This document shows positions 1-64,000 of a DNA stretch of 64,000 nucleotides, in pieces. Within the stretch, counting starts at the first letter, position 1. Each line of letters starts with the position of its first letter. The translations under genes and the position numbers were made by a program. The DNA lies in IMG/VR virus record IMGVR_UViG_3300035182_002586, positions 62,001 through 126,000 of that record; one strand, given 5' to 3'. The notes beneath the pieces were generated by a model. That model was not told the DNA's origin. It was given only the letters and a program-made list of their open reading frames with translations, and ran no database searches.

Positions 1-1204
1 ACCCGCGCATACGGTCGGAGAAGCGCGCCCCGTGCTCCACCATGAAGCTGTTCGGGTCCGCGTGGAACCGCTGCCGGTAGTAGCTGATGGGGACCGACGG
101 GTTGATCTCCCACGTCGGCATCTGGAGAGCGAGCATGTTCTCGGACCCCTCTCCCCTCGACATCGCGAGGTTGAAGAGGTCGAAGAACTGTCCCTGCTTG
201 TTCAGGGGGGACGAGATGCAGATGATGCGGCTCTCGACCGGGTAGTCCGTCCCGTCGGGGTGCTTGAGCACCATCCCGTCCGGACCCTTCGGAGAGAAGG
301 TCGCTGCGGAGGGCTGGACCGCCTTGTATATCTCCTCGGCCGAGGACCCACCTTCGTCGATGAAGTGAGCCATCTCGTCGAGGATGATGACGATGTTGCC
401 CATACCACGGAGGCCCTTCGCGATACAGGGGCGGAACGTGACCCTGATCGAGGACTTGCCGTTGTAGCTGACGAACTTCCCGTCGGCGTGGCGGTTGTAC
501 GTGCCGAAGGTGTCGAGGTCGAACGGTGTCTGGAGGTCTACGAACGTCTTGTTGTCGGAGAGCTTGTACGGGTGGAAGTACTCGCACCGCGCCATGTGAT
601 TCGAGACTTCGCGGAAGAGAATCGCCGCCTGCTCCTTATCGGTAGCGACGCTGACGATCTGGATGGTGTTACCGTCCGGGAGACCGTAGTACTCCTGGGG
701 GTTGTACATATTCAAGAGGCGGTAGACCTCGTACGAGGCGAAGATCGACGAGAGCATGGTCTTGCCCCCGCGACGCCCGATGGCGAGCACCAGCTCGCGT
801 CGTTCGTGGTCCTGCTCTCGGATGTTGCAGCGTCCCTCGTCATAGAGGTGCCGCAGGTACTCCACCTCCGTGAAACGCCCTACGAGGTTCTCACGGAACA
901 TGTCCCAGATCTCGATCGTCTTCTCCTTGTCATCGAGAGGGATGTGGTAGTAGAGCTTCACAATGAAGCGCTGGACTGGATAGAGCTTCCGATCCAGACC
1001 CCACTTGGACTCGATGTAGTCGATGACTGAGAAGATCTTGGGCTTCTTCGGCTGCGCCTGTCCTGTTGGGACGGGCATCATGGACGCGAGGTAGTCGTCG
1101 ACCTGAGGATCCTCGGTCCCGGTCCTCTCTGCTTCGACTTTGGCTTCTTGTGCGGCTTGGCGGAATAGCCCCGCCATCCCGCTGCCGCGTTTCGTGGCTG
1201 CCAT
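1..1204 (-). CDS. terL: Phage terminase large subunit, N-terminal ATPase part; runs off the window's left edge
   Basis: Manual minus-strand translation from ATG 1204 (MAATKRG...) stays open to base 1. Walker A LAIGRRGGKT, VSVATDKEQA, Walker B VIILDEMAH, motif III ICISSP. Absent from the ORF track because its stop lies outside the window. Confidence 0.9.
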   Translation of the reverse strand, partial: MAATKRGSGMAGLFRQAAQEAKVEAERTGTEDPQVDDYLASMMPVPTGQAQPKKPKIFSVIDYIESKWGLDRKLYPVQRFIVKLYYHIPLDDKEKTIEIWDMFRENLVGRFTEVEYLRHLYDEGRCNIREQDHERRELVLAIGRRGGKTMLSSIFASYEVYRLLNMYNPQEYYGLPDGNTIQIVSVATDKEQAAILFREVSNHMARCEYFHPYKLSDNKTFVDLQTPFDLDTFGTYNRHADGKFVSYNGKSSIRVTFRPCIAKGLRGMGNIVIILDEMAHFIDEGGSSAEEIYKAVQPSAATFSPKGPDGMVLKHPDGTDYPVESRIICISSPLNKQGQFFDLFNLAMSRGEGSENMLALQMPTWEINPSVPISYYRQRFHADPNSFMVEHGARFSDRMRG

Positions 1205-1215
1205 TCAGGATCCGA

Positions 1216-1923
1216 TCAGCGCTTCGCGAGTTGCACCGAGGCGCGTTCCTCCCACCCCTCCAGCTTCGTCATGAGACGGTTGGTGAGGAGGTCGAGTTCT
1301 TCGGTCTTGAGGACTTCGCCTGCGACGGCCAGGACTGACTGCACCCACAGCTTGAAGACCGCCTGGAACTTCTCGCTGTGCAGGTCGAGAAGGTCACCAC
1401 CGAGCTTCTTGATCTCCAGCTCGATGTTCGCGATCTTCGTCAGGGCGTCGATGCGGCGCGTCGAGATCTGCGCGGTGTCCTTGCCGAGCTTCTCGTTCTC
1501 GATGCGCTGGAACTGGAGAGCCGCCGACTCCTTGGCGACTTCTGCCTTCACGAGATGCAGGATCTCCGCTGAGTCCGCCTTGCCGAGGGCAGCCCGCAGG
1601 ATCGGGTCGTTCTGAACGAACTTCTGCTTCTCGTTCGACATCTCCGCGTGGTATTCGAGGTCCGATGTCGTCGGCATCCTCTCGACCTTGCGCGGCCGCC
1701 CACGCTGGCGCGTCACCTTGAGGTCGTTCTTCCCCGTTCGCGGCGCTGCGTGCACCGGAAGAAGACGAAGCACGTTGCCCTCACGGTCATCCGAACCGCC
1801 TTCGGCCTCCCCGGACTCGCCGATCGGGTCTGCGTCGTCGACATCTTGCCCCTCGCCTTCATCGGCGGTGGCCTCGTCGATCACTCGCTCCAGCTCGTCG
1901 TCATGTTCCGCAGACATGCTCAT
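1216..1923 (-). CDS. Probable terminase small subunit / DNA-binding protein
   Basis: Directly upstream of terL; acidic N-terminus, AT-hook-like RGRPRK, helical C-terminus. Confidence 0.5.
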   Translation of the reverse strand: MSMSAEHDDELERVIDEATADEGEGQDVDDADPIGESGEAEGGSDDREGNVLRLLPVHAAPRTGKNDLKVTRQRGRPRKVERMPTTSDLEYHAEMSNEKQKFVQNDPILRAALGKADSAEILHLVKAEVAKESAALQFQRIENEKLGKDTAQISTRRIDALTKIANIELEIKKLGGDLLDLHSEKFQAVFKLWVQSVLAVAGEVLKTEELDLLTNRLMTKLEGWEERASVQLAKR

Positions 1924-2324
1924 TTCTCCTTGACGCCGACTGCTTTGGCGCCACCCCCACCCTGCGTCTCGATGAGATACTGAGAGAGGTTGCTCACAGC
2001 GTCGTACCCCTTGTCCTTGGGGATCTGCTTGTCCAGCGCGTGTGAGAGGTCCTCGCCCGTTTCGACGAGGTTCCGCACTCCCGTGTGCCGGGGTTTCGCG
2101 AGAAACACGTCCTCAGGCCGGACATCGCGACGAGACGGATCGACCGTCTCGTCGGTGGTCTCCACCTGCTTGCCGTTCTCCTTGATGATGTCCTTCGCGA
2201 TCCCCTTCGCGGGGTTCACGGTCTTGACCTCGCGCTTCACGTCCTTGCGCATGTTGGGCGCACGAGGCTTGGCCGCCTCCACCTGGAAGCGAGCAGCGAC
2301 GCGAAGTGCGAGGCTCGTTACCAC
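1920..2324 (-). CDS. Hypothetical virion-associated protein with LRVAARF N-terminal leader
   Basis: Coupled to neighbours; leader motif shared with other ORFs in the window. Confidence 0.6.
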   Translation of the reverse strand: MVTSLALRVAARFQVEAAKPRAPNMRKDVKREVKTVNPAKGIAKDIIKENGKQVETTDETVDPSRRDVRPEDVFLAKPRHTGVRNLVETGEDLSHALDKQIPKDKGYDAVSNLSQYLIETQGGGGAKAVGVKEK

Positions 2325-2327
2325 CCG

Positions 2328-2663
2328 TCACTTCCTTTCGAGGGACTGGTGCATTGAGGAGAGGACCCCGAACTTCTTGGCGATGGGACCGAGATCCGTG
2401 ACGACCGCCTTGAGCGCCATCACCGCCACATCGGGCTTGTCTGCCGTGCGGAGGACGTGGTGCAGGTTGCCGATCACCTCAGCGAGGTCGGACGTGATGT
2501 GATGGAGCTGTTCCCGCACACCCTCTTCCGGCGTGTCCGCATAGGCTGTGGGGTGACTCACGTAGTCACTCATCCCGCGAGCGAACTCCGACGACACGTC
2601 GACGGCACCATACGAGGCCGCCACGGTCTTCCAAGCAGGGTCGTTGAGAGCGATCTTGTCCAT
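2328..2663 (-). CDS. Hypothetical protein (MDKIALNDPAW...)
   Basis: ATG at 2663 follows the stop of the upstream gene; phage-like codon usage. Confidence 0.65.
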   Translation of the reverse strand: MDKIALNDPAWKTVAASYGAVDVSSEFARGMSDYVSHPTAYADTPEEGVREQLHHITSDLAEVIGNLHHVLRTADKPDVAVMALKAVVTDLGPIAKKFGVLSSMHQSLERK

Positions 2664-2668
2664 GATCG

Positions 2669-4936
2669 TCACCCCTTGACTGCCTGGTTGTCGTCGAAGC
2701 TGACGATGATGGGGTCCTGTTGCTTCGGGGCGTCGACTTCGACGACCATCCCGCCGTTCTGCATCTGGTACTCGGCGAGCATCCCCATGCCGCCCGCCAT
2801 GAGGGACTCGTACGAGACCTCCGTGGCCGAGCCCGAGTTGAGGATCGCCGCCTGCTGCGCGGCCTTGTCCACGTACGGAGGCTCCTCCACGAGGGCCTTG
2901 TGGAGCTTCGAGCAGAAGCCCGGACGCGTCTGGTGGACGCAGCTCCCGCACTTCGACCCGGCCTTCACGTACTGGATGACACGAGCGCGGAAGAGCCTGG
3001 CCGGCTCCTCACAGCCCTTACCGTAGTCGTCGTAGACCGTCGGGTCGACGAAGTAGATGCCCTGGAGGCCCTGTTCTGCGAGCACTTCTCGCAGATCCTC
3101 GTTGGCGGCCACGAGGTCGCGCTCGTCGTAGCTGCGGCGGAGAGCATGTGCGAGGTCGTTGCCGTACAGGCCCTCGTTCATGTACTTCGATGCAGTCTTC
3201 ACGATCTCGCGCTTGACGAGGCCCGCCGTCACGTGCTGCGGCGAGTTGCCACGGAACGCCTGCACGGTCTCCATGCGGATACCCGCCTGAGCCGGCGTCG
3301 GCTGGAGCGACGCCCCACGGTACATCGTCTTGAGAGCGTCCTCCGGGGTGCTCCCCAGAACCGAGGCGTTCCGGAGCGTCTGGTCTGCACGACCTGCGAT
3401 CCGGTGGTCCTGGAGAACCGCGTCGGCGGTCTCCCACGTGACCACTTCGGTGGCCTGCTTCGCGAGGGGCTTGCCGTAGAGGAGGCAGCGGCCGATCTTG
3501 TTGTAGACGCAGCCCGAGCACTTCTCGCCAGCCACGACGGCGCGGATACCAGGGTTGTGCTTCGCGATGAAGTCCGACCCCTCGCGGCAGTCCGCGAAGC
3601 TGTCCTGCGTCGTGTAGATCGAACCGTAGAGCCCGGCCTCACGGAAGATCGGCTCCCAGTGCGGACGGGTCTCGTGGAGGTCGGTGAGCGAGAAGGCATA
3701 CTTGAGCGCCTGCCCGAGTTCGACCTCGCTCCGTCCCTTGAGCATCTCGCGACGGAGCAGAGCCACGACTGGAGCTGCCTTGTGCGCGGACATCGCGTAC
3801 TTGGCCGCTTCGTCACGCTTGCGCGTGAGGCTCTCAGCAGCGATGAGCTGGTTGCTCACCGTCTGCGGCGACACGGGGGCGATCGGGGCCTGCGTGCCCG
3901 CACCCACATACGCGTTGCGCGGCGAAGCCACGGCTGCCGTAACAGCCGCCACGACCTGCGCGAGCACGTCTGCGTCCTGCGTTGCTGCGATCGTGCGGAA
4001 CGCGACCTTTGCGTCCGGAACCGAGAGGCGCCCCGAACGAAGGGCGTCGTCGACGGCAGCGTGTGCGGTCTTCTTCTGGCCCGTGAGGTCCGGCGGGAGG
4101 ACGACGGGGGCCGCAGCCACCGTCGGCTTCATGTACTGCGCCGGGTTCACCACAGGCTTCGGAGTCGAGGCTTCCGATCCGTACGAAGCACCTTCCGCGA
4201 GCAGAGCGAGACGGACGCGTTCCTTCGGAGGTGCGTTCGACGCCTGGACCGCCTTGCCCTTCGAGGACTGGACCCGCTCCACCTCTTCGGCGAGGGCCTC
4301 CGAGTAGGGCACCTCGACGACGAGCTGCTTGTGGAAGACCGCGCAGTTGGTGCCGCCGACCGGCCCCTGGAGGGCGTGGGTGCAACCGTGGCACTCCGGC
4401 TTTGCGACGACGAACCGAGCATCGTTCGCGAACTTCCTGACGAAGTTCACGGCCTGCTTCGGGGAGTTGTGGCAACCCGAGAAGTCCGACGCGTCGATGT
4501 AGAGCTTGCCGAGAAGCCCACGCTCTGCGATGAGCGAGGCCAACACCGGGCGAGCTGCTCGCAGCGAGTCGAGGTCGAACCGCTTGACGAGGGCATCGCG
4601 CAACCGAGCGGGGTCCGGCGACTGCATGAGCGCGAGTCGGGCCGTGCGGATGATGTCCTCGGAGGTCGAGCTGATCGGCCCGTGTGCCTGCGAGAGGTCC
4701 CCCATCGTCGCCGGCCGGTGGTCCTTCGGAAGATAGTCCGTTGCCGGACGATCTTCGTGAGCCCACATCGCTTCGAGGTCGGGCGCGATGTTGAGGTTCT
4801 GCTTCGGCAGCACGTCCTGTGCTCGGTACTCGGCGTCATCGACGGCGAGCCACGACACGTCGTTGACGGAACCCTCCTTGGAGGTCGGGATTGCCCCCTC
4901 CTTGAGGAAGTCGGACAGGTCACCGAGATCAGCCAT
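2669..4936 (-). CDS. Large hypothetical head-region protein with three Cys-rich repeat domains
   Basis: Start MADLGDLSDF at 4936; three copies of GLxG-aromatic...C...CxxC...C...K.L. Confidence 0.75.
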   Translation of the reverse strand: MADLGDLSDFLKEGAIPTSKEGSVNDVSWLAVDDAEYRAQDVLPKQNLNIAPDLEAMWAHEDRPATDYLPKDHRPATMGDLSQAHGPISSTSEDIIRTARLALMQSPDPARLRDALVKRFDLDSLRAARPVLASLIAERGLLGKLYIDASDFSGCHNSPKQAVNFVRKFANDARFVVAKPECHGCTHALQGPVGGTNCAVFHKQLVVEVPYSEALAEEVERVQSSKGKAVQASNAPPKERVRLALLAEGASYGSEASTPKPVVNPAQYMKPTVAAAPVVLPPDLTGQKKTAHAAVDDALRSGRLSVPDAKVAFRTIAATQDADVLAQVVAAVTAAVASPRNAYVGAGTQAPIAPVSPQTVSNQLIAAESLTRKRDEAAKYAMSAHKAAPVVALLRREMLKGRSEVELGQALKYAFSLTDLHETRPHWEPIFREAGLYGSIYTTQDSFADCREGSDFIAKHNPGIRAVVAGEKCSGCVYNKIGRCLLYGKPLAKQATEVVTWETADAVLQDHRIAGRADQTLRNASVLGSTPEDALKTMYRGASLQPTPAQAGIRMETVQAFRGNSPQHVTAGLVKREIVKTASKYMNEGLYGNDLAHALRRSYDERDLVAANEDLREVLAEQGLQGIYFVDPTVYDDYGKGCEEPARLFRARVIQYVKAGSKCGSCVHQTRPGFCSKLHKALVEEPPYVDKAAQQAAILNSGSATEVSYESLMAGGMGMLAEYQMQNGGMVVEVDAPKQQDPIIVSFDDNQAVKG

Positions 4937-6701
4937 CTGAGTTCCTCGCGATCGTGGGACGGGGGCGCCCGTAGGTATTGGGCGTATAGTCGTGGACGTC
5001 TTGCTGCCATCGAACGTACGGGGTGTTCGTGTCCTCGTACGTCTGACCGGGGGCGATGGGGGTGTCGCGACCGATCTGCTTCGGGGCGCTCTCCCCATCC
5101 CCCGGCATCTCACTGCCTGCCTGGAAGGGGGTCGTGAAGAGAGGCATGGGACCGCCCGTGACATCCGGGTGTGGCGTGATCGGCGTCGGCTTCGCCGGAG
5201 GCTGCGTGCCCGGCAGCCCCGACTGTGAGTTCACCAGGTTGCCCTTGTCCCCGGGGAAGTAGTCGCTACGTGCAACTGGAGGCTGCATGTCGTTCGGGAG
5301 GATCGCCGTGGCGTCGTCCAGGAAGGCGACGATCGGCCTCGGGGGCTTCCCGTACGGGAACGTCGCGATGAACTCGAAGCCGGGGTTCTCGGCCGCCATC
5401 ACGATGAAGTCGTGGAAGTCCTTCTTCCCTCCGAGGGACGCTTCCAACTGCTTCGCCAGCTCCGAAACCGAGCGTGCGACGACCATCGTGGCTTCACCCT
5501 GGACCGGCTTCGTGTCTGCAAACACGTTGCGGTCACGGAGCTGGACCTCGATGTCCGAACCGTCCGCGCTGGCCGGATCCTTGGTCGGGCCACCGGGGTC
5601 GTGAGGGAGATCCGACGACGGACCCCACACACCCTTGCCCTTGGGGTCCTTGGGGTCCGCCAGCGTGTGCTGGATGCCGTCACCCTTGGCCCCGTACCCG
5701 ATCCCGAAGTCGTTCGCGTCCGTCGGCGTCGTGTCGGTGTTGGTACCCGGCATCGCCGACTCCGCTACGAGCGAGAGCTGCGTCGCGAGCGCGTTGGCTC
5801 GGAGCATGAGCTGCTGAGCCGTGCGTTCGACGAGTTCGTTCTCGTGGTCGCCCGGGTAGTCGTAGTCCCGGGGGCGGTTGTCGTAGCGATCCTGCGAGGG
5901 GTTCTCCCCGCGGTTCCACGACCCCCACGGACCGGGCTGGTCTCCACGATCGAGGTGCTCGACGCGCGGACCTGGAAGTGTCTCGACGGGCAGGGAGGAG
6001 TTCGCCTGCTTGAAGTCCGCCTGGATGTAGGTGTTGGAGGCCGTCTTCTGCTTGTAGCCGGGGAACAGCTCGGCGTTGTTCCCTGTCGGCTGGTCGTTGT
6101 TGAAGGCCGGGAGGGTCTCAGCGTCACCGCCGCCGGGCAGCTCCGAACGCTCCGGGGACTTGTCCTTGTCCTTTCGGACTGCGACCGCTTCCCAGTTCTT
6201 CGCGCTCGGCTTCCCAGCTCCCTCGATGTCCTCGTCCTCCACCTCGTCGAAAGCCTTTTCGGCCTCGTCGACGAAGCGGCTGACATCCTTCTTCTCCCCG
6301 AACGCGAGCTGCGCAAGCCTTGGCTTCCAGTGGGGGGCGTTGATCTCGTCGTGGAGCGTGTCGCAGAGCGAAGAGAGCGACTCGCATGCCTCGTAGAGCC
6401 GCTGACGCAGCTCCTTGACCGGCATGATGTACCCGCGACCGCCGATGTTGCCGTCGGGGCTCACGGTCGCCGACTTCACCCGGGCGAACTGCCGGCAAGC
6501 AGAGAGAGCGTGACCCAAGGCGATGCTCGACTGCCACAGCGTCGCCGCGAGCGGCTTGAGCGCCATGGGGTCGTACTCGTAGTTCTTCGGAATGCTGCGC
6601 TTTGACGGCATCCCGGGAGGTAGCTCCCCTGCCGTTCGCGACATGCCGTCGTCTCCCGGAAGGGAAGCGAGGATCTCCCGCGTTCTTCGCTTGGCGTCCA
6701 A
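4929..6701 (-). CDS. Hypothetical, largely disordered protein (scaffold/head-interior candidate)
   Basis: 590-aa ORF; P/G/D-rich with recurring S-x-[LM]P-G motifs; start uncertain. Confidence 0.7.
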   Translation of the reverse strand: MDAKRRTREILASLPGDDGMSRTAGELPPGMPSKRSIPKNYEYDPMALKPLAATLWQSSIALGHALSACRQFARVKSATVSPDGNIGGRGYIMPVKELRQRLYEACESLSSLCDTLHDEINAPHWKPRLAQLAFGEKKDVSRFVDEAEKAFDEVEDEDIEGAGKPSAKNWEAVAVRKDKDKSPERSELPGGGDAETLPAFNNDQPTGNNAELFPGYKQKTASNTYIQADFKQANSSLPVETLPGPRVEHLDRGDQPGPWGSWNRGENPSQDRYDNRPRDYDYPGDHENELVERTAQQLMLRANALATQLSLVAESAMPGTNTDTTPTDANDFGIGYGAKGDGIQHTLADPKDPKGKGVWGPSSDLPHDPGGPTKDPASADGSDIEVQLRDRNVFADTKPVQGEATMVVARSVSELAKQLEASLGGKKDFHDFIVMAAENPGFEFIATFPYGKPPRPIVAFLDDATAILPNDMQPPVARSDYFPGDKGNLVNSQSGLPGTQPPAKPTPITPHPDVTGGPMPLFTTPFQAGSEMPGDGESAPKQIGRDTPIAPGQTYEDTNTPYVRWQQDVHDYTPNTYGRPRPTIARNSDG

Positions 6702-6712
6702 GGCGTTCTCCC

Positions 6713-7132
6713 TCAGCCCCGAACCGGCTGGCCGTTGTCGTCGAAGAGGCGCTCGATGTAGTAGGTCCCGTCAGCTTCCTTGCCGAGCGACCACAGATCC
6801 CGCTGGCTGCGGTGCACGAGGGTCTCTGCCGACACTCGGTCGAACCCCGCGAGCTGGCGGATGGAGGCGACGCGCGTACGGCCCACCGGAGCCGTAGGGC
6901 GAGCTGACCCCACGACGGGCTTCACGCTGGAGAGCCGGGGGTCCTGTGCGAAGATGGCGTCGATCCCGAGCGTGCTGCCCGACTCCATGGCGCCGAGGTC
7001 GAACCCCTCCGACCCGGAGTCGACACCCTGAAGGATCGGGATACCGACACGTTGACGCGCACCCTTCTCCAGGAAGCCGTCGATGTCCGCCGCCCCGCCA
7101 AGGTCCATGTCTGCGATGTTGAAGTCCGGCAT
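6713..7132 (-). CDS. Hypothetical phage protein (MPDFNIADM...)
   Basis: C-terminal 139 aa of the listed ORF; starts just after the upstream stop. Confidence 0.65.
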   Translation of the reverse strand: MPDFNIADMDLGGAADIDGFLEKGARQRVGIPILQGVDSGSEGFDLGAMESGSTLGIDAIFAQDPRLSSVKPVVGSARPTAPVGRTRVASIRQLAGFDRVSAETLVHRSQRDLWSLGKEADGTYYIERLFDDNGQPVRG

Positions 7133-7143
7133 GTGCTTGTGCC

Positions 7144-8061
7144 TCAGAGGATGGTGAGCTGAACGGTGACGTCGACGTGGTAGTTCAGGGAGTACCCACT
7201 GACGCGAAGGGTCTCTTGGTAGGTCCCAGAGGCCATCCCGTTGATGGGCTCGACGACGACTTGCACGGGCTGTGACCCGCCCGCAGCCACCGTCCCCGAA
7301 GACGGGGTGAACGAGGTCAACCACGAGGAGTAGCTGGTGAGCCTCTGAATGAGGTACTCCAGCACGGACCCACTCGGACCCGAGTTCATGACGAGGAGCT
7401 GCTGGTAGGGGATCGGTGTGAACGACCCGTCCGGCAGCGGCGTCGCAATGAAAGTCAGCGTCACGGGGCTCGTCGCAACGACTGCGCGCGGCCGCACCGT
7501 GATCGCCACCGGAACGACCATGGGACCGTTCGTAGAGTTGGGGTCCTGCACCGTGATCGTCGTCGCGTACGGGCTCTGCACAGCCTGGAGGTTCGTCGAG
7601 TCGACGGAGACCTCCGAGATGCCTGTCTGAGACGTAGCGAGGGGGCCTAGGTTGGCCGGAGCCACGCGCACATACGAATCGTGCGCGGTCAGGGACGGGC
7701 CAAGGATGGAGCCGTATGGCCCGACGTTCGACACCCTCAGGTCGAGGACCGGGGAGAACCCACGGCCTTCGTCGACGCTGAACGAAAGCGACGAGGGAGG
7801 GCCCACAAGGATGGCCGGGGCCAGGGCCGCCTTGATCTCGTCGATCGACGCAGCCATCGCGGACACCACATCGCCTGGGAGAGGGATGCTGTCTCGCAGC
7901 AGCCCGAAGGGCGAAATGATGTCCGTGATCTGATACTGCGGCGTCGCAAGGGTCGTATCGACGCGCGTAGTCCACTTCCAGAGGCCGGCGGGCACCTGGT
8001 ACGAGAACTGGGTCGATTGCGAACGAATGCTTTGGGCGAGGGACACGGGGACCTCACCCAC
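7144..8061 (-). CDS. Putative virion structural protein with tandem Ig-like (BACON-like) domains
   Basis: Beta-strand S/T/V/P-rich repeats (SLSFSVDEG...V.N.G; TLTFIA...VMNSG...SWL...P.SGTVAAG); TTATC motif upstream. Confidence 0.6.
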   Translation of the reverse strand: MGEVPVSLAQSIRSQSTQFSYQVPAGLWKWTTRVDTTLATPQYQITDIISPFGLLRDSIPLPGDVVSAMAASIDEIKAALAPAILVGPPSSLSFSVDEGRGFSPVLDLRVSNVGPYGSILGPSLTAHDSYVRVAPANLGPLATSQTGISEVSVDSTNLQAVQSPYATTITVQDPNSTNGPMVVPVAITVRPRAVVATSPVTLTFIATPLPDGSFTPIPYQQLLVMNSGPSGSVLEYLIQRLTSYSSWLTSFTPSSGTVAAGGSQPVQVVVEPINGMASGTYQETLRVSGYSLNYHVDVTVQLTIL

Positions 8062-8121
8062 GCACGAGATAAAAGGAAAGTAGCGGGTGAAATCTCCGCC
8101 TGGGAGGCTAGAGGGTCCCCT

Positions 8122-8436
8122 TCAACCTTCGCGTGAGGCGTCCCACACGTCCCTTGGCACCCAACAGACGGGGGCGCCGTCACCGCGTCGGATGACTACC
8201 ATCCCGTTCTCGTCGTTCTCGTCCACCAGCTCAGCGTAGTCCCCCGCCTTCGACTCAAAGGGAGGCGTGGAGAGTACCTGCGCGACCTGCGCCCAGTCCG
8301 CAGCGGAGACGAAGGCGACCTCCGCTGCATACGTGATGGCTGCACCGCACGTGCAGACCTTCGGCAGGTCCTCGATCGGGGTAGGGTCTACCCCGAACAG
8401 AACGTCGATGTTCTCGTGCTTGAAGTTGCAGCCCAT
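8122..8436 (-). CDS. Hypothetical protein with Cys motifs
   Basis: ATG 8436 lies 10 nt downstream of a GGTGTA motif. Confidence 0.6.
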   Translation of the reverse strand: MGCNFKHENIDVLFGVDPTPIEDLPKVCTCGAAITYAAEVAFVSAADWAQVAQVLSTPPFESKAGDYAELVDENDENGMVVIRRGDGAPVCWVPRDVWDASREG

Positions 8437-8454
8437 GAGGGGTCCGTACACCAA

Positions 8455-9606
8455 CTAGGCCCACACCTCACCCCTTCGGATCTTGCCGATCAGGGACCGT
8501 GCCACTCCGAATATTTCCGCCAGAGAAGCGTCATTTTCACCTGCGGCCGAACGCGCTCGGATGGAAGCGACCCTTTCCACGTCGAGCTTCCCCGTACGAC
8601 CGGAGGTGCGCCGCGTTCGGTTCTGCTCAGTCCTGGAACCCCAACGACAGTTCGCAGGCCAACCGCGGACCGTGCACTCTGGGCACTTCCCACACGAGTA
8701 GTGGCCGCTCCGGTCGACGCGCAACAACGTGTGCTGCGGAGATGGCTTCACGCCCACGTCTTCAAGGAAGGCGGAGAATTCACCCCTCCACCGCGAGCAC
8801 ATTGTGATGCCGGCCGCGCCGTACTCAGAGAACTTCTCGTGCTTCTCGTTGAAGCATCGGGTCTTGATGCTTGCCCACGTCTTGTACTCTGGTGTCTTGG
8901 TCCCGCCGTGCGCGTAGTTGCCGTGTGCCTCACCTACAGGCACCGGACGGCGATTTAGACTCTGCTCCGCCTTCGACGCCCACCGGACGTTACCGGGTTC
9001 GTAGTTCCCGTTCGGGTTGGGGTAGCGGTCGAGGGAGTAGTCGGGGCCGGGCCTGTGTCCAACATACATGCAGAACGCGATGAAGTCGTTCACCCACGGC
9101 TCGTGGATACGAACGCCTCTACCACCCCACCCCGCATAGTTGCTACTTTTCGGGTTGAGGCAACGGTCTTTCATCGAAATCCAAGCCACATACTCGGGGG
9201 ACTTGATCATCCCGTGCTTGTAGTTCGTTGCCCGCCCGGAAGGTGGCTTGGGCATGCTCGACTTCGGGCGATGGGGGCGTCGATTGTTGTTCTGCTCTTC
9301 GCTGGTAGCCCAACGCAGATTCCCAGGCTCATACCCCCGATCGTTCTCGATTCGATCAAGAGAGTGGCGCAGCGAAGGGCGTGTTCCAACGTGCTCGAAG
9401 AAGGCGGTGAAGTTATTCACCCATCCTTCATAAATCCCGATTCCGCGTCCACCGTAGTCTGAGTACGCTTTATGGCTCGGGTTTAGACACCGAGCCTTGA
9501 TCTGCTGCCAGTAGCGATAAACTTCAGGTGCACTTATCGCCGCCTCTACCAGCCCACTGCGGGAGGCGGACCTCTCTAAGGATGTTGAATTTTTTGCCGC
9601 CGCCAA
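8455..9606 (-). CDS. HNH-like homing endonuclease with three tandem nuclease-like repeats and C-terminal HTH
   Basis: Three copies of Y..W..[IM]K.RC.N.....Y..YG.RGI.....W...F..F...VG.RP....SLDR....G.YEPGN.RW; lower GC than flanks; start uncertain. Confidence 0.75.
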   Translation of the reverse strand: MAAAKNSTSLERSASRSGLVEAAISAPEVYRYWQQIKARCLNPSHKAYSDYGGRGIGIYEGWVNNFTAFFEHVGTRPSLRHSLDRIENDRGYEPGNLRWATSEEQNNNRRPHRPKSSMPKPPSGRATNYKHGMIKSPEYVAWISMKDRCLNPKSSNYAGWGGRGVRIHEPWVNDFIAFCMYVGHRPGPDYSLDRYPNPNGNYEPGNVRWASKAEQSLNRRPVPVGEAHGNYAHGGTKTPEYKTWASIKTRCFNEKHEKFSEYGAAGITMCSRWRGEFSAFLEDVGVKPSPQHTLLRVDRSGHYSCGKCPECTVRGWPANCRWGSRTEQNRTRRTSGRTGKLDVERVASIRARSAAGENDASLAEIFGVARSLIGKIRRGEVWA

Positions 9607-10171
9607 TGGCCTCGAAGATCTTCTGGTAGGGGCGATAGACCTCGTTGTCGTCGGCGAGCTTCGTGAGGGCCTTCACCGCATTGAAGAACCGGTGTCGGAC
9701 CTTGCCTTGTGTGAGGTTCAGTAGCTCAGCCACCTCGGACTGGCAGGTCGTCTGCCACATGCCCACGAGGATGTTCACGTCGGTCTCGTCGAACGCCCCC
9801 GTCAGGTCCCGGCGCATGTCCTCTTCGGTCACGTGGGGGATCGACAGCAGGAACTTGATGCGCTGGATGCCGCGTTCCAGTCTGTAACTGATCGCCGCTT
9901 GGGTGACCTCGAAGATCTCGGCGATGTCCGCCTGCCTCTTGCGCGCGATGAAGTAGAGGTAGATGAGATCCGCTTCCCGCTGGGGGATACGGTCGAGGAG
10001 AGGGGCGATCCGGCTCTCGAAGTCCACGTCCGACAGGAAGGACGAGAACCCCTCGTCGTCCGCCACGGACTCGATCTCGTCGAGTAGGTCGTCCTCTTCG
10101 GAGCCCTCCTCGCCGGAAAAACGGTTCGCGAGTTGTGACGGATCGACGGGAATTACATAGCCAGATGACAT
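9524..10171 (-). CDS. Sigma-70 region-4-like HTH protein with two HTH motifs
   Basis: LDRIPQREADLIYLYF...QADIAEIFEVTQAAISYRLERG and QSEVAELLNLTQGKVRHRF. Confidence 0.7.
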   Translation of the reverse strand: MSSGYVIPVDPSQLANRFSGEEGSEEDDLLDEIESVADDEGFSSFLSDVDFESRIAPLLDRIPQREADLIYLYFIARKRQADIAEIFEVTQAAISYRLERGIQRIKFLLSIPHVTEEDMRRDLTGAFDETDVNILVGMWQTTCQSEVAELLNLTQGKVRHRFFNAVKALTKLADDNEVYRPYQKIFEAIGGGKKFNILREVRLPQWAGRGGDKCT

Positions 10172-10192
10172 GTGGGTGGACCCCTCGCCTGC

Positions 10193-12214
10193 TCAAGTTG
10201 TCTTGGCGAAGCCAGCTACCCGTTCCGGATGAAACGTGGGCAGGATGGTATCGCAATCCACATCTTGCAGCCGCGCTAGAGCGGCCTTCCGATCCGGTTT
10301 GGGGTCGATCGTCGTGATCGGCAGGTCGATGCGGAGCGTCATCAGCTCCGCGTTGAGTCTGACCTGTTTCTCCGACGAGCGCATCTTGGCATACTGCGAC
10401 TTCGTGAGTCCCGCCAGGTTTGACGCGAAAATCTTGTCGATCGTACCGTACGCTCGGACAAGCCCGAGAAGAACCTTGCGATCGAACCCTACCCCGGGGA
10501 GCTTGTCCGAAGTATCCCCGTACAGCGCACGCAGAGCCACGATCTGGTCCGGGCCTACCCCCCAGGCTTCCTGGATGGTGTCCGGGTCATGAAAGGTTTC
10601 CTTCGCCTTCCCCACCGCAGGGGTCAGCAAGACATCCGTACGGCTGACCACCTGGAGAAGATCTCGGTCGGTGGAGAAGATAAGGTTCCGCTTCCCCGCC
10701 AAGGGGCCGCGTACGAGGGCCGCGATCACGTCGTCGGCCTCTTCCTCCGGATGGTAGGATTGAGACACACCTAGGAGGGGGAGCGTCTCCTTGATCCACG
10801 TGAGCTGCTCGGGGGTGATGGGGAGCTGCTTGCGGTCGGCTTTGTAGCCCGCGTACGCTGCCTTCCGTCGCCCCGAGGAGCCGTCCCACACAACGTGGAT
10901 GAGGGCGCCGGAGTAGCGCTTGACGAAGCTCCCGAGGCTCCTCAGGAACCCCGTGTAGATGCCGGAGGGTCTACCCTTCGAGTCCCTCAGCTCCGAGAGG
11001 CCGGGGGCGTACGCACACCTTGCTGCGAGGTTCAGGCCGTCCACCACTACATGGTCGATCGTCCCGTGAGGGGCCGTCGCAGGGTCCGGCTCTGGAAACG
11101 ACGGATTGTGGTCCATGTCGATCTCCAGGACGGCGCTCATGCTTTCCTCGATCAAACGGACCTCCTCCCCGATCGCTTCCAGGCGACCCACTGCATCCTT
11201 GAGCCAGAGCCACTCCATAGCGCGCTCGTCGACACGAGCACGGGATGGTGGAGTGTAGAACACGTTCACGAATGAATACAAGGGGGTCCAGCGAGACTCC
11301 CATGAGGCCAGACGCCCCAACGTCTTGGTGCGTTCACTCAGATCTACCAGAGAGGCTGCACTGACTTGCCGCGTCACCCTGGAAACAACAGGCTCGGTGG
11401 CCTGCCACTTGGACAGCCAGGACGCCACCCTCTTGAGGACGACGGCCTTCATGGAGAGGGGCTTGGGGTCGAACTTCGTGTAACCGAGGGCCTGGACGAA
11501 CCCGTAGAGGGCCTGCCACTTGGGCACCCACACCGACAAGCGCCGGTGGGCTTCAGCCGGACGGAGCAGTTTGGCCCCGTTGTTTCTCCACAAGAGGACG
11601 GGGCGCATGGACCTGAGCCAAGCGAGAGCTTCCGCCATGCGGCGCTCCACGGCGGGCTTCGGAGCCTTGGTGACGAGCTGGAGGAAGTTGCGGGGGAGGG
11701 TGACGATCGCTTCCTTGGAGCGGAGCTTCACGAGCACCTGCACCTGCGAAAGCTCTTGGATGTCCTCGTGGACAATGGCCTGAATCTGTCGGTAGGGCCC
11801 CGACATGATCAGTACAGTGTCACCCACAGAAATGCCTTGTTCACTCTCTTGGCTGACTTGCGCCTTCATTCGACGCACTTGCGCGTCGGTGGCCAAGGCC
11901 AGCTTGCCGTTACGCTGTAGAACGGCCGCTACATACCGAGTGTTCGCAAGACGTACGTAGACCTGATCCGGGTGCGTCTTCTTGACGAACGCGTACCCAT
12001 CGAATGCGTACCGAACTACCTTGTCCTGCCCTACGGTCGTCACCGCCGCAGGGACGAACACTTCGGCATCCCGGATAGAGCCTCGAATGGACCGGCGGAT
12101 GAGATCGGGATCCTCGCCTTCCGCCTTTGGGCCTAGTTCGAGGATCACCCACTGGTCAGCCACCGCCACCACCGGCCCCCGGCCAGGTACGTTCAAACTC
12201 CCTACGCCAGGCAT
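10193..12214 (-). CDS. Fusion of NusG/RfaH-like (NGN+KOW) domain and 5'-3' exonuclease/flap endonuclease (PolI N-terminal type)
   Basis: N-term WVIL...VFVP...FDGYAFV...VGDTVLIMSGPY; C-term VVDGLN, VVWDG, YKADR, EADDVIA, STDRDLLQ, GDTSDKLPGV. True start probably a GTG near 12160-12172. Confidence 0.8.
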   Translation of the reverse strand: MPGVGSLNVPGRGPVVAVADQWVILELGPKAEGEDPDLIRRSIRGSIRDAEVFVPAAVTTVGQDKVVRYAFDGYAFVKKTHPDQVYVRLANTRYVAAVLQRNGKLALATDAQVRRMKAQVSQESEQGISVGDTVLIMSGPYRQIQAIVHEDIQELSQVQVLVKLRSKEAIVTLPRNFLQLVTKAPKPAVERRMAEALAWLRSMRPVLLWRNNGAKLLRPAEAHRRLSVWVPKWQALYGFVQALGYTKFDPKPLSMKAVVLKRVASWLSKWQATEPVVSRVTRQVSAASLVDLSERTKTLGRLASWESRWTPLYSFVNVFYTPPSRARVDERAMEWLWLKDAVGRLEAIGEEVRLIEESMSAVLEIDMDHNPSFPEPDPATAPHGTIDHVVVDGLNLAARCAYAPGLSELRDSKGRPSGIYTGFLRSLGSFVKRYSGALIHVVWDGSSGRRKAAYAGYKADRKQLPITPEQLTWIKETLPLLGVSQSYHPEEEADDVIAALVRGPLAGKRNLIFSTDRDLLQVVSRTDVLLTPAVGKAKETFHDPDTIQEAWGVGPDQIVALRALYGDTSDKLPGVGFDRKVLLGLVRAYGTIDKIFASNLAGLTKSQYAKMRSSEKQVRLNAELMTLRIDLPITTIDPKPDRKAALARLQDVDCDTILPTFHPERVAGFAKTT

Positions 12215-13685
12215 CTGCCTGCATAGGTAGCAGCTCGTCGTCCTTCGTGGGGGCGAACTTCAAGGGCACCCTCGGAGACTTCTTGGACTCGTCGTGTCCG
12301 CGAGGGAAGTCTAGGGGCACCCCTCCGATGTGGTCCACCTCCGTCAGAGCCCTTTGATCCGAAGAACCAAGGGATCCAACTCCATCAAAGCGGAGAAGGG
12401 GGTCCCTCGGTGTAGCCGGGGGCGGCGGGGGAGCAGGGGCCGGGGGCGGCGGGGGAGCAGGGGCCACCTCGGCAGGAGGGGTAGCTGCTTCGACGGGGCC
12501 GTCTCCCGGGTTCTCCGGAATGTAGGCAGGGGTGGGGGTGGGGGCCGCGACCGGAGGGGTGGGGGCCGGAGCGGACACGGGGGCTGGACCCCCGTAGGAC
12601 TGCGCCACGAAGACGATGGGGGGCTGCGGCCCCATCGGGGGGAGGTTCCCTTGTGCCTGCGACAGCAGGAGGACGTCCGAAAGGAGGCCGGCTTGCGTCA
12701 GAGCACGCCCACGAAGGAAGTACTCTGAGAGGCGCAGCGCGTGTACGCCGTACCGCTTGTAGACCTCTCCCGCGAGGTTTCTGTCGACGTAGATCAGGTC
12801 TGTGTGCATGCCGTTCGCGAGTCGGTATGCGTTCATTGCTGCCTCGGAGATACCACTCACGGTCTCATCCGGCGACGATCTTTCGCACGCCTGCTCGACG
12901 AGGGCCACCGCTTTCCGAGGGTCGTGCAGAGCGAGGAGGATCTCGTAGTAGGTCGAGACAACCCCGAGGTTCAGGTACTCCCGCACCGTCTCGGCGCTGA
13001 CCCTCCCCATCTGCGAGACCATCTCCAGGCGGTTGAGCACGTCACGAACGTGCCCGCCGGAAAAGTCGATGACCATCAACACGGCTTCATCGTCGAAGTC
13101 GACCCCCTCTGCCCGGAGGACCGTCTGCATACGCGCGAGAATCTCTTCCCGCGTGACCTTGCGGATCGTGTACTCCTCACAACGGGATCGGATGGTGCCC
13201 CGGATCTTGTCGGGTTCGGTCGTGCAGAACATGCCGATCATGCGCTTGTCTTCGATCGGCTTGAGGAAGACGTCCTGCGCATCACGGGACATGCGGTGTG
13301 CTTCGTCGAAGAGATAGACCCTCTTCGGGGCTCCGAAGACCGCGAAGGGGAGTTCGTCAACGATGGCACGCGCGTGGTCGATGGTGCCGTTCGAGGCGGC
13401 GTCCTTCTCTACGAAGGCGCGACCCTCTTCACGCAACACGTCCATGCAGTTGTCACACGTGTTACACGGCTCGGGGTCCCCCTTCGGGTCGACGAGCTGC
13501 TCGCAAAGCATCGCTCGGGCGTGGATACGCGCGAGCGTGGTCTTCCCTTGGCCGTGCCCCCCGGAGAAGATGTACGACGTGTCGAGGGCAGAGCCGTTCC
13601 GTAGCCTCGCTCGGAGGATCTGGACGTTGCCCTCTTGCCCCAGCACGTCCGCGTACTTGAGCGGACGATAGCGCGTATCCCACAT
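12156..13685 (-). CDS. dnaX: DNA polymerase III gamma/tau clamp-loader subunit
   Basis: YRP...DVLGQ, GGHGQGKTT, PCNTCDNC, DAASN, DEAH, TIRSRC; Pro-rich tail. Confidence 0.92.
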   Translation of the reverse strand: MWDTRYRPLKYADVLGQEGNVQILRARLRNGSALDTSYIFSGGHGQGKTTLARIHARAMLCEQLVDPKGDPEPCNTCDNCMDVLREEGRAFVEKDAASNGTIDHARAIVDELPFAVFGAPKRVYLFDEAHRMSRDAQDVFLKPIEDKRMIGMFCTTEPDKIRGTIRSRCEEYTIRKVTREEILARMQTVLRAEGVDFDDEAVLMVIDFSGGHVRDVLNRLEMVSQMGRVSAETVREYLNLGVVSTYYEILLALHDPRKAVALVEQACERSSPDETVSGISEAAMNAYRLANGMHTDLIYVDRNLAGEVYKRYGVHALRLSEYFLRGRALTQAGLLSDVLLLSQAQGNLPPMGPQPPIVFVAQSYGGPAPVSAPAPTPPVAAPTPTPAYIPENPGDGPVEAATPPAEVAPAPPPPPAPAPPPPPATPRDPLLRFDGVGSLGSSDQRALTEVDHIGGVPLDFPRGHDESKKSPRVPLKFAPTKDDELLPMQADAWRREFERTWPGAGGGGG

Positions 13686-13772
13686 GATCGGTTCTCCTCC
13701 GCTACACCGGGTAGACAGGGGCCCTCGGGCAGAGTGGTACTCTGCCCGTACCGAGCCGTCTGCCGATCGGAT

Positions 13773-14279
13773 CTACGCCTGACCGATCGCGTCGCGAGCC
13801 ATTGCATCGACATCGATGCCCTTGCTCTCGACCCCGACGAACGACTTGAGGTCGTCATTCCACGCGCCGTAGCGCTTGAGGATGGACGTGAACTCCTCCA
13901 CGTCCGGCGTGCGGAGCTTCCACTTCATCGGCGCCCCGGCGTCCTCTTCGTCCTCTTCGCCGGTGCAGCGCTCCAGCAGGTGGTCGACGAGGGCCATGCG
14001 GGAGTGCGCATCCGCCGAGTTCCAGAGGTCGAGGGCGATCTCGATCGCGAAGTCGTTCTCGATGCGGTGCTCGACGTAACCCGAGAGCTTTCTGACCTTC
14101 CCTCGGACCGGGCGACCGTTCTTCATCGATGCCTCGGAGATGAACACGTAGTCGATGCGCGCCGTCGCCAGCTCCGGGTGGTACTGCGGGATCAACTTCT
14201 TCGCCATCTTGGCGACGGGCTCGGCGTCGAGGTATTCCTTCTTCGCCTTCTTCGCTGCCTTTTCCTTACCTTCTGCCAT
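13773..14279 (-). CDS. Putative phage metallopeptidase-like protein with degenerate active site
   Basis: L..ARI.Y.F...G...DF.I.I....W......R.ALVDH...PDVEEF..I..RYGAW pattern; HExxH replaced by HLLER. Confidence 0.6.
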   Translation of the reverse strand: MAEGKEKAAKKAKKEYLDAEPVAKMAKKLIPQYHPELATARIDYVFISEASMKNGRPVRGKVRKLSGYVEHRIENDFAIEIALDLWNSADAHSRMALVDHLLERCTGEEDEEDAGAPMKWKLRTPDVEEFTSILKRYGAWNDDLKSFVGVESKGIDVDAMARDAIGQA

Positions 14280-14307
14280 GTGCCTATCTCCTCAGGGTGT
14301 GACGGGA

Positions 14308-15009
14308 TCAGCCCGCATCAATCGTCGCTCGCACAAATACACCCACTCGATCGTCTCCCCACGTCTCCCACAGATCGCCGGGGTCCTTCACCTTTTTGCC
14401 GCTCGGGGTTAGGGGCTGAGGGTACGACACCTGATGCACCTTGAACACTTCCCCGTGAGAACGAGCGAAGCTCTTGTTGCTCCGCTGCCCCCGTTCGTCC
14501 ATGTCGTACCCCATCCACACATCCGTCACGGTTCGCCGCATGACGGAGATCAGAGGGTCTACCACACGAGCCGTGAGGGTCGCGACGACGCCCGGGAAGT
14601 GCTTCTGGATGGGGAAGAGGTCGAACCCGCCCTCCACCAACCAGATGGAGCCGGTCTCCCAAACGTGCGGCATCGCCTCCCCAAGACCGAAGAGAACGGC
14701 TTCGGCCTTGTCCACAATGTAGTCCATATAGCCCGACCGATCACGGTCGACATGTCGAAACTGCAACCCCCGGACGGCGCCAAGGGTCGTGGTGAGGGGG
14801 AGCACGAACACGTCATCGAGCCGGCGCCCGTAGTGGGACCACTCGATGAAGTCCTTCGGCAGGTCGAGGTTGTCCGGGAGCCCGTAGAGCTGCCCGAGCC
14901 GGAAGCGGGACACCTGCGTCTCGGATACCCCCCGGGCCGCTAGTTCATCGAGAACCCGCTCGTCCACCCTTGCGTGGGCGCAGTTCACGATGTCGTCGAG
15001 CCAGGTCAT
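14308..15009 (-). CDS. DNA primase-like Toprim protein without zinc-binding domain
   Basis: L..RGVS, LFGL, WLVEGGFD, GYDMDERG, KDPGD; ATG 15009 lies 11 nt after GGTGTA. Confidence 0.8.
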   Translation of the reverse strand: MTWLDDIVNCAHARVDERVLDELAARGVSETQVSRFRLGQLYGLPDNLDLPKDFIEWSHYGRRLDDVFVLPLTTTLGAVRGLQFRHVDRDRSGYMDYIVDKAEAVLFGLGEAMPHVWETGSIWLVEGGFDLFPIQKHFPGVVATLTARVVDPLISVMRRTVTDVWMGYDMDERGQRSNKSFARSHGEVFKVHQVSYPQPLTPSGKKVKDPGDLWETWGDDRVGVFVRATIDAG

Positions 15010-15061
15010 GGCCACCCCCATACACCAGGTCGGAACGTTCCGGCGGTGTAGAACGACCGAG

Positions 15062-15789
15062 ATGCCTACCCTGGTCCTCCCTCCCCGCTACACCAGCGAC
15101 TCGCAGCGCCTCTGGAGGGCCGCCATCGACGCCGGGTGGGACGTTCAACGCCTCTCGACTTCCTCGTCCAGGTCTCCGAGAGGGCTCCTCGTGGGGCGCC
15201 CCGTCTTCACGCGATCCTTGGAGGAGGCGTGGGGCTCGTGGGGCCTGCCTTCGTGAAGCCGGCCGAGGAGAAGGGCTTTCAGGCGAAGGTGTACGAGAAC
15301 GGGCGGACGCTGCGGAAGGCGACGGAAGCGTTCGATCCGAACCTACTGGTCCTCGTGAGCGAGCCCGTGTCCTTCGACGTGGAGTACCGCTTCTTCGTCA
15401 TTGGAGGGTCGGACCTCATCCCCATGGGCAAGCGTGTCGTGGCCGGTTCGATCTACATCCGGAACGGGGACATCGCCGAAGTAGACGGCGAGTGGCCGTG
15501 CGATGCAGGGGAGCTGGCGGCGGCACGAGCCTTCGCGGAGTCCGCGCTCTACAGCATCGGGCCGGGGTGGACCACCTACACGCACGGGCTCAGCGGCTTG
15601 AGCGCCCCGTCGTTGCTGCCGGCCGGTCTCGTTCTCGACGTGGGGCGCTTCAACGCCGGGGCCCGCAAGGATCAGTGGGGGATCGTCGAAGCCAACCCGG
15701 CGTGGGGTGCCGGTCTGTGCGGATGTGACACAGCTCCCGTGCTGGAAGTTCTACGGCGAACGACGGTGCCAGCAGTGCCGCAGCCCTAA
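15062..15789 (+). pseudogene. Frameshifted ATP-grasp (DUF4343-like) gene
   Basis: N-term MPTLVLPPRYTSDSQRLWRAA lies in one frame; PAFVKP...SEPVSFDVEYRFFV...VLDVG...IVEANPAWGAG lies in another; frames switch around 15150-15240. Confidence 0.7.
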
Positions 15790-15880
15790 GCCTCTTATCG
15801 CGTGCTCCCGGTGTGAAGTACGCGAAAATCCAGGACACTGGAAGGGTCGACTGGATCCGCGCCCATGCGGAGGGTTGCTG

Positions 15881-17026
15881 ATGGCCGCCAGTCCTGTGGT
15901 TCAGGTGAAGGACGGTGCGGGCGCCTACGGCTCGACCGACAACGGGGTCGACACCACCCCGGGCAACACCATCTCGATCAAGCTCTTCGACACGCTCGAC
16001 GTGACCACCTGGTACCTGGAGGTCATCGGGACGGATGAGCTATCGAGTGCACCGACGTTGGTGGGCGTGAACGTCCTCACCCACGAGGTCGCGTCCCCCG
16101 CCACTGTCGTGACCTTCTCGAACCAGATCAGCCTCGGGCGCGCACTGCTCTTCCGCTCGACTGTCGTGGGTCCGTTGGGGAGCGTTGCGACGACGTTCGC
16201 CCTCTTCAACCTCACCGCGGGTCTTCGACGTGTCGGCCCCACGGGGATGACGCGAGAAGGTGACCTGACGTACGGGTGGACGTCGATCGTCAACCCCCTC
16301 ATTCGCAACCCTGCGGCACTCCCTCCGGGCACGTCGACCAGCGACGTTCTCACGTGGGACGGTGGAGCCTACAACCCGCGCCGCCTCACGGAAGATGACA
16401 TCCTCCCAGGGTTCCTCGTCACCTCGTTCGCAGGCGGCACATCAATCGAACTCGGGGCCACGGTGACGACGCCCGCGATGACCGCGAGCTACTCTTCGGC
16501 CCCGGATGTGACCGCAAATTCTGTGGTCCTGACTGACACCGAGGCCACTCCGTCGAAGGACGTGACGCTGACCCCCACTGCGTTCACGAGCGATGGAACG
16601 TACACGAAGGCTGTCTACGGGCAGTCCGTCACGCTGACCCTCACCGCCAACAAGGGCGCCGTGACGAAGGTGGCCACCTCCACTTTCACGTGGATCCAGA
16701 ACGTCTACTGGGGCAAGTCCTCTTCTGCCGGCCCGTACAACGCGGCCTTCATCACGGGCCTCGCCCACAACGCCCTGGCCTCCTCACGCGCTACGACGCT
16801 CAACATGGCGGGCGGTGATGCTCCCGGAGTGGGTGAGAAGATCTATTACGCGTTCCGCTCTGCGTACGGAACGCCAACGTTCTACATCGGTGGCTTCGAG
16901 GGCGGCTTCGAGCTGATCGCAGCCGCCGTGGCTGTCACCAACGGCCACGGAGTGACCGAAAACTACGACCTGTGGCGTTCGGTCCAAGCGAATCTTGGTG
17001 ACCCTACCATCGTGACGGTGACCTGA
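15881..17026 (+). CDS. Putative virion structural / tail-associated protein
   Basis: T/S/G-rich beta protein directly upstream of the fibre gene; TTATC motif at 15795. Confidence 0.65.
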   Translation: MAASPVVQVKDGAGAYGSTDNGVDTTPGNTISIKLFDTLDVTTWYLEVIGTDELSSAPTLVGVNVLTHEVASPATVVTFSNQISLGRALLFRSTVVGPLGSVATTFALFNLTAGLRRVGPTGMTREGDLTYGWTSIVNPLIRNPAALPPGTSTSDVLTWDGGAYNPRRLTEDDILPGFLVTSFAGGTSIELGATVTTPAMTASYSSAPDVTANSVVLTDTEATPSKDVTLTPTAFTSDGTYTKAVYGQSVTLTLTANKGAVTKVATSTFTWIQNVYWGKSSSAGPYNAAFITGLAHNALASSRATTLNMAGGDAPGVGEKIYYAFRSAYGTPTFYIGGFEGGFELIAAAVAVTNGHGVTENYDLWRSVQANLGDPTIVTVT

Positions 17027-17027
17027 C

Positions 17028-20000
17028 ATGGCCGTTCGAGTCCAAGACACGATCCTCCCGAAGAACGACGCCGACTTCCCCGTCGTCGACTCATCCTCCA
17101 TCAAGGGTGGGCACCAGGAAGTCGCCAACGCCACGGCCCGGGATGCGATCACAGCCTCGCACCGCTCCATCGGCATGTTCGTCACCACGCAGGACGACGG
17201 CAAGGTGTGGAAGCTCGGCAACGACCTCCTCACCTGGACTGAGTTCACCGGTGGTGGAGGCGGCGGGTTCACCGCAGGTGGAGATCTCACCGGTACGAGC
17301 ACGAACCAGACGGTGGCCGCCATCCAGGGCATCCCCTCGATGGATCCGGTCTTCAAGGCCGATCGAGATCTCGTCGAGATCAAGAGCACGACGACGACCT
17401 CTGGCATCACCCTCAACCTGGCTTCCCCTCGCGACATTGTAAGCGACGGCACGCACATCTACGTCGCTCAGAACGGCCAGAACGCGCCTATCGCAGGGTC
17501 ACAGAACGTCTGGAAGCTCACGATGTCCGGCGGGACCGTAACCGCCGCCGTTGCGTGCGACCTCACGGCAGGCCCCTTGGGTCTCGTCACCGTGGTGCGT
17601 TGCCGAGGCATCGAGCAAGATGCCACCTACCTCTACGTCGCCACGTGGAACGCGCAGAACATCGCCATCATCGACAAGGCGACGATGACGCTCGTGGGGT
17701 GGGGCTACACAGGCGGCACCAGCGCGATGAGCGTGTGCGCCGACGGTGCAGGTAACTTCTACGCCTGCAATGACTTCAGTGAGATCTGGAAGTTTTCCAC
17801 TGCCGCGTGCATCGGTGCAGCTCCGAATACGGTGACTCCCGTACTCACGCTCCTCCCCAACGGAGGGACGTCTTTCGCAAGGTGGATCACCTACGGTGGG
17901 GGGTTCATTTGGGCTGCAAGTCCCGGTGGATACCTTGCCAAGATCGACCCCACGACGCTGACCGAAGTAACGGTCGTCACCGACGTGAACGGCGACACTG
18001 CCCTGATGGTGGCGAGGTACGCCTTCGGTGCACTGTGGGTCGCGAGCAACAACTCCACAGGTATCATCTACAAGGTCGATCCTACGACCCTCACGTGGAT
18101 CACCACCATCAGTGGGTTTGCACACCCATCCACGCCGATGTTTGGGACCATCCCGAACATCATCGAGGGTCCAGACGACCTCGGTAACCCCAATGCTTGG
18201 TTGTGGGTCTGCTCCATGGAGCAGAAGTTCGGTGGCCCCTACGTCGCAGCCGTCGATCCCGTCGGCCTTGTGCTCGCCTCCTCCACATACCAGCCGAGTG
18301 CGAACAACAGAGACGCCTACGAGGGTCTCTGTGTCGTCGGGAACTACGTGTACGCGGGAGGGTTCGATTCAAGCTGGGGACCGAGCACACCGCACATCGG
18401 CTACGTGAATGCCGTCACGAGTGCTTCGGGCAAGGTCACCGGAAGCTCCACGACGACAACTACTTGGGCCCTGGGGTACAAGCCGATCGACGGAGATCTT
18501 TCTGGTCCGATCGACAAGAACTCCGTCCACTACCTGCGTGGTGTGGCTGTACCTGATCCGGCCGGAGTCGTCACGGGGTACGTCCCCACCCTCGCCCAAT
18601 CGACCTTCCCACTGCTCAATGCGATCGCGTGGGACTCTAGCCACCAGAAGATGTGGGTGGGTCTTGCAGGAGACACTGCCGGCGCAGTCTTCTCCTACGA
18701 CCCTACAACCACCATCGGGGCCTATCACACCCCCAGTGACCCGGGCTACGCAGTAATCAGCCAATACCTGGCAGTCGCAGTCGACGCCAACTATGTGTTC
18801 GTAGCAGGAAGGAGCACTTTCGCGGGGCTCAGTGCCAACATCTTCGCTCTCGATAAGCTGACGGGAGCTGTAGTTGGTGTTGCAGCCTTCTACCGTGCTT
18901 CCAGTCTCTACTCTGACGGGACGTACTTGTGGGCAGTGACAAACCAAGGTTTCAGTGCAGGTCTAGCCAAGATCTCCATCGCGGCTATGATCGCAGCCGG
19001 ACCTACGGGTAGCCCGCCAGCCGCAACTGCATCCCTCCTGATGACCGGCCTACAAGGGGTCACAGGCGATGGTACGTGGGTCTACGTCTCCAACAACAAC
19101 ACCAGCAACATCCACCGCATCGACCCGGCTACTGCACTGGTCAGCGCGTCCTATGCAGACCCCGCAGTCAGCGGTGTCTATGGCCTGGTCATGGCTGGCG
19201 GTCATGTGTGGTGTGCAGCCTATGACCACGTACTGGAGGTAGACCCTGCGGGTATGACCCTCGTGAGTACTACCCCGCTAGGCACTTTCAACATCACGTC
19301 CATCGCATATGACGGGACCCGGGTGTGGGCGGGGTCTCTCTCTACGCGGGATATCTTCGGACTCACGGTGCCTGGGGGTGGACTCGCATACACGATCACT
19401 CCAACGGACATCTCCGATAACCACAAGAGTCTAGCCTATGACGGAACGTATCTGTGGGGGGTAGGTAACACCAGCACCACAGACGCTATCACCCGCTTCA
19501 CAGATCCGGCGGGTGTGGAGAACCTCCGTTACTTCGGCCCGTGGCGTCTCGACTACGCTGCTGCTGGTGGGACGCTTGCAGGCGATGTCACTGGTGCTCC
19601 GGGCGCCAACACGGTCACCCGTCTTCAAGGCTTTACGGTCAACAGTGCAGTCCCAACGGTAGGTGCTGCTCTAGTCTGGCAGTTCCCTGCGGGATGGACG
19701 CCGACCACGCCGGGAGGCGACCTCTCAGGTAGTTCGTTCGCAACGCCAACGGTGGCTAGGATCAACGGCTACACCGTCAGCGCAACGCCTACGCTCTCTG
19801 GGCAAGTTCTCACGTGGAACGGTTCGGCGTGGGTCGCTCAGGCTGTCGGAGGGTCCAACCCCGGCACGCCGCAGACGGGCAACAACTACGCCCCCGTCAA
19901 GGTCAACGTCTCGGGTGCGGCCATCCAATCGTGGATCAACCTGAACGGCGGCACGGGCTACCGCTCGGATCTCGTGGACGGTGACGTAGACGGGATGCTC

Positions 20001-22463
20001 CAAGCATCACAGGTCTCCGGCGCCGCCGGAGCGCCCATGAAGGCTGCCCGGTCCACCGTGGACGATATGACCCAGCAGATGGCCCCTCCCCTGGTGAGCG
20101 GCGGCACGGGTCAGGGTCCGAAGGCCGACGGATACACGCTCCAGATCGTCTCTGGGACGAACCCCCAAGGAATCGCCAACGACGCGAGCACTGGAGTCGT
20201 TGCGATCACTCGATCGGGCTGCGACGATACCTACTTCATGTCCGGGTCCTCCACGGGAGCGACGCGGGCACCTCGTGTCATCAGCCTGGAGACCGACCTT
20301 ACGGACGAGACGGCACAGGGGGTCCGACCGGCGATCACCGGCAAGACCGTGTTCCGGAACGGGCTTGCATACGCTGTCAAGGAGTATGCAGGCAGCCGTC
20401 AATACGTGGTCGAAGTTGACTACGCACGCGGGACTGCACGCAAGGTCGTTACGAACATCACCTCGTCCTTGCGCGAGATGTTCCTGGACTCTGCTTGGAA
20501 GACCTCCAGCCAGTCGGGGGACAGCGATGTCTACGCCTGCTGGTACAAGGGCTTCGGCAACGACTACTGGCTCCAGGGGGTCTCGTACAGCACTGCAACG
20601 GCTGCTTCCGTTACGGTGGCTGGAGGTGTCACCATCACAGCCATGTGCGTCGCCCAACCGGTGGGTGGTTACGCCTCCCCGGGGGGACGCATCTATCTCG
20701 GCCAGAGCGACGGCACCATCCAGGAGTGGGACGGGACGGTCAACCCTCCCGTGTTCGTACGCACCCTCAGTGACGCCTCCATCAGCGGCTCACCCATCGT
20801 GGCGATGCGGCCGATCTTCTTCAACGCGAGCAATCAGTGGCTTCACGCCATCAACGCAGCCGGTGTTCTGGCTCGATTTCACATCGTCACGAACGTGTTC
20901 CAGGCGTCCTTGAGCACTGGGCTCACCAACGCCGTGGACATCACAATCGCACCGAACCGCATCTGCCTCGTCATCGCCAACGCGACGAGCCTCCGGTCCA
21001 TCACCTCCCCGACGGGAGCGATGGCTCTGAGTACGCTGCTCACCCCCGTCAAGTTCGGGACGATCAGCAGCTTCAACTTCAAGGCTCTCGCTCAATCCAC
21101 GACCGGTGGCGGCTCCTACAACCTGTGGGTCGCCGACCAGACCAATGGTCTCTGGAAAGCGAACATCAACTCGGGTTCCGGCGTCCTAACCTGGGACGGC
21201 CTGTACAACGGGTTCTACGACATCTCCGGGCTCTCCCGTTGGGCGAAACCCAACATCAATTTCGACGACCCCGAGCACTACACGGGCAGCCTCCCTGTCC
21301 GCAACATGATGGGTGGGAATCGCCTCGGGGGCGCCTACTGTCTGACCCCGGCGTACAAGCTCACCGTTGGAAAGACGCTCAAGGTCGTGTCGGGCACAGG
21401 ACCGACGGAGATCTTCCCCGGGTACGTCAGTCGACCGGGATCGAAGGACATCATCCAGCTCTATATGGCCCCCGGGGCCGGGACCTACAGTGGTGCTGTC
21501 ATTCCTCTCACGGGCGCTTGGGCCGATGCCTATGGCCTAGGAAACCCTCCCGACGAGATTACCGCCAATGGTCTGTGGGCACTCAACAGCTCCTACTCAT
21601 CCGTCTTCACAATGGACCAGTACGGGCGTCTGTTCTCGTTCTCCGTGGACGGCACGACGGGGCGGGGGTCGTCGTTCGCAGCTCGACTGCTCTTCACGGG
21701 GCTCAACCCGATCGGCGGTGGGCCAGGCGGAGTCATGGACACGGACGCCTCGAACGGCGGCCGCTTCTTCCTCCTCGCAGGACGAACGGTCTCGCTGATC
21801 GACGCGACCTACAACTCGTACCGGCGCGAAACGCTCGTGTGGTCGGTGAACATTCACCTCAACCTAACGGGCGGGGAGCTGCCCACGTCCATCTGCTCGC
21901 TGAGCACCTACGTCTACGTCTCCACGGATCAGGGGCATGTCCTCCAGTTCAACGCTTCCGACGGCAGCTACGTCCGAACGGTGAACGCCTCGGAGACGGG
22001 TGCAGGTGCCTCGATCGTGAAGATCGTCTCTGACACCTCTGCCGGGAAGATCTACTGGATCACGGGCGGCGCTCTCAAGCAGTTCAACCGCCTCACTGGC
22101 AACACAGCGGCCATCGACGGAACCGGAACCCTCACGCTTGGCGTCACGGCTCGCGACCTCTCTCACAACAACGGATCGGTCGGCAGCGGGTTCGAGCGCC
22201 TCGCCATCCTCACGGCCACGGGCATTGTTTGGCTCAACGGGTTCCAGACGGGCACGCCCCCGACAGTGTACACGCCGACCCCGGACAACACGACCACCAT
22301 CGTGGGGGCTATCTCCCTGGGTCACATCACATATAACGGCCTCGGCACGTGGTGGGCGACGGACACAGGCGGGGACGTCCTGTGGGAAATCGGCATGAAC
22401 ACGTTCACCAACGTGGCGACACTCACGTCGTACGCCATCAGTGGACTTGTGGATTACGTCTGA
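17028..22463 (+). CDS. Large tail fibre / receptor-binding protein with multiple beta-propeller modules
   Basis: 1811 aa; fibre-type N-terminus (ARDAI....R..GM.V....DG..WKL); GDL[ST]G linker repeats; many A[YS]DG..[LV]WV blade repeats. Confidence 0.75.
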   Translation: MAVRVQDTILPKNDADFPVVDSSSIKGGHQEVANATARDAITASHRSIGMFVTTQDDGKVWKLGNDLLTWTEFTGGGGGGFTAGGDLTGTSTNQTVAAIQGIPSMDPVFKADRDLVEIKSTTTTSGITLNLASPRDIVSDGTHIYVAQNGQNAPIAGSQNVWKLTMSGGTVTAAVACDLTAGPLGLVTVVRCRGIEQDATYLYVATWNAQNIAIIDKATMTLVGWGYTGGTSAMSVCADGAGNFYACNDFSEIWKFSTAACIGAAPNTVTPVLTLLPNGGTSFARWITYGGGFIWAASPGGYLAKIDPTTLTEVTVVTDVNGDTALMVARYAFGALWVASNNSTGIIYKVDPTTLTWITTISGFAHPSTPMFGTIPNIIEGPDDLGNPNAWLWVCSMEQKFGGPYVAAVDPVGLVLASSTYQPSANNRDAYEGLCVVGNYVYAGGFDSSWGPSTPHIGYVNAVTSASGKVTGSSTTTTTWALGYKPIDGDLSGPIDKNSVHYLRGVAVPDPAGVVTGYVPTLAQSTFPLLNAIAWDSSHQKMWVGLAGDTAGAVFSYDPTTTIGAYHTPSDPGYAVISQYLAVAVDANYVFVAGRSTFAGLSANIFALDKLTGAVVGVAAFYRASSLYSDGTYLWAVTNQGFSAGLAKISIAAMIAAGPTGSPPAATASLLMTGLQGVTGDGTWVYVSNNNTSNIHRIDPATALVSASYADPAVSGVYGLVMAGGHVWCAAYDHVLEVDPAGMTLVSTTPLGTFNITSIAYDGTRVWAGSLSTRDIFGLTVPGGGLAYTITPTDISDNHKSLAYDGTYLWGVGNTSTTDAITRFTDPAGVENLRYFGPWRLDYAAAGGTLAGDVTGAPGANTVTRLQGFTVNSAVPTVGAALVWQFPAGWTPTTPGGDLSGSSFATPTVARINGYTVSATPTLSGQVLTWNGSAWVAQAVGGSNPGTPQTGNNYAPVKVNVSGAAIQSWINLNGGTGYRSDLVDGDVDGMLQASQVSGAAGAPMKAARSTVDDMTQQMAPPLVSGGTGQGPKADGYTLQIVSGTNPQGIANDASTGVVAITRSGCDDTYFMSGSSTGATRAPRVISLETDLTDETAQGVRPAITGKTVFRNGLAYAVKEYAGSRQYVVEVDYARGTARKVVTNITSSLREMFLDSAWKTSSQSGDSDVYACWYKGFGNDYWLQGVSYSTATAASVTVAGGVTITAMCVAQPVGGYASPGGRIYLGQSDGTIQEWDGTVNPPVFVRTLSDASISGSPIVAMRPIFFNASNQWLHAINAAGVLARFHIVTNVFQASLSTGLTNAVDITIAPNRICLVIANATSLRSITSPTGAMALSTLLTPVKFGTISSFNFKALAQSTTGGGSYNLWVADQTNGLWKANINSGSGVLTWDGLYNGFYDISGLSRWAKPNINFDDPEHYTGSLPVRNMMGGNRLGGAYCLTPAYKLTVGKTLKVVSGTGPTEIFPGYVSRPGSKDIIQLYMAPGAGTYSGAVIPLTGAWADAYGLGNPPDEITANGLWALNSSYSSVFTMDQYGRLFSFSVDGTTGRGSSFAARLLFTGLNPIGGGPGGVMDTDASNGGRFFLLAGRTVSLIDATYNSYRRETLVWSVNIHLNLTGGELPTSICSLSTYVYVSTDQGHVLQFNASDGSYVRTVNASETGAGASIVKIVSDTSAGKIYWITGGALKQFNRLTGNTAAIDGTGTLTLGVTARDLSHNNGSVGSGFERLAILTATGIVWLNGFQTGTPPTVYTPTPDNTTTIVGAISLGHITYNGLGTWWATDTGGDVLWEIGMNTFTNVATLTSYAISGLVDYV

Positions 22464-22466
22464 CGG

Positions 22467-22652
22467 CTACTTCCCGTAGCCGTCTTTCGCCCAACCATCC
22501 CCGCTCAACACGAAGGGAGGCGCCCCGGAGATCAACCGGCGCGCCTTCTCTTCATTGCAGGCCGGGCACTTCGTGGCCGGGGGGTCCGTGATCCTCTGGT
22601 CCTCTTGCCACTGCTTGCCGCAACCCTTGCAGTCGTAGTCGTACGTGGGCAT
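22467..22652 (-). CDS. FmdB-family zinc-ribbon protein
   Basis: MPTYDYDCKGCG...CPAC...RLIS...F.L.G.GW. Confidence 0.85.
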   Translation of the reverse strand: MPTYDYDCKGCGKQWQEDQRITDPPATKCPACNEEKARRLISGAPPFVLSGDGWAKDGYGK

Positions 22653-22689
22653 CGATCGTCAGTGTACACCAGCGGTGTAAGAAGAGGGT

Positions 22690-23094
22690 ATGCCCACCCC
22701 GCTCCGCGTCTCGTTCGACATTGGCGGGGTGCTCTCCAAGTACCCCGACGTCTTTCGGCCCCTGGTGGACGCGCTCCAGAAGGGGGGCGTCGAGGTCTTC
22801 GTCCTCACGGACATGTCCGACCATGAGCTGAGCACGAGGTTCGTCCGTGATAACGGGTTCGACGTCCCCCCTGAGCGCATCCTCAACGCCGACTACCGCG
22901 AGCACGGGGAGAACTGCAAGGCGCAGCTCATCGAAGCGCACGGCATCCAGCTCCACATCGACGACTTCCCGGGCTACTGCGCCCACACGAAGGCCGTCAG
23001 CCTCTTTGTCTGGCCGAACCCGGACCTTCCGTACTACCACGACGACTTCGTGACCCACGGGGCCGAGGGTAGCTTCGGACGCCGGAAGAAGTAA
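22690..23094 (+). CDS. HAD-superfamily-like protein
   Basis: SFDIGGVL, VLT, K, HIDD motifs. Confidence 0.65.
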   Translation: MPTPLRVSFDIGGVLSKYPDVFRPLVDALQKGGVEVFVLTDMSDHELSTRFVRDNGFDVPPERILNADYREHGENCKAQLIEAHGIQLHIDDFPGYCAHTKAVSLFVWPNPDLPYYHDDFVTHGAEGSFGRRKK

Positions 23095-23096
23095 CC

Positions 23097-24029
23097 CTAG
23101 AGGACCGAAACACCCCGGAACTTCTTCAAGTGCTCCGGGATCTCGGGCTTCAGCTCCGGAGGCGCCCCCGACATCACCGCCTCGAAGTTCTCCAACACTC
23201 CGGGCTTGGCCATCGAGGTCATCCCGAAGTTGGAAAGGGCGAACAGCTCGGCGAACGATTCCCCGTCGTTGATGCTGTACTTCGTCGTGTGCCACTCGGC
23301 CCGGTCGAAGTCCACCTTGAGGTGGTGTTTCGCCTCGTATCTATGACCAAGCTCGTGGGTCACCACGTAGCTGAAGCCACCGTAGCCCGACCCGGCCCGC
23401 TCGATGCGCCCGCCAACCGTCGCGCGGATCCAGAGGATGTCCCCCTCCCGCCCGTACTTCCCGCTCGCCGTCCCACGGAAGTCCTTGGGCCCCGCCAGGT
23501 GGACTTTGATCCCACCGGAGAGCGCTCCTCGGTGCCACCCCTTCAAGCCGGCGAAGATGCCCTCCATCTCCGCGATCATGGCGTCCAGCTTCTCATCGTT
23601 GACGCCGACCATGTTGACGTAGGTGTTACCCCCGACCTTCTTCTCTCGGGTGAGAGCCTTCGCACCCCCCTCCACCGAAGAGAACGCCGACACCCAGGCG
23701 GGGACCAACGCCTTCATTCGCTGGTCTTCCCACAGCGAGCGAATCGAGTTTGTCAGGGCGCCAGGAAGGTAGTGCTCGTAGTACTCTACGTCCCTCTCGA
23801 TGGAACGATAGAACCGGTCCAGCTCTTCCTTCTCCCGCTTCATCCCCTTGGGCGTGTAGCGCGTCTGGAAGTGGAAGTTGTGCACGATCCACTTTGCGAA
23901 CTCCTGAAGCTCGTGCTTCGGAGGCTTCTCCGGGTCGTAGGACAGCAACTTGTCGACCTTCGACACGAAGTCGTGTTCGAGAGACGCTGCCTGGAAGCGC
24001 CGCGCCACCTTGATCGCGAGAGGGTCCAT
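23097..24029 (-). CDS. Zincin-type metallopeptidase with KVARRF leader
   Basis: VTHELGH plus downstream ESFAELF; ATG 24029. Confidence 0.7.
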   Translation of the reverse strand: MDPLAIKVARRFQAASLEHDFVSKVDKLLSYDPEKPPKHELQEFAKWIVHNFHFQTRYTPKGMKREKEELDRFYRSIERDVEYYEHYLPGALTNSIRSLWEDQRMKALVPAWVSAFSSVEGGAKALTREKKVGGNTYVNMVGVNDEKLDAMIAEMEGIFAGLKGWHRGALSGGIKVHLAGPKDFRGTASGKYGREGDILWIRATVGGRIERAGSGYGGFSYVVTHELGHRYEAKHHLKVDFDRAEWHTTKYSINDGESFAELFALSNFGMTSMAKPGVLENFEAVMSGAPPELKPEIPEHLKKFRGVSVL

Positions 24030-24092
24030 CACACGTGTAGGTAGATAAGCAGAACCATCGACAAGAGCCCGGTGGCCGGTGTATTTCGGGGT

Positions 24093-24800
24093 ATGACCGA
24101 AGCAGGCATCCTCACCGGGCACGAGATTGTCGAGCAACACAAGGCCGGGCGCATCCGCATCTACCCCTTCGTACCGGAGCGCGTGAACCCCGGCTCCTAC
24201 GATCTCACCCTCGGCTCGAAGGTTGCCGTCTACAAGAACCTGGTGGTCCCCGACTTCGAACCCATGGAGAAGGACGGCATCCCGGGGGAGTGCATCCGCG
24301 TCCAGCATGACGTGGACCCTCACATCCCGTTCCGCGCCAGACCCGGTATCAACTGCCTCGACGCTGCGATGGCGAACGAGATCGCCGTCTACGAGATGGA
24401 CAACCGTGGATTTCTCCTGCGACCCGGCATCGGTTACCTGATGCACACGGCGGAGCGCGTGCAGTCGGATTCGTTCGTCCCTGTGATCGACGGTAAGTCG
24501 AGCATCGGCCGCCTCTTCATCCTGGTCCACTTCACGGCCGGGTACGGAGAGATCGGTTTCGACGGGCAGTACACGCTGGAGGTCATGGCGACCCACCCTG
24601 TCATCATCTACCCCGGAGAGCCGATCGCACAGATCCGCTTCCACACGACGCGGGGCAAGGTCGAGTCGTACCAGGGGAACTACCAAGGACAGGACGCCAT
24701 GGGACCGGTCGCGTCGAAGTCTCACAAGCAGATCGAAGCCTGCGGTCTCCGAGTCGGGCATCACTCGCAGCCGATGGATCGATCCCGCGACGACGTGTAG
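24093..24800 (+). CDS. dcd: dCTP deaminase
   Basis: VNPGSYDLTLG, GKSSIGRL, HFTAGYGEIGFDGQYTLE, PIAQI.F, Y.G.YQGQ. Confidence 0.9.
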   Translation: MTEAGILTGHEIVEQHKAGRIRIYPFVPERVNPGSYDLTLGSKVAVYKNLVVPDFEPMEKDGIPGECIRVQHDVDPHIPFRARPGINCLDAAMANEIAVYEMDNRGFLLRPGIGYLMHTAERVQSDSFVPVIDGKSSIGRLFILVHFTAGYGEIGFDGQYTLEVMATHPVIIYPGEPIAQIRFHTTRGKVESYQGNYQGQDAMGPVASKSHKQIEACGLRVGHHSQPMDRSRDDV

Positions 24801-24992
24801 TACGATCGTCGTCGCGTACGCGATGTGGTTGGCTGCCCATCTTACCCTCCCCATCGTCCGAGCGTTCATCCGAGAGGAGAAGGAAATCAAGCGGAAGTGG
24901 TCCTACACTATACCTGAGGTCCCGGTGTACCGTACGATCAACTACCGCACGGTTGCCCTCGTCGAACGCCAAGTACAGAACGGGAAGAAGTG

Positions 24993-25373
24993 ATGCGGAC
25001 CCGAGTGCTCATCATCGGCCCCGAAGAGCGGAACGCGGCCGCGAAGCTCACAGCCTTCGCGCTGACGAGCCCCTTCACCCCTGGACCGGGCGTGAAGGCC
25101 CCCGGAGACGACCCCCGACACTCCATGCAGCTCGGGGACTTCCGCTGCGTCTTCTCGTTCACTCGCATCGACGGCAAGCTCTACCGCCACCTGTCCGTGG
25201 GCATGCTCGACCAGAAGGCCCCCCTCCCTAACCCGCTAGCTGTCCAGGAGATCGCCCACCTGATGGGGTTCGAGGGGTTCCTCTCGGAGTGGCGTGTGGG
25301 CGTCATGCGTACTCACATTTCGATCCTCCAGCCGATGGATCAGGAGCCGGCACCCACTGTAATCGAGGCATGA
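24993..25373 (+). CDS. Hypothetical protein
   Basis: ORF coupled to the next gene (ATGA); RHLSV...P.P pattern. Confidence 0.6.
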   Translation: MRTRVLIIGPEERNAAAKLTAFALTSPFTPGPGVKAPGDDPRHSMQLGDFRCVFSFTRIDGKLYRHLSVGMLDQKAPLPNPLAVQEIAHLMGFEGFLSEWRVGVMRTHISILQPMDQEPAPTVIEA

Positions 25374-25987
25374 GCCGCTTCCCGCATATGGTCGAGATCG
25401 TCCCGGAGGGATCTTCGGGCAACGTCAAGGTTGAGCACTTCGAGGTGCCGCAGGTCTCGCTTCGCATGCTGTTCCGCCCCTCGGAGTACGTGACGCCTGG
25501 TAAGTACGCGAGGCTCGTCATCAACGGTCAGATCATGATGACCGACACCGACATGGAGCGGACGTCGAACCGTACGGTCCTCCTCTGCGCGCACGGTCAC
25601 GTGCTGGTCGCAGGGCTCGGGCTCGGGATGATCCTCCACCCCATCCTCGCGAAGTCCTCCGTCGAGACGGTCACGGTCCTGGAGAAGAACCCCGACGTGA
25701 TCAAGCTCATCGAGCCGACCGTCCGGCACCCGAAGCTCACTGTCGTCCAGGCAGACGTGTTCGACTGGACCCCTCCCCCGGCGCCGAAGTTCAACACCGT
25801 GTACTTCGACATTTGGGCGGAAATCTGCGGCAACAACCTCAAGGACATGGCATTCTTGCATCGTCGGTACGGCCGCTGGACGGACACGAGCGATCCGGGG
25901 CGATTCGTCGATAGCTGGCAGCGGGACTTCCTCAAGCGCCAGCAGGTGAAGTCCCGCCGCAACTCTTGGACACGTAGCTCGTTCTGA
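25370..25987 (+). CDS. SAM-dependent methyltransferase (spermidine-synthase-like fold)
   Basis: VLVAGLGLG, VTVLEKNPDVI, QADVF, YFDIW. Confidence 0.8.
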   Translation: MSRFPHMVEIVPEGSSGNVKVEHFEVPQVSLRMLFRPSEYVTPGKYARLVINGQIMMTDTDMERTSNRTVLLCAHGHVLVAGLGLGMILHPILAKSSVETVTVLEKNPDVIKLIEPTVRHPKLTVVQADVFDWTPPPAPKFNTVYFDIWAEICGNNLKDMAFLHRRYGRWTDTSDPGRFVDSWQRDFLKRQQVKSRRNSWTRSSF

Positions 25988-25994
25988 GACCCGC

Positions 25995-26699
25995 ATGAAA
26001 CTCCGCCTCTCCCACGTGTCTGACACCCACGGCCACCTCCCCTTTCTCAAGGGGAGGACGGACATCGTGGTCCACAGTGGAGACTTCATGCCGAACCGGT
26101 TCGACGACGCCGAGCCGGATCCCGTCACGAAGCAGAGTCTTCGAGGCGTCCCTTACGAGGAAGAGGCGTTCCAGACAGAGTGGATCGACCAGCACGCTAC
26201 GGCCATCAAGCAGTGGCTTGGGGGCCGCGCGTTCTTCTTCTGCGCCGGCAACCACGACTTTGTAGATCCCACCCCGCGCCTGCGTGCTGAGGGTATCAAG
26301 GCGGTGAACCTCACGAGCCGCGTCCACACGTACGACGGGCTCTCGTTCATCGGCTTCCCGTGGTGCCCGTACGACGTGCGCCCCTGGAACTACGCGATCC
26401 CCATCCGAGACATGCAGCGGGAGGTCGACCGCCTCAAGCAGATGATCTCCGAGGGTGGGCCCGAAGTGATCCTCGTCGCGCACTGCCCTCCGGCAGGGCT
26501 CTTTGATGTGTCGAGGGGGACAAGCTACGGCAATACTGCGCTCGCGAACCTGCTCTCGTACGGCACGCACGACCCGTTGCTCGCGCTCCTGTGCGGGCAC
26601 ATCCACACGGACCACGGTGTGGCCTACGAAGACGGCATGCTCGTCTCGCAGGCCGCGACGACCGTGCATAACCTGATGCTGAGGGTGAGCGACGAGTAG
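25995..26699 (+). CDS. Metallophosphoesterase
   Basis: SDTHG, HSGDF, GNHD, H.PP, GHIH. Confidence 0.9.
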   Translation: MKLRLSHVSDTHGHLPFLKGRTDIVVHSGDFMPNRFDDAEPDPVTKQSLRGVPYEEEAFQTEWIDQHATAIKQWLGGRAFFFCAGNHDFVDPTPRLRAEGIKAVNLTSRVHTYDGLSFIGFPWCPYDVRPWNYAIPIRDMQREVDRLKQMISEGGPEVILVAHCPPAGLFDVSRGTSYGNTALANLLSYGTHDPLLALLCGHIHTDHGVAYEDGMLVSQAATTVHNLMLRVSDE

Positions 26700-26839
26700 G
26701 AGTGCCGATGACCGAAAAACTCCACGAGACCCTAGGAAAGTATCTCTCCCCGCATCTACCGCTTTGAGTGGGCGATGCAGATCCTTCGTGACTACGGAGA
26801 GGCTGCACTAGCTGCCACCCTTTCCGCAGGGATCTCGGG

Positions 26840-27034
26840 CTAGTCGTCGACGCTCACGCCGAGGGTCCCCCGGCCCCCAAGACCAACAAGGACGACCTCT
26901 TCCCCGTTGTCGAGCTTGAGGGCCTTGATCCCATCGTTGTCGAAGAGGGCCTCCTGGATGGTGCGACCCAAGAGGACCTCGTTCCAGAACGCGGGGTTGA
27001 TCTCGTGATCGGCCTGCGTGTTCTGATACTTCAT
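26840..27034 (-). CDS. Hypothetical protein
   Basis: ATG 11 nt after GGTGTA. Confidence 0.55.
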   Translation of the reverse strand: MKYQNTQADHEINPAFWNEVLLGRTIQEALFDNDGIKALKLDNGEEVVLVGLGGRGTLGVSVDD

Positions 27035-27053
27035 GCGCCCGCAGGTACACCGG

Positions 27054-27233
27054 CTAGGCCGGGTAGCCCGAGCACACGCGCGGCGTCGAGTCGTCCCCGT
27101 GCCGGAGCATGTCCTTGCAGAGACGGCGGAAAGCCCGGTGGGCCTGGCGCTTGTGCCAACCCTTCACGCTGCTAGGGACCTTCGAGCACTGGCGACAGTG
27201 GCAGGAGTAGTAGACGGTACGCTTCGTGGACAA
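27054..27233 (-). CDS. Small basic Cys-containing protein, not in the ORF track
   Basis: TTG start after GGAGG; STKRTVYYSCHCRQC...HKRQAHRAFRR, 59 aa. Confidence 0.5.
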   Translation of the reverse strand: MSTKRTVYYSCHCRQCSKVPSSVKGWHKRQAHRAFRRLCKDMLRHGDDSTPRVCSGYPA

Positions 27234-27304
27234 GAGCCTCCACGCGACATCTCCGAAGGGGAGGGCGCGTCACAAGGCGTCGAGTCGTCGTCCGGCTGCC
27301 GGAG

Positions 27305-27775
27305 TCACTTCTTCAAGCCTGCGATCGCGGTGTGGAAGAGCTGGATGGCGAGCGTCCCGTGGCCCTTCATGTGGGGCGTCTCCCAGTTCTTCGGGTCGGG
27401 GAGCTTCATCGCGTCGGTGATGAGGGCGATGGTCGCCCCAAGGTCGTTCGCGAGGCGGTGGTGGTCGACCTGACGGCCTTCGAGCCAGAGGTTGAACGGG
27501 CCGCGCCAGCTCTTGCTCTGCTGGTCGATCTTGCGGGCGAGCTTGAAGAGTTGCCGGCCCATCTTCTCCAGCTTGGGATCGACGGGATCTTCCTGAAGGT
27601 CGGCCATCGTCGAGCCGACGTTCTCCGCCGTCTTGACGAACTCCTCCATCGCGTCCCACCCGTTCGAGAGGGCTTCCTTCACGGGGTCGCCGTGCGCGGA
27701 AGGACGTGAGAGAGCCGTACGCTGGTCGTACGAATAGCGCGCGGTCGAGGGGCGGTGGTCGTAGGAGTAGGACAT
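27305..27775 (-). CDS. Hypothetical protein with duplicated YSYDxR leader
   Basis: MSYSYDHRPSTARYSYDQRTA. Confidence 0.65.
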   Translation of the reverse strand: MSYSYDHRPSTARYSYDQRTALSRPSAHGDPVKEALSNGWDAMEEFVKTAENVGSTMADLQEDPVDPKLEKMGRQLFKLARKIDQQSKSWRGPFNLWLEGRQVDHHRLANDLGATIALITDAMKLPDPKNWETPHMKGHGTLAIQLFHTAIAGLKK

Positions 27776-27803
27776 CCTGTACTCCCTCGACACAAGAGGA
27801 AAG

Positions 27804-28061
27804 TCAGGGGCCCTTGGAGAGCCAGAGTCGGTACTGCTTCTCCCTCTCCAACCAGAACTCCGACGAGGCCCCGGTCAGCTTGGCCAGCCCGGCGGCCTCT
27901 GCCGGCCCAATGGCAGCCTCGCCCCGGAGGAGGGCCGAGAGGGTCACCGGGTGCATCCCGGCGCGCGTCGCAGCTTCCCGGAGGTCGAGGCGGCGCTCTT
28001 TGAGGATGTCGGCGATCGTGTCTCCGGGCGGGGAGCCCCAGTCGGGCTTGAACTCGGTCAT
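27804..28061 (-). CDS. HigA-like Xre HTH protein
   Basis: SPPGDTI.D.L.ER.L...E.A.R.G......S.L..G...I....A..L....G.S.EFWL..E..Y. Confidence 0.8.
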   Translation of the reverse strand: MTEFKPDWGSPPGDTIADILKERRLDLREAATRAGMHPVTLSALLRGEAAIGPAEAAGLAKLTGASSEFWLEREKQYRLWLSKGP

Positions 28062-28552
28062 GCCGCCCCTCTACACCGCCCGTCCACCTCTTTCAGGAGA
28101 GTCGGGAGGCGGAAGTCCCCGTGCATCCCCCGAACGAGGTCTGCGGCGGCTTCTGCGGCCATCCCAGCGGCCGTCACGTACAGGGGGCGGGTGCTAGTCC
28201 CCCGCAGGACCTCGATGGCCCCCTTCGATTCGTGGAAGTGCGTCTTGGCCACGCCTACGACGGGGACGGTCTCCCCGAGCGCCTCGTAGAGTCGGGCGCC
28301 AAGGCCAGGTTTCTCCCCGAGCCAGGCGTACCCGTCGACCACGACCGCACTCAGAGGGTCACGGAGATGCCCGAGAACCTTGAGCAAGCACGGAAGCTCG
28401 CGCCGGTAGAATTCTCCCGGCTGGTAGTCCTCGACCGGGCTGACGTGCTCGATGATCACGCGCTGAGGCTTCGCGTCCATCCAGCCGTTGGCGATGACAC
28501 CCGCAGCTACGGCGAGTGTGCCTCGATAGTCGACGTCCAGGATCGCAATCAC
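28058..28552 (-). CDS. nfi: Endonuclease V
   Basis: LDVDY, YQPGEFYRRELP, VVDGY, PVVGVAKT, PLYVT, R.PTLLKEVD. Confidence 0.88.
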   Translation of the reverse strand: MIAILDVDYRGTLAVAAGVIANGWMDAKPQRVIIEHVSPVEDYQPGEFYRRELPCLLKVLGHLRDPLSAVVVDGYAWLGEKPGLGARLYEALGETVPVVGVAKTHFHESKGAIEVLRGTSTRPLYVTAAGMAAEAAADLVRGMHGDFRLPTLLKEVDGRCRGAA

Positions 28553-28573
28553 AGGACGGGCAGTACACCAGGC

Positions 28574-28879
28574 TCAGACGAGCGGGACCTCGCGGCCGAT
28601 CCCCGTGTCGAGCAAGGCGTAGACGAAGAGGCTCGCGAGCAGCTCCTCCTCGCACCCGTCTGGGAAGGCCAGGAGGACGCCCCACCGTCGCGCGAGGCCC
28701 ACGATGAGCGCCTGGATGGCTTCGGTGACCGAGAGGTCGTCAGGCACCATCTCCGAGGCCATCGCCTGAACGATTTCGAGAGGTGTCCCGCGATAGACGG
28801 CGACCGGGGCGCTTCCCGTGATGCTGATCGTGCGCGGAAGTGTACGGAGAGTTTCGGTTGGTACGGATGAGCGATTCAC
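28574..28879 (-). CDS. Hypothetical protein
   Basis: ORF with overlapping start/stop. Confidence 0.5.
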   Translation of the reverse strand: MNRSSVPTETLRTLPRTISITGSAPVAVYRGTPLEIVQAMASEMVPDDLSVTEAIQALIVGLARRWGVLLAFPDGCEEELLASLFVYALLDTGIGREVPLV

Positions 28880-29205
28880 GCAACGACCGTCCTAGGGTTT
28901 CGGGCGGGAGCAAGACGTCGCTCCCACGCAAGCTGTTTCTTCACGGCCTTCCATGCGGGCACCTTCGGGCTCGCACTTTCCACCTGGAGGATCTGACGGG
29001 GGAGAGGCCCTGTTGCGTCGAGGGTCATCGAGGTCACCCTCCACTCCCCTGATGCGTCGAGCTGCTCAGCGCGACCGCCGTTCATCCGCCGGAGTTTGAA
29101 GGCCAGCTTCATGCGGTCCCCGATCCGAAGAGGACCGGGGAGTACGAGCTGCACGTTCGGTGCCCCCGGCACGTCGCTCAAGGTGATCACCGTGGGGAGG
29201 TGCAT
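28876..29205 (-). CDS. Hypothetical protein
   Basis: ORF. Confidence 0.55.
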   Translation of the reverse strand: MHLPTVITLSDVPGAPNVQLVLPGPLRIGDRMKLAFKLRRMNGGRAEQLDASGEWRVTSMTLDATGPLPRQILQVESASPKVPAWKAVKKQLAWERRLAPARNPRTVVA

Positions 29206-29289
29206 GGGGCCTGTACGTGCATTTTCATAGGTAAATCCTCGATCCGATCGTTTTGTTAGCCGATCCCCGCGAGCTGGTGTACGAGGGTC

Positions 29290-29640
29290 GAACCCCCGAG
29301 GTTTAGGGGTCGGTCATCTCGTCCCGCAAAGACGCTATGGCCGGGCTCGTTGGCGAACCGGCTTCCTCACGGAAGCTCCCCTCACGGGGTGCCACGAGAT
29401 GCTCTCGTGGTCACGAGAACCGCCCCCTTCTCGAAGAGGACGGTGACCACGGGTAGGCCGATCGAGGACTCGGAGGTCCAGACGTCGGTGAACGCGAAGT
29501 AGCAACCGAGGGATCGCCTCCGAAGTTCACGTGGAACTCCCCGATCCCCCTCCCGGAGCATTGAGCGATCGTTCCTGACGGAGCGGTCCCCTCACCGGGA
29601 AGAGCGAGCGAAACCCGGCATCCTCTTCTCTCTCGTGACG
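29290..29640 (+). ncRNA. Candidate structured non-coding RNA (alternatively origin-associated DNA hairpins)
   Basis: No ORF; about 10 inverted repeats, some nested; GGTGTA motif just upstream at ~29276. Confidence 0.4.
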
Positions 29641-29647
29641 TTCCCCT

Positions 29648-29820
29648 AGGATCAGATCAGAGAGATCCTGATCAAGTAGGTCAGGATCTTAGAGAAACAG
29701 CAGCAAGTACGAGTGATCCAGCAACAGCAACGAGTACGGATGTAGCAGTAGCAGCAGTAGACGACGACGCACCAGCAGTGACGGCAGCAGCAAGTGGTGA
29801 CGGTGACGAGGGACAACGGA
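29648..29820 (+). repeat. GATC-rich inverted repeats followed by a strand-biased CAG/CAA/TAG low-complexity tract
   Basis: aggatcagatcagagagatcctgatcaagtaggtcaggatc then cagcagcaa, gtagcagtagcagcagtag. Confidence 0.6.
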
Positions 29821-30000
29821 GTGCGGGGTGGGAGAGCCACCCCAAGAGACCGACGGACATAGATTGTCCGTCAGGTGCGGAGTCGAACGAAAAGGTGTTG
29901 ACCGTTCGACCCAAAGGCGTATCGTCGCGGGCGTAGCTCGATAGGTCACCCATCCCGATCCTCGGGCCGGGCCACCTCAGAGCGGATCGGGTTGGTACGA

Positions 30001-30438
30001 ATGCTCAAGACTGCACGAGAGATCGTCGCCCTCGGCGACGAGAGACTTGTCGTCGACTACGCCGTCGAGGCGGATCGACAGATCAAGGCGACCAAGGCGG
30101 AATTCGAAACCGCCAAGGACTTCTTGCGTCTTCGAGCTGCGGACATCGTGGCCCACACGAACGAACCGACGGCACAACTTAAGGGGAGCAGCGGCTCCGT
30201 GGTTGTGTCTTTCCAGAAGCCGCAGGCTGCGGTACGCAAGGGTGTCGATCCGCTCGCCTTCGAGCAGACGATGGACCCTAGCCTCTGGAGCACCTTCTTT
30301 CGCAAGAGGGTCGTCGTGGAGGTCGCCGACGATGCGGAGGCAAAGCTCGCCACGCTCACGCCTGCACAGCGGGCAGCGATGCTGAACCTCATCGAGATCC
30401 GAACGGACGTTCCGCGCGTGACGGTCAAGCAAGGCTGA
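30001..30438 (+). CDS. Hypothetical protein
   Basis: ORF. Confidence 0.6.
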   Translation: MLKTAREIVALGDERLVVDYAVEADRQIKATKAEFETAKDFLRLRAADIVAHTNEPTAQLKGSSGSVVVSFQKPQAAVRKGVDPLAFEQTMDPSLWSTFFRKRVVVEVADDAEAKLATLTPAQRAAMLNLIEIRTDVPRVTVKQG

Positions 30439-30519
30439 CCAGACCAAGGGGTAGCCGTGGTGGCTCGTGGTGACCACAAGCTCGATGTGGGGGGGATCGT
30501 CGCCGGACGTGCGCCCGCT

Positions 30520-31137
30520 CTACCCTCGTCGGAAGCTCGCTGCGTACGTCCAGGCGATCACGCTGGATGTCTCGGTGCCGAAGTTGGCTCCGAAGTCCAC
30601 GGCTCGCAGCCAGAGGCGGCGTGCGTCTTCCACATCTCCCTCTGCGAGGCGCTCGATGGCCTCGGCCCAGAAGTGCAGGGCCATGGTCTCGATCTCCGCA
30701 CCAGGGATTCGCAGCGTGGTGGTGACATCACCAGCAAGTTCAATGGCTTGCTTCGTGTGACCGGCCGCAAGGGCGAGCCAGGCGGAGCACACAGGAGCGG
30801 CCGCGTGTTCCTCGTCGAGGGCCACACCGGTCAGCGGGCTTCCAGCCACGAGGCGCATAGCCTCTTCGAGAGTCGTTTCGATCGCGTCACCAGACGCGAT
30901 CGGCCGTCGGGCCGCGAGGACTTCACGAGTGAGATCGCGAGCTTTGCCTCGCACATCCTCGTGCCCGTCCGCTGCGGCTACCGCGGCGTTCATAGCCCGG
31001 ACCTCTGCGATCACGCTGACGGTCGGGTTCACCACAACCCCCGGAAGTCGACGAACAACCGCCCTCGCGCGGGATGGCTGCGACAAGGGCGGTTGTTCTG
31101 TACGCCCATCGGCATACGGGCGAACGCAGACGTACAA
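30520..31137 (-). CDS. Hypothetical helical protein (start uncertain)
   Basis: Ala-rich ORF. Confidence 0.5.
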   Translation of the reverse strand: MYVCVRPYADGRTEQPPLSQPSRARAVVRRLPGVVVNPTVSVIAEVRAMNAAVAAADGHEDVRGKARDLTREVLAARRPIASGDAIETTLEEAMRLVAGSPLTGVALDEEHAAAPVCSAWLALAAGHTKQAIELAGDVTTTLRIPGAEIETMALHFWAEAIERLAEGDVEDARRLWLRAVDFGANFGTETSSVIAWTYAASFRRG

Positions 31138-31298
31138 CGCGACGAGTCACGGGTCAAGAGGGCCTTCTCTACACGTACGGTTTCGCAGGGGTTTTTCGGT
31201 AGGGTCGTGGGCGTCGGCATGCGTCCGGGATCTTTTTTCAGGGTCGACGATGGATCGGCGTCGTCGTCGCTCTGTACTTACACCGAGCGAGGGATGGC

Positions 31299-32480
31299 AT
31301 GAGCGAAACGCAGTCTGAACTGGTCGTAGTCGGCAAGGGTTCGATCACCGCTGCATCGGCGGAAGAGGAGTGGTCCGAGACGGACCTCGACACGGACGTG
31401 ACGGCAGAGGTGGGCGAGGACGACAACGACAACGACACGGCTGCGCTTGCGCTCGTGACGCCGCCCCCGGCGACGCGCCCGCGTGGTGCGTCGCTCGACA
31501 CGAACGAGGGCCGTCCGTGGCCGGCGGGCGTGCCGCGCAACTACGACGAGATGTACCAGACGTGGGGGAAGTACGTCTCGAACCTCATCGGCCGGTACAA
31601 CAAGGTCGATCGCAACTTCGAGGAGCTGGTCCAGTGGATCTGGGAGAAGCTCCTCCAGTCGAACCTCCTGGAGAAGTACGTCGACCGTCTCTACGACTCG
31701 CAGGAGACCGTCTCGAACTTCGAGGCGTGCCAGTTCGTCGGCCTCGCCTGGAGCGTCGAGCGCATCGGCCCGGACGGCAAGAAGCGCATGGATCGCGGCC
31801 CGTGGTACAAGCGCATGTGGCGCTGCTACTGCGGCGAGCCGATGGGTCGCAAGGGGAACATCCCGCTCGGCCCCGACGGTCAGCGGCTCCGGAAGAAGTC
31901 CGGCTGGATGCCGAAGATCGTCAAGGGGACGTGGGCCTCGAAGGAAGCTCTCCTCCTCCGCAGCGACGTCATCAAGTTCAAGGAACAGCTCGACGAGGAG
32001 CGCATGGAGGCGGCCCTGGAGGGCAAGGTCCTGCGCATCTGGCAGAGCATCGGGGAGTCGAAGATCCCGATCCCGGCGTCGACGGACGCGAACTTCGCGG
32101 GCTACTTGCGCCGCGCCGTCCGCAACCACTTCTGCAACTTCGTCCGCCACAAGGAGCGCAAGGAAAAGGAGCGGCTGCACGACCACTTCTTCACCTTCAC
32201 GAACCGTCTGGCGCAGAACGAGGGCGCGCAGTGGGAAGACCTGCTCGTCGACGAGCGGAGCGGCGGGGCCGCCGAGGCGTCCGCCGAGCTGAACGCGGCG
32301 CTCGCCAAGATGCTGCCGCACATCCCGGAGAAGTTCCAGAAGTCGCTCTTCGACCTCCTCATGGAGGGCGTGACCCTGGAACACTCGATCAACCGTCTGG
32401 ACGCGACGCCTGAGGAGAAGCGCACGATGTCGCGCGCCGTCTCCGCGGTGCGGCCGATCAGACGGCAGGCGGGCTACTGA
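31299..32480 (+). CDS. Phage sigma-factor-like protein with a large insertion in region 2
   Basis: YDEMYQTWGKYV...FEELVQWIWEKL [insert] FAGYLRRAVRNHFCNFVR; C-terminal L.KML..IPEKFQ....L...G.TL. Confidence 0.6.
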   Translation: MSETQSELVVVGKGSITAASAEEEWSETDLDTDVTAEVGEDDNDNDTAALALVTPPPATRPRGASLDTNEGRPWPAGVPRNYDEMYQTWGKYVSNLIGRYNKVDRNFEELVQWIWEKLLQSNLLEKYVDRLYDSQETVSNFEACQFVGLAWSVERIGPDGKKRMDRGPWYKRMWRCYCGEPMGRKGNIPLGPDGQRLRKKSGWMPKIVKGTWASKEALLLRSDVIKFKEQLDEERMEAALEGKVLRIWQSIGESKIPIPASTDANFAGYLRRAVRNHFCNFVRHKERKEKERLHDHFFTFTNRLAQNEGAQWEDLLVDERSGGAAEASAELNAALAKMLPHIPEKFQKSLFDLLMEGVTLEHSINRLDATPEEKRTMSRAVSAVRPIRRQAGY

Positions 32481-33063
32481 TCGCCGCGAGGACTTCCAGG
32501 GCGCGAGCCTCCAGCTCCGCCCTGGTCCCTTCGTTCACGATGACGTGATCGGCGACACTCACCTTCTCCATGAGCGGGAGCTGTGAAGCAATACGAGCCC
32601 GAGCAGCTTCTTCGGATAGTTCGTCACGCGCCATGATGCGCTGAATCTGCACCGCAGGGGACACGGCGACGACGACCAGGGGTCGGTAGTGCCTGTGAAG
32701 CCCCTTCTCGATCAAGAGGGCTGCATCGACACACACGATGCAGCCCTTCTTGCGTTCTGTCTCGACACGAGCCGCGATGGCCTCGAAGAGGATGGGGCCC
32801 AGGGTGGTGTCGAGACGGTTCAGCTCCGACACCGAACCGAACACGTGCGCCCCGAGCGCCTTCCGATCCAGCGTCCCGTCCGCTGTCAGGAACTTCGCCC
32901 CGAACGTCTTCACGATGACATCCAAGCCCGGCTCCCCGGGGCGCACGATGTCCCTGGATACGAGGTCCCCGTCGACCACAGAGACACCCGCAGCCGCGAA
33001 GACCGTGGACACGGTGCTCTTCCCCGACGCTATCCCACCCGTCAGCCCGAACACGATGGCCAT
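32458..33063 (-). CDS. coaE: Dephospho-CoA kinase
   Basis: GLTGGIASGKSTV, LDRKALG..VF, DAALLIE, RIASQLP...K...AD.VI.N. Confidence 0.92.
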   Translation of the reverse strand: MAIVFGLTGGIASGKSTVSTVFAAAGVSVVDGDLVSRDIVRPGEPGLDVIVKTFGAKFLTADGTLDRKALGAHVFGSVSELNRLDTTLGPILFEAIAARVETERKKGCIVCVDAALLIEKGLHRHYRPLVVVAVSPAVQIQRIMARDELSEEAARARIASQLPLMEKVSVADHVIVNEGTRAELEARALEVLAAISSPPAV

Positions 33064-33073
33064 GTTGCTGGAC

Positions 33074-33090
33074 TACACCGACGTGGTGTA
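33074..33090. promoter_or_regulatory. Back-to-back GGTGTA motifs serving coaE and the methyltransferase (representative of more than 20 copies)
   Basis: TACACC-gacgt-GGTGTA, 10 and 12 nt from the two divergent ATGs. Confidence 0.7.
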
Positions 33091-33102
33091 GGGACCACCT
33101 CG

Positions 33103-34017
33103 ATGACCACCACCTCGATGACCACCCCCTCGAACGCCATCCTCCACGGGGACTGCCTCGACCGGCTGCGTACGTTCTCATCCGAGTCCGTCGATGCAGT
33201 CGTGACCGACCCCCCGTACGGGCTCGGCACCAAGGAACCCACAGGGGAGGAGATCGATCACTACCTCGCCGGAGGTGCGCTCGACACGGGCGGCGACTTC
33301 ATGGGCAAAGAGTGGGAGATCCCGCCGGTCGCCGTCTGGCTAGAGTGTCTTCGTGTGCTTCGGCCCGGAGGCCACCTCCTCGCGTTCGCGGGCACCCGTA
33401 CGTGGGACATCATGGCAGCAGGCATCGCAGCGGCCGGGTTCACAGACGAGGACACCCTCGCGAGCGAATTCGCTACCCCTGTTCTCGGGTGGGTCCACGG
33501 ACAAGGCTTCCCGAAGAGCCTCGACGTGTCCAAGGCGCTCGCCAAGATGCCGGGCGTCAGCCCCGAAGAGGTCGAGAAGTGGAAGGGCTTCGGCACGGCC
33601 CTCAAGCCTTCGTGGGAGCCTGTTCTCGTCTACCGCAAGCCTGGGAGCGGTCCCTATGACGGGCCCCGGCCGGAGATCCCGTTCTTCTACTGCGCCAAGG
33701 TGTCGCAGGCGGAGGCCACGAAGAAGGGGAAGGTCGAGAACACGCACCCGACCCGCAAGCCGATCGCCCTCATGCAGTGGTTGGTCGAGATGTCGACCAC
33801 GGGGGGACAGCTCGTGCTCGACCCCTACTGCGGCTCGGGCTCCACGTGCGTCGCCACGCTGCTGTCCGGACGGCGCTACCTCGGCATCGAGCGCGAGGCC
33901 ACCTACCACGCGATCGCAGAGGCACGCATCGCCCTCTACGCCGTCGACAAGAATGACGACGACGCCCTCAGGAGCGGGTTCGACTACATGGACGACCTGC
34001 CCCAAGAGGGGGACTGA
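33103..34017 (+). CDS. DNA amino-methyltransferase (N4C/N6A, beta class)
   Basis: GDC, VTDPPYG, HPTRKPIALM, VLDPYCGSGST. Confidence 0.9.
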   Translation: MTTTSMTTPSNAILHGDCLDRLRTFSSESVDAVVTDPPYGLGTKEPTGEEIDHYLAGGALDTGGDFMGKEWEIPPVAVWLECLRVLRPGGHLLAFAGTRTWDIMAAGIAAAGFTDEDTLASEFATPVLGWVHGQGFPKSLDVSKALAKMPGVSPEEVEKWKGFGTALKPSWEPVLVYRKPGSGPYDGPRPEIPFFYCAKVSQAEATKKGKVENTHPTRKPIALMQWLVEMSTTGGQLVLDPYCGSGSTCVATLLSGRRYLGIEREATYHAIAEARIALYAVDKNDDDALRSGFDYMDDLPQEGD

Positions 34018-34019
34018 CT

Positions 34020-34670
34020 GTGCGCGTGCCGGACGACGACGTGTACATCGTGACCGGCTACCTGCACGCCAAGCGTCGCATCATCGAGGCCGGGTTCGCC
34101 AACGACATCGATTGGGCGGAGGGTCTCGCCAAAGTAGTCCCGGACGCCCACTACGTCATGCGCGAGACCGCGTGGGTCATCATCAACAGCGGTTTCCGAG
34201 CCAAGGTGGCGCAGAAGCTCTGGCCGCGCCTCCGGTTCGCCTTCAACGAGTTCGTCCCGCAACTCATCGACGAGACGAACTTCAAGGCTGCGATGGCGAT
34301 CCTCGCGCATGAGGGCAAGATGAAGGCGATCGTGAAGGTCGCCGAGATCATCACCCGAGACGGGATCGGCCAGATCTTGGAGGATGCCAAGGACCCTCCG
34401 AGGCTCACGCGGTTGCCGTTCATCGGTAAGATCACGTGCTACCACCTGGCGAAGGTGCTTGGGGTCGATGTCGTCAAGCCCGACGTGCACCTGACACGCG
34501 CGGCGGTGGCGGCGAAGAAGCCGTCCCCCCTCGCTCTGTGTGAAGCGATCCGGAATGCGATCGGGGACACGCTCACGGTCGTCGACTCTGTACTGTGGCG
34601 CTACGGGGAGCAGCAAGAAGCACGCAAGTGGCCGACGTGGGACATGTTGTTCGAGGTGTCGACGGTGTAG
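34020..34670 (+). CDS. HhH DNA-glycosylase-like protein
   Basis: LTRLPFIGKIT..HLAK.LG.DVVKPDVHL. Confidence 0.65.
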   Translation: MRVPDDDVYIVTGYLHAKRRIIEAGFANDIDWAEGLAKVVPDAHYVMRETAWVIINSGFRAKVAQKLWPRLRFAFNEFVPQLIDETNFKAAMAILAHEGKMKAIVKVAEIITRDGIGQILEDAKDPPRLTRLPFIGKITCYHLAKVLGVDVVKPDVHLTRAAVAAKKPSPLALCEAIRNAIGDTLTVVDSVLWRYGEQQEARKWPTWDMLFEVSTV

Positions 34671-34679
34671 AAGACGAAC

Positions 34680-34967
34680 ATGACTCCCGGCATTCTCGTC
34701 CTCACCTTGGGGTCAACCGTCTACTGCGGGATGTCCTTCCGGGAGTTCATCCTCCTCAAGCGCACCCTCGACCAGATCGAGCGGAAGGTCATCGAGGGGG
34801 ACATCGACGCCAAGAGGGCGTACATCCTCGTGGATCGAGTTCAGGGGACGCTCTCGATGCAGGGGCTCTACATCGCCTTCGCACTGCTCTCCCTCTTCTG
34901 GCCCGTCCTCTGGTGGCAGTCGTGGCGAAACAAGCGCCGGAAGGCGATGGCCGCGAAAAGCCTATGA
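34680..34967 (+). CDS. Small membrane protein
   Basis: Two hydrophobic segments; GGTGTA 10 nt upstream. Confidence 0.6.
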   Translation: MTPGILVLTLGSTVYCGMSFREFILLKRTLDQIERKVIEGDIDAKRAYILVDRVQGTLSMQGLYIAFALLSLFWPVLWWQSWRNKRRKAMAAKSL

Positions 34968-34998
34968 ATCCTCTTGTGCCGTGGGGTTTTTGGACCCT

Positions 34999-35535
34999 AT
35001 GGCACAAGATCCGCTGGAGACGATCCGCAACCTGATCGCTCGCGCGGGCTCGGACAACGAGCACGAGGCGCGAACGTCGGCGGTTCTCGCGCTCAAGCTG
35101 ATGAAGAAACATGGGGTCGTCCTCACCCTCCCGGGTGAGATACCTCCGCCCGTGAGCCCCTCCGCTGTGGTGTCGGACCCGGTGCCCGACGAACCGTTCT
35201 TCGTCCCAACCAAGAAGCCCCTTCGACGCGTCCGCGACCTGCACGGGTCCGAGTGGTCTTTCTACGAGACGGGGCCCGGTGGGGGTCGTTGCATCATGTG
35301 CGACATCCCCATCATCCGCGGGGTGGCGTTCTACATGGGTGACCCCGGCCTGGTCCACCTTGGGTGTTGGAGTCAGCGTCAGGCTGGAGCCACACGCTCT
35401 GCCCGGGCCACGGCCACGGGGCGCCCTCACGTGACCCCCGCGACTCCAGGTCCCCCACCCGCACCACCCCCACCGGTGGACGAAGCTAGCGCGGTCGATT
35501 CCGTGTGGGAGTTCGTGTCGAAGATCCCACGTTGA
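34999..35535 (+). CDS. DUF2786-like N-terminal domain protein
   Basis: IRNLIARAGSDNEHEARTSAVLALKLMKKHG. Confidence 0.6.
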   Translation: MAQDPLETIRNLIARAGSDNEHEARTSAVLALKLMKKHGVVLTLPGEIPPPVSPSAVVSDPVPDEPFFVPTKKPLRRVRDLHGSEWSFYETGPGGGRCIMCDIPIIRGVAFYMGDPGLVHLGCWSQRQAGATRSARATATGRPHVTPATPGPPPAPPPPVDEASAVDSVWEFVSKIPR

Positions 35536-35573
35536 CCGTGTACTTATCGTGACGTGTAGGGGAGAGGTGCCTG

Positions 35574-36230
35574 ATGGCTTTCCCCGTTTTCCCCGAAGGT
35601 CCCCGAGTCCTCAGCCCCACGGGCCTGGTGGTCTACCCGGAAGACCCTAGCACCGGCTACCCCGCCAACGCGTCGAACGCCGTCCCCGGTCAGGTGTTGT
35701 GCGTCCGTGGGCCCGAGTCCTACCCGGTCACGTCGAGTGACCCCCTCTACGGTCGTCGGGGCTACCTCGACATGCAGGTGTACCTCGGGATCCCCCCGAC
35801 GAGCCCGTCCGTGTACCGCCCCATCGGCCGGCGTCGTCGTCCCCGTCCGTGGCCCCCCGCACCGCACTCCCCTCCGCAGTCCCTCTTCGCGATCGTGGGG
35901 GCGGACGGTGCCTACTTCGCGGTGTCCATCGACCCCACGGGCAACAACATCCAGTTCGGGATGTCCGATGGTCAGGCTGTAACCGTCGCACAGACGAACG
36001 CCGCGTCCTTCGGCGACAACATGGTCGTGCGGCTGGTCGTATCCTTCGACGCAGTTCGGGGCGTTGCCTCCGCGTCCTTCGACGGTACCCCGGCAACGTG
36101 GACAGTCGAACCGAGCGGGCCGTGGTTGCCGTTTCGGCCTACCCGCATCGACATCGGCACCGAGACGCCAGAGCTGGGCTTGGACGGCTTCGACGGTGCG
36201 CTCTACCTGGCGCAGTACGGCGAGCCCTAG
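35574..36230 (+). CDS. Hypothetical beta-sandwich protein, possibly virion-associated
   Basis: ORF; TTATC motif upstream. Confidence 0.55.
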   Translation: MAFPVFPEGPRVLSPTGLVVYPEDPSTGYPANASNAVPGQVLCVRGPESYPVTSSDPLYGRRGYLDMQVYLGIPPTSPSVYRPIGRRRRPRPWPPAPHSPPQSLFAIVGADGAYFAVSIDPTGNNIQFGMSDGQAVTVAQTNAASFGDNMVVRLVVSFDAVRGVASASFDGTPATWTVEPSGPWLPFRPTRIDIGTETPELGLDGFDGALYLAQYGEP

Positions 36231-38797
36231 AGCACGTCGTCGTCATCGAGAAGGCGCGTCCACAGCTCACGCCCCGGGGCGTCCTGGATGGTACGCGCCT
36301 TCTGCGTAGAGCCTCGCGTGAGCCCACGGAAGTCTCGTAGTAGGTCGGCGATGGGCACCGTCTCTTCAACGCCCCCCGTCCACCGAACACGGGCAGTGCG
36401 CCGCACTTCGTCGAACTCGACGACGTTGCATCGACGGTGGGTCTTGGTGTTGACCCACTCGTCCCCGAAAGGCGGCGGGGTGTCTTCCGTGGTGGTCAAT
36501 GTACCGCCGACGAGGAAGGCCGACGTCAACGCGTCGTAGCGCACGGGCTGCTCTCGCGTGAAGTCGTCGAGAGGGCCGACCCAAGCGATGCGCGCGTCCT
36601 CCCCGAGCCTTCGGATCGACAGAAGTGTCCCACGGGAGGAGATGATCTGGCCTGCACGGAAGCTCGTGGTGCTGGTGATGGGGGTCGCCATCTGCGCGTG
36701 CACGAGCCCGTCCGCAACGACGACAGCAGCGCACAGGAGAACCGTAGACCCGTCCTTCGTCGGCACCGGGACCTCGAACACCTCGCCGACGTTCACCGTC
36801 TCTTCGTCCGGGAGCAGAAGATGCAGCGTGGAGGTGTTGGCGTGCATCACCGACGCCGGGTGGAGACGCCGAACTTCCGTGGAGGGTTGTGCGGCGGGTC
36901 GGGGTCGAGAAGGGGTCGCTTGGCTCGTCAGGTCGGGGACTCCGAGTGCCGATCGAATGGCCCGTGCGGTGTGCTCGGTCTCCCCCGACAGGTCGAGGAG
37001 ATCTGCGGTCCCCCACGTTGCATCGTCGAGGATGGTCGCGAACTCCGTACGGCCGCGAATGCGACGGGGTGCGGTCGGGAACCCAAGCGTCGTCGGGGGT
37101 TCCTGGTGAATCGGGGTGGCAGTCACGTAGTCCCGGCCGTCGTTTTGGCTTACGTCCTCTGCCGAGAGGAACATGAGTAGCCCGTTCGCCACGGACTCCA
37201 CAGCGACCCTCGGGATCATGTCGAGAACCTGCCCCGCTCGCAGGTCTGGGGAGTAGGCCGACGTGCTGTTCCGGTAGACCAACTCAGACGTGTTCGACCA
37301 GAAGTCGTTGAGCGGGAGCCTCTCCACGTTACCAGACGGCAGGATCTCCACATCCACGTGGTGGGAGGCATGGTCGAGGACTCGAAGCAGTGCCGCCGGT
37401 CCTCGCAACCATAACCACAGCGACCCGACGTTGAGCGAAGGGGCTACGGGCTCCTCGGGGGATACGCGATCCCTCAAGGACAGGAGCACCAACTCCGCCG
37501 GGTAGGGTCCTTGGAACGGAGCAGCAGTCAACGTCATGGGGTGGAGATCCGACACATCCATGCTGGATACGAGGCGGATCTCGTGTGGCGAAGGCATGCT
37601 CTCCACGAAGCACATACGGCCGTCTGCGAGCCGAAGGTGGGAACCGACCCGGAAGTTCCCGAGCAACCCTCCTAGGGGGTTGACCGAGATCTCGTGCTCC
37701 GCTTGTCGACCGTGCGCGGCGAGCTGTTGCGCGGGGATGTAGGCCAGGTGGTTGCTCCCCGGGAAGACCACCCGAAGACGGGCCCCAAGGTCGTCGAACA
37801 CTCGAACGAGAGTCGGTCCGACCGTGGACTGGAGCACCCACAGGGTCCCTTCCAACGAGGACCTAGACAGAGGGCGTGGCATCTCCTCCGGACGCGTGAC
37901 GGGGTTACTACCCGGCCTCAGCGGGACCCACTCTCTCACGAGGTCGTCCATCCACACGCGTGGCGACGAGCCGTTCAAGACCACGTACGGTCTGCGGTAG
38001 GAACCCGACACATCCTGGATGCGTGCAACCTCAAGCGTGGTGAGGTTGTGCACCAGAACCCCGGGCGATGCCCATGCGGGGGTGTCCACGGAATCCGTGC
38101 AAAGCTGGCGGCGACCACCGAAGGAAGAGATCCTCTCGACGGAACGCACGCGGTTGTAGTTCGCGGCGAAGTCCTGGAACGGGATGACGACGAGAGGCGT
38201 GCCGGCAGGCTGCCCCTCATCACGCACGTGAATCTCCGTCGTGATCCCTCGGACTTCCACCACCCTCTGGACCGTGACCGTGGCGCCGGGTTCGACCCAC
38301 TGTGCCCACGACTCCCCCACGGCGGGGGTGGGGAACGGGACGAACCCCAAGAGGTCCCGGAACCTGATCTGCTCGTTCGCCGCTTCGTGCGGGCGAGCGG
38401 GATCGATGTACGTGACGTGAAGGGTGCTCGCGCGCAGATCCACGCGATCGATGATGTGCGTGACCCCCCTGCACACGAGGTGCAGGTCCGGCTCGATCCA
38501 GAAGGGCGGGATGTCCTCGTCTTCTCTGGCCTCCCACGCTTCTTCTTCCTCGTCGCGGTACGTGACCCGTGCACGGAACGGGGGCGTCATCGGTGCCACC
38601 CGTTGAATCCAACGGTGGGGGCGCCACATGGTCACGGTATCCCCGAGCGATGGACGGTATAGAACCGCAGGGTCGTTGAGGTGGCGGATGAGAACGTGCG
38701 GGGACACGTCCCGCGTGATCTCCTCGACGATGCCCTGCGCATCGTTCGCGACGGTCTGGACCACAGACCCGGGGGTGAGCCAACGAGGGGACGGCAT
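36227..38797 (-). CDS. Large hypothetical protein with repeated small beta-barrel-like modules
   Basis: Start MPSPRWLTPG at 38797; recurring W..PG / G[ESD].W modules. Confidence 0.65.
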   Translation of the reverse strand: MPSPRWLTPGSVVQTVANDAQGIVEEITRDVSPHVLIRHLNDPAVLYRPSLGDTVTMWRPHRWIQRVAPMTPPFRARVTYRDEEEEAWEAREDEDIPPFWIEPDLHLVCRGVTHIIDRVDLRASTLHVTYIDPARPHEAANEQIRFRDLLGFVPFPTPAVGESWAQWVEPGATVTVQRVVEVRGITTEIHVRDEGQPAGTPLVVIPFQDFAANYNRVRSVERISSFGGRRQLCTDSVDTPAWASPGVLVHNLTTLEVARIQDVSGSYRRPYVVLNGSSPRVWMDDLVREWVPLRPGSNPVTRPEEMPRPLSRSSLEGTLWVLQSTVGPTLVRVFDDLGARLRVVFPGSNHLAYIPAQQLAAHGRQAEHEISVNPLGGLLGNFRVGSHLRLADGRMCFVESMPSPHEIRLVSSMDVSDLHPMTLTAAPFQGPYPAELVLLSLRDRVSPEEPVAPSLNVGSLWLWLRGPAALLRVLDHASHHVDVEILPSGNVERLPLNDFWSNTSELVYRNSTSAYSPDLRAGQVLDMIPRVAVESVANGLLMFLSAEDVSQNDGRDYVTATPIHQEPPTTLGFPTAPRRIRGRTEFATILDDATWGTADLLDLSGETEHTARAIRSALGVPDLTSQATPSRPRPAAQPSTEVRRLHPASVMHANTSTLHLLLPDEETVNVGEVFEVPVPTKDGSTVLLCAAVVVADGLVHAQMATPITSTTSFRAGQIISSRGTLLSIRRLGEDARIAWVGPLDDFTREQPVRYDALTSAFLVGGTLTTTEDTPPPFGDEWVNTKTHRRCNVVEFDEVRRTARVRWTGGVEETVPIADLLRDFRGLTRGSTQKARTIQDAPGRELWTRLLDDDDVL

Positions 38798-38799
38798 GG

Positions 38800-40305
38800 T
38801 CAGAGGTCCTCGTCGCCAATGAGGCGGTCGTAGACGCTGGCTCGCACGAAGGGCTTCCACTCGACAGCGAAGGCAGACAGGGGGACTACCTGCGACCCCG
38901 TGCGTACTCCGTCCTTGTCGAGGGTGATGATGTTGCGGCGGCTGTCGATCTGTATGACCTTCGCGACCTGACCCGTTCGAGTCTCTTCCCACTCCTCTCC
39001 GCAAGCGACCTTGATCGGCAACGGGGGGTCAGGGGTCTCGGCAGGCTTGGCGTTCAGCGTCGCGTCGTACTTGTCGAGGAACTCGCGGAAGGTGACGACG
39101 ATCTCCGATCCCGTCGTGGTGATCAGGTGGACTTGATCCCCTTCGGTACGGGCGACCGTGGCTTCTTGCGTCCCGGCCTTCTCTTTCCACGGGGCTCCGG
39201 GAGCGAGAAGGGTGCTCACCATCCTCGGGAGGTTGGCCCGGAGCTGTGCCCTGGTCCGTCCAGCGGCCGAGATCATGGGCTCCACCGTAGTCAGGAAGAG
39301 GCGGATGGACTCAATGGAGAGACCGCTGGTGCGGGCAGCCTCTACCAGCACGGGGTCCTCACGCTCGACGGGAGGCGGAGCTGGAGTCGGGGTCGGAAGA
39401 GTCTCCGCCAAGGACGAGAAGAACGTGCGGAACCACTCCGGTATCCCGGCTGCCTGGTTCCGATGACGCTCGAACTCGCGGCGGTCTGCCTCGGTGATCG
39501 TCACCGCTTCCGTAGTGGGGCGATCTGGACGCCCACCCAACCGGGAGACGGGCATCGGCGGTCTCGGCCTGGAAGGACGTTCGTTCTCCCGTAGAACGAT
39601 GTGGACGGCCGTGGGCTCGATCGAAAGCGACAGCCTCGGTGGCAGGGAGAGGGTGCGGTCTAGCAAGTCCGTCGATCGACTGTCCCCCAAGGCCGCAGGA
39701 CCCATCTCGACGCGATCCACCGTGAGACTGCTACTGTGGATGTGTCTCAGAGCGCTCTGAACGACCGTCTCGTACCAACGCCCCCTCGACGCGATGTCGA
39801 TTAGGTCCGCAGCGGGGGACGGGATGGCCGCCCACACGCGGCCACAGAGCTGACACGACCACCAGGACCACGCAGCGCCCGCAGGACGAACCGAGAGGAG
39901 ATCCTCTGCCGTCGCCGTGCTTGCGCACGACGGGCAGGTCATCGACGGCTGATCTCGCGCAGGGGTACGAGGATCGACGCTCGGCGAGTGCGTGAGCAGC
40001 TCGGCTTGGATGGAGATGGGTAGGTGTCTCGGGCAGACGTACTCGGTCGTACCATCCCGCTCGTACTTGAAGAACGCGCTGATGGGACAGCCTCGTCGGC
40101 CGCAGGTCATGTGTGTGCGCGGTGCAGGGGCTACGAACGTCCAGTTCAGCTCCAGCATGCGTGGAGCCACGCGGAAACGATGACCCGTGGACGAGACGAG
40201 CGTGATGATGGTGTCCGTCGCGTCTGCGACCACACCTCGCACTTCGAGGCCCTGCGCATCGCGCATCGCCCAACTCTCACCGATCTGTGGATTTCCGACG
40301 GGCAT
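38800..40305 (-). CDS. Hypothetical protein with Zn-finger motifs and similar modules
   Basis: CxxxxC...CxxH, CxxC...CxxC; IGESW, GEEW modules. Confidence 0.7.
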   Translation of the reverse strand: MPVGNPQIGESWAMRDAQGLEVRGVVADATDTIITLVSSTGHRFRVAPRMLELNWTFVAPAPRTHMTCGRRGCPISAFFKYERDGTTEYVCPRHLPISIQAELLTHSPSVDPRTPARDQPSMTCPSCASTATAEDLLSVRPAGAAWSWWSCQLCGRVWAAIPSPAADLIDIASRGRWYETVVQSALRHIHSSSLTVDRVEMGPAALGDSRSTDLLDRTLSLPPRLSLSIEPTAVHIVLRENERPSRPRPPMPVSRLGGRPDRPTTEAVTITEADRREFERHRNQAAGIPEWFRTFFSSLAETLPTPTPAPPPVEREDPVLVEAARTSGLSIESIRLFLTTVEPMISAAGRTRAQLRANLPRMVSTLLAPGAPWKEKAGTQEATVARTEGDQVHLITTTGSEIVVTFREFLDKYDATLNAKPAETPDPPLPIKVACGEEWEETRTGQVAKVIQIDSRRNIITLDKDGVRTGSQVVPLSAFAVEWKPFVRASVYDRLIGDEDL

Positions 40306-40378
40306 TCTTCCTCGCGAGGTCCGTGCAGGAACCTCCTATCGCGCCGTTCCTAGTGCTACACCGCCGCCGGGAGAACGT

Positions 40379-40822
40379 GTGTCGTCCATCGACCCAGCCA
40401 AGGCTTTTCAGGCGTTTGCCGACCTCGGCGTTTACCCGAACGACGTGCGAGCACTGGAACGCCTGCCCTTTCCTGAGGCTCAGGTGGCTCTACTTGAGCT
40501 GAAAGAAAGGGCCCGGAGGAACTTCCGGCGTCTATCCCTGGAGCTACACCCTGACCGCAACGGCGGGAACGAGGCGCTGACAGAGCGTTTCAAGGTGATG
40601 TCTGCGGTCCGCGACGAGCTGGAGAAGATCGAGGTGCACCCCGCCCCGGCACCCCCGCGTCCGGTCCCTGCGCACCCTCGTGCTGTGAACCCCTTCCCTC
40701 AGCACAGGCACCCCTTCCCCTTTGGCGGGGGTGTCACGGTGATCAACTTCGCGTCGAGCACTTCGGCGACGGGGGCGGTAGGCGGGTGGGTAAGCCGGCC
40801 GATCCGCATCATCATCCGGTGA
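40379..40822 (+). CDS. J-domain (DnaJ-like) protein
   Basis: FRRLSLELHPDRNGG....F. Confidence 0.75.
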   Translation: MSSIDPAKAFQAFADLGVYPNDVRALERLPFPEAQVALLELKERARRNFRRLSLELHPDRNGGNEALTERFKVMSAVRDELEKIEVHPAPAPPRPVPAHPRAVNPFPQHRHPFPFGGGVTVINFASSTSATGAVGGWVSRPIRIIIR

Positions 40823-40864
40823 AAAAGACCACGGCCGGTGTAGATTAACCCATGGGAGCTGACC

Positions 40865-41191
40865 ATGGCAGAAGATGACCCCAAGAAGCCGCCCGTCTGT
40901 CCCGGTGAGGACCAGCTCGTGATTGGGGGTGCTCCCGACGAGAGCGGGCACGTCCCCTACGTCCGTCACACGGCCGATCACGAGATCGAGGCTGGTGTCA
41001 TGCGCCCGGTGCAGGAAGGGGAAGCGATCGACGAGAACTCGTTCCGTCTGGAACACCGCTCCGGCCCCATCTACGCCGTCAAGCCCGTCTCCGAAGGGGA
41101 TCGCAAGGGCCCCGCGAAGGTCGCGAGCGACGCCTTCCGCTCCGGGTGGGACAACATCTTCGGCAAGCGTCAGCCCGTAGGCCAAGCCTGA
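40865..41191 (+). CDS. Hypothetical protein
   Basis: GGAG RBS; ORF. Confidence 0.65.
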   Translation: MAEDDPKKPPVCPGEDQLVIGGAPDESGHVPYVRHTADHEIEAGVMRPVQEGEAIDENSFRLEHRSGPIYAVKPVSEGDRKGPAKVASDAFRSGWDNIFGKRQPVGQA

Positions 41192-41192
41192 T

Positions 41193-41423
41193 ATGCCCGT
41201 CTTCCAACCGAAGCGCACGAACGGAAGCCGGTTCGATGCCTGGACGGCTCCCTGCCCCGTCTGCTCGAAGAAAGCAGACGAAGACTGCATCCACGTGCTC
41301 GTGCGTGACACGCAGGAAGACACGTTGAAGCCTCGGGTCCCCGTCGCTTCTGGGGGTGTACCCGCGCCCGATGTACCGAAAGGAATCTGGGAACGCATCC
41401 TCGATGACGAAGACGTGGTGTAG
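41193..41423 (+). CDS. Small zinc-finger protein
   Basis: CPVC......C; C-terminal WERILDD. Confidence 0.6.
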   Translation: MPVFQPKRTNGSRFDAWTAPCPVCSKKADEDCIHVLVRDTQEDTLKPRVPVASGGVPAPDVPKGIWERILDDEDVV

Positions 41424-41431
41424 ATCGAGAC

Positions 41432-42304
41432 ATGCCCTCTGACCGCACGACGGCGATGGTCCGCAACTTCGGTATCCTCTACGGGATGAGCAAGACGGGC
41501 GCTCTCCCTCCGAACTACGAGAAGCTCGACATCGCGGAGATGCAGCACGTCTGGAACCACGGCCGGGAGCGAGACCCTCGTGTGGGTCAGGTACTCGACG
41601 CACTATCGAGCACCCGGGCACCCCTCGGCCCCTACGCCGCCATCCAGGCGGGGATCCCGTGTCCGGTCTGCCCGTCCGGTGCCTGCGTGCACGGTGCAGG
41701 CACCCCTCTGGAGCCGCCGCTTGTCAGAGTCGGCGGGACCACTAGGTCCGACGTACCGGAGTTCCAACGGAACTACCTGAGCTACGCCCCCGTGACCGTA
41801 CCCGAGATGCCGCCCCCGCCCCCATCGCCCGCCCCTGTGGTGACGCCGGAGCTGCTGCGGAAGGCGCTCGAACGGTTCGATAAGGTCTACAAAGACCAGT
41901 GGCAGCGCATCCTGGAAGATGACGGGAACGACGACGCGATCTTCGTTGAGATCGAGAGAATCATCGGGGCCGCACGCAAGAAGCTGATCCACCCCAACGC
42001 TTGGTGGCGCGGCCGCGAGCCTGCCGTGGGTCCGGATGGCCCGGTTGGAGGTAGCGACCCCCGGGCCGTGAAGTGGTCGATCTCCGGGGCGTTGTACGCA
42101 GAGATGTCGGATGACCCTCAGGTTTCCGCCGCTGTGCGCGCCGCTGTGACCCTCGTTGCGACGGTTGTGTCCGGGACCCTCCAGACGGACTGGTTCGCTG
42201 CGGACATGAGGCTGACGCGGTGGAACGCAGACCCGAAGAGGCTCTACACGGACGTACTCCACGTCCTGGCTCAGGTGCACCTGGCCGTGAAGCAGCGGGC
42301 TTGA
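41432..42304 (+). CDS. Hypothetical protein
   Basis: GGTGTA 9 nt upstream; ORF. Confidence 0.6.
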   Translation: MPSDRTTAMVRNFGILYGMSKTGALPPNYEKLDIAEMQHVWNHGRERDPRVGQVLDALSSTRAPLGPYAAIQAGIPCPVCPSGACVHGAGTPLEPPLVRVGGTTRSDVPEFQRNYLSYAPVTVPEMPPPPPSPAPVVTPELLRKALERFDKVYKDQWQRILEDDGNDDAIFVEIERIIGAARKKLIHPNAWWRGREPAVGPDGPVGGSDPRAVKWSISGALYAEMSDDPQVSAAVRAAVTLVATVVSGTLQTDWFAADMRLTRWNADPKRLYTDVLHVLAQVHLAVKQRA

Positions 42305-42330
42305 GGATCAAGTTTTCCGCCCCCTCCATT

Positions 42331-42585
42331 ATGCCCAAGCAGATCGGCGGCAAAACCGTGCAGATCACGGTGCGCGTGGGCGAAGACGTTCCCGATCGGG
42401 CGGCCCGTCTCGCACGCACCATGGCTCCGGAGGGGATGCGCCTCGCACGCGCTGACGTGCTCCGTGCAGCTCTCCTGCGAGGTCTCCTCGGGATGGAGGC
42501 GGAGATTGCTCCAACCCTCCCTCCTCCGCCCCCCGAGGACCTCGGTGTAGAACCCTCCGTGGACCCGCCGGTAGAGACGGGGTAG
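42331..42585 (+). CDS. Ribbon-helix-helix (CopG-like) DNA-binding protein
   Basis: QITVRV....DRA..LA......RADVLRAALLRGL. Confidence 0.6.
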   Translation: MPKQIGGKTVQITVRVGEDVPDRAARLARTMAPEGMRLARADVLRAALLRGLLGMEAEIAPTLPPPPPEDLGVEPSVDPPVETG

Positions 42586-42594
42586 GGTGGTCAC

Positions 42595-43209
42595 ATGCTC
42601 TCGTCCCTGACGTTCGCGAAGGATTTCCGCTGCTTCAAGGCGTCGGAGAGGATCGACTTCCACGCAGGGGTCAACCTGCTCGTAGGGGACCAGGGGGCCG
42701 GGAAGTCGAGCCTGTTGTCCATCCTCCGTGGGTTCGGTGGCGACGCCATGGCTCTCGGGCCGATGTCGGTGGCGGAAGCTCGGCAGACGGTGAAGGTCGC
42801 GGCCACGGGGGAGCGCTTCAAGTCCTTCGGGTTCGACTTCGAGAAAGAGAACCCCCGCACTCTGCCAGGCATCGCCGAGAAGGGGGCCGGCGGGATGTTC
42901 TTCCAGGTCGGGAGCTTCTTCCGGTCCCACGGGGAGACCGTGAAGTCGATCATCGCCTCCCTCGAACAAGAGGCGGTCAAGGGACCCTACCTCATCCTGT
43001 TCGACGAGCCTGACGCCGGACTGTCCCCGCGCAGCGCGGTGGAGCTGCTTCGAGTCCTACGGGTCGTCACGGAGCACGGGGGGCAGGTCATCGCCTCGGT
43101 CCACAGCCCCATCCTGATGCTCGGGGTTCCCGAGGTGCTTTCCCTGGAGCACCGCCGGTGGATGCCGGGACGGGAATTCCTCGCAACGCACGGCGTCAGC
43201 GGGTTCTAG
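42595..43209 (+). CDS. Stand-alone ABC/AAA ATPase
   Basis: GDQGAGKSS, SHGE, LFDEPDAGLS, SVHSP. Confidence 0.85.
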   Translation: MLSSLTFAKDFRCFKASERIDFHAGVNLLVGDQGAGKSSLLSILRGFGGDAMALGPMSVAEARQTVKVAATGERFKSFGFDFEKENPRTLPGIAEKGAGGMFFQVGSFFRSHGETVKSIIASLEQEAVKGPYLILFDEPDAGLSPRSAVELLRVLRVVTEHGGQVIASVHSPILMLGVPEVLSLEHRRWMPGREFLATHGVSGF

Positions 43210-43231
43210 TCTACGATCCTAACTTCCCGGA

Positions 43232-43260
43232 TGGATCGGGTTGGGGTCGCATTGTACTAG
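43232..43260 (+). promoter_or_regulatory. TGGATC-N17-TACTAG promoter-like motif (third class)
   Basis: Same layout at 31251 (+), 60273 (-) and 60717 (-). Confidence 0.55.
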
Positions 43261-43264
43261 AGAC

Positions 43265-43507
43265 ATGCCGACCACCAAGTTCAATTGCAAGACCCCGGGC
43301 GACGCAACCAAGCTGATCGAGACCGTGAAGAGCCACATGGCTCGTGGCGCGGCGATCTCAAGCTACAGCTTCCCGGGCGGCTTCGAGAACACGAGCGCGC
43401 CGGTCCTCGTCACCGTCACCGGCATGACCGCCGTGGTGTGGGACGTGGCCCGCAAGAGCGGCGCCGAGCTGCTCCCCAACCTCAAGCCGTGGGAGAAGCA
43501 GTCGTGA
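43265..43507 (+). CDS. Hypothetical protein
   Basis: Downstream of a TGGATC-N17-TACTAG motif. Confidence 0.6.
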   Translation: MPTTKFNCKTPGDATKLIETVKSHMARGAAISSYSFPGGFENTSAPVLVTVTGMTAVVWDVARKSGAELLPNLKPWEKQS

Positions 43508-43764
43508 GCCGCTGCGACTGGTGTGACACCCGAACGACGGGCTGCACGGGCCTCTGCCGAACCTGTAAGTCCAAGCGCTTCCACGCAGTGAGGCGCATCA
43601 AGGAGGAGAAGCTCCTCGTCGACACTGCCGGAGGATCCTGGTGGGTGTGGGACGCGAAGGGCACCGTTCTCGTGATCGGCAAGACCTCCAAGTACATGGC
43701 CCTCAAGGCACTCGCCTTGGGTGACGGAGATCAGGATCAGGAAGGGAGCGAGGCACGGACATGA
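43504..43764 (+). CDS. Small Cys-rich hypothetical protein
   Basis: GTG start overlapping the upstream stop; CxxC...CxxC. Confidence 0.55.
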   Translation: MSRCDWCDTRTTGCTGLCRTCKSKRFHAVRRIKEEKLLVDTAGGSWWVWDAKGTVLVIGKTSKYMALKALALGDGDQDQEGSEART

Positions 43765-44105
43765 GCGAGAAGAAGACCAAGGAACCCGGCGAAGACATCC
43801 AGAACCGTGGCGTCAGCACGTGGCGCTACAAGCGGGAACCCGAGGAGCTGCGCTTCGCCAAGGCATGGGATCACCAGTGCACTGTGGGCCGAACCCTCGA
43901 CCACCTGCTCGATCAGCGGGAGGTCCGGACCGGGCACCCGCCGTACGCCAACGACCGCGACGTCACCGTTGCCGCCACTGTCATCCAGTGGCTCGGTTCG
44001 AACGTCGGTCAGAGCTTCCTCGCCGACCTCGGGTACGTCCGGCCCGGCTCCTGCGAGTGGGAAGAGATCCTCCTCCAGCGTGGCTACGTGAAGAAGGATT
44101 GGTAG
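43761..44105 (+). CDS. Hypothetical phage protein
   Basis: E..FA..W...VAATVIQWLGSNVG.SFL. Confidence 0.65.
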   Translation: MSEKKTKEPGEDIQNRGVSTWRYKREPEELRFAKAWDHQCTVGRTLDHLLDQREVRTGHPPYANDRDVTVAATVIQWLGSNVGQSFLADLGYVRPGSCEWEEILLQRGYVKKDW

Positions 44106-44117
44106 GTCCTCCACCCC

Positions 44118-44183
44118 ATAGCTCAGCGGTCCGAATCATGGTCAAGATTCAAATCTTGACCATGATTCGGACCGCTGAGCTAT
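44118..44183. repeat. 66-bp palindrome with perfect 32-bp arms and a 2-nt spacer
   Basis: atagctcagcggtccgaatcatggtcaagatt-ca-aatcttgaccatgattcggaccgctgagctat. Confidence 0.95.
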
Positions 44184-44388
44184 TGCCATCGGCTCGTTGT
44201 GGTGTATAGGAAGGGGGACACTACACGTGGACCGCGCTCCCTCGGGGGTTTGGGTCCTCGTGACGGCTGGCCGCACCTTCGGGTTTGGGTTGGCCGCGGA
44301 CGATCGCTAAGGCGCCGTGGGTTTGGAAGCCAGTCCGGGCTTCGCACCAGCGGTAGGACCGACCCGAAACGTTTCACGGAGGACCCCC

Positions 44389-46107
44389 ATGAAGGTCGAA
44401 GCACGTCTCACGTATGGACAGATCCGTCACGACCAGCCCAAGGACGCCCACCTCGTCCTCTCCCTGACCGCGCCCCCGCTCGCCGAAGAGACCAAGCGCC
44501 CGCCGATCTGCGTGGTCGCAGCCATCGACGTGTCGCCCTCGATGGAGGGCCCGAAGCTCGCCTACGCGAAGCAGTCGGCCATCAAGATGGTCGACCACCT
44601 CCAGCCCGGGGACTACTTCGGGCTCGTGGACTTCGCGCAGAGCGCGAGGCTCGTGATCAAGCCGCAGAAGGTGACGACCGCGTACAAGGACGAAGCGAAG
44701 CGGCAGATCGGCGGGCTCAAGGTCCGGGGCGCCACGAACATCGCGGACGCTCTTCTCGTCTCCCTCGACGCGGCGAACCGAATGGACCTCGGGGCCGAGG
44801 TCATCACCCGCTGCATCCTCTTCACCGACGGGGACGCCAACACCGGGGTCGCCATCACGCCGAAGGCCATCATCGAGCTGCTCTCGAAGAACCTCGGGAT
44901 CGCGACCGTCAGCGCCTTCGGGTACGGCGAAGACGTGAAACAGGAGCTTCTCGCGGACATCGCGAAGGTGGGCAAGGCGAACTACGCCTTCGTCAAGAAC
45001 CCGGACGACGCCCTCAGCGCCTTCGGTAAGGAACTCGGCGGACTGGTCTCCACGTGGGCGACGGGCATCACGGTCGAACTCGCGCCCTCGGCGGACGAGC
45101 ACAGCTTCCGGGCCATCGTCTCCGACGTGGAGGCCGAGGAGGACGTGGCCGGGCACATGACGATCAAGATCCCGGACCTCCTGGCGGAGGAGACGCGGCA
45201 CATCGTCCTCGGGGTGAACCTCGCCCCGCAGAAGGCCGTGGGCCCGCGTGCCGTCAACGTCTTCGAGGCGAAGATCGCCTACGACGTGATCGGAACGGAC
45301 GGGCGCAAGGAGCGCAAGACCATCGAAGCCAAGGCGAAGGTCCAGTTCGTCAAGGCGGGGGACGAGCAGAAGACCCCCACGAAGACGGTCGACGAGATCG
45401 TCGCGCAGGCGCAGATCGTCCGTGCACAGATCGAGGCCGAGCAGGCGGCACAGCAGGGCGACTTCAAGACGGCCGGGGCGGTCTTCCAGAAGACGTCCAA
45501 GAGCCTCCAGGACCGCGGGCACGCGGACCTCGGGAGCGTCGTCAGTCACCTCCACGGGATGTACGCCGACTCGAACTCGTACCGCACCACGTCCGGCAAC
45601 CGCGTCGGCATGCGCACCGCGATGACTCGCGCCGTGGGGGCGTCCGGGCTCGACAGGGACGACGAGGCCCTGCTCAGCTCGGCGCGCTACAACATGTCGA
45701 ACTCGTCGCAGACCTCGATGGTCTCCAGCTTCACCGGGGACACGCCCCCGCCTCCGGCAATCCACGGCGGGACCGCCCTGGCTCCCGTGGCGACCCTCAT
45801 CGCCGCTCCCTCGTGGGTCGGGGGTGTGGCTCCTGCGCAGCCCTCCGCCGGGTGGGTCCAGCCTGCGGGCGGGGTCAGCATCCAGGACCTCCAGAACGCG
45901 ATGGGCGTCGTTCCGTTCAACGGGATGCCGCCGCACCGTCCCGGGTACACGGTCCCCCGCTCCGCCGACGCGCAGCAGCTCCAGGAAGCCGCAGCCGAGG
46001 CGCTGCGGAGGATCGACGCCGACAAGAAAGCCAAGGAAGAGAAGCCGGCCCCGTCGTCGAAGGGTCGCAAGCCCCTCAAGCAGACGAAGAGCCCGACTCG
46101 CTGGTAA
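44389..46107 (+). CDS. von Willebrand factor A domain protein
   Basis: MIDAS DVSPSM, GATNI, LFTDGDAN, FGYG; GGAGG RBS. Confidence 0.88.
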   Translation: MKVEARLTYGQIRHDQPKDAHLVLSLTAPPLAEETKRPPICVVAAIDVSPSMEGPKLAYAKQSAIKMVDHLQPGDYFGLVDFAQSARLVIKPQKVTTAYKDEAKRQIGGLKVRGATNIADALLVSLDAANRMDLGAEVITRCILFTDGDANTGVAITPKAIIELLSKNLGIATVSAFGYGEDVKQELLADIAKVGKANYAFVKNPDDALSAFGKELGGLVSTWATGITVELAPSADEHSFRAIVSDVEAEEDVAGHMTIKIPDLLAEETRHIVLGVNLAPQKAVGPRAVNVFEAKIAYDVIGTDGRKERKTIEAKAKVQFVKAGDEQKTPTKTVDEIVAQAQIVRAQIEAEQAAQQGDFKTAGAVFQKTSKSLQDRGHADLGSVVSHLHGMYADSNSYRTTSGNRVGMRTAMTRAVGASGLDRDDEALLSSARYNMSNSSQTSMVSSFTGDTPPPPAIHGGTALAPVATLIAAPSWVGGVAPAQPSAGWVQPAGGVSIQDLQNAMGVVPFNGMPPHRPGYTVPRSADAQQLQEAAAEALRRIDADKKAKEEKPAPSSKGRKPLKQTKSPTRW

Positions 46108-46155
46108 CACCTGCACCCACCTCTGGCCCGTGCTCTCCGGTGTAGAGCACGGGCC

Positions 46156-46770
46156 ATGGGATACCCTCTCGAAGACGTAGGCGAACGACGCATCCGGGGC
46201 TTGCAGGTCGAGCACGAGATCGCGCTGCGGTTCCGCATGAAGGACTTCGGCGTGATCCTCCCGCCGACGCATCTCCGAGCCAAGACGGAGAGCCGCGAGC
46301 CCTTCGAGTTCGAGATCGACCTGGAGGTCTACCTCGATGGTGTGAACGGGCTCACGGACCCGTCAAAGCGTCGTGTCATCGAGGTGAAGGGGAAGTCAGG
46401 CGCGAAGGACGTGTTCACGACCGTGGACACGTGGCCCCACGAGAATGTGGCGCTCTACAACGTCAACAAGAAGACGCCCCCCTACGCGGTCGTCCTGTAC
46501 AGCACCCACACGAAGCACGCGCTCGTCGTCGTCGCGGGGGATTCCCCCTGGTCGAAGCACTCGATCCACGACAAGAAGCGCAACGCCACCTACGACGTGT
46601 GGACGGCGGAGAACTCCGCCCTGATGACGTTCGACTACTTCCTGGATCGGCTGCGGCGCGAGCTGGCGGATCAGATCCCGCCGCAGAGGATCATCGAGGC
46701 CCCGCCCGTCAGCCGCTACGTGCCGCAGGAACTCTCGCCGGAAGACGAAGAGGCGCTGCTGACGATCTGA
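46156..46770 (+). CDS. Putative PD-(D/E)XK nuclease
   Basis: G...E....; IDL; IEVKGK. Confidence 0.55.
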   Translation: MGYPLEDVGERRIRGLQVEHEIALRFRMKDFGVILPPTHLRAKTESREPFEFEIDLEVYLDGVNGLTDPSKRRVIEVKGKSGAKDVFTTVDTWPHENVALYNVNKKTPPYAVVLYSTHTKHALVVVAGDSPWSKHSIHDKKRNATYDVWTAENSALMTFDYFLDRLRRELADQIPPQRIIEAPPVSRYVPQELSPEDEEALLTI

Positions 46771-46788
46771 TCGGAGAGGGCTTCCACC

Positions 46789-47385
46789 ATGACCGAGATC
46801 TACATCAGCACGGACATCGAGAGCGACGGTCCCATCCCGGGCCCCTACTCCATGCTCTCATTCGGCTCAGCCGCCTTCCTGGAAGACGGCACCCGGGTCG
46901 GCACCTTCACGCGCAACCTGGAGTTACTTCCAGGTGCATCCCAACACCCAGACACGATGGCGTGGTGGTCAGAGCCCAAGCAGCACCAGGCGTGGGAAAA
47001 CGCACGTCGAACCCCGGTCGATCCAAAGGTCGCCATGGAGGACTATGTGCGGTGGATCGAGGGGCTCCCCGGCATCGAGAAGTCCAAGAACGGAAGTGTG
47101 AAGAACGTGGTTTTCGTAGGCTATCCGGCAGGGTTCGACTTCATGTTTGTCTACTACTACCTCGTATACTTTACGGGAGGTAGCCCATTCTCATTCTCAG
47201 CGCTCGACATGAAGTCGTTTGCCATGGCTGTCCTGGGGACTACGTACCGAGGCACATCCAAGAAGACGATGCCGAAGAAGTGGTTCCCCCCGAACCGACC
47301 CCACACTCATGTAGCTTTGGACGACGCTATTGAGCAGGGGGAACTGTTCATCAACATCCTCAAAGAGGCTTCACAAAGAAGGTAG
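46789..47385 (+). CDS. DEDDh 3'-5' exonuclease
   Basis: [21 protein letters not shown]. Confidence 0.85.
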
Positions 47386-47387
47386 GG

Positions 47388-47966
47388 ATGTCCCGGCATA
47401 CACGTCAGCCCACCTACTTTGAGGGGTTCGAACATGGGCTTGCTCAGTGTGGTGGTGTGTATGTGATCGAAAACACCGTCTCAGGTGCGATCTACATCGG
47501 GAGTACACACAACTTACGTAAACGGTGGCAGCTCCACAGATGTCGCTTGCGGGCCGGGAATCACCACTCCCCGCATCTTCAACGGGCATGGGACAAGTAC
47601 GGTGCGGAAGCCTTTCGCTTCATAACCCTAATTGCCTCAAACGATGAGGGGACACGTCTTCGCTTGGAGCAACACTTCATCACTACACTCACCCCCGCAT
47701 ATAATGTGTCACCTACGGCCGTCTCGACCCTTGGTGTCAAACGTAGTGTAGAAACTCGGGCAAGGATTCAAGCGGCTGTAACGCAACCTGGTCGTCTAGC
47801 GAAGTTCATACAGATGGCTGAATGTCCAAAATCGGCTGAACATAGAGCACGTAGTGCGGCGGCGCATGTAGGCATGAGACCTAGCGAAGAGACGAGAGAA
47901 AAGTTGCGAGCTGCAAGTGCTAAGCGGTGGGCAGAACACCGTCGTAAGAAGCAGCTTGAGGGATGA
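47388..47966 (+). CDS. GIY-YIG homing endonuclease with NUMOD3-like repeats
   Basis: GVYVI...YIGST...RW..H; SVETRARI, SEETREKL; lower GC. Confidence 0.88.
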   Translation: MSRHTRQPTYFEGFEHGLAQCGGVYVIENTVSGAIYIGSTHNLRKRWQLHRCRLRAGNHHSPHLQRAWDKYGAEAFRFITLIASNDEGTRLRLEQHFITTLTPAYNVSPTAVSTLGVKRSVETRARIQAAVTQPGRLAKFIQMAECPKSAEHRARSAAAHVGMRPSEETREKLRAASAKRWAEHRRKKQLEG

Positions 47967-48133
47967 AGCCTGTACGCTTGCCGAACCCGATGCCCTGCAA
48001 GTACTGCAAGAGCGTCATGAGGCACGTGTTGCGAGACGTCTCCCCCACACAGGTGGAGCTTTACTGCCCCCTCTGTGGGGTGCAGATCGGAAAGAAGGCC
48101 CGGACCAACCCTCCGGTCCCCACACGGACTTAG
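47963..48133 (+). CDS. Small zinc-ribbon protein, not in the ORF track
   Basis: ATGA overlap; CKYC...CPLC, 56 aa. Confidence 0.5.
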   Translation: MKPVRLPNPMPCKYCKSVMRHVLRDVSPTQVELYCPLCGVQIGKKARTNPPVPTRT

Positions 48134-48142
48134 GAGACCGTC

Positions 48143-48820
48143 ATGCTGGTACAGGCCACGACCCCCAGGCCCCTCTTCAACCTCGCCGAGTACCCGGAGT
48201 ACGTGCGCATCCACGCGCTTCGGAAGGCAGGGGTGTCAAAGGGCTCCGTCTTCTTCTCGGTGGCGACGGACGTGGAGCACGGCAACAAGATGACGGTCCC
48301 GCTCGATCCCCTCGTCGTCTACGACGTGGACGGGGAGACCGGGTTCTCGTTGATGGAGTACGTCATCCCGTTCGACAAGATCTACGCGACGGTGGGCAGG
48401 GATATCACCATGGCTCTGCTCGGGGCCGGTGGTTACCACGTCACCGTGCACTCGGCTTTCCGGGCCGACTCACGGATGTACAGCGAGCGGGTCCTCTCGT
48501 TCCAACTTCTCCTCCCCGTCACGGGAGGGGGGATCATTCGCCTCGGGGGTGATTCGGTCGACATCACGAACCCGACGCTCAACCCTCGGGCCCCAACGCC
48601 AAGCGCCTCTCGGAACCTGGAACTGGCGGACGCGCTGAACCGCACTCACGGGGTGCCGAAGAACGCCTCGGACATCGAGAAGCGGCGGGCAGCCCGTCTG
48701 GCGGCCGCCAAGGCGTCAGAGGACCGCGTGCGGGCCGAGGAAGGGCAAGATCGAGCGCTTCCTCAGACCACGGGCGAGATCCCGGCGCTCCCGGAGTCCA
48801 CGGAGAGGGAGCCCGAGTGA
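48143..48820 (+). CDS. Hypothetical protein
   Basis: AGGAG RBS; ORF. Confidence 0.7.
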   Translation: MLVQATTPRPLFNLAEYPEYVRIHALRKAGVSKGSVFFSVATDVEHGNKMTVPLDPLVVYDVDGETGFSLMEYVIPFDKIYATVGRDITMALLGAGGYHVTVHSAFRADSRMYSERVLSFQLLLPVTGGGIIRLGGDSVDITNPTLNPRAPTPSASRNLELADALNRTHGVPKNASDIEKRRAARLAAAKASEDRVRAEEGQDRALPQTTGEIPALPESTEREPE

Positions 48821-49095
48821 CAAGGGAAGAGCTAGACGCTCTCCTCGACCCCCTCTTCCAGGAGATCGGCGAGATCAACACGCGGAACGGCTTCCGTGTT
48901 ACGGGCCGTTCCCCTGAGGACATGGCTCGGTTCGATGAGGTCTTCGCGGAGATTGACCGTCTTCAAGACGAGTTCGACGTGGAGCACCCGGTGCCCCCGT
49001 GCCCGGGGTGCGGGACCGCTCGTTCGGCTATCCTCGGAGCGGAGACCTGCTTGAACATCGGGCAGTGCCGGCTCGCCCCCTTCCCCGGGGGTTGA
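48817..49095 (+). CDS. Hypothetical protein
   Basis: Coupled ORF. Confidence 0.55.
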   Translation: MTREELDALLDPLFQEIGEINTRNGFRVTGRSPEDMARFDEVFAEIDRLQDEFDVEHPVPPCPGCGTARSAILGAETCLNIGQCRLAPFPGG

Positions 49096-50529
49096 TCACT
49101 CCGGGAGCTTGAACGCCGAGCCCAAACCCACGTCTTCGAGCTTCACCCCGAGGTCGATCCCACGCTCGTCGAGCATGGCGAGGATGCGGTGGGCCAGCTC
49201 CGGGTGCTGGACCATGACTTCTTTGAGCATCCGTTTCTTCGCGGCCTTGCCCGGCTGGCTCGTGATCTCCAGCACGAGACCCTTCGGGGTGCGGTAGTCG
49301 GTGGGCTTCGGGGCGAGCCTCTGCATGCGGTCCAGCATCGGCATCAGCTCGCTCGCGACGACGCGCATGTCCTCGTCGCGGATGGCGCGGATCATCTGCC
49401 AGATCCCCGCCGTGTACTTGAAGTCGAGGAAGCGCGGGTACCAGGTGCGCACCCCCGGCGGGAAGTGCTCCATCATGGCGCCGTGGCTGTGCTCCAGGTT
49501 GTTGGCCCGGTCCACCGCGTGGATGGCCGCTTTGCCGCTGGCCGACTGGAGGTTGTGGTAGGAGCTGATGGCTTCCATCCAGCCATCTCGGTCCGAGTCA
49601 CTGCCATAGCGGCTCTCCAGCTCGCGGATGGCATCGGGGATCGAGTGGATGTCGCGCTGGAAGTTGACCGTCACCTCAGTGCCGTGCACCTGGAACTTGA
49701 ACGAGTAGGGGACCTTCTCGGCTTTCCCATACTCGTTGAACGCCTTGGTGAAGCGGTCGATGTTACCAGGGAGCCACTCCTTGAAGAACCAGTCCTTGGG
49801 CTCCTCCGCGGGCCTCATCGGCTTCGCTGCGGGCGGTGTGTGTACGAGCTGAGCTGCCTGCGGGAGCTGTTGGAGAACGCGTGTGTCGAGGATCTTCGTG
49901 AACCAGACGGTCCCGTCGAACTCGAACCCCAGGTCGCGCAGCTTGGTGCGGTTCGTGTAGGTCAGGTTCGACTTGGGGATCTCATAGACGTGGCGGGACG
50001 AGTTGAAGGTGATGGGCATCTGCTCCATCTCCGACATCGCCGTCTTCGTGTGGTTCTTGACCCAATCCTGCCAGACGACGCGGACGACCTTCTGGCCGAG
50101 GGCGTCGATGCGGTCGAGCTTGAGGAACTTGGTGGCTTCGGCCGGCACGAACTCGGACGGTGGCTTCGGCTTGCTCGTCAGCATGGACGGAATGGCCTCC
50201 ACCCAGTCCCCGAGGGCCTCTTGCAGGGCCTTCATGGCCTTCGACTGCTGCGTGAGGTTCGCGCGGTTCAGGAAGACGTAGCCGAGCCACTCGGCGAACC
50301 GGCGCGCATACTCCGTCGCCAACGAGGAGGCGAACATCTTGACTCGGCTGTCGTTCGTGTCCGACGCGAGGTAGTCGAACACGTAGGTCGCGTGGCAGAT
50401 GTCGTAGGATGAGAACGTCCCCATGCTCGACGCGAGGGCGGGAAGCATGGGGGCCACGTCCTCGGTCGGATCGATGCCCCCGGCCTGACGGAGCTTCCAA
50501 AGGGCGGAGGAGGGGGAGATCGGCGCCAT
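49096..50529 (-). CDS. Hypothetical protein, possibly virion-internal
   Basis: Long ORF with strong phage codon bias; start MAPISP. Confidence 0.7.
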   Translation of the reverse strand: MAPISPSSALWKLRQAGGIDPTEDVAPMLPALASSMGTFSSYDICHATYVFDYLASDTNDSRVKMFASSLATEYARRFAEWLGYVFLNRANLTQQSKAMKALQEALGDWVEAIPSMLTSKPKPPSEFVPAEATKFLKLDRIDALGQKVVRVVWQDWVKNHTKTAMSEMEQMPITFNSSRHVYEIPKSNLTYTNRTKLRDLGFEFDGTVWFTKILDTRVLQQLPQAAQLVHTPPAAKPMRPAEEPKDWFFKEWLPGNIDRFTKAFNEYGKAEKVPYSFKFQVHGTEVTVNFQRDIHSIPDAIRELESRYGSDSDRDGWMEAISSYHNLQSASGKAAIHAVDRANNLEHSHGAMMEHFPPGVRTWYPRFLDFKYTAGIWQMIRAIRDEDMRVVASELMPMLDRMQRLAPKPTDYRTPKGLVLEITSQPGKAAKKRMLKEVMVQHPELAHRILAMLDERGIDLGVKLEDVGLGSAFKLPE

Positions 50530-50660
50530 CTTGCTGTCCCTGTCGTACAACAAGAAGCGCAGAGGGGGTGGACCGGACATACCCTGTCCGACCCCCGCGT
50601 TTCAGGTCGTTCGGGAGCCTACCGCCGGTGTAAGGGACGGGCCAAGGAGGCAAACACCGA

Positions 50661-51530
50661 ATGTCGAACGCAACCAGCTACAAGGTGGCCGAGTCACTGT
50701 ACCTCGTCCGCCAGGAAGTCGCGAAGGGGAACCAGGTCGCGAAGCCGGTCGAGATCCCGACCAACCACATCCTGGAGATCGACTGCTCAGGGAGCATGTC
50801 ATGGGATCTCCCCAAGATCCGCGAGCAGGTCAAGAAGAAGCTGGTGAAGCTGCTCAAGGAGGGGGACACCCTCTCCATCGTCTGGTTCAGCGGGCGTGGA
50901 CAGTGCGGGGTTCTCCTGGAAGGTGAGCCGGTCGCGACGCTGGCGGACCTCAACAACGTGAACGCTGCGGTCGATCGCTGGCTCAAGCCGGTCGGCATGA
51001 CGGGCTTCAAGGAGCCGCTGGAGCTGCTCCCGGGCCTGATCGAGCGTCTCGCGAAGAAGTACCCCAAGAACGTCAACTCGCTGATGTTCCTCTCGGACGG
51101 CTGCGACAACCAGTGGTCGCGCCCCGACGTGCTCAAGGCGATGGAGAAGGCGGCCGGCGGGCTCTCAGCCACCACGGTCGTCGAGTACGGCTACTACGCG
51201 GATCGTCCACTGCTCACGGCGATGGCCGAGCGCGCGGGTGGGAGCCTCATCCACGCGGCGGGGTTCGACAAGTTCGAGCCCATCCTCGAAGCCTCGCTCA
51301 AGAAACAGGTCGTCGGCGGCAAGCGCGTCGAGATCGACGTGAAGGGTGACGTCATCGGCGGCTTCGTCTGGATGGAGGACAACGGCGACCTCGTGACCTA
51401 CGGGATCGCGGACGGCAAGGCGCACGTCGCCGAGCAGACGCAGGCGGTGTGGTACCTCTCGCCGACTCCTATGGGGAAGGTGGAGGGGAACCTGAGCCAG
51501 TTGGCGGAACAGGCGTCGAAGGCGGCTTGA
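50661..51530 (+). CDS. vWA-domain protein, N-terminal part of a probable split gene
   Basis: IDCSGSM, GMTGF, FLSDGCDN; AAGGAGG RBS. Confidence 0.85.
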   Translation: MSNATSYKVAESLYLVRQEVAKGNQVAKPVEIPTNHILEIDCSGSMSWDLPKIREQVKKKLVKLLKEGDTLSIVWFSGRGQCGVLLEGEPVATLADLNNVNAAVDRWLKPVGMTGFKEPLELLPGLIERLAKKYPKNVNSLMFLSDGCDNQWSRPDVLKAMEKAAGGLSATTVVEYGYYADRPLLTAMAERAGGSLIHAAGFDKFEPILEASLKKQVVGGKRVEIDVKGDVIGGFVWMEDNGDLVTYGIADGKAHVAEQTQAVWYLSPTPMGKVEGNLSQLAEQASKAA

Positions 51531-52110
51531 GCCGCTCTTCCCGTCTACGCCACGTCCGAATGTGATGGCAGTTCGCGCAGACAAGCTCGCACTTCGCGAC
51601 TTCGGCCTGGAGGACTGCCATCGAGTACGCACGGTTCTTCATGCGAGCGATGTCCATCACCTTCCCGGACTTCACATGATCGAACTGCATCGCAGCGTGG
51701 TGGAACGTACCCCCACAGTCTGTGCAGGGCTTTGATTTCAACTCGCGGATGAACGCTCGTTGCTCATCTCGAACGCGGGAAGCTCGTTTCTTCGAGCGTT
51801 CCATCTGCTCTCCCTTGTGACGGGCGTACCAGGCTCGCCGGTAGGGACGAAGGCAGATCGTACAGGTTCGCTGGTACTTCCCCTTGGCCTTGTTGGCGAC
51901 AGGAAAATCCCCCAAGGGCTTCCATTCCTTGCATCGCCAGCATCGTCGCAAGCCAGGGTTCGCGGTGCTTTGGGTAGAACACGTCGGCCGTTTGTGCCCT
52001 GCCTGCCCGCACAACCCGCACTTCTGGTGGGGCCCAGGCTCTAAGGTCTTCGTTTGATAGTTCACACCGAACACGGTGTATAAGAGATTTAGGAAAGCAA
52101 AGGTTCCCAT
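51469..52110 (-). CDS. HNH endonuclease with N-terminal zinc knuckle
   Basis: CGLCGQAGHKRPTC; CTDCG...FDHV...KCELVCANCH; start uncertain. Confidence 0.8.
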   Translation of the reverse strand: MGTFAFLNLLYTVFGVNYQTKTLEPGPHQKCGLCGQAGHKRPTCSTQSTANPGLRRCWRCKEWKPLGDFPVANKAKGKYQRTCTICLRPYRRAWYARHKGEQMERSKKRASRVRDEQRAFIRELKSKPCTDCGGTFHHAAMQFDHVKSGKVMDIARMKNRAYSMAVLQAEVAKCELVCANCHHIRTWRRREERLKPPSTPVPPTGSGSPPPSP

Positions 52111-53596
52111 GCCCTCGAACGACCCCGTTTCCGCTGCTTACGCTGCTGTCTCGCTTTTCAGCGTTCGTGCGAAGCCCGAAGTGGTTCTCCCTCTGCTTGG
52201 TGCGTTGGGGGATAAGGCTCTCCTGGAGCGTTTCGGAGGGCTTTTCGGCAAGCAGAAGTACTCGGATTTCATGGCGGAGACGAAAGCCGCGTCGTTCGAC
52301 CCGAAGCTCCGTCTCATCAAGGGGTACGATCCGAACGCCCTGCCTCGGGACGACGCGTTCACCGTCCTCGACATGCTCCGCCTGCTCGCGTCCGACGAGG
52401 ACAACAAGGTCCTCCTCGACCACGAAGCGTTCAAGTACAGCCGCATCTCACGCGGGCGCGTCGACGCGTTCACCGTCCTCACGGCGGACGAGCAGGCGGA
52501 GGTCGAGCGCCTCACCGAGGAGCTGACCAAGGCCAAGAAGGATGCCAAGAAGGTCGCCGAGCTGAGCGCGAAGATCGCGGCCATCTCCAACAAGCCTGCG
52601 CCGCTCAAGTTCGAGGCGGACCCGGCGCCCGACGGCTACTCGGTCTCCAACCTCACGTACAACGAGGAGCACCCGAACGTCAGCCTGCTCGTCCGCAAGA
52701 CCGGTACGGTCGACATCTCAGGCCGTCTCCCGGCGGAGATCACCGGCGTCCCGGCCAAGTTCCCGACGTTCATCTTCCGCAACTACGCAGTGGTGAAGGA
52801 TGGGCTCGTCAACGTCGAGGTCCTCCCGACCAAGCTCTCAGCGGCGACGCTCGCGAAGCTCTTCGAGCTGCACAAGGCGGGGAAGTTCTCCGACGAGGTG
52901 GTGAAGTCGGACGGCAACGTCGTCCTCCTCAACTTCAAGTCGCTGCCGGTCATCAACCGCACGATGGTGAAGGCGACGTCGGCGAAGGCCCTCTTCGAGA
53001 ATGAGTGGGCGCTCACGCGCATCCAGGCCGAGCAGAAGGTCTACAAGTCGTTCGCCAAGGAGAAGTTCGGGACCAAGAAGTCCGCGGGCTTCGAGGAGAC
53101 GTACGGTAAGGCGGCGGCCGACTGGCTCAAGGAGCAGGGCTTCACCGACTACTCGGGCTTCTCGCCGAAGAGTGTCCAGGCCGAGTCGACCGACGTGTAC
53201 GTCGCCAAGGAGCTGTCGATCGTGATCAAGGGCTTCTCAGCGATCCCGAGCCTCAACGACTTCAAGAAGCAGGCGGCGAAGGGGAAGTTCACCCCGTCGG
53301 CGCAGCTCATGAAGGACGCGGCCGATGCCGTCGAGAAGTTCCTCGCTTCCGACGACTACAAGAACGGCGGCGACCCGGCGTTCGAGAAGTGGCTCAAGGA
53401 CAAGGACAAGGCGCTCGACAAGACGCGCCGCGCCCTCATCGCCAACAAGGCGCAGCAGATCTTCTGCGTGGTAGTAGGTCAGACGTGGCCGGTGGAGTTC
53501 GCGTCAATCGACGAAACGCAGTTGAAGATCACCACTCCGGAGGGTAACGTCCTGGAGTGCGAAGTGAAGATGCGAGATCGCGAGATCAAGATCTAA
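52109..53596 (+). CDS. Hypothetical protein, probable C-terminal partner of the vWA gene
   Basis: Same strand and codon style as 50661-51530; own GGTGTA motif at ~52075. Confidence 0.7.
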   Translation: MPSNDPVSAAYAAVSLFSVRAKPEVVLPLLGALGDKALLERFGGLFGKQKYSDFMAETKAASFDPKLRLIKGYDPNALPRDDAFTVLDMLRLLASDEDNKVLLDHEAFKYSRISRGRVDAFTVLTADEQAEVERLTEELTKAKKDAKKVAELSAKIAAISNKPAPLKFEADPAPDGYSVSNLTYNEEHPNVSLLVRKTGTVDISGRLPAEITGVPAKFPTFIFRNYAVVKDGLVNVEVLPTKLSAATLAKLFELHKAGKFSDEVVKSDGNVVLLNFKSLPVINRTMVKATSAKALFENEWALTRIQAEQKVYKSFAKEKFGTKKSAGFEETYGKAAADWLKEQGFTDYSGFSPKSVQAESTDVYVAKELSIVIKGFSAIPSLNDFKKQAAKGKFTPSAQLMKDAADAVEKFLASDDYKNGGDPAFEKWLKDKDKALDKTRRALIANKAQQIFCVVVGQTWPVEFASIDETQLKITTPEGNVLECEVKMRDREIKI

Positions 53597-54020
53597 GACC
53601 TTGGGTGGTCTACACCCTGACAGACCCAAGGGAACCTGAGGTCGTCCGTTACGTGGGCTGGGCGAGCAGCCCAGCCCACGTAATCGTCTTCGTACCCACA
53701 TCAATCAAGCGCGAAGTGGTAAAGACACCACACGCTGCGGGAATTGGAAAAGGTCCCTGCTGCAAGACGGCGTGGAGCCCTGCCTCACGGTTATTGAAGC
53801 AGGAGTGGGTAGGGAGTGGGCGACAGCGGAGATGCGGTGGGTAGCATACTATCGCGCCCTGTCCGGCTCCCGCCTCACTAATCTCACCGACGGCGGGGAC
53901 GGGGCTAGAGGTTGCACACGTTCAGCAGAGACGCGTGCCAAGATGAGTGCTGCAAGTCGGGGCCGCACTCACTCCGAAGAGACCAAAGCAAAGCTGCGAG
54001 CTGACCGCTTGGGAGTACCC
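53597..54020 (+). pseudogene. Frameshifted GIY-YIG/NUMOD3 endonuclease
   Basis: VYTLTDPR...RYVGW, frameshift near 53670, then RLRTHI...EMRWV...LTNLTDGGDG...SAETRAKMS. Confidence 0.75.
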
Positions 54021-54325
54021 CGGACGCCTACAAGTCGGCGTGCTCGGTCAACCACGGGTCGGGCCGGACGATGGCGCGTGGCAAGGCGAAGCGGCAGCTC
54101 GAACACAAGCAGGACCGCATCGACGCCGAGATGGCGGAGGTGAAGCGGACGTTCGCGGGTGTTTCCGTCGAAGGGGTGATGATCAACCACCGACACGTGC
54201 CCCTCGACGAATGTGAGCACGTCTACAAGGATCTCGACGAGGTGCTCCGCGTCCTGGAGACCGAGAACATCGCGAGGGTCGCGAACCGCCTGTTCCCCGT
54301 GGCCAACTTGAAGGGGGCTGACTGA
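54020..54325 (+). pseudogene. rtcB: C-terminal fragment of RtcB RNA ligase
   Basis: SACSVNHGSGRTMAR..AK...DEC..VYKDLDEVL...L.PVANLKG; N-terminal portion absent. Confidence 0.8.
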
Positions 54326-54330
54326 TCTAC

Positions 54331-54625
54331 TTGTTGCACCCGGAGGGCGCTCCGGTCGTGCTGATCTACGCCCACCTGGCTGAAGCTCTCGTGGGGCCAG
54401 GGGGGAAGCTCCACACCAGGCAGGCGATCGGCACCGTCGGGACCTTCAAGGTCAACGGCGGGTGGTTTCCGCACGTCCACGTGCAGGCCATCGACCTCGC
54501 CTACTACACATCGCTCCAGGGGGACCTCGCCGAGATCGACGGGTACGGGCCCTTGCAGGAGCGCGAGCTGCTGGCTCACCGGTTCCCGGACCCGACGCCC
54601 TGGTTCTCCATCCCATTACCCCCAG
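54331..54625 (+). pseudogene. C-terminal fragment of an M23-peptidase-like gene
   Basis: IYAHL...IGTVG....NGGWFPHVHVQ...DGYG...FPDP; N-terminal half missing. Confidence 0.6.
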
Positions 54626-54646
54626 CGCGCCGGTGTACCCAAGACC

Positions 54647-55042
54647 ATGCACAACCTGAGCATGGTCCAAGCTCTCGCTCTCTGGTCGGAGCTGGAGTCG
54701 GCCTTCCACGGGGACAACTCGTACAGCGGCGACACGGCCGAGATCTACGCCTACCGGCTGATGCCACACGACCCGTTGGGTCTGTCGTATATCGACCGGA
54801 GCCGTAACGCGGTAGGGCGGGAGATCTTCGAGGGGTTGGCGGGGGAGAGCGCGAGGGACTTGCTGCGCAACGCGGCGCAGTCCCTTCGGGCCCTCATCCT
54901 CCACTTCGAGGCGACGCACTCCCGTACGCGCGTCCTCGTGAACGCGGGCGATGCGGGCATGATCCCTGCGGCCGAGTGGCTCGCGACGAACTTCTTCACC
55001 CACCGGATCCACGTCCAGGTGGTTCAGGAGGCGACCGGATGA
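54647..55042 (+). CDS. Hypothetical protein
   Basis: GGTGTA 9 nt upstream. Confidence 0.65.
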   Translation: MHNLSMVQALALWSELESAFHGDNSYSGDTAEIYAYRLMPHDPLGLSYIDRSRNAVGREIFEGLAGESARDLLRNAAQSLRALILHFEATHSRTRVLVNAGDAGMIPAAEWLATNFFTHRIHVQVVQEATG

Positions 55043-55239
55043 CTCTACCCTGGAACTCCGGCGTCCTCGCCTCGTGGTCGATCGTGGGGATGAACCACTA
55101 CCACCTCGGGGGCGTCCGCCGCCTCTTCGTCGCCATGGTGAAGGACGGCCGGTGCATCAAGGCCGAAGGGGCGGACGAGGCCGGCGTCTTCGAGGAGCTG
55201 ACCAAGCTGGCGATGGATCCCCCACGTCCAGTACTGTAG
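55039..55239 (+). CDS. Small hypothetical protein
   Basis: ATGA coupling; WSIVGMNHY...LFVAM.KDG.CI. Confidence 0.6.
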   Translation: MTLPWNSGVLASWSIVGMNHYHLGGVRRLFVAMVKDGRCIKAEGADEAGVFEELTKLAMDPPRPVL

Positions 55240-55247
55240 TCCCAACC

Positions 55248-55487
55248 GTGAGACCTCTGAGCCTCTTGTCGTTCGCCCTGACTCTGGCCGTGCTCTGTCC
55301 TCAGCAAGAGCCGGAACCGGAACCGGAACCGGAACCGGAACCGGAACCTCCTCCCCCGCCTCCGCGATACAAGCGAGGCTACTACACGTCTGACCCCAAC
55401 CCCAACCCCGTCTACGGCTGCCGGTACTGCCACCGCAACGACGGTGCCCACAACTCGCGCTGCCCCGAGAGAGACCGCCATGGCTGA
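55248..55487 (+). CDS. Small protein with hydrophobic N-terminus and (EP)n repeat
   Basis: GAACCG hexamer tandem at ~55307-55348. Confidence 0.45.
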   Translation: MRPLSLLSFALTLAVLCPQQEPEPEPEPEPEPEPPPPPPRYKRGYYTSDPNPNPVYGCRYCHRNDGAHNSRCPERDRHG

Positions 55488-56058
55488 CATCTACGGCAAG
55501 AACGCGAAGAAGGTGGGCCAAGCCCCGGCTGTCGCGCTGTGCAACCCACGCTTCCCCCACAACGTCGGCGCGGCCGTCCGCGCGGCGAGCTGCTTCGGCG
55601 TCCGTCAGGTCTGGTGGACCGGAGAGCGGATCTCGTTCGCGCTCCAGGTCAAGAAGCGCCTCCCGCGTGAGGAGAGGATGAAGGGCTACCGAGACGTGGA
55701 GCTGCGCCAGTACGACTCGTTCATCGACCAGTTCGAGGACGTGACGCCCGTGGCCGTGGAGCTGCGCCCGAACTCCGAGTCGCTGCCCCTCTTCGAGCAC
55801 CCGAAGAACCCCCTCTACATCTTCGGCCCGGAAGACGGGAGCATCCCCGGGAACATCCTCCGGCACTGCCACCGCTTCGTGGTCATCCCCACGCGTCACT
55901 GCGTGAACCTCGCGGCGGCCGTCTACCTCGTGCTCTACGACCGTCAGGTCAAGATGGCCCCCGACATGACGATCGCGGACGCGCTCGCGGAACGCCGGTT
56001 CGATTTTCCCGAGAACTCCGAGCTGGCCGACGAGCTGGGTCTGGAGAACTCGGGCTGA
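55480..56058 (+). CDS. SpoU/TrmH-family RNA 2'-O-methyltransferase
   Basis: P..PHNVGAAVRAA.CFG, YIFGPEDG, IPT..CVNLAAAV..VLYDR. Confidence 0.88.
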   Translation: MADIYGKNAKKVGQAPAVALCNPRFPHNVGAAVRAASCFGVRQVWWTGERISFALQVKKRLPREERMKGYRDVELRQYDSFIDQFEDVTPVAVELRPNSESLPLFEHPKNPLYIFGPEDGSIPGNILRHCHRFVVIPTRHCVNLAAAVYLVLYDRQVKMAPDMTIADALAERRFDFPENSELADELGLENSG

Positions 56059-56085
56059 CGAGGGTTCCGGTGTAGTCACTGGCCC

Positions 56086-56823
56086 ATGAGGATCCTGCTC
56101 GTACGCCACGGAGAGAGCGAAGCCAACGTCGATCGGAGTGTGCACACGCGGCTGCCCGACCATGCGATCCCGCTGTCGGATCGGGGGCGCGCACAGGCAG
56201 ACGCGGCGGGAGTGTTCCTCGCCAAGTGGCTCGCCTACGGTGGTGCTGGGTACACGTACCAGTTCGGGGACGTCAGCCGCAATCTCTCCCCCGGCCTTCA
56301 CGTAGGATCGGGCAAGCTCCCGTTCCGACTCTGGCAGAGCCCCTACCTACGCGCGCGGCAGACGGCGGAGATCATCCTCGCGGCGGTCAAGCGTGAAACC
56401 GGAGCGGTCCCCGAGTTCGGTGTCCGCGAGCACGTGAACCTGGCCGAGCAACAGTTCGGGCTGTTCGATGGGCTCTCGGACGAAGACCGCAAGGAGCGCT
56501 ACCCCGCGGAGCAGGGACACTTCCAGAAGTGTGAAGACTTCGAGGGGGAGTTCTGGGCTCGGATGCCTCTCGGGGAGAGCCGCTTCGACGTGGCACTGAG
56601 AGTGCACCAGGCGTTCGGAACCTTCCACCGGGACGCAGAGAAGCACCGGATCGATACGATCGTGGTCGTGGCCCACGGGACGACCAATCGGGCGTTCCTC
56701 ATGCAGTGGCTCCACCTCCCCTTCGAGTGGTTCGAGCAGGAGCGCAACCCCAAGAACTGCTCGATCCGCTACATCGCCGACAGGGAAGATGTCGGTTACA
56801 TCTATCCGGGTGAAGGTGCATGA
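56086..56823 (+). CDS. Histidine phosphatase (phosphoglycerate-mutase family)
   Basis: LVRHGES, SPYLRARQT, EQQFG, GES, VAHG. Confidence 0.9.
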   Translation: MRILLVRHGESEANVDRSVHTRLPDHAIPLSDRGRAQADAAGVFLAKWLAYGGAGYTYQFGDVSRNLSPGLHVGSGKLPFRLWQSPYLRARQTAEIILAAVKRETGAVPEFGVREHVNLAEQQFGLFDGLSDEDRKERYPAEQGHFQKCEDFEGEFWARMPLGESRFDVALRVHQAFGTFHRDAEKHRIDTIVVVAHGTTNRAFLMQWLHLPFEWFEQERNPKNCSIRYIADREDVGYIYPGEGA

Positions 56824-57275
56824 GCGCTCCGGTCTGCCTTACCGTCACGTTCCGCTGTGACGAGAACGACCCTCTAGCAGAAGTCGCTCGGGACTACGCA
56901 CCCCGATTCGGGGACGACCACGACTCGATGCCCGACGGCAAGCGTGAGGCCCGCTACTTCCTCGACGACATCTCTGGCCGCACCGGGCCCAACCCGGGCC
57001 GAAACGGCGGCCTGTGTGTCTGGGGGACGATCGGCAACTTCACCCCGCCGGAGGTCTTCGTCGAGGCCCTCATGCCGTTCTTCCTTCGCCTGTGGATCGC
57101 AGGGGTCATCCCCCTCGACGAGCACGTCTTGATCCTGAGTCAGCGCAAGGGTGGGGAGGCCACGCACTTCTGCCTCAGGGTGAACGCCGAAGCCCTGGAG
57201 CAACGCCGGGCCCCGAACCTCACCGATGTCCTGGTTGCGACCGAGGTGTCCGCCCTCGGGTGGTACGACCGTTGA
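56820..57275 (+). CDS. Hypothetical protein
   Basis: Coupled ORF. Confidence 0.6.
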   Translation: MSAPVCLTVTFRCDENDPLAEVARDYAPRFGDDHDSMPDGKREARYFLDDISGRTGPNPGRNGGLCVWGTIGNFTPPEVFVEALMPFFLRLWIAGVIPLDEHVLILSQRKGGEATHFCLRVNAEALEQRRAPNLTDVLVATEVSALGWYDR

Positions 57276-57320
57276 CACGCCGCTAGCGGTCCTTACCCAT
57301 AGGCTCGTCGGAGGAACACT

Positions 57321-57722
57321 ATGAGCGACGCTTGGTTGAAAAAGGTGTGGGAGCACATGGATCGTGCATTCGACAGCGTGTGGTGCGCGTTCGACGAGAC
57401 GTTCGTGCCGGGGGAGAGAGCCGAAGAGTCGTCCGTCGGTCGCAACTACCACGTCGTGTCGAACGACGAGACGGCGATCGTCATCACCCTCGACGTCCCC
57501 GGTGTGAAGCGGGCGGACATCGACGTCGAACTCATCGAAGAGAACCGTCTCCGCATCGCGGGCAAGCGTGAAGGACGCGGGAGCTTCGGGTTGAAGCTCC
57601 GTCTCACCGACATCATCGATCCCGACGGGATCTCGGCGACGCTCGCCGATGGTGTCCTCACCATCACCGCGAAGAAGCTCGTACCCAAGGCTCCGGCGGG
57701 CCGGAAGATCCCGATCGGCTAG
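57321..57722 (+). CDS. Hsp20 small heat-shock protein
   Basis: DVPGVKRADIDVEL...ISATLADGVLTIT; GGAGG RBS. Confidence 0.88.
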   Translation: MSDAWLKKVWEHMDRAFDSVWCAFDETFVPGERAEESSVGRNYHVVSNDETAIVITLDVPGVKRADIDVELIEENRLRIAGKREGRGSFGLKLRLTDIIDPDGISATLADGVLTITAKKLVPKAPAGRKIPIG

Positions 57723-57982
57723 GCTAGGCCGACCGTCCCGACAGAGAGCAAGAGGGTGCGGATCGCATCCGCTTGGCTGAGCAACCGATCGGCCCGTTGA
57801 AGGACCGCCTCGACTTCCTTCGAGAGCGCCTCCATCGCGGGCCGAGCGCTTTCTGGGGTGCACGGGTCGTCCAGCAGAAGACGGATATCCTTGAGCCGCA
57901 GAGCTGCGTCACTGCGCACAACGAGCAGCTCTGCGATGTCCGTCTCGTGGTGTTCGAGAATGGATTGACGCGTCCCCTTCAT
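57719..57982 (-). CDS. Hypothetical coiled-coil protein
   Basis: ORF. Confidence 0.5.
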   Translation of the reverse strand: MKGTRQSILEHHETDIAELLVVRSDAALRLKDIRLLLDDPCTPESARPAMEALSKEVEAVLQRADRLLSQADAIRTLLLSVGTVGLA

Positions 57983-58017
57983 CCCCTAGATCCTCCACCA
58001 AAGGATCCGACAGCCCA

Positions 58018-58317
58018 CTATTCCGTGAGGAAACCCGTGGCGCGCCAACGTGGGGGTTCGTTCCCTACCTGTGTGAATGCCAGAGGGACGACAACACTCT
58101 CGGCTCTACCTTGGAGTCCACTCGGTAGTGCGTTCTCCACAGTCAGACGGAGATACCCGCCCGTCATCCACGAGACGTAGACGACATCCCCCACCGAGAT
58201 CCCTCCCTCTTCGAGCACGGGGTCCGGGAGCTTGGAGCCCTCTCGTTCGAGGGACTTGTGCACCTCCGGGCGCAGGTAGCTCCGGACCGTCTTGGTGACT
58301 CGCAGGTCTTCACGCAT
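58018..58317 (-). CDS. Hypothetical protein
   Basis: GGTGTA 11 nt upstream. Confidence 0.55.
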   Translation of the reverse strand: MREDLRVTKTVRSYLRPEVHKSLEREGSKLPDPVLEEGGISVGDVVYVSWMTGGYLRLTVENALPSGLQGRAESVVVPLAFTQVGNEPPRWRATGFLTE

Positions 58318-58355
58318 GACGGGGAGCCTACACCGCGCCGGTGTACAAGGCTCGC

Positions 58356-58763
58356 ATGTCCGACCCTACCGATCCCGCCGCCGTTCAGCCCGCCGTGTCC
58401 GCTGCGAAAGCCGCCTTCGAGGCGGACAAGACGGCCCCCGTCCTCGACTACGAGACCTTCCAGAAGGTCGACCTCCGCGTGGGCTACGTCCTGGAGGCCG
58501 AGCGCGTGCCGAAGAGTGACAAGCTCCTCAAGCTCCAGGTCAACGTCGGTGAGCCGCAACGCCGCCAGATCGTCGCGGGTATCGGCAAGTCGTTCACGCC
58601 GGAAGACATGATCGGCAAGCAGATCGTGATCGTCGCGAACCTCGCCCCGTGCAAGATCATGGGCGTCATGTCCTACGGGATGGTCCTCGCGGCCGGAACG
58701 CCCGAAGACCTCGCCATGCTCACGCCCTCGTGCAGGCGCGAGCCCGGCACCAAGGTGAAGTGA
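58356..58763 (+). CDS. tRNA-binding OB-fold protein (MetRS C-terminal / Trbp111 / CsaA type)
   Basis: FQKVDLRVG.VLEAERVPKSDKLLKLQV..G...RQIVAGI...NLAP.KIMGV.S.GMVL. Confidence 0.9.
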   Translation: MSDPTDPAAVQPAVSAAKAAFEADKTAPVLDYETFQKVDLRVGYVLEAERVPKSDKLLKLQVNVGEPQRRQIVAGIGKSFTPEDMIGKQIVIVANLAPCKIMGVMSYGMVLAAGTPEDLAMLTPSCRREPGTKVK

Positions 58764-59830
58764 TGAAGATCGCGCTGATCGGCGGGGTGTTCGACGACGC
58801 GGGTGGTCGCAAGTCCGGGTACGTCACCCGGCTCCAGGCGGAGGTCGTGGGACAGCTCGGGGGTGACTCGCTGGACCTGTACGTCAACGGCGGCCCCGCC
58901 AGCGAGCTGGAGAGCCTCGTAGAGCGCCTCCAGGGCATCGACGTGGCCCTCTGGTTCGCCGACGTGCCGAACCACCTACCGAAGCTCGTCGGGAGCCTCA
59001 AGGCCCGCTGGCCGAAGATGCTCCTGGTCACCTCGAAGCGGAATCTGGACGGGGCCTACCCCATCTCCGAGCTTCTCGGGCGAGCGCTCAAGACCAAATC
59101 GAACCTCCTCGTCGAGATGACGGGTGGCCGGACGAAGGTGGAGTCGACCGTCCTCGACCCTCTCGGCTCGTCGTACTGCACCAAGGAGACGGACATCGGG
59201 AAGGTGGCCGGAACGCTTCTCGGCCGGCTGCGCCGTCTTCGTGGGTTCGGACGGGTCGGCTCCGAGCAGGTCGGAGAGAAGATCGCGGCCCCGGACGACC
59301 CGGAGTTCTTCGCGCTCGTCCGCGAGCAGGCGGAGCAGTTCCACGCGATCATCCACGGGGTCGGTCACGAGCGGATGATGGGGAACGCCTCGTTCCGCTG
59401 CGCCAAGGGGTTCCCCTCGGTCCGGTCCGGCAACCTCATCTTCGTGTCCCGCCGGGACATCGACAAGCGGTTCATCGCCCCCGAGAATTTCGTGGCCGTG
59501 GACGCCGACTCGAACAACCCGGTGCGTTACTACGGCGCGGAGAAGCCCTCGGTCGACACGCCCATCCAGGTGCGGCTCTACCAGTACTACCCCCGCGTCC
59601 GGTACATGCTGCACTCGCACACGTACATCGATGGAGCGCCCACGACTTCCGAGCCCGTCCCCTGCGGCGCCGTCGAGGAAGCTGACCAGGTGTTCGCGCT
59701 CTTCCCGGATGCGGGGCTGGTGGACTTCTGCCTCAACCTGCGCGGCCACGGGAGCATCGTGCTCGCCTCCAGCGTCACGGGTCTGCGGGGCTGGCCGTGG
59801 GGCCCGAGGCCGGTGCCGGAACCCGTCTGA
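58763..59830 (+). CDS. Class II aldolase/adducin-domain protein with possible CoaB-like N-terminal domain
   Basis: GNASFR, PSVDTP, HSHTY, NLRGHGSI; N-term PKLV..LK..WP..LLV.SK. Confidence 0.7.
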   Translation: MKIALIGGVFDDAGGRKSGYVTRLQAEVVGQLGGDSLDLYVNGGPASELESLVERLQGIDVALWFADVPNHLPKLVGSLKARWPKMLLVTSKRNLDGAYPISELLGRALKTKSNLLVEMTGGRTKVESTVLDPLGSSYCTKETDIGKVAGTLLGRLRRLRGFGRVGSEQVGEKIAAPDDPEFFALVREQAEQFHAIIHGVGHERMMGNASFRCAKGFPSVRSGNLIFVSRRDIDKRFIAPENFVAVDADSNNPVRYYGAEKPSVDTPIQVRLYQYYPRVRYMLHSHTYIDGAPTTSEPVPCGAVEEADQVFALFPDAGLVDFCLNLRGHGSIVLASSVTGLRGWPWGPRPVPEPV

Positions 59831-60036
59831 TGTTCGACCACAACGAGGTCGCGGGGGCCGGCGAGGTCTTCGTGTGCGCGTGCTGTGGGCGCCGGTCGAA
59901 GGACCGGGCAGGAAGAATGCGGATCAGCTCTCATTGGGACGAGAGCTGCGTCTTCCACGCTGTCCGGGTCTACGAGGCCAGTGTCGTGCTCGAAAACGGG
60001 CTCGTCATCGCTGCGGACGCCGTGAGACCGAACTAG
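59830..60036 (+). CDS. Small Cys-rich protein
   Basis: VCACCG...WDESC. Confidence 0.55.
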   Translation: MFDHNEVAGAGEVFVCACCGRRSKDRAGRMRISSHWDESCVFHAVRVYEASVVLENGLVIAADAVRPN

Positions 60037-60239
60037 TACACGTAGTCACCGTTGGCGATGACCTTGACGAGGAGCTTCGCAAGAGCGTCGTCCCCGAAGA
60101 CGTTCTCGACGGCGCCCTTCATGATGGCGCGTTCGAGGTCCTGGATCGCAGCGGCCGTCAGGACTTCCCGGAGGTCTTCTCGGTGAACACCACAGACCGT
60201 CGTGGTGCCGTTCTTGTTCCTGCGGGCTCAGTAGGACAT
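60033..60239 (-). pseudogene. Small gene with in-frame TGA at codon 4 (MSY*ARRNKNG...)
   Basis: AGGAGG and TGGATC-class motif upstream; frame open after the TGA until TAG at 60033. Confidence 0.45.
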
Positions 60240-60392
60240 GACCCTCCTACAACGGGAGGCGGGCGGTGATCCATCCGTCGGTGTACGATCGCAGCATGTC
60301 CGTGCGAGCTTCCACTGCCGTCGCGGTCGCCATCGGCGCCCTGCTCGTGATCGTCCTGTTCCCGCAACTGGTGCGGCTCCGGATCAGTTGAG

Positions 60393-60501
60393 TGGTGGAC
60401 ACGGCCGGGTTCGAACCGGCATCGAGGGCTTTCGGCCCTCCGTTTTACCTGCCCTGGCTACCGGCGGCGCCACCTGCCAGGACTATGAAACGTACGTGCC
60501 C
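60393..60501 (-). ncRNA. tRNA-like RNA with encoded CCA and expanded D-arm
   Basis: Acceptor GGGCACG/CGTGTCC-A-CCA; T-arm GCCGG-TTCGAAC-CCGGC; D-stem CGTTT/AAACG; GAGGG-CCGAAAG-CCCTC arm. Confidence 0.7.
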
Positions 60502-60508
60502 GTAAGAG

Positions 60509-60682
60509 CTACTTCGACGGGTTCAGGTTCGGACAGTAGGGGTTGCTGTGCGTGCGGAGCGGGTGCCCGAAGCAGTGACACGTGGCCTCGACGGAGGTGC
60601 CGCCGCCCTCGAAGTGGGCGACCTTCACCTTGACCCCGTTCTTCACGGTCATCTCGACCCTCACGAGATTGCTCTGTCCCAT
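60509..60682 (-). CDS. Small hypothetical protein
   Basis: GGAGG RBS, TGGATC-class motif; C.C..H...H...C. Confidence 0.55.
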   Translation of the reverse strand: MGQSNLVRVEMTVKNGVKVKVAHFEGGGTSVEATCHCFGHPLRTHSNPYCPNLNPSK

Positions 60683-60740
60683 GCCTCCCTGTACCACGTG
60701 ATGTGAGGGGCGATCCATCCGGCCGGTGTAGAAAGGGGGC

Positions 60741-61229
60741 ATGGGCAATCACGGGCTCGTCGCCGTCTACGCTGGCACGTTCGACCCCCCGACCATCGGG
60801 CACGAGGACCTCATCAAGCGGGCGCTCGGCTTCTGCGAGAAGCTGATCATCGGCATCGGGGTCAACTCGACCAAGACGCCGATCTTCACCGTCGAAGAGC
60901 GCGTCGAGATGCTCCAGAAGCTCGCGGACAACCCCCGGGTCGAGGTCGTGGCCTTCCAGGGGCTCCTCGTCGACTTCGTGCGCAAGAGCGGCGGGAGCAT
61001 GATCATCCGCGGCTTGCGTGCCGTGATGGACTTCGAGTACGAGATGGGCATCGCGCACGCGAACGCCGACCAGGCGCCGACGGTCGAGACCGTCTTCCTC
61101 GCGACCAAGCCGCAGTACTCGTTCATCTCCTCGTCTGTCGTCCGTGAGGTCGCCAAGTACGGCGGCTCCGTGCGACACTACGTCTCCCCGCTCGTCGAAG
61201 AGGCCCTCAGGGCCAAGTTCAGGAAGTAG
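60741..61229 (+). CDS. coaD: Phosphopantetheine adenylyltransferase
   Basis: YAGTFDPPTIGH, IIRGLR...DFEYE, ISSSVVRE. Confidence 0.95.
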   Translation: MGNHGLVAVYAGTFDPPTIGHEDLIKRALGFCEKLIIGIGVNSTKTPIFTVEERVEMLQKLADNPRVEVVAFQGLLVDFVRKSGGSMIIRGLRAVMDFEYEMGIAHANADQAPTVETVFLATKPQYSFISSSVVREVAKYGGSVRHYVSPLVEEALRAKFRK

Positions 61230-61253
61230 TAGTAGTAGGCGTTCTGGTGTCTT

Positions 61254-61327
61254 GCTCCCGTGGCCGAGTGGTTCAGGCGGGCGACTTTAAATCGCCGTCA
61301 ACGTGGGTTCGAGTCCCACCGGGGGCG
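61254..61327 (+). tRNA. Ochre suppressor tRNA, anticodon TTA at 61287-61289
   Basis: Full cloverleaf: GCTCCCG/CGGGGGC, GCC-GAGTGGTTCA-GGC, GGCGA-CTTTAAA-TCGCC, GTGGG-TTCGAGT-CCCAC; discriminator G; no encoded CCA. Confidence 0.85.
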
Positions 61328-61857
61328 CTCCTCTTCAAGTGGTTGCGGACAGATGATTCGGCTACCCCAAGCTGTCTGACTACTTCACTCTTTGAGGTCT
61401 TTGCAATCAAGTCCAGAAGCTCCTCCATCGGAGGCCATGCGGCACGCTTAGCTCTAGGCTTTCGGTGCCCACACGAACGACACTGCACACTGGACTTGGC
61501 GATCGTAGTCCCGCACCGACAGGTCTTGTGTGTGGCCTTCGCGATGCTCCGCCCACAGAACGTTGCGGTCTGTGAGTCGCAGTTAGGACACAGAAACCTC
61601 AAGTTTTCTAGTCTGTGATCACGATTCACACCGTTGATATGGTCCAGCCGAAGCACGAGAGGTTTTCCTCCCCACTCGGGCCCAAGCTGACAGCCAACAC
61701 AGTGGGATGTGTCCAGGGCCAGGCGCGCGATAGCGTTGCGCACGTAGGCTGCCCCTCCACCAGAAGCAGAGGGTCGACCTAGAGCACGAAGAATTGCAGT
61801 GACACTAGCGTGCTCTCGCACAAGCACCACCAGGGTGTCGTCAGAGATGGGTTACAT
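61273..61857 (-). CDS. HNH endonuclease overlapping the tRNA antisense; upstream ATG at 61857 followed by in-frame TAA (alternative GTG start 61830)
   Basis: LRLDHINGVNRDHRLENLRFLCPNCDSQT; C-terminal HTH. Confidence 0.75.
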
Positions 61858-61895
61858 CGAGTTTAGTGGCGGTATAAATGACCTACTAAACTCGA
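61857..61895. repeat. 11-bp-arm inverted repeat at the start of the HNH gene
   Basis: tcgagtttagt-N17-actaaactcga. Confidence 0.75.
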
Positions 61896-61923
61896 CCCTC
61901 TCGATCAGGTGTACCATCCCCCC

Positions 61924-62274
61924 ATGCAGGATCGAAGCTACCTCGCCGATCTCACCGAGGCACAGCTCAAGGGTGTCGCAGGTGCACTGGAGGCGCGGAT
62001 CAGGGACTCCAAGAAGAAGGCCACGCAGGCCCTCTCCAAAGACCCCGAGCTGATGAAGAGCTGGATCGCCACAATGTCGGCGGTCCCCGCTACGACCTCA
62101 GAGGAAGAAGACGCGAAGGAACTGGTCCGCAAGGCCCGCGAGGACCGTCGACTAGCCTTCGAGAAAGCCCTCGTCGAGCACCCGGAGGCGTACGTCCTCT
62201 ACCACATGGCGAACTACCTCGTCGGTCTTAGCGAGGCCGTCCGCAAGGAGCGGAGCGAGAGGGCTCGCAAGTGA
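61924..62274 (+). CDS. Hypothetical protein
   Basis: GGTGTA 10 nt upstream. Confidence 0.65.
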   Translation: MQDRSYLADLTEAQLKGVAGALEARIRDSKKKATQALSKDPELMKSWIATMSAVPATTSEEEDAKELVRKAREDRRLAFEKALVEHPEAYVLYHMANYLVGLSEAVRKERSERARK

Positions 62275-62275
62275 C

Positions 62276-62902
62276 TCAGTGGTAGTCGTAGCGAAGACCG
62301 AGCTGATCCCACTCGTGCGTCAGCTCTTGCATCGTCATGTTCGCGGCCTTGGAGATGTTGTCCTTGAGCCAGCCGTAGAACAGGATGCCGTCCTTCTTGC
62401 TCACGGGTGAGTAGAGGGTGTCCTGACGGTAGCCGTGGGCCGCCTTGCCGGGCGCCTCGATGACGGTGCTGTTGGTCACGTGGAAGTCGTGCGGGCTCGC
62501 CTGGATGCGGACGATGGTGCCGTCCGGGAACTTCTTCTCCAGCTTGATGGTGGTCCCCGGCGGCTCGACGTCGATCCCACGGAGTTCCCGCTCGTGGGTC
62601 TCCATCAGCTCCGGGTGGTCCGCCTTGATCTTCTCCAGGTGTGACTTCGCCTGGTCGTAGTTCATGTGCAGGATGGAGGTGACCGCCTGCTTGAGGATCC
62701 GGTCCGCCATCTCGTCGTTGAGCGTGTGCGGCATCACCGTCAGCTCACGGACCTTCTTGCCCCGCTTGCCGGCATTCGTCATGTCGGTGATCCGAACGCT
62801 CCCGTGGAAGCGGTGGATCTTGAGGTGCTCGGTGAAGGCGTGTTGCCCCACGTCCAGGCTGGCGGCAAGGAACTTGGCAGCGACTCGGCGGGCGAGGTCC
62901 AT
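62276..62902 (-). CDS. Hypothetical protein with RVAAKF leader
   Basis: MDLARRVAAKFLAAS; TTATC 13 nt upstream. Confidence 0.7.
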   Translation of the reverse strand: MDLARRVAAKFLAASLDVGQHAFTEHLKIHRFHGSVRITDMTNAGKRGKKVRELTVMPHTLNDEMADRILKQAVTSILHMNYDQAKSHLEKIKADHPELMETHERELRGIDVEPPGTTIKLEKKFPDGTIVRIQASPHDFHVTNSTVIEAPGKAAHGYRQDTLYSPVSKKDGILFYGWLKDNISKAANMTMQELTHEWDQLGLRYDYH

Positions 62903-62925
62903 GCCCACACCCCGTGATAAGACCT

Positions 62926-63222
62926 CTATCGCCCTACGCTGACCAGGGCGTCGTCGATCTGGTCCGGGTCCAAGCGGAAAGGACCCGGACCCCCTGCCCC
63001 GGGAGCCCAACCGGCCAGGACCCCTCGCCGGACCAGGGCCTCCACCTCGGTCGTTCCGATGGCGTCACATCGACGTACATCCACCGTGGCCACGAGGCAG
63101 CGCCCCGGGAACGCCTCCACCTCGATCGTCACGTTGAGACAGGGGGCCGCCCTCTTGGTGACCAGGAAGCGGTAGGAGGTGGTGTCGACGGTCAACCGCC
63201 GGCTGTGGTTAGGCAGGGTCAT
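62926..63222 (-). CDS. Hypothetical protein
   Basis: GGTGTA 11 nt upstream. Confidence 0.6.
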   Translation of the reverse strand: MTLPNHSRRLTVDTTSYRFLVTKRAAPCLNVTIEVEAFPGRCLVATVDVRRCDAIGTTEVEALVRRGVLAGWAPGAGGPGPFRLDPDQIDDALVSVGR

Positions 63223-63233
63223 GCCCTAGCTAC

Positions 63234-63246
63234 TACACCTTTTATC
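63234..63246. promoter_or_regulatory. Divergent GGTGTA (minus) and TTATC (plus) motifs
   Basis: tacacc-tt-ttatc between two divergent genes. Confidence 0.55.
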
Positions 63247-63261
63247 GCCCCCGCAGGGGTG

Positions 63262-63600
63262 ATGGCCTACTCCTACGACCACCGGACCCGCACCGCTGCC
63301 TTCAACATCTCGAAGGTGGTCATGGACATCGACGTTGACCTCTACCCCGAGAAGCTCTCCTGGACCTCAAGTGGGAAGGTCCTCATGACGGGGGTGGCCG
63401 AGTTCGTTCTCCCCAACCGCAAGCACAAGAGCAAGCCCTACGAGCTGGAGACCTCCGAAGACGGTACGGTCCAGCAGTGCAAGTGCGAAGACCCTATGCA
63501 TCGACAGATGATCTGGATCGCCGCAGACAAGCGCAAGCGCGAGCTGGCCGAGCTGATCGAGGACCAGAAGCAGCGGGGCGGGCTCCGTCGCAAGCCCTGA
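63262..63600 (+). CDS. Hypothetical protein with YSYDHRTRTA leader
   Basis: TTATC 15 nt upstream. Confidence 0.65.
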   Translation: MAYSYDHRTRTAAFNISKVVMDIDVDLYPEKLSWTSSGKVLMTGVAEFVLPNRKHKSKPYELETSEDGTVQQCKCEDPMHRQMIWIAADKRKRELAELIEDQKQRGGLRRKP

Positions 63601-64000
63601 TCAAACCCGGTTGATGTAGCGGCTGACGACTCTGTGGGCGATCGTGGCGTTTTTCGGGCGCGTGCTGGCCTTGCCGAGCGCCTCTATCGCCTGCTGGAAG
63701 TCGTCCGGTACCTTCCACGCGTTCTCGTTGGGGAACCCGTGACCAACCCCGTACTGGTCTAGCAGGGCCCGGACTGTCTTCACGGAACGGTCGATCTGTG
63801 CGACTGCCTCCGCTTCGACTTTGCCCTTGAAGGGGGTGTAGAAGTCTTTGAACGAGATCACCTGCTGGTGGGCGTCGCTGTACTGCTCCGCGATGTCGAA
63901 GGGGATGGCCATCCCCTCGTTCGTGTAGAGGAGCGTCATGAGCTTCGCCGACTCGGCGTACAGCTTGATGAACATCGCCGTGTAGTCGTGGGCGGCTACG
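63601..64000 (-). CDS. Hypothetical protein, 5' end probably outside the window; C-terminal IAHRVVSRY motif
   Basis: Frame open to the window edge. Confidence 0.6.
   Translation of the reverse strand, partial: VAAHDYTAMFIKLYAESAKLMTLLYTNEGMAIPFDIAEQYSDAHQQVISFKDFYTPFKGKVEAEAVAQIDRSVKTVRALLDQYGVGHGFPNENAWKVPDDFQQAIEALGKASTRPKNATIAHRVVSRYINRV

Follow-up and report, generated by a model that had tools for sequence, protein, structure and literature searches.

A predicted structured RNA gene, previously undescribed, in a small clade of huge bacteriophages

What occupies a long stretch of DNA that lies between two divergent genes of a huge phage, encodes no credible protein and is dense in hairpins? 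We examined such a gap in a window of 64,000 nucleotides (positions 62,001 to 126,000 of the 529-kb IMG/VR record IMGVR_UViG_3300035182_002586; coordinates below are those of the window unless stated otherwise). A reading made from the sequence alone had proposed that it specifies a structured non-coding RNA of about 350 nt with repeated protein-binding TCAC loops, and/or the replication origin. The observation itself is confirmed. The gap (29206-29991, 786 bp) lies between a minus-strand gene encoding a 109-aa protein (28876-29205) and a plus-strand gene encoding a 148-aa protein (29992/30001-30438), and contains no ORF with the codon bias of the genome; moreover, indels of 1-2 nt relative to the homologous locus L002 break every frame. 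All of the hairpins that had been listed are present within a few bases of the places given for them, and the whole stretch folds better than shuffled sequences on both strands (z = -5.0 on + and -3.6 on -). There are 15 GATC sites in 29230-29990 against a genome mean of 5.6 per 760 bp, placing the region in the top 0.2% of windows, although GATC is not over-represented genome-wide. The gap had also been called the longest gene-free stretch, whereas our crude gene caller lists other gaps of 0.5-1.2 kb in the window, some of which are probably caller misses.

The left-hand end of the gap (29206-29275) is a divergent promoter zone with AT-richer patches, poorly conserved relative to what follows, that holds a sigma-70-like GAAAAT/TAAAAT element about 20 nt before the minus-strand gene, and the upstream flank of the inferred RNA promoter. 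It is followed by a GGTGTA motif (29276-29281, + strand) which, as had been pointed out, has no ORF behind it. Of 332 copies of GGTGTA in the genome, 132 have an ATG 9-12 nt downstream, against about 14 expected, with no -35 element and no SD, indicating that this is the promoter element of about 130 leaderless genes. The copy in the gap is conserved in all four homologous gaps with a purine 10 nt downstream, which puts the inferred start of a + strand transcript at A 29291/29292. Literature searches found no description of this promoter, nor of the RNA discussed below. The GGTGTA-N10-ATG rule gives a handle on the transcription programme of this phage and on its almost entirely leaderless gene expression.

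To ask whether the sequence behind this promoter is conserved as an RNA, we identified relatives through the flanking proteins; in all of them the gap is syntenic and 640-870 bp long. In three diverged relatives (loci L002, L005 and L007) the 332 nt at 29292-29623 are better conserved than the flanking proteins, with a core identity of 83/73/72% against 73/64/59-64% for the flanking genes. Comparison of just two sequences already revealed 15 compensatory pairs, and of 53 register-aligned pairs across the lineages 23 are compensatory, five one-sided and none broken. It should be noted that only four full-length lineages contribute to these counts, that the helices were partly defined by eye and then checked, which favours pairing, and that the core alone is only modestly more stable than shuffles (z = -2.0). 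Natural variants, from Logan contigs of DNA runs, add three compensatory double changes within one haplotype, and a further five single changes are tolerated only as G·U on the + strand, against one the other way. The core is present in one copy per genome. More distant copies of the P2 block (below) exist in other metagenomes at depths of 29-39. However, exact-pattern scans with conserved RNA blocks in viral, metagenome and genome collections found nothing, no similar DNA was found in known phages, and protein-pattern scans for the flanking families gave none in metagenome or genome collections and only two distant viral loci (L015 and L016). Neither of these, nor the more distant syntenic loci L009 and L011, gives a covariance-model match, and in L015 the corresponding stretch is an unstructured 99-codon ORF, so that the RNA is confined to a narrow clade. 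Pairwise alignment of L011 to the core was not interpretable, but shared short blocks (GGTGTA, GAAGTTGCAAC and GATCTCTAC) suggest a diverged homologue.

The core keeps about ten helices and two pseudoknots. The first module (29292-29402) comprises hairpin P1 (29292-96 / 29306-10); hairpin P2 (29312-16 / 29338-42), which has an inner stem (29320-23 / 29331-34) and the invariant loop CCGCAAA; and a three-way junction formed by P3 (29346-55 / 29390-98) with hairpins P3a (29360-66 / 29371-77) and P3b (29378-81 / 29386-89), along with a conserved GAUGC. In an alignment of this module 93% of cells are paired against 40-51% for slid controls, with a covariation score of 0.29 against 0.06-0.08 that was reached by 0 of 500 shuffles, and a covariance model of the module finds one copy per genome. 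The 5' strand of pseudoknot PK1 (GCCGGG, 29340-29345) pairs with 29614-29619 and overlaps the 3' strand of P2, so the two pairings may alternate. PK1 reads GCCGGG/CCCGGC in the window, ACCGGG/CCCGGU in L002, ACCGAG/CUCGGU in L005 and ACUGGG/CCCAGU in L007, that is, three independent double compensations at homologous positions. There follows a variable arm, P4 (29403-29457; stem 29406-14 / 29443-51 with an inner hairpin), which is kept with one mismatch in L002 but replaced by arms of other length and sequence in L005 and L007, and in which one natural variant (29408 T>C) makes a C·A pair.

The central domain (29458-29548) contains P5 (29458-62 / 29484-88), hairpin P5a (29466-70 / 29475-79), whose CGGA loop (29471-74) pairs with UCCG (29519-22) to form pseudoknot PK2, a conserved GCGAAGUA (29494-29501), P6 (29510-16 / 29542-48) and hairpin P6a (29524-28 / 29534-38). 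All of these helices are found in the same order and fully paired in four lineages; P5, P6 and P6a change at most positions with compensation, and PK2 is CGGA/UCCG in three lineages and CGGU/ACCG in L007. Natural variants in this domain are 29524 A>G with 29538 T>C, 29462 T>C and 29486 C>T. The final part of the core (29549-29623) consists of the P7 arm (outer stem 29552-56 / 29595-99, variable inside), the conserved purine block GAAGAGNGAGNGAAA (29600-13), the 3' strand of PK1 (29614-19) and AUCC. Here one haplotype carries 29553 C>T with 29598 G>A and 29562 T>C with 29594 A>G, while 29568 A>G and 29582 A>G give G·U only on the + strand. The proposal of repeated protein-binding TCAC loops is not supported by these comparisons: in relatives the loops of the same hairpins read ACCA, GUUA, UUCC, AAAG and CCAC, and the third such loop, near 29590, is not a conserved hairpin but the 3' strand of a longer helix. 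Likewise the listed hairpins ccacgaga/tctcgtgg and gtgaac/gttcac are not kept in relatives.

Downstream of the core lies a variable pyrimidine-rich linker, with many indels among natural variants, and then the GATC cluster (together 29624-29689), an 11-bp palindromic hairpin (29663-73 / 29679-89) built of AGATCC/GATC repeats that may act as RNA or as DNA. The hairpin is kept in L002, and (T)AGATCC copies sit at this place in L002, L005, L007 and L009, while TAGATCC is rare in the genome (26 copies). It is followed by a U-poor, purine-rich tract (29690-29824) with triplet periodicity (AGC/AAC/AGU/GAC-type repeats) that opens with the conserved CAGCAAGUAC. The strand-biased CAG/CAA/TAG tract noted at first sight is real (in the 110 nt from 29695, A 37 and T 12). 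A comparable T-poor tract occurs in L002, L005, L007, L004 and L015, and since no homologous core is detectable upstream of it in L015 the tract may be a separate element. Readings of the tract as an Hfq site (A-R-N repeats), a Rho-utilisation site or a run of primase triplets, including the suggestion that CTG on the opposite strand is a DnaG-type priming triplet, remain conjecture. We also considered that the tract might be coding sequence with reassigned stop codons, because its frame (mod 3 = 1) equals that of ORF 29992-30438, with a coding-like GC phase pattern, and the genome carries a suppressor tRNA with anticodon UUA (61254-61328). This is contradicted by the data: the frame holds TAG and TGA but no TAA, whereas the tRNA reads only UAA, L002 has TGA TGA in the same frame, TGA and TAG end 558 of 587 called genes, and the tract is poorly conserved and full of indels. 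Beyond the tract come three hairpins before the neighbouring gene's own promoter and leader. Among them, that at 29825-31 / 29837-43 differs in sequence but is kept as a hairpin in relatives, and that at 29852-59 / 29865-72 (GGAC-AUAGAYU-GUCC, loop conserved) is unique in the genome. These two are a candidate 3' end or terminator, or a protein-binding site, although neither is followed by a U run, and no intrinsic terminator with a U tail was found.

The RNA matches no described family. A scan of the window at Rfam 15 gathering thresholds found only a tRNA, and a permissive scan of 29150-30050 on both strands at E≤10 gave zero matches, including to GOLLD, ROOL, OLE, HEARO, raiA, 6S, tmRNA, RNase P, group I/II introns and riboswitches. 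ARAGORN found no tmRNA in the window. A retron or DGR template is also not indicated, as the reverse transcriptase family PF00078 is absent from the record and there is no second copy of the gap sequence in the genome. Among the closest known systems are GOLLD and ROOL, large 'ornate' RNAs often carried by phages and prophages that form RNA-only multimers (PMC12286853). Like them, this is a large, intricately folded, pseudoknotted non-coding RNA of a phage with its own inferred transcription unit, no known function and no obligate protein partner nearby, and the 4-nt loop-to-strand pairing PK2 is of a kind that could equally act between molecules; it is, however, smaller (a 332-nt core, or about 580 nt with the tail), is not next to tRNA genes and is confined to a narrow clade of huge phages. 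Bacterial RNase P RNA is of similar size, and the long-range helix joining a strand just after a 5' hairpin to the 3'-terminal region, with the letters CCGGGCUC ... GAAACCCGGC.U, recalls its P4/CR-I/CR-V region; a junction with two hairpins follows this helix, and the genome belongs to a phage class known to carry tRNA genes. This likeness is a lead and not homology: RF00010 run on the whole 529-kb record gave a best hit of 6.1 bits (E = 3) at 373 kb and nothing at 91 kb, where the gap lies, while control genomes were detected, the J3/4-type A-rich strand is missing and the 5' and 3' ends do not pair. The packaging RNA (pRNA) of phi29 is also a phage-encoded structured RNA that depends on covarying 4-nt loop-loop pairings, but it is 120-170 nt long and restricted to phi29-like phages, shares no sequence or model similarity with the present RNA, and no link to packaging genes is seen here.

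It is formally possible that the structured RNA is a primer or regulator at a transcription-primed replication origin, in the manner of ColE1 RNA II or the T4 R-loop origins. In this view it would be transcribed from the GGTGTA promoter, fold, and then hybridise to the template in the purine-rich tract, with the GATC/AGATCC repeats and hairpins serving as initiator or loading sites. The arrangement of a promoter, about 330 nt of conserved folded RNA and a strand-asymmetric purine-rich tract about 400-530 nt downstream is similar in scale to ColE1 RNA II, the AGATCC repeats are conserved in relatives, a clamp loader and a 5'-3' exonuclease gene lie within 16-19 kb, and the raw cumulative skew has a local minimum at window 27-29 kb. 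However, when genes were separated by strand, codon-3 GC skew showed no replication-type sign change at 80-100 kb of the record, the local raw minimum follows gene orientation and the genome-wide trough is broad (90-210 kb of the record). There is no AT-rich unwinding element (GC 0.615 against 0.64 for the genome) and no tandem repeat in the gap, although degenerate AGATCC/GATC repeats are present and conserved, whereas a classic iteron array with flanking direct repeats, a better origin candidate, lies at 524.15-524.40 kb of the record. Furthermore, an R-loop would cover the strand carrying the CTG/GTC-type triplets instead of exposing it, the purine bias of the tract is not kept in L009, and no antisense partner was seen, a sigma-70 scan finding no promoter-like site for one, although the phage promoter type differs. 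The fold here is, in addition, conserved by covariation across diverged phages together with invariant loops. The origin reading is therefore without support and unlikely, but it is not excluded, because skew is weak genome-wide and there are no coverage or RNA data.

Could the core instead be a cis-acting leader, riboswitch- or attenuator-like, that senses a ligand or protein and whose downstream hairpins decide read-through into the 148-aa gene? This gene follows on the same strand in the window, in L002/L003, in L007 and probably in L009 and L011, P2 and PK1 are mutually exclusive as in switches, and hairpins lie between the core and the gene. Against this, L005 keeps the RNA but lacks the 148-aa gene, with the next gene lying on the other strand, the gene has its own conserved promoter and leader downstream of the hairpins, 200-370 nt separate the core from any expression platform, and no known riboswitch model matches. 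We consider this possibility improbable.

Taken together, the sequence-only interpretation is partly supported, in that a structured RNA of nearly the proposed length is upheld and sharpened while the protein-binding TCAC loops and the replication origin are not. We consider the gap to be mainly an RNA gene of a huge phage, and put the probability of a conserved structured non-coding RNA gene on the + strand at roughly 0.75. What the analysis demonstrates is that a single-copy stretch of 332 nt, matching no described RNA family, is under stronger purifying selection than the neighbouring proteins and keeps its helices and two long-range pairings through many compensatory substitutions, both between phage lineages and among natural variants of one lineage. 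That it is transcribed at all, from the phage's general GGTGTA promoter and on the + strand, is an inference from the G·U-type substitutions that keep pairing only in the + sense and from the register of the promoter, as are the start near 29292 and the continuation of the transcript through the GAUC-palindrome hairpin and the U-poor tract to the hairpins at 29825-29872; no RNA run holding the sequence was listed. Our tentative suggestion for its mode of action, which we hold at slightly less than even odds and which is a default and not a demonstrated property, is a stable, trans-acting folded RNA working as a protein-bound scaffold or ribozyme-like particle, in which the invariant single-stranded blocks (the CCGCAAA loop, GCGAAGUA and GAAGAG..GAAA) would be the functional or contact surfaces and the mutually exclusive P2/PK1 pairing could act as a conformational switch. 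A more speculative and rather doubtful possibility is that it represents a new class of large, double-pseudoknotted RNA specific to huge phages, acting either as a ribozyme or as the RNA core of a phage particle or enzyme, for example an RNA-processing or RNA-only assembly in the manner of RNase P or ROOL/GOLLD, with P2/PK1 as a built-in switch. Large, highly structured bacterial and phage RNAs are rare, and each class found so far (RNase P, tmRNA, group I/II introns, OLE, GOLLD, ROOL, raiA) has turned out to be either catalytic or architecturally remarkable. Huge phages are known almost only from metagenomes and their non-coding content is essentially unexplored, and an RNA that is more conserved than its neighbouring proteins, with two covarying long-range pairings and a clear promoter element, is a well-defined candidate for probing, cryo-EM and activity tests as a synthetic transcript alone, without culturing the phage.

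No partner protein was identified among the neighbours. Pfam and PHROGs searches were uninformative for the 109-, 101- and 148-aa proteins, and AF2 models of the conserved 109-aa and 101-aa proteins have no PDB fold match at E<0.6, while atlas look-alikes give DUF7173 / Mu-Gam-like for the 148-aa protein and nothing firm for the 109-aa protein. An HTH gene lies 1.2 kb to the left, which together with the divergent promoters and the GATC cluster could point to a purely DNA-level regulatory region of promoters, operators and methylation sites, with the hairpins as by-products of inverted-repeat operators. Operators do not explain 23 compensatory pairs, two long-range pairings 50-270 nt apart, the G·U strand asymmetry or a 332-nt block conserved above the level of the neighbouring proteins, and this reading, already contradicted for the core, can hold only for the flanks. 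The rightmost 110 bp are indeed ordinary and belong to the 148-aa gene. A conserved inverted repeat (29882-89 / 29903-10), which is sequence-conserved without covariation, overlaps a -35-like TTGACC (29898-29903) and is followed by GGCGTA/TATCGT (29916-25), forming the predicted promoter with a likely operator; conservation extends to L002 and L005, and L002 has GGTGTA here. The conserved 5' leader that follows (29926-30003) carries an inverted repeat (29950-61 / 29984-95) covering the start region, and is conserved down to L004, whose protein is 48% identical.

The record that carries the window is a single IMG/VR entry of 528,957 bp, of which the window covers bases 62001-126000. It is classed as a provirus, is 100% complete by CheckV, and has a GC content of 64%. 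We treat it as the genome of a huge phage, given that its genes are mostly orphans, that the best phage match of its clamp loader is a 485-kb uncultured phage, that look-alikes of the small proteins neighbouring the gap are almost all viral, and that the relatives identified subsequently sit on contigs of 125-490 kb, one of them in an NCBI assembly of the 9027xxxxx series.

The gap at 29206-29991 lies between a minus-strand gene for a 109-aa protein (28876-29205) and a plus-strand gene for a 148-aa protein (29992/30001-30438), and no ORF within it has the strong third-position GC bias of the genome. The hairpins listed in the sequence-only reading are all present, and the stretch folds better than dinucleotide shuffles, with z = -5.0 on the + strand and -3.6 on the - strand. 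It holds 15 GATC sites, which places it in the top 0.2% of windows of that size although GATC is not enriched genome-wide, and the T-poor, CAG-rich tract and its triplet periodicity are real. What that reading observed is thus confirmed, with small corrections.

Searches at the DNA level found nothing, and relatives were therefore sought through the flanking proteins. The 148-aa protein has a 72%-identical relative on Logan contigs (loci L002 and L003) and a 48% relative (L004), while the 109-aa protein has 57% relatives (L005 and L006). A profile search of the 148-aa family gave 117 representatives at 50% identity, one of which led to L007, on a 490-kb NCBI contig, and more distant relatives led to L009/L010 and L011. 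Language-model and structure look-alikes of the 148-aa protein point to DUF7173 and Mu Gam-like proteins, and one natural variant turns the TTG at 29992 into ATG. In every locus with enough DNA the gene order is the same: a translationally coupled pair of about 101 and about 109 aa on one strand, followed by a gap of 640-870 bp and, in all but L005, by the 148-aa gene on the other strand. The overlapping 109-aa (beta-rich, with a basic tail) and 101-aa genes, at 28574-29205 on the minus strand and in L005, L006, L007, L009 and L011, are always next to the large gap, even where the right-hand neighbour changes.

Alignment of the gaps shows that 29292-29623 is far better conserved than the rest. 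Identity over this core is 83% to L002, 73% to L005 and 72% to L007, compared with 73%, 64% and 59-64% for the adjacent coding DNA. Some blocks are invariant in all four lineages, for example the 21-nt block at 29319-29339 containing CCCG-Y-AAAGACG, and GCGAAGUA and GAAGAG..GAAAC are also conserved. Indels of 1-2 nt rule out coding.

RNAalifold applied to two sequences alone already gave 15 pairs with compensatory changes. With four sequences the same helices were located, in the same order and fully paired, in every lineage, namely P1, P2 with its invariant heptaloop, a three-way junction (P3/P3a/P3b), a variable arm (P4), P5/P5a, P6/P6a and a second variable arm (P7). Two long-range pairings stand out. 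The first, PK1, joins 29340-45 to 29614-19 and reads GCCGGG/CCCGGC, ACCGGG/CCCGGU, ACCGAG/CUCGGU and ACUGGG/CCCAGU in the four lineages, amounting to three independent double compensations; its 5' strand overlaps the 3' strand of P2, so the two may alternate. The second, PK2, joins the P5a tetraloop to the strand just after P6 and reads CGGA/UCCG in three lineages and CGGU/ACCG in L007. Over 53 register-aligned pairs, 23 change on both sides with pairing kept, 5 change on one side through G·U, 25 never vary and none is broken. It should be noted that several helices were found by eye and that MAFFT mis-registers the variable hairpins, so that this hand-built comparison leans towards pairing. 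An independent count for module 1, the part of the RNA holding P1 to P3, gave 93% of cells paired for the structure as given against 40-51% for slid controls, and a covariation score of 0.29 against 0.06-0.08, with 0 of 500 shuffles reaching the observed value.

Natural variants, in contigs from four other metagenomes aligned to 29262-29700, add independent evidence. One groundwater haplotype carries three compensatory doubles: 29524 A>G with 29538 T>C, 29553 C>T with 29598 G>A, and 29562 T>C with 29594 A>G. Five single changes (29462 T>C, 29486 C>T, 29568 A>G, 29569 T>C and 29582 A>G) keep or restore pairing only if the RNA is the + strand, whereas one change (29408 T>C, in the variable P4) goes the other way, and several changes fall in loops (29304, 29369, 29529 and 29533). 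High-depth contigs in two runs match only the P2 block (29306-29349) and have unlike flanks, and more distant versions of the RNA therefore exist.

The GGTGTA motif that had been flagged from the sequence alone is the key to strand and start. Of 332 copies in the genome, 132 have ATG 9-12 nt downstream, against about 14 expected, and the logo is c-GGTGTA-N10-(C)ATG, with no -35 and no Shine-Dalgarno element. This is a promoter that produces leaderless mRNAs, whose TA sits where -12/-11 would be. With a spacing of N9-12 it precedes about 130 genes (for example at window 15021/15045, 22665/22674, 33074/33085 and 58329/58340), is often arranged as back-to-back divergent pairs (TACACC..GGTGTA), and serves genes all around the gap, including the HTH, EndoV-like and CoaE genes. 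A weak sigma-like protein (393 aa, 31299-32480) is encoded 2 kb from the RNA gene. The copy at 29276-81 is conserved in all four relatives, with a purine 10 nt downstream but no ORF. A + strand RNA starting at about 29292 is therefore the natural reading, in agreement with the G·U asymmetry, although it remains an inference from sequence alone.

No Rfam family matches, either at gathering thresholds or at E≤10 on both strands. Some letters of PK1 and its surroundings recall the P4 region of RNase P, but the RNase P model finds nothing at the locus, and ARAGORN finds no tmRNA. The genome has no reverse transcriptase and no second copy of the region, which rules out a retron or DGR template. The repeated TCAC loops, which the sequence-only reading took to be protein-binding, differ in every relative and so are not sequence-specific sites.

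Downstream of the core, 29624-29660 is a variable linker, full of indels in natural variants. It is followed at 29663-29689 by an 11-bp GAUC-rich palindromic hairpin, which is kept in L002, and (T)AGATCC copies sit at the same place in L005, L007 and L009. The U-poor tract, at 29690-29824, opens with the conserved CAGCAAGUAC and is made of AGC/AAC/AGU/GAC-type triplets. A comparable tract occurs in L002, L004, L005, L007 and L015, the last of these being a locus with the same gene pair in a 363-kb IMG/VR phage. In L015 (2070-2420, minus strand) the place of the RNA core is taken by a leaderless, GGTGTA-N10-ATG, 99-codon Arg/Ser-rich ORF that is no more foldable than shuffles (z = -0.3), yet a very T-poor AAC/GAC/AGC tract still follows it. 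This raises the possibility that the tract is an element of its own, acting either as RNA or as DNA. Two hairpins follow at 29825-43 and 29852-72, the second of which has a conserved loop and is unique in the genome, and neither has a U tail. From 29882 onward the sequence belongs to the next gene, comprising a sequence-conserved inverted repeat over TTGACC, a GGCGTA/TATCGT element (GGTGTA in L002), and a conserved leader with a start-covering hairpin.

The sequence-only reading had also suggested a replication origin. Raw cumulative skew has a local minimum at window 27-29 kb, but genome-wide there is only a broad trough from 90 to 210 kb. When third-codon-position skew is computed separately for plus- and minus-strand genes the dominant signal is transcriptional, the coding strand being C-rich, and the average of the two gene classes shows no sign change at 80-100 kb. 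Nor is the region AT-rich. The record has a textbook array elsewhere: at 524.15-524.40 kb of the genome (524,150-524,400, outside the window), within a 1.4-kb gene-free gap, lie about 160 bp of tandem CCGATCAGGT(CAGGT) iterons, preceded by an AT-richer patch and followed by three further direct repeats, copies of CTTGAGCACCCACC, which together have the look of a classic origin or partition site. An origin at the RNA gene is unsupported, and an RNA-primed origin appears unlikely, although an origin here is not excluded because skew is weak throughout.

Collectively, the analysis establishes a single-copy, non-coding, 332-nt element under strong selection for a complex fold with two tertiary-type pairings, whereas its transcription on the + strand from the general phage promoter is inferred. 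We put a probability of about 0.75-0.8 on a structured ncRNA gene on the + strand. The interpretation offered from the sequence alone is accordingly supported only in part, in that a structured ncRNA is upheld while protein-binding TCAC loops and an origin are not. The RNA persists where the downstream gene is lost (L005), and that gene has its own promoter, so that a role as a cis-acting leader is improbable. The most economical view, which we hold only tentatively, is a trans-acting stable RNA, either a protein-bound scaffold or a ribozyme-like particle, in which the invariant single-stranded purine blocks and the P2 loop would be the functional surface and P2/PK1 a possible switch. The tightly linked 109-aa and 101-aa proteins are candidate partners, but both are orphans whose predicted folds match nothing known (AF2 pLDDT 71 and 80, with no PDB match).

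The element is not in Rfam. The large survey of candidate structured RNAs in IMG/VR reports motifs averaging 67 nt and required three matching regions (PMC10690425), and this RNA has no other match in that collection. Large ornate phage-borne RNAs of unknown function are known from GOLLD and ROOL (PMC12286853), and we therefore regard the present RNA as being of that kind but outside those families.

A second conserved gap lies close by, at 30994-31298, where GGTGTA sits on the minus strand at 31279-31284 with no ATG behind it. The sequence is conserved in L002 and L007, and a covarying hairpin with loop AUGCCG is present (GCCCGU/AUGGGC, GCUCGA/UCGAGC, GCCCGA/UCGGGU). It is either a structured leader of roughly 275 nt for the minus-strand gene 30520-30993 or a second small RNA. 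The long plus-strand ORF in this region (30457-31302) translates to a meaningless sequence, and the real gene is on the minus strand, encoding about 157 aa from the ATG at 30993. Finally, a tRNA with anticodon UUA, a UAA (ochre) suppressor type scoring 55 bits in Rfam, is present at 61254-61328 on the plus strand. TAA ends only 29 of 587 called genes, against 334 for TGA and 224 for TAG, raising the possibility of selective read-through or partial recoding.

Follow-up and report, generated by a model that had tools for sequence, protein, structure and literature searches.

About two dozen otherwise unrelated proteins of a 529-kb uncultured phage (hereafter G000), and proteins of its distant relatives, end in the same 10‒12-residue helix-plus-acidic peptide, which most likely serves as a docking or address tail for one common partner, a role inferred from sequence and predicted structure alone. 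The peptide was first noticed in a 64,000-nucleotide stretch of G000 (hereafter the window), where a sequence-only reading described four instances in one gene cluster, at the C-termini of three proteins and inside a fourth. This observation is correct, and all four instances are present, but the motif is not confined to the cluster, since tails occur at about 20 further places in the genome. The motif consists of a hydrophobic residue, W/Y/F, D/E, R/H, L/I, L/M, any residue, and then two to four acidic residues, often followed by a final L/V/F, and it closes at least 19‒24 unrelated proteins across the genome.

Distribution of the C-terminal motif

The cluster in the window comprises the following genes.

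36227..38764 (−): an ORFan protein of 845‒856 aa (ORF 36227‒39004) with repeated small beta-barrel-like segments; its last 13 residues (nt 36227‒36268, stop included) are the tail.
38800..40305 (−): a 501-aa protein with three predicted Tudor/KOW-like barrels, a Cys-rich zinc-ribbon region and a helical domain; its last 12 residues (nt 38800‒38838, stop included) are the tail.
40400..40822 (+): a J-domain protein of about 140 aa with an HPD motif and without the tail, transcribed divergently from the 501-aa gene; the start codon is uncertain, and the ORF opens at 40187.
40865..41191 (+): a conserved 108-aa protein without the acidic tail, ending in a related but basic G-W-D/E-x-I/T-F-G-K stretch.
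41193..41423 (+): a 76-aa protein with an N-terminal Cys pair, a Pro-rich linker and the tail as its last 13 residues (nt 41382‒41423, stop included).
41432..42304 (+): a 290-aa protein with the internal motif at residues about 155‒167 (nt 41894‒41932), directly N-terminal of a DUF6197 domain (residues 176‒281; Pfam E = 7e-7).

Chance is excluded. In the coding-like ORFs of the whole genome, a strict pattern gave 22 matches, whereas ten shuffles gave 1‒4, reversed sequences gave 3, and 494,000 residues of other-frame ORFs gave 4. Sixteen of the 22 matches end within 4 residues of the stop (binomial P = 3e-19). A position matrix with a score of at least 16 gave 14 hits against 0‒1 in shuffles. 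All-against-all BLASTP among 18 carriers aligned only the 10‒30 tail residues, with the sole exception of the two DUF6197 proteins, the second of which is a DUF6197-like protein at genome positions 456598‒457056 with the motif at its N-terminus. The motif is not a DNA repeat: the conserved Arg and Leu use 4‒5 different codons, and pairwise identity is 0.70 at codon positions 1+2 against 0.39 at position 3, indicating conservation at the protein level. The motif also sits in the linker between the two lobes of an SNF2 helicase and is kept in a subset of its homologues.

Most carriers are ORFans, which precludes a cross-check of their function. Pfam gave nothing for most carriers, and PHROGs gave nothing for 20 carriers and neighbours; the 845‒856-aa protein, whose database copy (P0123) is 845 aa, and the 108-aa protein had no hit in either. 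We found no DNA or protein similarity to GenBank phages. Single-protein scans of IMG/VR found nothing, 79 helicase-based IMG/VR loci lacked the motif, and a DNA pattern for the motif returned mostly unrelated internal matches in IMG/VR. A feature search of the Atlas with the tail alone found nothing usable. Literature searches by peptide strings and by topic found no description of the motif.

Conservation and predicted structure

All four orthologues in the syntenic contig L122 keep the motif at about 50% overall identity, including the 845-aa orthologue of the large ORFan, the 72-aa orthologue of the 76-aa protein and the DUF6197 protein. The large ORFan also has orthologues in contigs L119 and L121. 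For the 501-aa protein, a word-index search found only 2 relatives, and none of the 856-aa protein, while an exhaustive search gave a family of 124 representatives, of which about 103 end in the motif, down to about 20% identity. Their logo is R-R-T/S-A/L/V-Y/F/W-D/E-R/H-L-L/M-acidic, and the aromatic residue sits 7‒12 residues from the end. A second genome, G001 (252 kb, 27% identity in the 501-aa family protein), has at least 10 C-terminal and 4 internal or N-terminal copies, and only one of these, on the 501-aa family protein, lies on an orthologue of a G000 tail carrier. Changes are correlated within a genome: in L119, the helicase, the 711-aa and the 457-aa proteins all keep the aromatic-x-R/H/L-L core but all lack the acidic run.

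The J-domain gene, correctly recognized in the sequence-only reading, scored 28.4 bits against the Pfam DnaJ (PF00226) cut-off of 27.8 (E = 1.7e-6), and its HPD tripeptide is invariant in four orthologues. It is a conserved, divergently adjacent neighbour of the 501-aa family in seven contigs, and is adjacent to it in L119, L091, L122, L126, L127 and G001. The 108-aa protein has an orthologue in G001 at 46% identity.

The AlphaFold2 model of the 501-aa protein has a mean pLDDT of 85 and a tail helix at residues 491‒500. The pLDDT of the tail is only about 74, and the tail was predicted to be helical in two independent models, which do not show what it touches. Fold searches with the two models gave only middling matches to Tudor, KOW, CarD and UvrD C-terminal domains, on the first barrel. 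One co-folding job with the tail of the 76-aa protein against the 501-aa body, the DUF6197 domain and the 108-aa protein, which did not include the J-protein, DnaK or the AAA+ protein, gave a median score of 0.16 against a mark of 0.32, a score that counts neither for nor against binding.

Inferred docking function and candidate partners

The sequence-only reading proposed a short linear docking motif, comparable in principle to an SSB tail, through which several phage proteins bind one hub such as a chaperone, RNAP or a membrane protein, and this interpretation is partly supported. The genome is a virus record, and the peptide behaves as a short linear motif: it is shorter than 15 residues, recurs on non-homologous proteins, and is retained in orthologues while the flanks diverge. 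Lack of enrichment at C-termini or of conservation in orthologues had been named beforehand as grounds for rejection, and neither was found. A single hub, and its identity, remain hypothetical. The comparison with the SSB tip (D-D-D-I-P-F) holds only for the acidic run plus terminal hydrophobic residue of a subset of tails and of the helicase linkers (D-D-P-F type). The best conserved part, the upstream aromatic-x-R/H-L helix, has no counterpart in SSB tips, many tails end in an acidic residue and only a minority end in P-F, the tail sits on many client-like proteins rather than on one hub, and Pfam detected no SSB in the genome.

We consider, with moderate confidence, that the tail is a portable short linear docking or address peptide. 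Our analysis establishes that an 11‒12-residue module (S/T, hydrophobic, W/Y/F, D/E, R/H, L/I, L/M, x, acidic run, often a last hydrophobic residue) closes many unrelated, mostly fast-evolving non-structural proteins in a clade of uncultured huge phages, that it is kept under protein-level selection, and that it is modelled as a short helix. Binding itself is inferred. In this view, the hydrophobic face (position −1, the aromatic, and the two aliphatic residues at +3/+4) would insert into a groove of one common partner, and the near-invariant Arg/His and the acidic run would contact the rim of that groove, so that many variable proteins are tethered to, or routed by, the same machine. A shared tail could instead be a tag for turnover or modification rather than a stable docking site. 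No partner gene was found, and Hsp70, SSB, beta clamp, gp45 and PCNA, as well as family B and Pol III alpha DNA polymerases, were absent from the genome by Pfam. A DNA-borne platform, such as a sliding clamp loaded by the phage's clamp-loader-like ATPase, ranks first only tentatively, closely followed by a chaperone or AAA+ machine, and a capsid, scaffold or compartment is less likely still; the remaining likelihood falls to another host target.

The first candidate is a ring clamp, either the host beta clamp or an undetected phage clamp, to which the peptide would tether helicase, transcription-type and accessory proteins, as T4 gp43, gp55 and gp33 use C-terminal tails to bind gp45. The phage encodes a clamp-loader-type AAA+ protein (DNA_pol3_delta2, E = 7e-21), which is 56% identical in G001. 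The T4 tails (AF158101) end in S-L-D-F-L-F/Y within acidic context, resembling S/T-L-aromatic-D here, and the placement at C-termini, at N-termini or in linkers is typical of clamp-binding motifs. Carriers include the SNF2 helicase, and possible further carriers in relatives are a MarR-like protein and a ligase. However, no clamp family (PF00712, PF02768, PF02916, PF00705) was detected in the genome, and two clamp-sized unknown proteins of the replication block gave nothing against PDB sequences or the Atlas. The only DNA polymerase found, of family A, lacks the motif, and so does the FEN protein. In the bacterial beta-clamp-binding motif (Q-L-S/D-L-F), positions 3‒5 match an S/T-L-aromatic triplet, and two G000 tails contain L-S-L-W, but the position of Q1, four residues before the aromatic, is mostly Arg or Pro in the 501-aa family, G000 tails show no Gln preference, and the position of L4 is Ala in the largest share of the 501-aa family (28 of 107). 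The tail continues for 7‒8 conserved residues beyond the aromatic, its conserved Arg/His and long acidic run are absent from T4 tails and have no counterpart in known clamp motifs, and carriers are far more numerous here (about 20‒25) than in T4. This reading is possible but tentative.

An equally tentative reading is a recognition tag for a protein-remodelling machine, either host DnaK, brought by the adjacent J-domain protein, or a Cdc48-like AAA+ ATPase of the phage, for assembly, disassembly or timed removal of the carriers. Comparable cases are Pup with Mpa, ESCRT-III MIM1 with the Vps4 MIT domain, and SspB with ClpX. Besides the J-domain gene, which in the absence of a phage Hsp70 must use host DnaK, the phage encodes a classic-clade AAA+ protein nearest to Cdc48/p97 (E about 1e-29) and a GroEL-like chaperonin. 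In Pup and MIM1, an acidic amphipathic helix at or near a C-terminus is read by the N-domain of an AAA+ ATPase. By sequence appearance alone, the L-x-x-R-L core resembles MIM1, and R-L-L(-L)-D resembles the NRLLLTG model peptide and the Hsp70 interdomain linker. On the other hand, there is no G-G-Q/E ligation end, and no MIT or coiled-coil domain was shown in the phage ATPase. Acidic residues are disfavoured in DnaK-binding peptides, so that direct recognition of the tail as a DnaK substrate is unlikely given its acidic flanks, and an internal copy in a helicase linker is odd for a degron.

A sorting signal that routes variable cargo into the procapsid for injection, or into another phage-built compartment, seems somewhat more doubtful. 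Carriers are numerous, mostly small and poorly conserved between G000 and G001 while the tail itself is conserved, which is the pattern of variable cargo with a constant address, and they occur in clusters (genome 8‒15.5 kb, 98‒104 kb and 455‒457 kb). One short address peptide on unrelated cargo is also found in the T4 capsid-targeting sequence on polymorphic internal proteins and in encapsulin cargo-loading peptides, which are C-terminal as here. However, the sequences are unrelated, and the T4 signal is N-terminal and cleaved. No tail-bearing gene lies between 205 and 300 kb, a region of very large genes that we take, without annotation, to be the structural module. There is no evidence of packaging or of a compartment, no conserved protease site lies next to the tail, and the helicase copy is internal.

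It is unlikely that the tail is a substrate of the phage R2K ATP-grasp peptide ligase, by which the acidic C-terminus would be extended or ligated, as RimK does to ribosomal protein S6 and TTL-type enzymes do to tubulin. R2K_2/R2K_3 ATP-grasp genes lie in the window (15136‒15789) and within 1‒3 kb of the module in L119 and L126, and the R2K.2/R2K.3 families are predicted protein-modifying ligases whose targets are unknown (PMC4431377). However, the last residue is variable (L, V, F, E, D, K, S), internal and N-terminal copies have no free carboxylate, and the R2K gene of G000 is 21 kb from the cluster. A similarity without a common partner, whether a cis-acting structural cap, a compositional effect of a GC-rich genome or a DNA-level element at gene ends, is very unlikely and largely refuted by the shuffled, reversed and other-frame controls and by the variable synonymous sites; the occurrence of the motif after unrelated folds and in relatives with GC contents of 0.40 to 0.66 also speaks against it, although the tail pLDDT is moderate and the tail directly follows a barrel in the 501-aa model.

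Implications for huge phages

Shared docking peptides are how clamps, SSB and eukaryotic hubs organise many clients, and only a few such cases are known in phages. Here, a single peptide marks about two dozen mostly uncharacterised proteins per genome in a widespread, uncultured clade of very large phages. A more far-reaching possibility, which we consider unlikely but not excluded, is that the tail is a genuine sorting or recruitment code of this clade, a C-terminal 'zip code' that delivers about 3‒4% of the proteome, mainly fast-evolving accessory proteins, to a single phage-built destination or machine, such as a capsid interior for injection, a replication compartment, or an AAA+/chaperone hub serviced by the conserved J-protein. 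This would be the first proteome-wide C-terminal address signal described for tailed phages. If the docking reading is correct, the tail gives a handle on dark-matter genes, because a protein bearing it would belong to the same pathway, and makes the partner directly fishable with one synthetic peptide. Whichever partner it proves to be, whether a clamp, a chaperone or unfoldase, the capsid or a host target, the result would assign a cellular context to hundreds of ORFan families and would also explain the conserved module of J-protein plus Tudor/zinc-ribbon protein.

Genomic setting of the tail-bearing cluster

The window (bases 62001-126000) lies in a single 528,957-bp contig with 63.9% GC (hereafter G000), which is classed as an IMG/VR virus record, flagged 'provirus', with a CheckV completeness of 100. 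Identical proteins also occur on a 620-kb contig. G000 has no DNA or protein similarity to GenBank phages and is therefore an uncultured huge phage. The genes recognizable in or near the window encode a clamp-loader-type AAA+ protein, a 5'-3' exonuclease, a sigma-region-4 protein, and a Toprim-like protein. Elsewhere in the genome, we found a family A DNA polymerase, a DnaB-like helicase, a primase zinc ribbon, two SNF2 helicases, RecA, NAD-ligase, RecD2 and Mre11/Rad50-like proteins, a Cdc48-like AAA+ protein, and a GroEL-like chaperonin. The gene calls were made by a crude GC3-based procedure, and the start codons are uncertain. Features in the window and elsewhere in G000 are listed below, with reference to a 252-kb IMG/VR relative (G001, 59.5% GC) and to the related contigs L122 (12.9 kb), L119, L126, and L091.

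Window 10193-12214 (-): a 673-aa protein with a 5'-3' exonuclease (FEN) domain at its C-terminal end, whose N-terminal 180 residues resemble NusG (NGN plus KOW; best PDB sequence hit E = 2e-4). This unusual fusion is conserved in G001 at 43% identity; for comparison, chimalliviruses have an RNase H fused to a clamp-derived domain (bioRxiv 10.64898/2026.10.01.755736).
Window 12156-13685 (-): the clamp-loader-type AAA+ gene (DNA_pol3_delta2, E = 7e-21).
Window 15136-15789 (+): an R2K-clade ATP-grasp gene (R2K_2, E = 6.5e-20).
Window 32458-33063 (-) and 60741-61229 (+): coenzyme A pathway genes in a phage. One is a dephospho-CoA kinase-like ORF, whose orthologue in L122 is marked PF01121 CoaE; the other, judged by eye only, is a phosphopantetheine adenylyltransferase-like ORF.
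Window 34020-34670 (+) and 43761-44105 (+): two ORFs ending in weak variants of the motif (W-D-M-L-F... and W-E-E-I-L-L...) without the acidic run, which were not counted as tails.
Window 40400-40822 (+): the J-protein. In G000 and L122, its C-terminus is a hydrophobic strand-like stretch ending in basic residues, after a Pro-rich linker, while L119 and L091 end differently. It has no recognizable client-binding domain.
Window 40865-41191 (+): the conserved 108-aa neighbor, which ends in G-W-D/E-x-I/T-F-G-K followed by basic or neutral residues. This stretch looks like a non-acidic cousin of the tail core and is conserved in L122, L091, and G001.
Window 42595-43209 (+) and 44317-46107 (+): an ABC/AAA_21-type ATPase and a 596-aa von Willebrand A protein, just downstream of the cluster. 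A weaker vWA-like gene is at 50661-51530.
Window 61254-61328 (+): a suppressor-type tRNA called by ARAGORN, with anticodon TTA, which reads UAA. TAA is the rarest stop among our gene calls (20, against 263 TGA and 147 TAG), and no sign of recoding was noticed.
G000 24-40 kb (locus L149): a block of recombination and repair genes, namely RecD2-like helicase, NAD-dependent ligase with BRCT, Mre11-like and Rad50-like proteins, RecA, and a PD-(D/E)XK nuclease. The block is collinear with G001.
G000 397562-400807 (-) (locus L147:1562-4807): a 1081-aa ORF with an ATP-cone and an intein splicing domain, probably an intein-containing ribonucleotide reductase, 87% identical to G001 over 575 residues.
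G000 405846-407558 (-) and 315125-316873 (-): a phage-encoded GroEL-like chaperonin (Cpn60, E = 1.5e-69) and a classic-clade AAA+ protein nearest to Cdc48/p97/NSF, both conserved in G001.

Enrichment and conservation of the C-terminal motif

The sequence-only reading described four instances of a shared acidic motif in the window cluster, and this observation held, since all four strings are present where it placed them. A six-frame search of the whole genome showed that they are a small part of a larger set. With a strict pattern, 22 matches were found in coding-like ORFs, while ten shuffles gave 1-4, reversed sequences gave 3, and the much larger set of other-frame ORFs gave 4. Sixteen of the 22 matches end within four residues of the stop codon (P = 3e-19). 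Looser scans, including one with a position matrix that was trained on 11 of its own hits, although terminal position was not part of the training, add further tails. The total is about 19-24 C-terminal copies, plus internal or N-terminal copies in four proteins, and these counts depend on the pattern used. The aromatic residue lies 7-11 residues from the last residue, most often 9. The residue two before it is Ser or Thr in 13 of 19, and the last residue is usually L, F, I, or V. The carriers range from 71 to about 930 residues and share nothing but the tail. The conserved residues are written with several synonymous codons, and third positions are far less alike than first and second positions. 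Selection therefore acts on the peptide, not on a DNA element.

The contig L122 is syntenic with the cluster and encodes orthologues of all four window carriers, all of which keep the motif at about 50% overall identity. An exhaustive profile-free search with the 501-aa protein returned 124 cluster representatives, down to about 20% identity, and about 103-107 of them end in the motif. The logo is R-R, T/S, A/L/V, Y/F/W, D/E, R/H, L, L/M, then three to four acidic residues. A short subfamily (220-240 aa) consists of just the N-terminal domain plus a linker plus the tail. Since one member lies on a contig of 40% GC, the motif spans phages of very different composition.

The whole G001 genome has at least 10 C-terminal and 4 internal or N-terminal copies. 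Of about 100 orthologous gene pairs between G000 and G001, only the 501-aa protein is a shared tail carrier. The tail is therefore constant while its carriers turn over. The SNF2 helicase of G000 carries the motif in the linker between its two lobes, and a subset of its homologues keeps it there. In contig L119, three proteins (the helicase and the 711-aa and 457-aa proteins) all keep the aromatic-x-R/H/L-L core but all lack the acidic run. A correlated change of this kind is what a shared partner would predict.

Predicted structure and gene neighborhood

AlphaFold2 with a 67-row alignment models the 501-aa protein confidently (mean pLDDT 85). The model has three small Tudor/KOW-like barrels, a Cys-rich ribbon region, and a helical domain, and the tail is a helix at residues 491-500 with pLDDT about 74. 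A short family member gives pLDDT 89 and again a terminal helix at about 74. Fold searches gave only middling matches of the first barrel to TraI, PcrA/UvrD C-terminal Tudor, CarD, and NusG KOW domains, at Z of 6-7.5. Several of those domains bind RNA polymerase, but at these scores this is a lead only.

The order 108-aa protein, J-protein, then divergently the 501-aa protein and a large barrel-repeat protein recurs in G000, G001, L122, L119, L126, L127 (a further related contig), and L091. The J-protein has a bona fide J-domain with HPD. Since a Pfam search of the genome found no Hsp70, the J-protein must act on host DnaK. R2K ATP-grasp genes lie in the window and close to the module in two relatives, next to the J-protein module in L119 and L126. 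That family is predicted to ligate peptides onto unknown protein targets (PMC4431377).

Interpretation as a putative docking or address peptide

The data satisfy every sequence-level criterion of a short linear motif. The two conditions set beforehand as able to refute the docking idea, a lack of enrichment at C-termini and a lack of conservation in orthologues, both came out in its favor. The proposal of the sequence-only reading that the motif docks several phage proteins onto one hub is supported in part, at the level of sequence. The recurrence of the peptide, its terminal position, and its conservation are established by the analysis, whereas binding itself and the existence of a single partner are inferred. 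We consider, with moderate confidence, that the tail is a docking or address peptide for one common partner. In the proposed binding mode, an amphipathic helix would insert into a hydrophobic groove, with the Arg/His and the acidic run on the rim, as inferred from the residue pattern and the predicted helix. A single co-folding run of the tail of the 76-aa protein against the 501-aa body, the DUF6197 domain, and the 108-aa protein gave no result that counts either for or against binding.

Among the candidate partners, which can be ranked only tentatively, a clamp-like DNA platform has the best precedent in the T4 gp43 and gp55 tails, whose sequences we read for comparison, and is also supported by the clamp-loader gene. 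However, this candidate is weakened because no beta, PCNA, or gp45 clamp family is detectable anywhere in the genome, the polymerase lacks the tail, and the defining Gln of beta-clamp motifs is missing. The clamp would be either very divergent or the host's. A chaperone or AAA+ reader ranks next and is supported by the conserved J-protein neighbor and the Cdc48-like ATPase. A packaging or compartment signal, ranked third, fits the pattern of variable cargo with a constant address. A substrate tail for an ATP-grasp enzyme fits least, because the end residue varies and internal copies exist.

Literature searches by peptide strings and by topic, including a comparative review of jumbo phages, found no description of this motif. 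While shared docking peptides as such are known, this motif, its breadth within a genome, and its clade-wide conservation appear to be new.

What the first reader, a model, noticed from the sequence alone, without database searches (positions are those of the whole stretch)
60393..60501. tRNA-like RNA with a ~40-nt hairpin inserted in the D-loop
Seen in sequence (minus strand): GGGCACG-TA-CGTTT-[catagtcctggcaggtggcgccgccggtagccagggcaggta]-AAACG-GAGGG-CCGAAAG-CCCTC-GAT-GCCGG-TTCGAAC-CCGGC-CGTGTCC-A-CCA. All stems pair, and the insert forms its own stem (gtcctggc/gccagggc). The 'anticodon' loop lacks U33 and could instead be a GAAA tetraloop, or a GAA (Phe) anticodon. Inference: the intact pairing and encoded CCA argue against random decay. 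It may be a tRNA mimic or decoy (for example against anticodon nucleases), a Y-RNA-like molecule, or a tRNA with a D-loop intron. It lies near tRNA-binding, SpoU and RtcB genes. Standard tRNA finders may miss it.
Basis: partly seen in the sequence, partly recalled or inferred. Interest (0 to 1): 0.75.

Follow-up and report, generated by a model that had tools for sequence, protein, structure and literature searches.

The report
Non-decoding alanine-type tRNA mimic
A giant bacteriophage carries a conserved tRNA-shaped RNA that keeps the marks for being loaded with alanine but has no usable anticodon and has an extra hairpin in its D-loop, so it probably uses the cell's tRNA machinery for something other than reading codons.

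Summary
Window 60393-60501 (minus strand) folds into a cloverleaf with a 33-nt hairpin in the D-loop. ARAGORN and Rfam at gathering score miss it. The window belongs to a 529-kb phage record with 54 tRNA genes and a tmRNA. Covariance models found four homologues, in three other large phage records and one 285-kb metagenome contig. Four of the five copies sit inside tRNA arrays. Members score 86-109 bits; ordinary tRNAs score 43 bits or less. Twenty of 31 base pairs show compensatory changes and 95% of cells pair.

These features are invariant in all five:
- G1-C72, G2-C71, G3.U70 and A73, the alanine identity marks. In seven genomes of this clade G3.U70 occurs in 19 of 19 tRNA-Ala and 3 of 302 other tRNAs.
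- G18G19 and the T-loop.
- A 5-nt CGAAA loop in place of the 7-nt anticodon loop.
- A GCGC tetraloop beside a U.G pair at the tip of the inserted hairpin.

It is therefore not tRNA-Phe, not a Y RNA (the genome has no Ro gene) and not a tRNA that splicing would rescue. My best reading is a tRNA-Ala-derived acceptor RNA that cannot decode and is recognised by AlaRS, with the hairpin serving as a docking site. What it does after that is unknown. No transcript data were available.

The parts
60393..60501 (-). Whole tRNA-like RNA gene (109 nt, called TL here)
   Evidence: Fold. Covariance-model scores of 141, 120 and 109 bits. Homologues.
60495..60501 (-). Acceptor stem, 5' strand (GGGCACG), with G1, G2 and G3
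   Evidence: Pairs 1:72, 2:71 and 3:70 are invariant as G-C, G-C and G.U in all five members. Pairs 4-7 covary.
60397..60403 (-). Acceptor stem, 3' strand (CGUGUCC), with U70
60393..60396 (-). Discriminator A73 (60396) and encoded CCA (60393-60395)
   Evidence: A73 and the C after it are invariant in all five members. The full CCA is present only in this copy.
60488..60492 (-). D stem, 5' strand
   Evidence: All five D-stem pairs show changes on both sides and every cell pairs.
60441..60445 (-). D stem, 3' strand
60451..60483 (-). Hairpin inserted in the D-loop (outer 8-bp stem, internal loop, apical hairpin)
   Evidence: Seven of the eight outer pairs have compensatory changes. The insert is present in all five members, with total RNA lengths of 102-122 nt.
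60463..60474 (-). Tip of the inserted hairpin: a 4-bp stem with an invariant U.G pair and an invariant GCGC tetraloop
   Evidence: Every cell pairs, three of four pairs are compensatory, and U.G and GCGC are invariant.
60446..60450 (-). 3' part of the D-loop (AGGUA), holding the equivalents of G18, G19 and A21
   Evidence: The GG and the final A are present in all five members.
60425..60439 (-). Arm in the anticodon position: 5-bp stem AGGGC/GCCCU and the 5-nt loop CGAAA (60430-60434)
   Evidence: The loop is invariant. The first and last stem pairs covary. The sixth pair occurs only in this copy.
60404..60420 (-). T arm (5-bp stem, loop UUCGAAC)
   Evidence: The UUCGA of the T-loop is invariant and two stem pairs are compensatory.
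60509..60682 (-). 57-codon ORF ending 7 nt upstream of the RNA on the same strand. It is specific to this phage.
   Evidence: GC3 of 0.88. GGGAGG lies 5 nt before the ATG. No homologue among 5.8 billion proteins and none in PHROGs. It is not found beside the other four copies.
60248..60298 (+). Left copy of a roughly 50-nt direct repeat that flanks the ORF-plus-RNA cassette
   Evidence: Repeat families D2 and D3, spaced 444-445 nt apart, 70-77% identical.
60692..60743 (+). Right copy of the flanking direct repeat. It ends at the ATG of the cytidylyltransferase-like gene.

Best explanation
This is a gene for a tRNA(Ala)-derived acceptor RNA that cannot decode, and it belongs to a small family found in large phages.

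Shown here:
- It keeps the tRNA core: a 7-bp acceptor stem, U8/A9, a D stem, G18G19/A21 and a canonical T arm.
- It usually lies inside phage tRNA arrays on the same strand as the tRNAs.
- It keeps G1-C72, G2-C71, G3.U70 and A73 invariant while the rest of the acceptor stem covaries.
- The anticodon loop is replaced by a closed 5-nt CGAAA loop.
- The D-loop carries a hairpin whose tip (a GCGC tetraloop next to a U.G pair) is invariant.

Inferred from established tRNA biology:
- It is transcribed and matured like a tRNA: RNase P at the 5' end, 3' trimming, and CCA addition where CCA is not encoded.
- It folds into an L shape with the extra hairpin projecting from the elbow.
- The host alanyl-tRNA synthetase recognises it and probably charges it. 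That enzyme reads the acceptor stem and needs no anticodon.
- It cannot read codons.

Most likely mechanism (inference): it engages AlaRS, or carries alanine, outside normal decoding, and the conserved hairpin tip docks an unidentified protein or RNA partner. This uses the same identity trick as tmRNA.

In this phage the gene has moved out of the tRNA array as a roughly 390-nt cassette together with a 57-codon ORF.
For: Structure and conservation:
- Each of the five RNAs folds into the same architecture on its own.
- Covariation is strong: 95.4% of cells pair, 20 of 31 pairs are compensatory, and 0 of 500 shuffles match this. RNAalifold gives the same consensus.
- Scores fall into two separate groups. 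Family members score 86-109 bits and every ordinary tRNA in 44 phage records scores 43 bits or less.

Alanine marks:
- G1-C72, G2-C71, G3.U70 and A73 are invariant in all five, while pairs 4:69 to 7:66 change on both sides.
- Among 321 ARAGORN tRNAs from seven genomes of the clade, G3.U70 occurs in 19 of 19 tRNA-Ala, all with A73, and in 3 of 302 others.
- The published bacterial alanine identity set is A73, G2-C71, G3.U70, G4-C69 and G20. G3.U70 works in minihelices and can convert other tRNAs to alanine acceptance (PMC9976931).

No decoding:
- The CGAAA loop is invariant and its closing pair covaries (C-G in four, A-U in one), so the loop has 5 nt, not 7.

Docking module:
- The hairpin tip pairs in every cell, three of four pairs are compensatory, and U.G and GCGC are invariant.

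tRNA-like genomic setting:
- Four of five copies lie in tRNA arrays on the tRNA strand. The G013 copy starts 4 nt after tRNA-Ala(CGC).

Phage-specific:
- The motif is absent from 185,579 prokaryote genomes and from GenBank phages.
Against: - No expression, processing or aminoacylation data exist. No RNA run could be listed.
- Only five sequences are known, and the alignment was fitted to the model.
- The minor alanine determinant G4-C69 is absent: the pair is C-G in four copies and U-A in one. Position 20 is U in four of five. Charging may therefore be inefficient.
- A hairpin at the elbow could interfere with the C-terminal domain of AlaRS, with EF-Tu or with RNase P. This was not tested.
- No partner was found. 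None of the four TL-bearing phage records searched has FemAB or SmpB; G000, the only record searched for them, has no AlaRS or Ro gene. There is no conserved neighbouring gene. Phylogenetic profiling gave no specific candidate.
- The distribution is patchy. Four of the 44 phage records scanned carry it (a fifth copy lies on a metagenome contig outside that set), and it is absent from the closest complete relative, G002. It is therefore dispensable.
Confidence: 0.55

Rival explanations
1. It is a decoy or sponge. The RNA is not charged. It soaks up a host factor that recognises the tRNA acceptor/T-arm/elbow or tRNA-Ala specifically, for example an anti-phage toxin that modifies or cleaves tRNA acceptor ends, and so protects the real tRNAs.
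For: - The tRNA core and acceptor stem are conserved while the decoding part is lost.
- The RNA is accessory and patchily distributed, as counter-defence genes often are.
- In this phage it lies in a variable block that the relative G001 lacks.
Against: - There is no anticodon loop, so it cannot be a decoy for anticodon nucleases.
- Strict conservation of exactly the AlaRS marks, with free covariation elsewhere in the acceptor stem, points to AlaRS or another reader of G3.U70 as the partner.
- A pure decoy does not need the invariant hairpin tip.
- No tRNA-Ala-specific defence is known to me.
Confidence: 0.2
2. It acts on the ribosome like a tmRNA without a tag. The alanine-charged RNA enters stalled ribosomes with an empty A site, accepts the nascent chain, and offers no tag reading frame. 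The capped arm or the D-loop hairpin would stand in for codon reading or for SmpB contacts.
For: - It has the same identity logic as the tRNA-like domain of tmRNA: G3.U70, A73 and no anticodon.
- These phages also invest in trans-translation and carry their own tmRNA.
- My recollection, not checked here, is that some organelle tmRNAs are reduced to the tRNA-like domain alone.
Against: - ARAGORN does not call it as a tmRNA, and its only tmRNA-family match in Rfam is 14.5 bits to permuted tmRNA, against a cut-off of 47.
- It is a four-way junction with a full D stem, unlike the tmRNA tRNA-like domain.
- The phages have no SmpB.
- Without a stop codon the peptidyl-RNA would need another release route.
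- A hairpin at the elbow may clash with the ribosome.
Confidence: 0.1
3. It is an intron-containing tRNA. The D-loop hairpin is spliced out, for example by cleavage followed by RtcB-type ligation, to give a working tRNA of about 70 nt.
For: - Removing the hairpin would leave a normal-sized D-loop with G18G19.
- An RtcB fragment lies 6 kb away.
Against: - After removal the anticodon loop is still the 5-nt CGAAA without U33.
- The hairpin tip is conserved in sequence, like a functional module.
- The RtcB match covers only 89 C-terminal positions, and no RtcB-related gene is among the protein matches shared by the five TL loci.
- By inspection of the five sequences there is no bulge-helix-bulge motif at the junctions.
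Confidence: 0.03
4. It is a Y-RNA-like molecule that tethers a Ro-type protein to an effector through a tRNA-like module.
For: My recollection, not checked here, is that bacterial YrlA RNAs contain a tRNA-like domain and are often encoded near rtcB.
Against: - The 529-kb genome has no TROVE/Ro gene.
- No YrlA match appeared in the Rfam searches, not even in the E-value search of the locus.
- The RNA ends form an acceptor stem with a free NCCA, not a Ro-binding stem.
- RtcB is present only as a fragment.
Confidence: 0.02
5. It is not a functional RNA. It could be a decaying tRNA pseudogene, a leftover phage attachment site, or just a terminator hairpin for the converging plus-strand genes.
For: - On the plus strand the complement of the short arm (60424-60440) followed by CGTTTT scores as a terminator-like site just after a small plus-strand ORF.
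- In this phage the RNA sits in an inserted cassette flanked by direct repeats.
Against: - Five copies in phages whose compared proteins are mostly only about 30-60% identical keep all helices through compensatory changes.
- The A-run that creates the plus-strand T-run exists only in this copy.
- The other four copies run in the same direction as the tRNAs around them.
- The 29-nt motif spanning the short arm and T arm has no match in 185,579 prokaryote genomes, as a host attachment site would require.
Confidence: 0.03

Closest known systems
Bacterial or phage tRNA-Ala
   Same: It has a 7-bp acceptor stem with G1-C72, G2-C71, G3.U70 and A73. It also has U8/A9, a D stem, G18G19, A21 and a canonical T arm. 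It lies within tRNA arrays, and in G013 it directly follows three tRNA-Ala genes.
   Different: The anticodon loop is a 5-nt CGAAA without U33 or an Ala anticodon. A 26-49-nt hairpin is inserted in the D-loop. Pair 4:69 is not G-C. It scores below the Rfam tRNA gathering score and ARAGORN does not call it.
tRNA-like domain of tmRNA
   Same: It is an RNA with alanine identity that does not need an anticodon, so recognition by AlaRS would rest on G3.U70 and A73. It is encoded by phages that also carry a tmRNA.
   Different: It has no mRNA-like domain and no pseudoknots. It keeps a real D stem and a short arm in the anticodon position, forming a four-way junction. Its only tmRNA-family match in Rfam is 14.5 bits against a cut-off of 47, and ARAGORN does not call it as a tmRNA. 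The phages have no SmpB.
YrlA-type bacterial Y RNAs (tRNA-mimicking module)
   Same: It is a non-coding RNA that copies the tRNA core and cannot decode.
   Different: From memory, YrlA has no free CCA end and carries a Ro-binding stem formed by its two ends. Here the ends form the acceptor stem, and the genome has no Ro gene.
Aminoacylatable tRNA-like structures of plant RNA viruses, and non-proteinogenic tRNAs used outside translation (e.g. staphylococcal tRNA-Gly for cell-wall synthesis)
   Same: The concept is the same: a virus or cell keeps synthetase identity elements on an RNA that does not serve ordinary decoding.
   Different: This is a free-standing small RNA gene in a DNA phage. Its identity is alanine. 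It has an inserted D-loop hairpin. The staphylococcal tRNAs keep a normal anticodon loop. This comparison rests on my own knowledge and was not tested here.
Archaeal tRNAs with introns at non-canonical positions, including the D-loop
   Same: Extra sequence interrupts the D-loop of a cloverleaf.
   Different: No bulge-helix-bulge motif was seen on inspection. The tip of the insert is conserved in sequence. Removing the insert would not give a decoding tRNA. The setting is a bacterial phage.

Membership tests
Canonical tRNA (Rfam RF00005 / ARAGORN) | Scores at or above the family gathering score, or is called by a tRNA finder | tested here: not met
   It scores 24 bits against a cut-off of 29, and only with the insert skipped. 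Neither ARAGORN nor Rfam at gathering score reports it.
Canonical tRNA (Rfam RF00005 / ARAGORN) | A 7-nt anticodon loop with U33 and an anticodon | tested here: not met
   The loop is a 5-nt CGAAA, invariant in all five copies. The flanking positions covary as a base pair.
Canonical tRNA (Rfam RF00005 / ARAGORN) | A 7-bp acceptor stem, a T arm with a UUCRA loop, and G18G19 in the D-loop | tested here: met
Alanine-identity RNA (AlaRS substrate) | G3.U70 wobble pair | tested here: met
   G.U is present in all five copies. Within the clade it is specific to tRNA-Ala: 19 of 19 against 3 of 302.
Alanine-identity RNA (AlaRS substrate) | A73 and G2-C71, with G1-C72 rather than G1.U72 | tested here: met
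   These are invariant in all five copies. The identity set comes from PMC9976931.
Alanine-identity RNA (AlaRS substrate) | The minor determinants G4-C69 and G20 | tested here: not met
   Pair 4:69 is C-G in four copies and U-A in one. Position 20 is U in four of five copies.
Alanine-identity RNA (AlaRS substrate) | Actual alanylation by AlaRS | not testable with these tools
   The complex-prediction job with E. coli AlaRS residues 1-461 was not folded and gives no evidence either way.
tmRNA | Match to a tmRNA model, and a tag reading frame | tested here: not met
   The only tmRNA-family match is 14.5 bits to permuted tmRNA against a cut-off of 47. ARAGORN finds the phage's real tmRNA elsewhere in the genome. 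I saw no tag-type reading frame in the 109 nt by reading the sequence; this was not tested with a tool.
tmRNA | SmpB partner | tested here: not met
   None of the four TL-bearing phage records has an SmpB gene. A host SmpB cannot be excluded.
Y RNA / YrlA | A Ro (TROVE) protein encoded with it, and a Ro-binding stem formed by the 5' and 3' ends | tested here: not met
   There is no TROVE match in the 529-kb genome. The RNA ends form the acceptor stem with a free ACCA. No YrlA match appeared in the Rfam searches.
Intron-containing tRNA | Removing the insert restores a decoding tRNA, and there is a bulge-helix-bulge or self-splicing motif | tested here: not met
   The loop stays CGAAA after removal of the insert. 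The junctions are plain 3-7-nt D-loop segments by inspection. Rfam finds no intron family.

The most novel reading that the evidence does not exclude
This is a previously undescribed class of phage RNA: a tRNA mimic that is charged with alanine, cannot decode, and uses a conserved hairpin on its elbow (GCGC loop plus a U.G pair) to recruit a partner. The phage would then route alanine, or AlaRS itself, into a process outside ordinary translation. Candidate processes are tagless ribosome rescue, aminoacyl transfer to a non-ribosomal target, or control of the host alanine-charging system.
Probability: 0.3. Interest if true: 0.85.

Novelty: new variant of a known kind. Interest (0 to 1): 0.7.

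Why it matters
Large phages are known to carry many tRNAs and a tmRNA, but these are read as simple supplements to decoding. This family shows selection for an RNA that keeps the synthetase identity marks and the tRNA core while discarding the anticodon and gaining a conserved extra module. That is the same design logic as tmRNA, in a different and much smaller form.

If it is charged, it would be a second natural example of alanine identity being used on a non-decoding RNA. It would also give a simple system for asking what a phage gains from engaging AlaRS or EF-Tu off the normal pathway.

In practice it also shows that tRNA finders and Rfam miss a class of expanded tRNA-like genes in phage tRNA arrays. 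A second, unrelated family of about 130-140 nt was seen in the same genome.

Tried and rejected
- Close-relative searches. BLAST of the locus and of the RNA against GenBank phages found nothing.
- The upstream ORF. It has no relatives in IMG/VR or among 5.8 billion proteins.
- First DNA pattern. It was too strict and found nothing.
- MAFFT alignment of three members. It misaligned the 5' half, so I used model-based alignments instead.
- Derivation from tRNA-Phe. The single-sequence model's best ordinary hit in this genome was tRNA-Phe(GAA) at 39.5 bits. The likeness is only generic, and the best ordinary hits of the later model were mixed: Phe, Ala, Gly and Met.
- Partner families. There is no Ro, AlaRS, FemAB or SmpB. 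A CCA-adding enzyme is found only in G013.
- Phylogenetic profiling. I compared G000, G024 and G013 against the TL-free genomes G002, G003 and G011. This gave five candidates: a carbamoyltransferase, an AAA ATPase and three unknown proteins. The 442-aa candidate also occurs in six TL-free records at E of 1e-11 or better, so I dropped this line.
- Complex prediction with AlaRS. The job was not folded and gives no evidence.
- Read mapping of four metagenome runs. Relatives in X4 and X5 cover the RNA, and no difference inside it appears among the listed sites. However, 139 differences were not shown, so this gave no usable covariation.
- RNA runs. None was listed.
- Complementarity between the hairpin tip and the upstream ORF (13 nt, 92%). 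I judged it background for this GC-rich stretch.
- Weak 71-106-nt matches (L105, L108, L106, L098, L096/L097). They lack a paired acceptor stem or the hairpin and were not counted as members.

Full report
**Observation**

The minus strand of window 60393-60501 reads as the first-stage reader wrote it. RNAfold gives a four-way junction at -55.6 kcal/mol, with z = -3.8 and 0 of 200 shuffles as stable. The parts of the fold are:
- a 7-bp acceptor stem;
- two linker bases, UA;
- a 5-bp stem in the D position that carries a 33-nt hairpin;
- a GC-rich short arm;
- a 5-bp T stem with loop UUCGAAC;
- then A-CCA.

ARAGORN reports one gene in the window, a suppressor tRNA at 61254-61328. Rfam at gathering score reports only that same gene. 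In a permissive scan the Rfam tRNA model reaches 24 bits against a cut-off of 29, and only by jumping over the insert. The feature is therefore real, and standard finders do miss it.

**Genome context**

The window is bases 62001-126000 of a 528,957-bp IMG/VR record cut from a 620-kb contig. The record has 64% G+C, 54 tRNA genes, mostly in arrays at 138-177 kb, and a tmRNA.

A conserved 506-aa protein (window 52076-53596, phrog_2426) retrieved 37 related viral records of up to 512 kb. Several have direct terminal repeats and are rated complete. Its nearest cultured relatives, at about 33% identity, are phages of about 155-160 kb that infect Klebsiella, Salmonella, Dickeya and Rhizobium. This is a clade of very large phages, probably of Proteobacteria.

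Genes around the RNA are as follows:
- a SpoU methylase, a histidine phosphatase, an HSP20 and a tRNA-binding-domain protein upstream;
- a cytidylyltransferase-like gene and the suppressor tRNA downstream;
- for RtcB, only an 89-position C-terminal fragment at 54020-54316.

None of these neighbours is kept next to the RNA in other phages. The relative G001 lacks the whole block.

**Homologues**

I call the RNA TL. A covariance model built from the single sequence, run over the whole records of the relatives, gave two full-length hits: G024 at 67 bits and G013 at 58 bits. A motif taken from the three sequences was then scanned in three collections:
- IMG/VR returned only the two known copies.
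- JGI and ENA metagenomes returned one more, on the 285-kb contig Ga0164309_10000001.
- 185,579 prokaryote genomes returned nothing.

A looser motif added a copy in IMGVR_UViG_3300049893_000773. That record shares core proteins with G000 at about 37% identity.

With the final five-sequence model the members score 86-109 bits. Every ordinary tRNA in 44 phage records scores 43 bits or less. The family is small and patchy. It is absent from the nine other relatives of this clade that are at least 90% complete, including the closest one, G002.

**Structure and covariation**

All five RNAs (102-122 nt) fold on their own into the same architecture.

On the model-based alignment 95.4% of cells form standard pairs. 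Twenty of 31 pairs have changes on both sides. None of 500 column shuffles reaches any of the five measures. Structures slid by 1-3 columns pair in only 31-48% of cells. RNAalifold predicts the same helices by itself, with 22 compensatory pairs, and also finds the small apical helix. The caveats are that there are only five sequences and that the alignment was fitted to the model.

In the G024 copy the D arm has the textbook GCUC-AG... start and ...GGUA-GAGC end. The hairpin sits between position 17 and G18.

**What is invariant**

1. G1-C72, G2-C71, G3.U70, A73 and the C that follows are the same in all five copies. Pairs 4:69, 5:68, 6:67 and 7:66 all change on both sides.
2. U8/A9, the GG and the final A of the D-loop, and the UUCGA of the T-loop are invariant. 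The tertiary core of a tRNA is therefore kept.
3. The arm in the anticodon position is a 5-bp stem closed by the loop CGAAA.
   - The loop is invariant, and the closing pair covaries (C-G in four copies, A-U in one).
   - The loop therefore has five bases, not seven, and has no U33.
   - The sixth pair seen in this window is private to this copy.
4. The tip of the inserted hairpin is a 4-bp stem with an invariant U.G pair next to the closing pair, capped by an invariant GCGC tetraloop. Three of its four pairs are compensatory and every cell pairs. The outer stem varies freely in sequence and length.

**Identity**

The published bacterial alanine identity set is A73, G2-C71, G3.U70, G4-C69 and G20. 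G3.U70 is the major determinant. It works in minihelices and can convert other tRNAs to alanine acceptance (PMC9976931).

In seven genomes of this clade G3.U70 is found in 19 of 19 tRNA-Ala, all with A73, and in 3 of 302 other tRNAs. Its presence with A73 in all five TL copies, next to a freely covarying lower stem, is therefore best explained by selection for recognition by AlaRS or by another reader of G3.U70. In G013 the gene starts 4 nt after tRNA-Ala(CGC) and follows three tRNA-Ala genes, which fits origin by duplication of a tRNA-Ala gene.

Against efficient charging, pair 4:69 is never G-C and position 20 is U in four of five copies.

The similarity to the phage tRNA-Phe is only generic.

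**Mechanism**

Shown:
- It is a conserved, structured gene with a tRNA core, usually located in tRNA arrays.
- It carries alanine marks.
- It has no anticodon loop.
- It has a conserved extra hairpin tip.

Inferred:
- It is transcribed and matured with the tRNAs. CCA is encoded only in this copy, as it is for 24 of 54 tRNA genes in this phage. G013 encodes a CCA-adding enzyme.
- It folds into an L shape with the hairpin projecting from the elbow.
- Host AlaRS binds it and probably charges it.
- It cannot decode.

I therefore read it as an alanine-type acceptor RNA used outside ordinary decoding, with the hairpin tip as a docking site for an unidentified partner. The step after AlaRS is open. 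It could donate alanine, act on stalled ribosomes like a tagless tmRNA, titrate AlaRS or other G3.U70 readers, or serve as a decoy for factors that target the acceptor end.

The closing pair plus the tetraloop form a 6-nt palindrome (GGCGCC or UGCGCA). Dimer formation through a loop-loop contact is an untested alternative for the hairpin tip.

**Rivals**

- Y RNA. The genome has no TROVE/Ro gene, no YrlA match appeared in the Rfam searches, and the RNA ends lie in the acceptor stem.
- Intron. Removing the hairpin does not create an anticodon loop, the tip is conserved, and I see no bulge-helix-bulge motif.
- tmRNA. No model matches, there is no tag frame, the RNA is a four-way junction, and the phages have no SmpB.
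- Pseudogene, attachment site or terminator.
  - The covariation argues against all three.
  - The complement of the short arm does score as a plus-strand terminator-like site in this copy only. That may be a secondary local use.

**Local history in this phage**

Here the RNA lies 16 kb from the main tRNA array, on the strand opposite to its neighbours. It starts 7 nt after a 57-codon ORF that has a good ribosome-binding site and no detectable relatives.

A direct repeat of about 50 nt (60248-60298 and 60692-60743, 70-77% identical) brackets the ORF-plus-RNA unit. Each copy ends in an ATG. One contig from a related population joins 60392 to 60725 on opposite strands, as if the unit were inverted there (weak, a single contig). 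This looks like a small cassette that moved, and it fits the patchy distribution.

**Partner search and literature**

Partner search:
- No FemAB, SmpB, AlaRS or Ro was found.
- Comparing three TL-bearing genomes with three TL-free genomes gave five candidates. The first one I checked also occurs in TL-free records.
- The complex prediction with AlaRS was not run by the tool.
- No RNA sequencing run could be listed.

Full-text searches found no description of a tRNA-like RNA with a D-loop hairpin or of this family. A review of non-canonical tRNAs lists nothing similar.

**Verdict**

The RNA is a member of a new, small family of tRNA(Ala)-derived RNAs in large phages that cannot decode and carry a conserved D-loop hairpin. 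I rate it a new variant of a known kind (tRNA mimics and tRNA-like RNAs). Its function is unproven, and the biochemical hypothesis is clear and cheap to test.

Noticed in passing
window 61254-61328 (+): There is a tRNA with anticodon UUA, which would read the UAA stop codon (an ochre suppressor). It scores 55 bits on the Rfam tRNA model and lies 750 nt from the tRNA-like RNA on the opposite strand. The related phage G035 carries a long-arm suppressor with anticodon CUA (L066:1501-1592).
   Followed up: partly
G000 156563-157817 (outside the window; L002:18563-19817): This is a second, unrelated family of expanded tRNA-like genes of about 128-142 nt, with at least four copies with a paired acceptor stem (six copies of the shared motif). 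Each has a 7-bp acceptor stem, a D-type hairpin, an arm with a 7-nt loop and a T arm. The variable region runs to about 65 nt and holds a conserved motif (CCTCGCAYCCGCAAGGRNGCA). ARAGORN and Rfam miss these genes, and they lack G3.U70. The motif occurs once in the related phage G001 (L010:6689-6709).
   Followed up: partly
L092:1069-1199 (-) = G027 369768-369898: This 131-nt RNA in a related phage has the acceptor stem typical of tmRNA and tRNA-Ala (GGGGCUG...CAGCUCC-A-CCA, with G3.U70), a T arm and several internal hairpins. It is far too short to be a tmRNA. It may be another alanine-type tRNA-like RNA.
   Followed up: no
window 60248-60298 and 60692-60743: A direct repeat of about 50 nt (70-77% identical, spaced 444-445 nt apart) flanks the small ORF plus the tRNA-like RNA. 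Each copy ends in an ATG, one for a 31-codon hydrophobic ORF and one for the cytidylyltransferase-like gene. This suggests the cassette was inserted.
   Followed up: partly
window 60392 | 60725: One contig from groundwater run X4 joins these two positions on opposite strands. That would invert exactly the ORF-plus-RNA unit in a related population. It rests on a single contig with a 31-nt side, so it is weak.
   Followed up: no
window 60424-60440 (+): The complement of the short CGAAA-capped arm, followed by CGTTTT, scores as an intrinsic-terminator-like site on the plus strand. It lies 33 nt after the stop codon of a small plus-strand ORF. Only this copy of the RNA has the A-run that creates the T-run.
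   Followed up: partly
window 54020-54316 (+): The RtcB match covers only the last 89 of 426 profile positions, in an open frame of 138 aa. No N-terminal part was found anywhere in the 529-kb genome, so this is an RtcB remnant or a very divergent or split gene.
   Followed up: no
window 50661-51530 and 52076-53596 (+): Two neighbouring ORFs match the first third (positions 16-255) and the rest (261-736) of a single PHROG family, phrog_2426 (function unknown). Both parts are conserved across the phage clade. Some GenBank relatives annotate the homologue as a VWFA-domain or minor tail protein.
   Followed up: no
L096:497-577 (-) and L097:933-1013 (+): These are identical 81-nt tRNA-like sequences from two ENA assemblies, located in a tRNA array. 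They have the same AGGGC-CGAAA-GCCCU arm and a G.U at acceptor position 3. They lack the D-loop hairpin, and the D region and pair 1:72 are poor. They may be a distant or decayed relative.
   Followed up: partly
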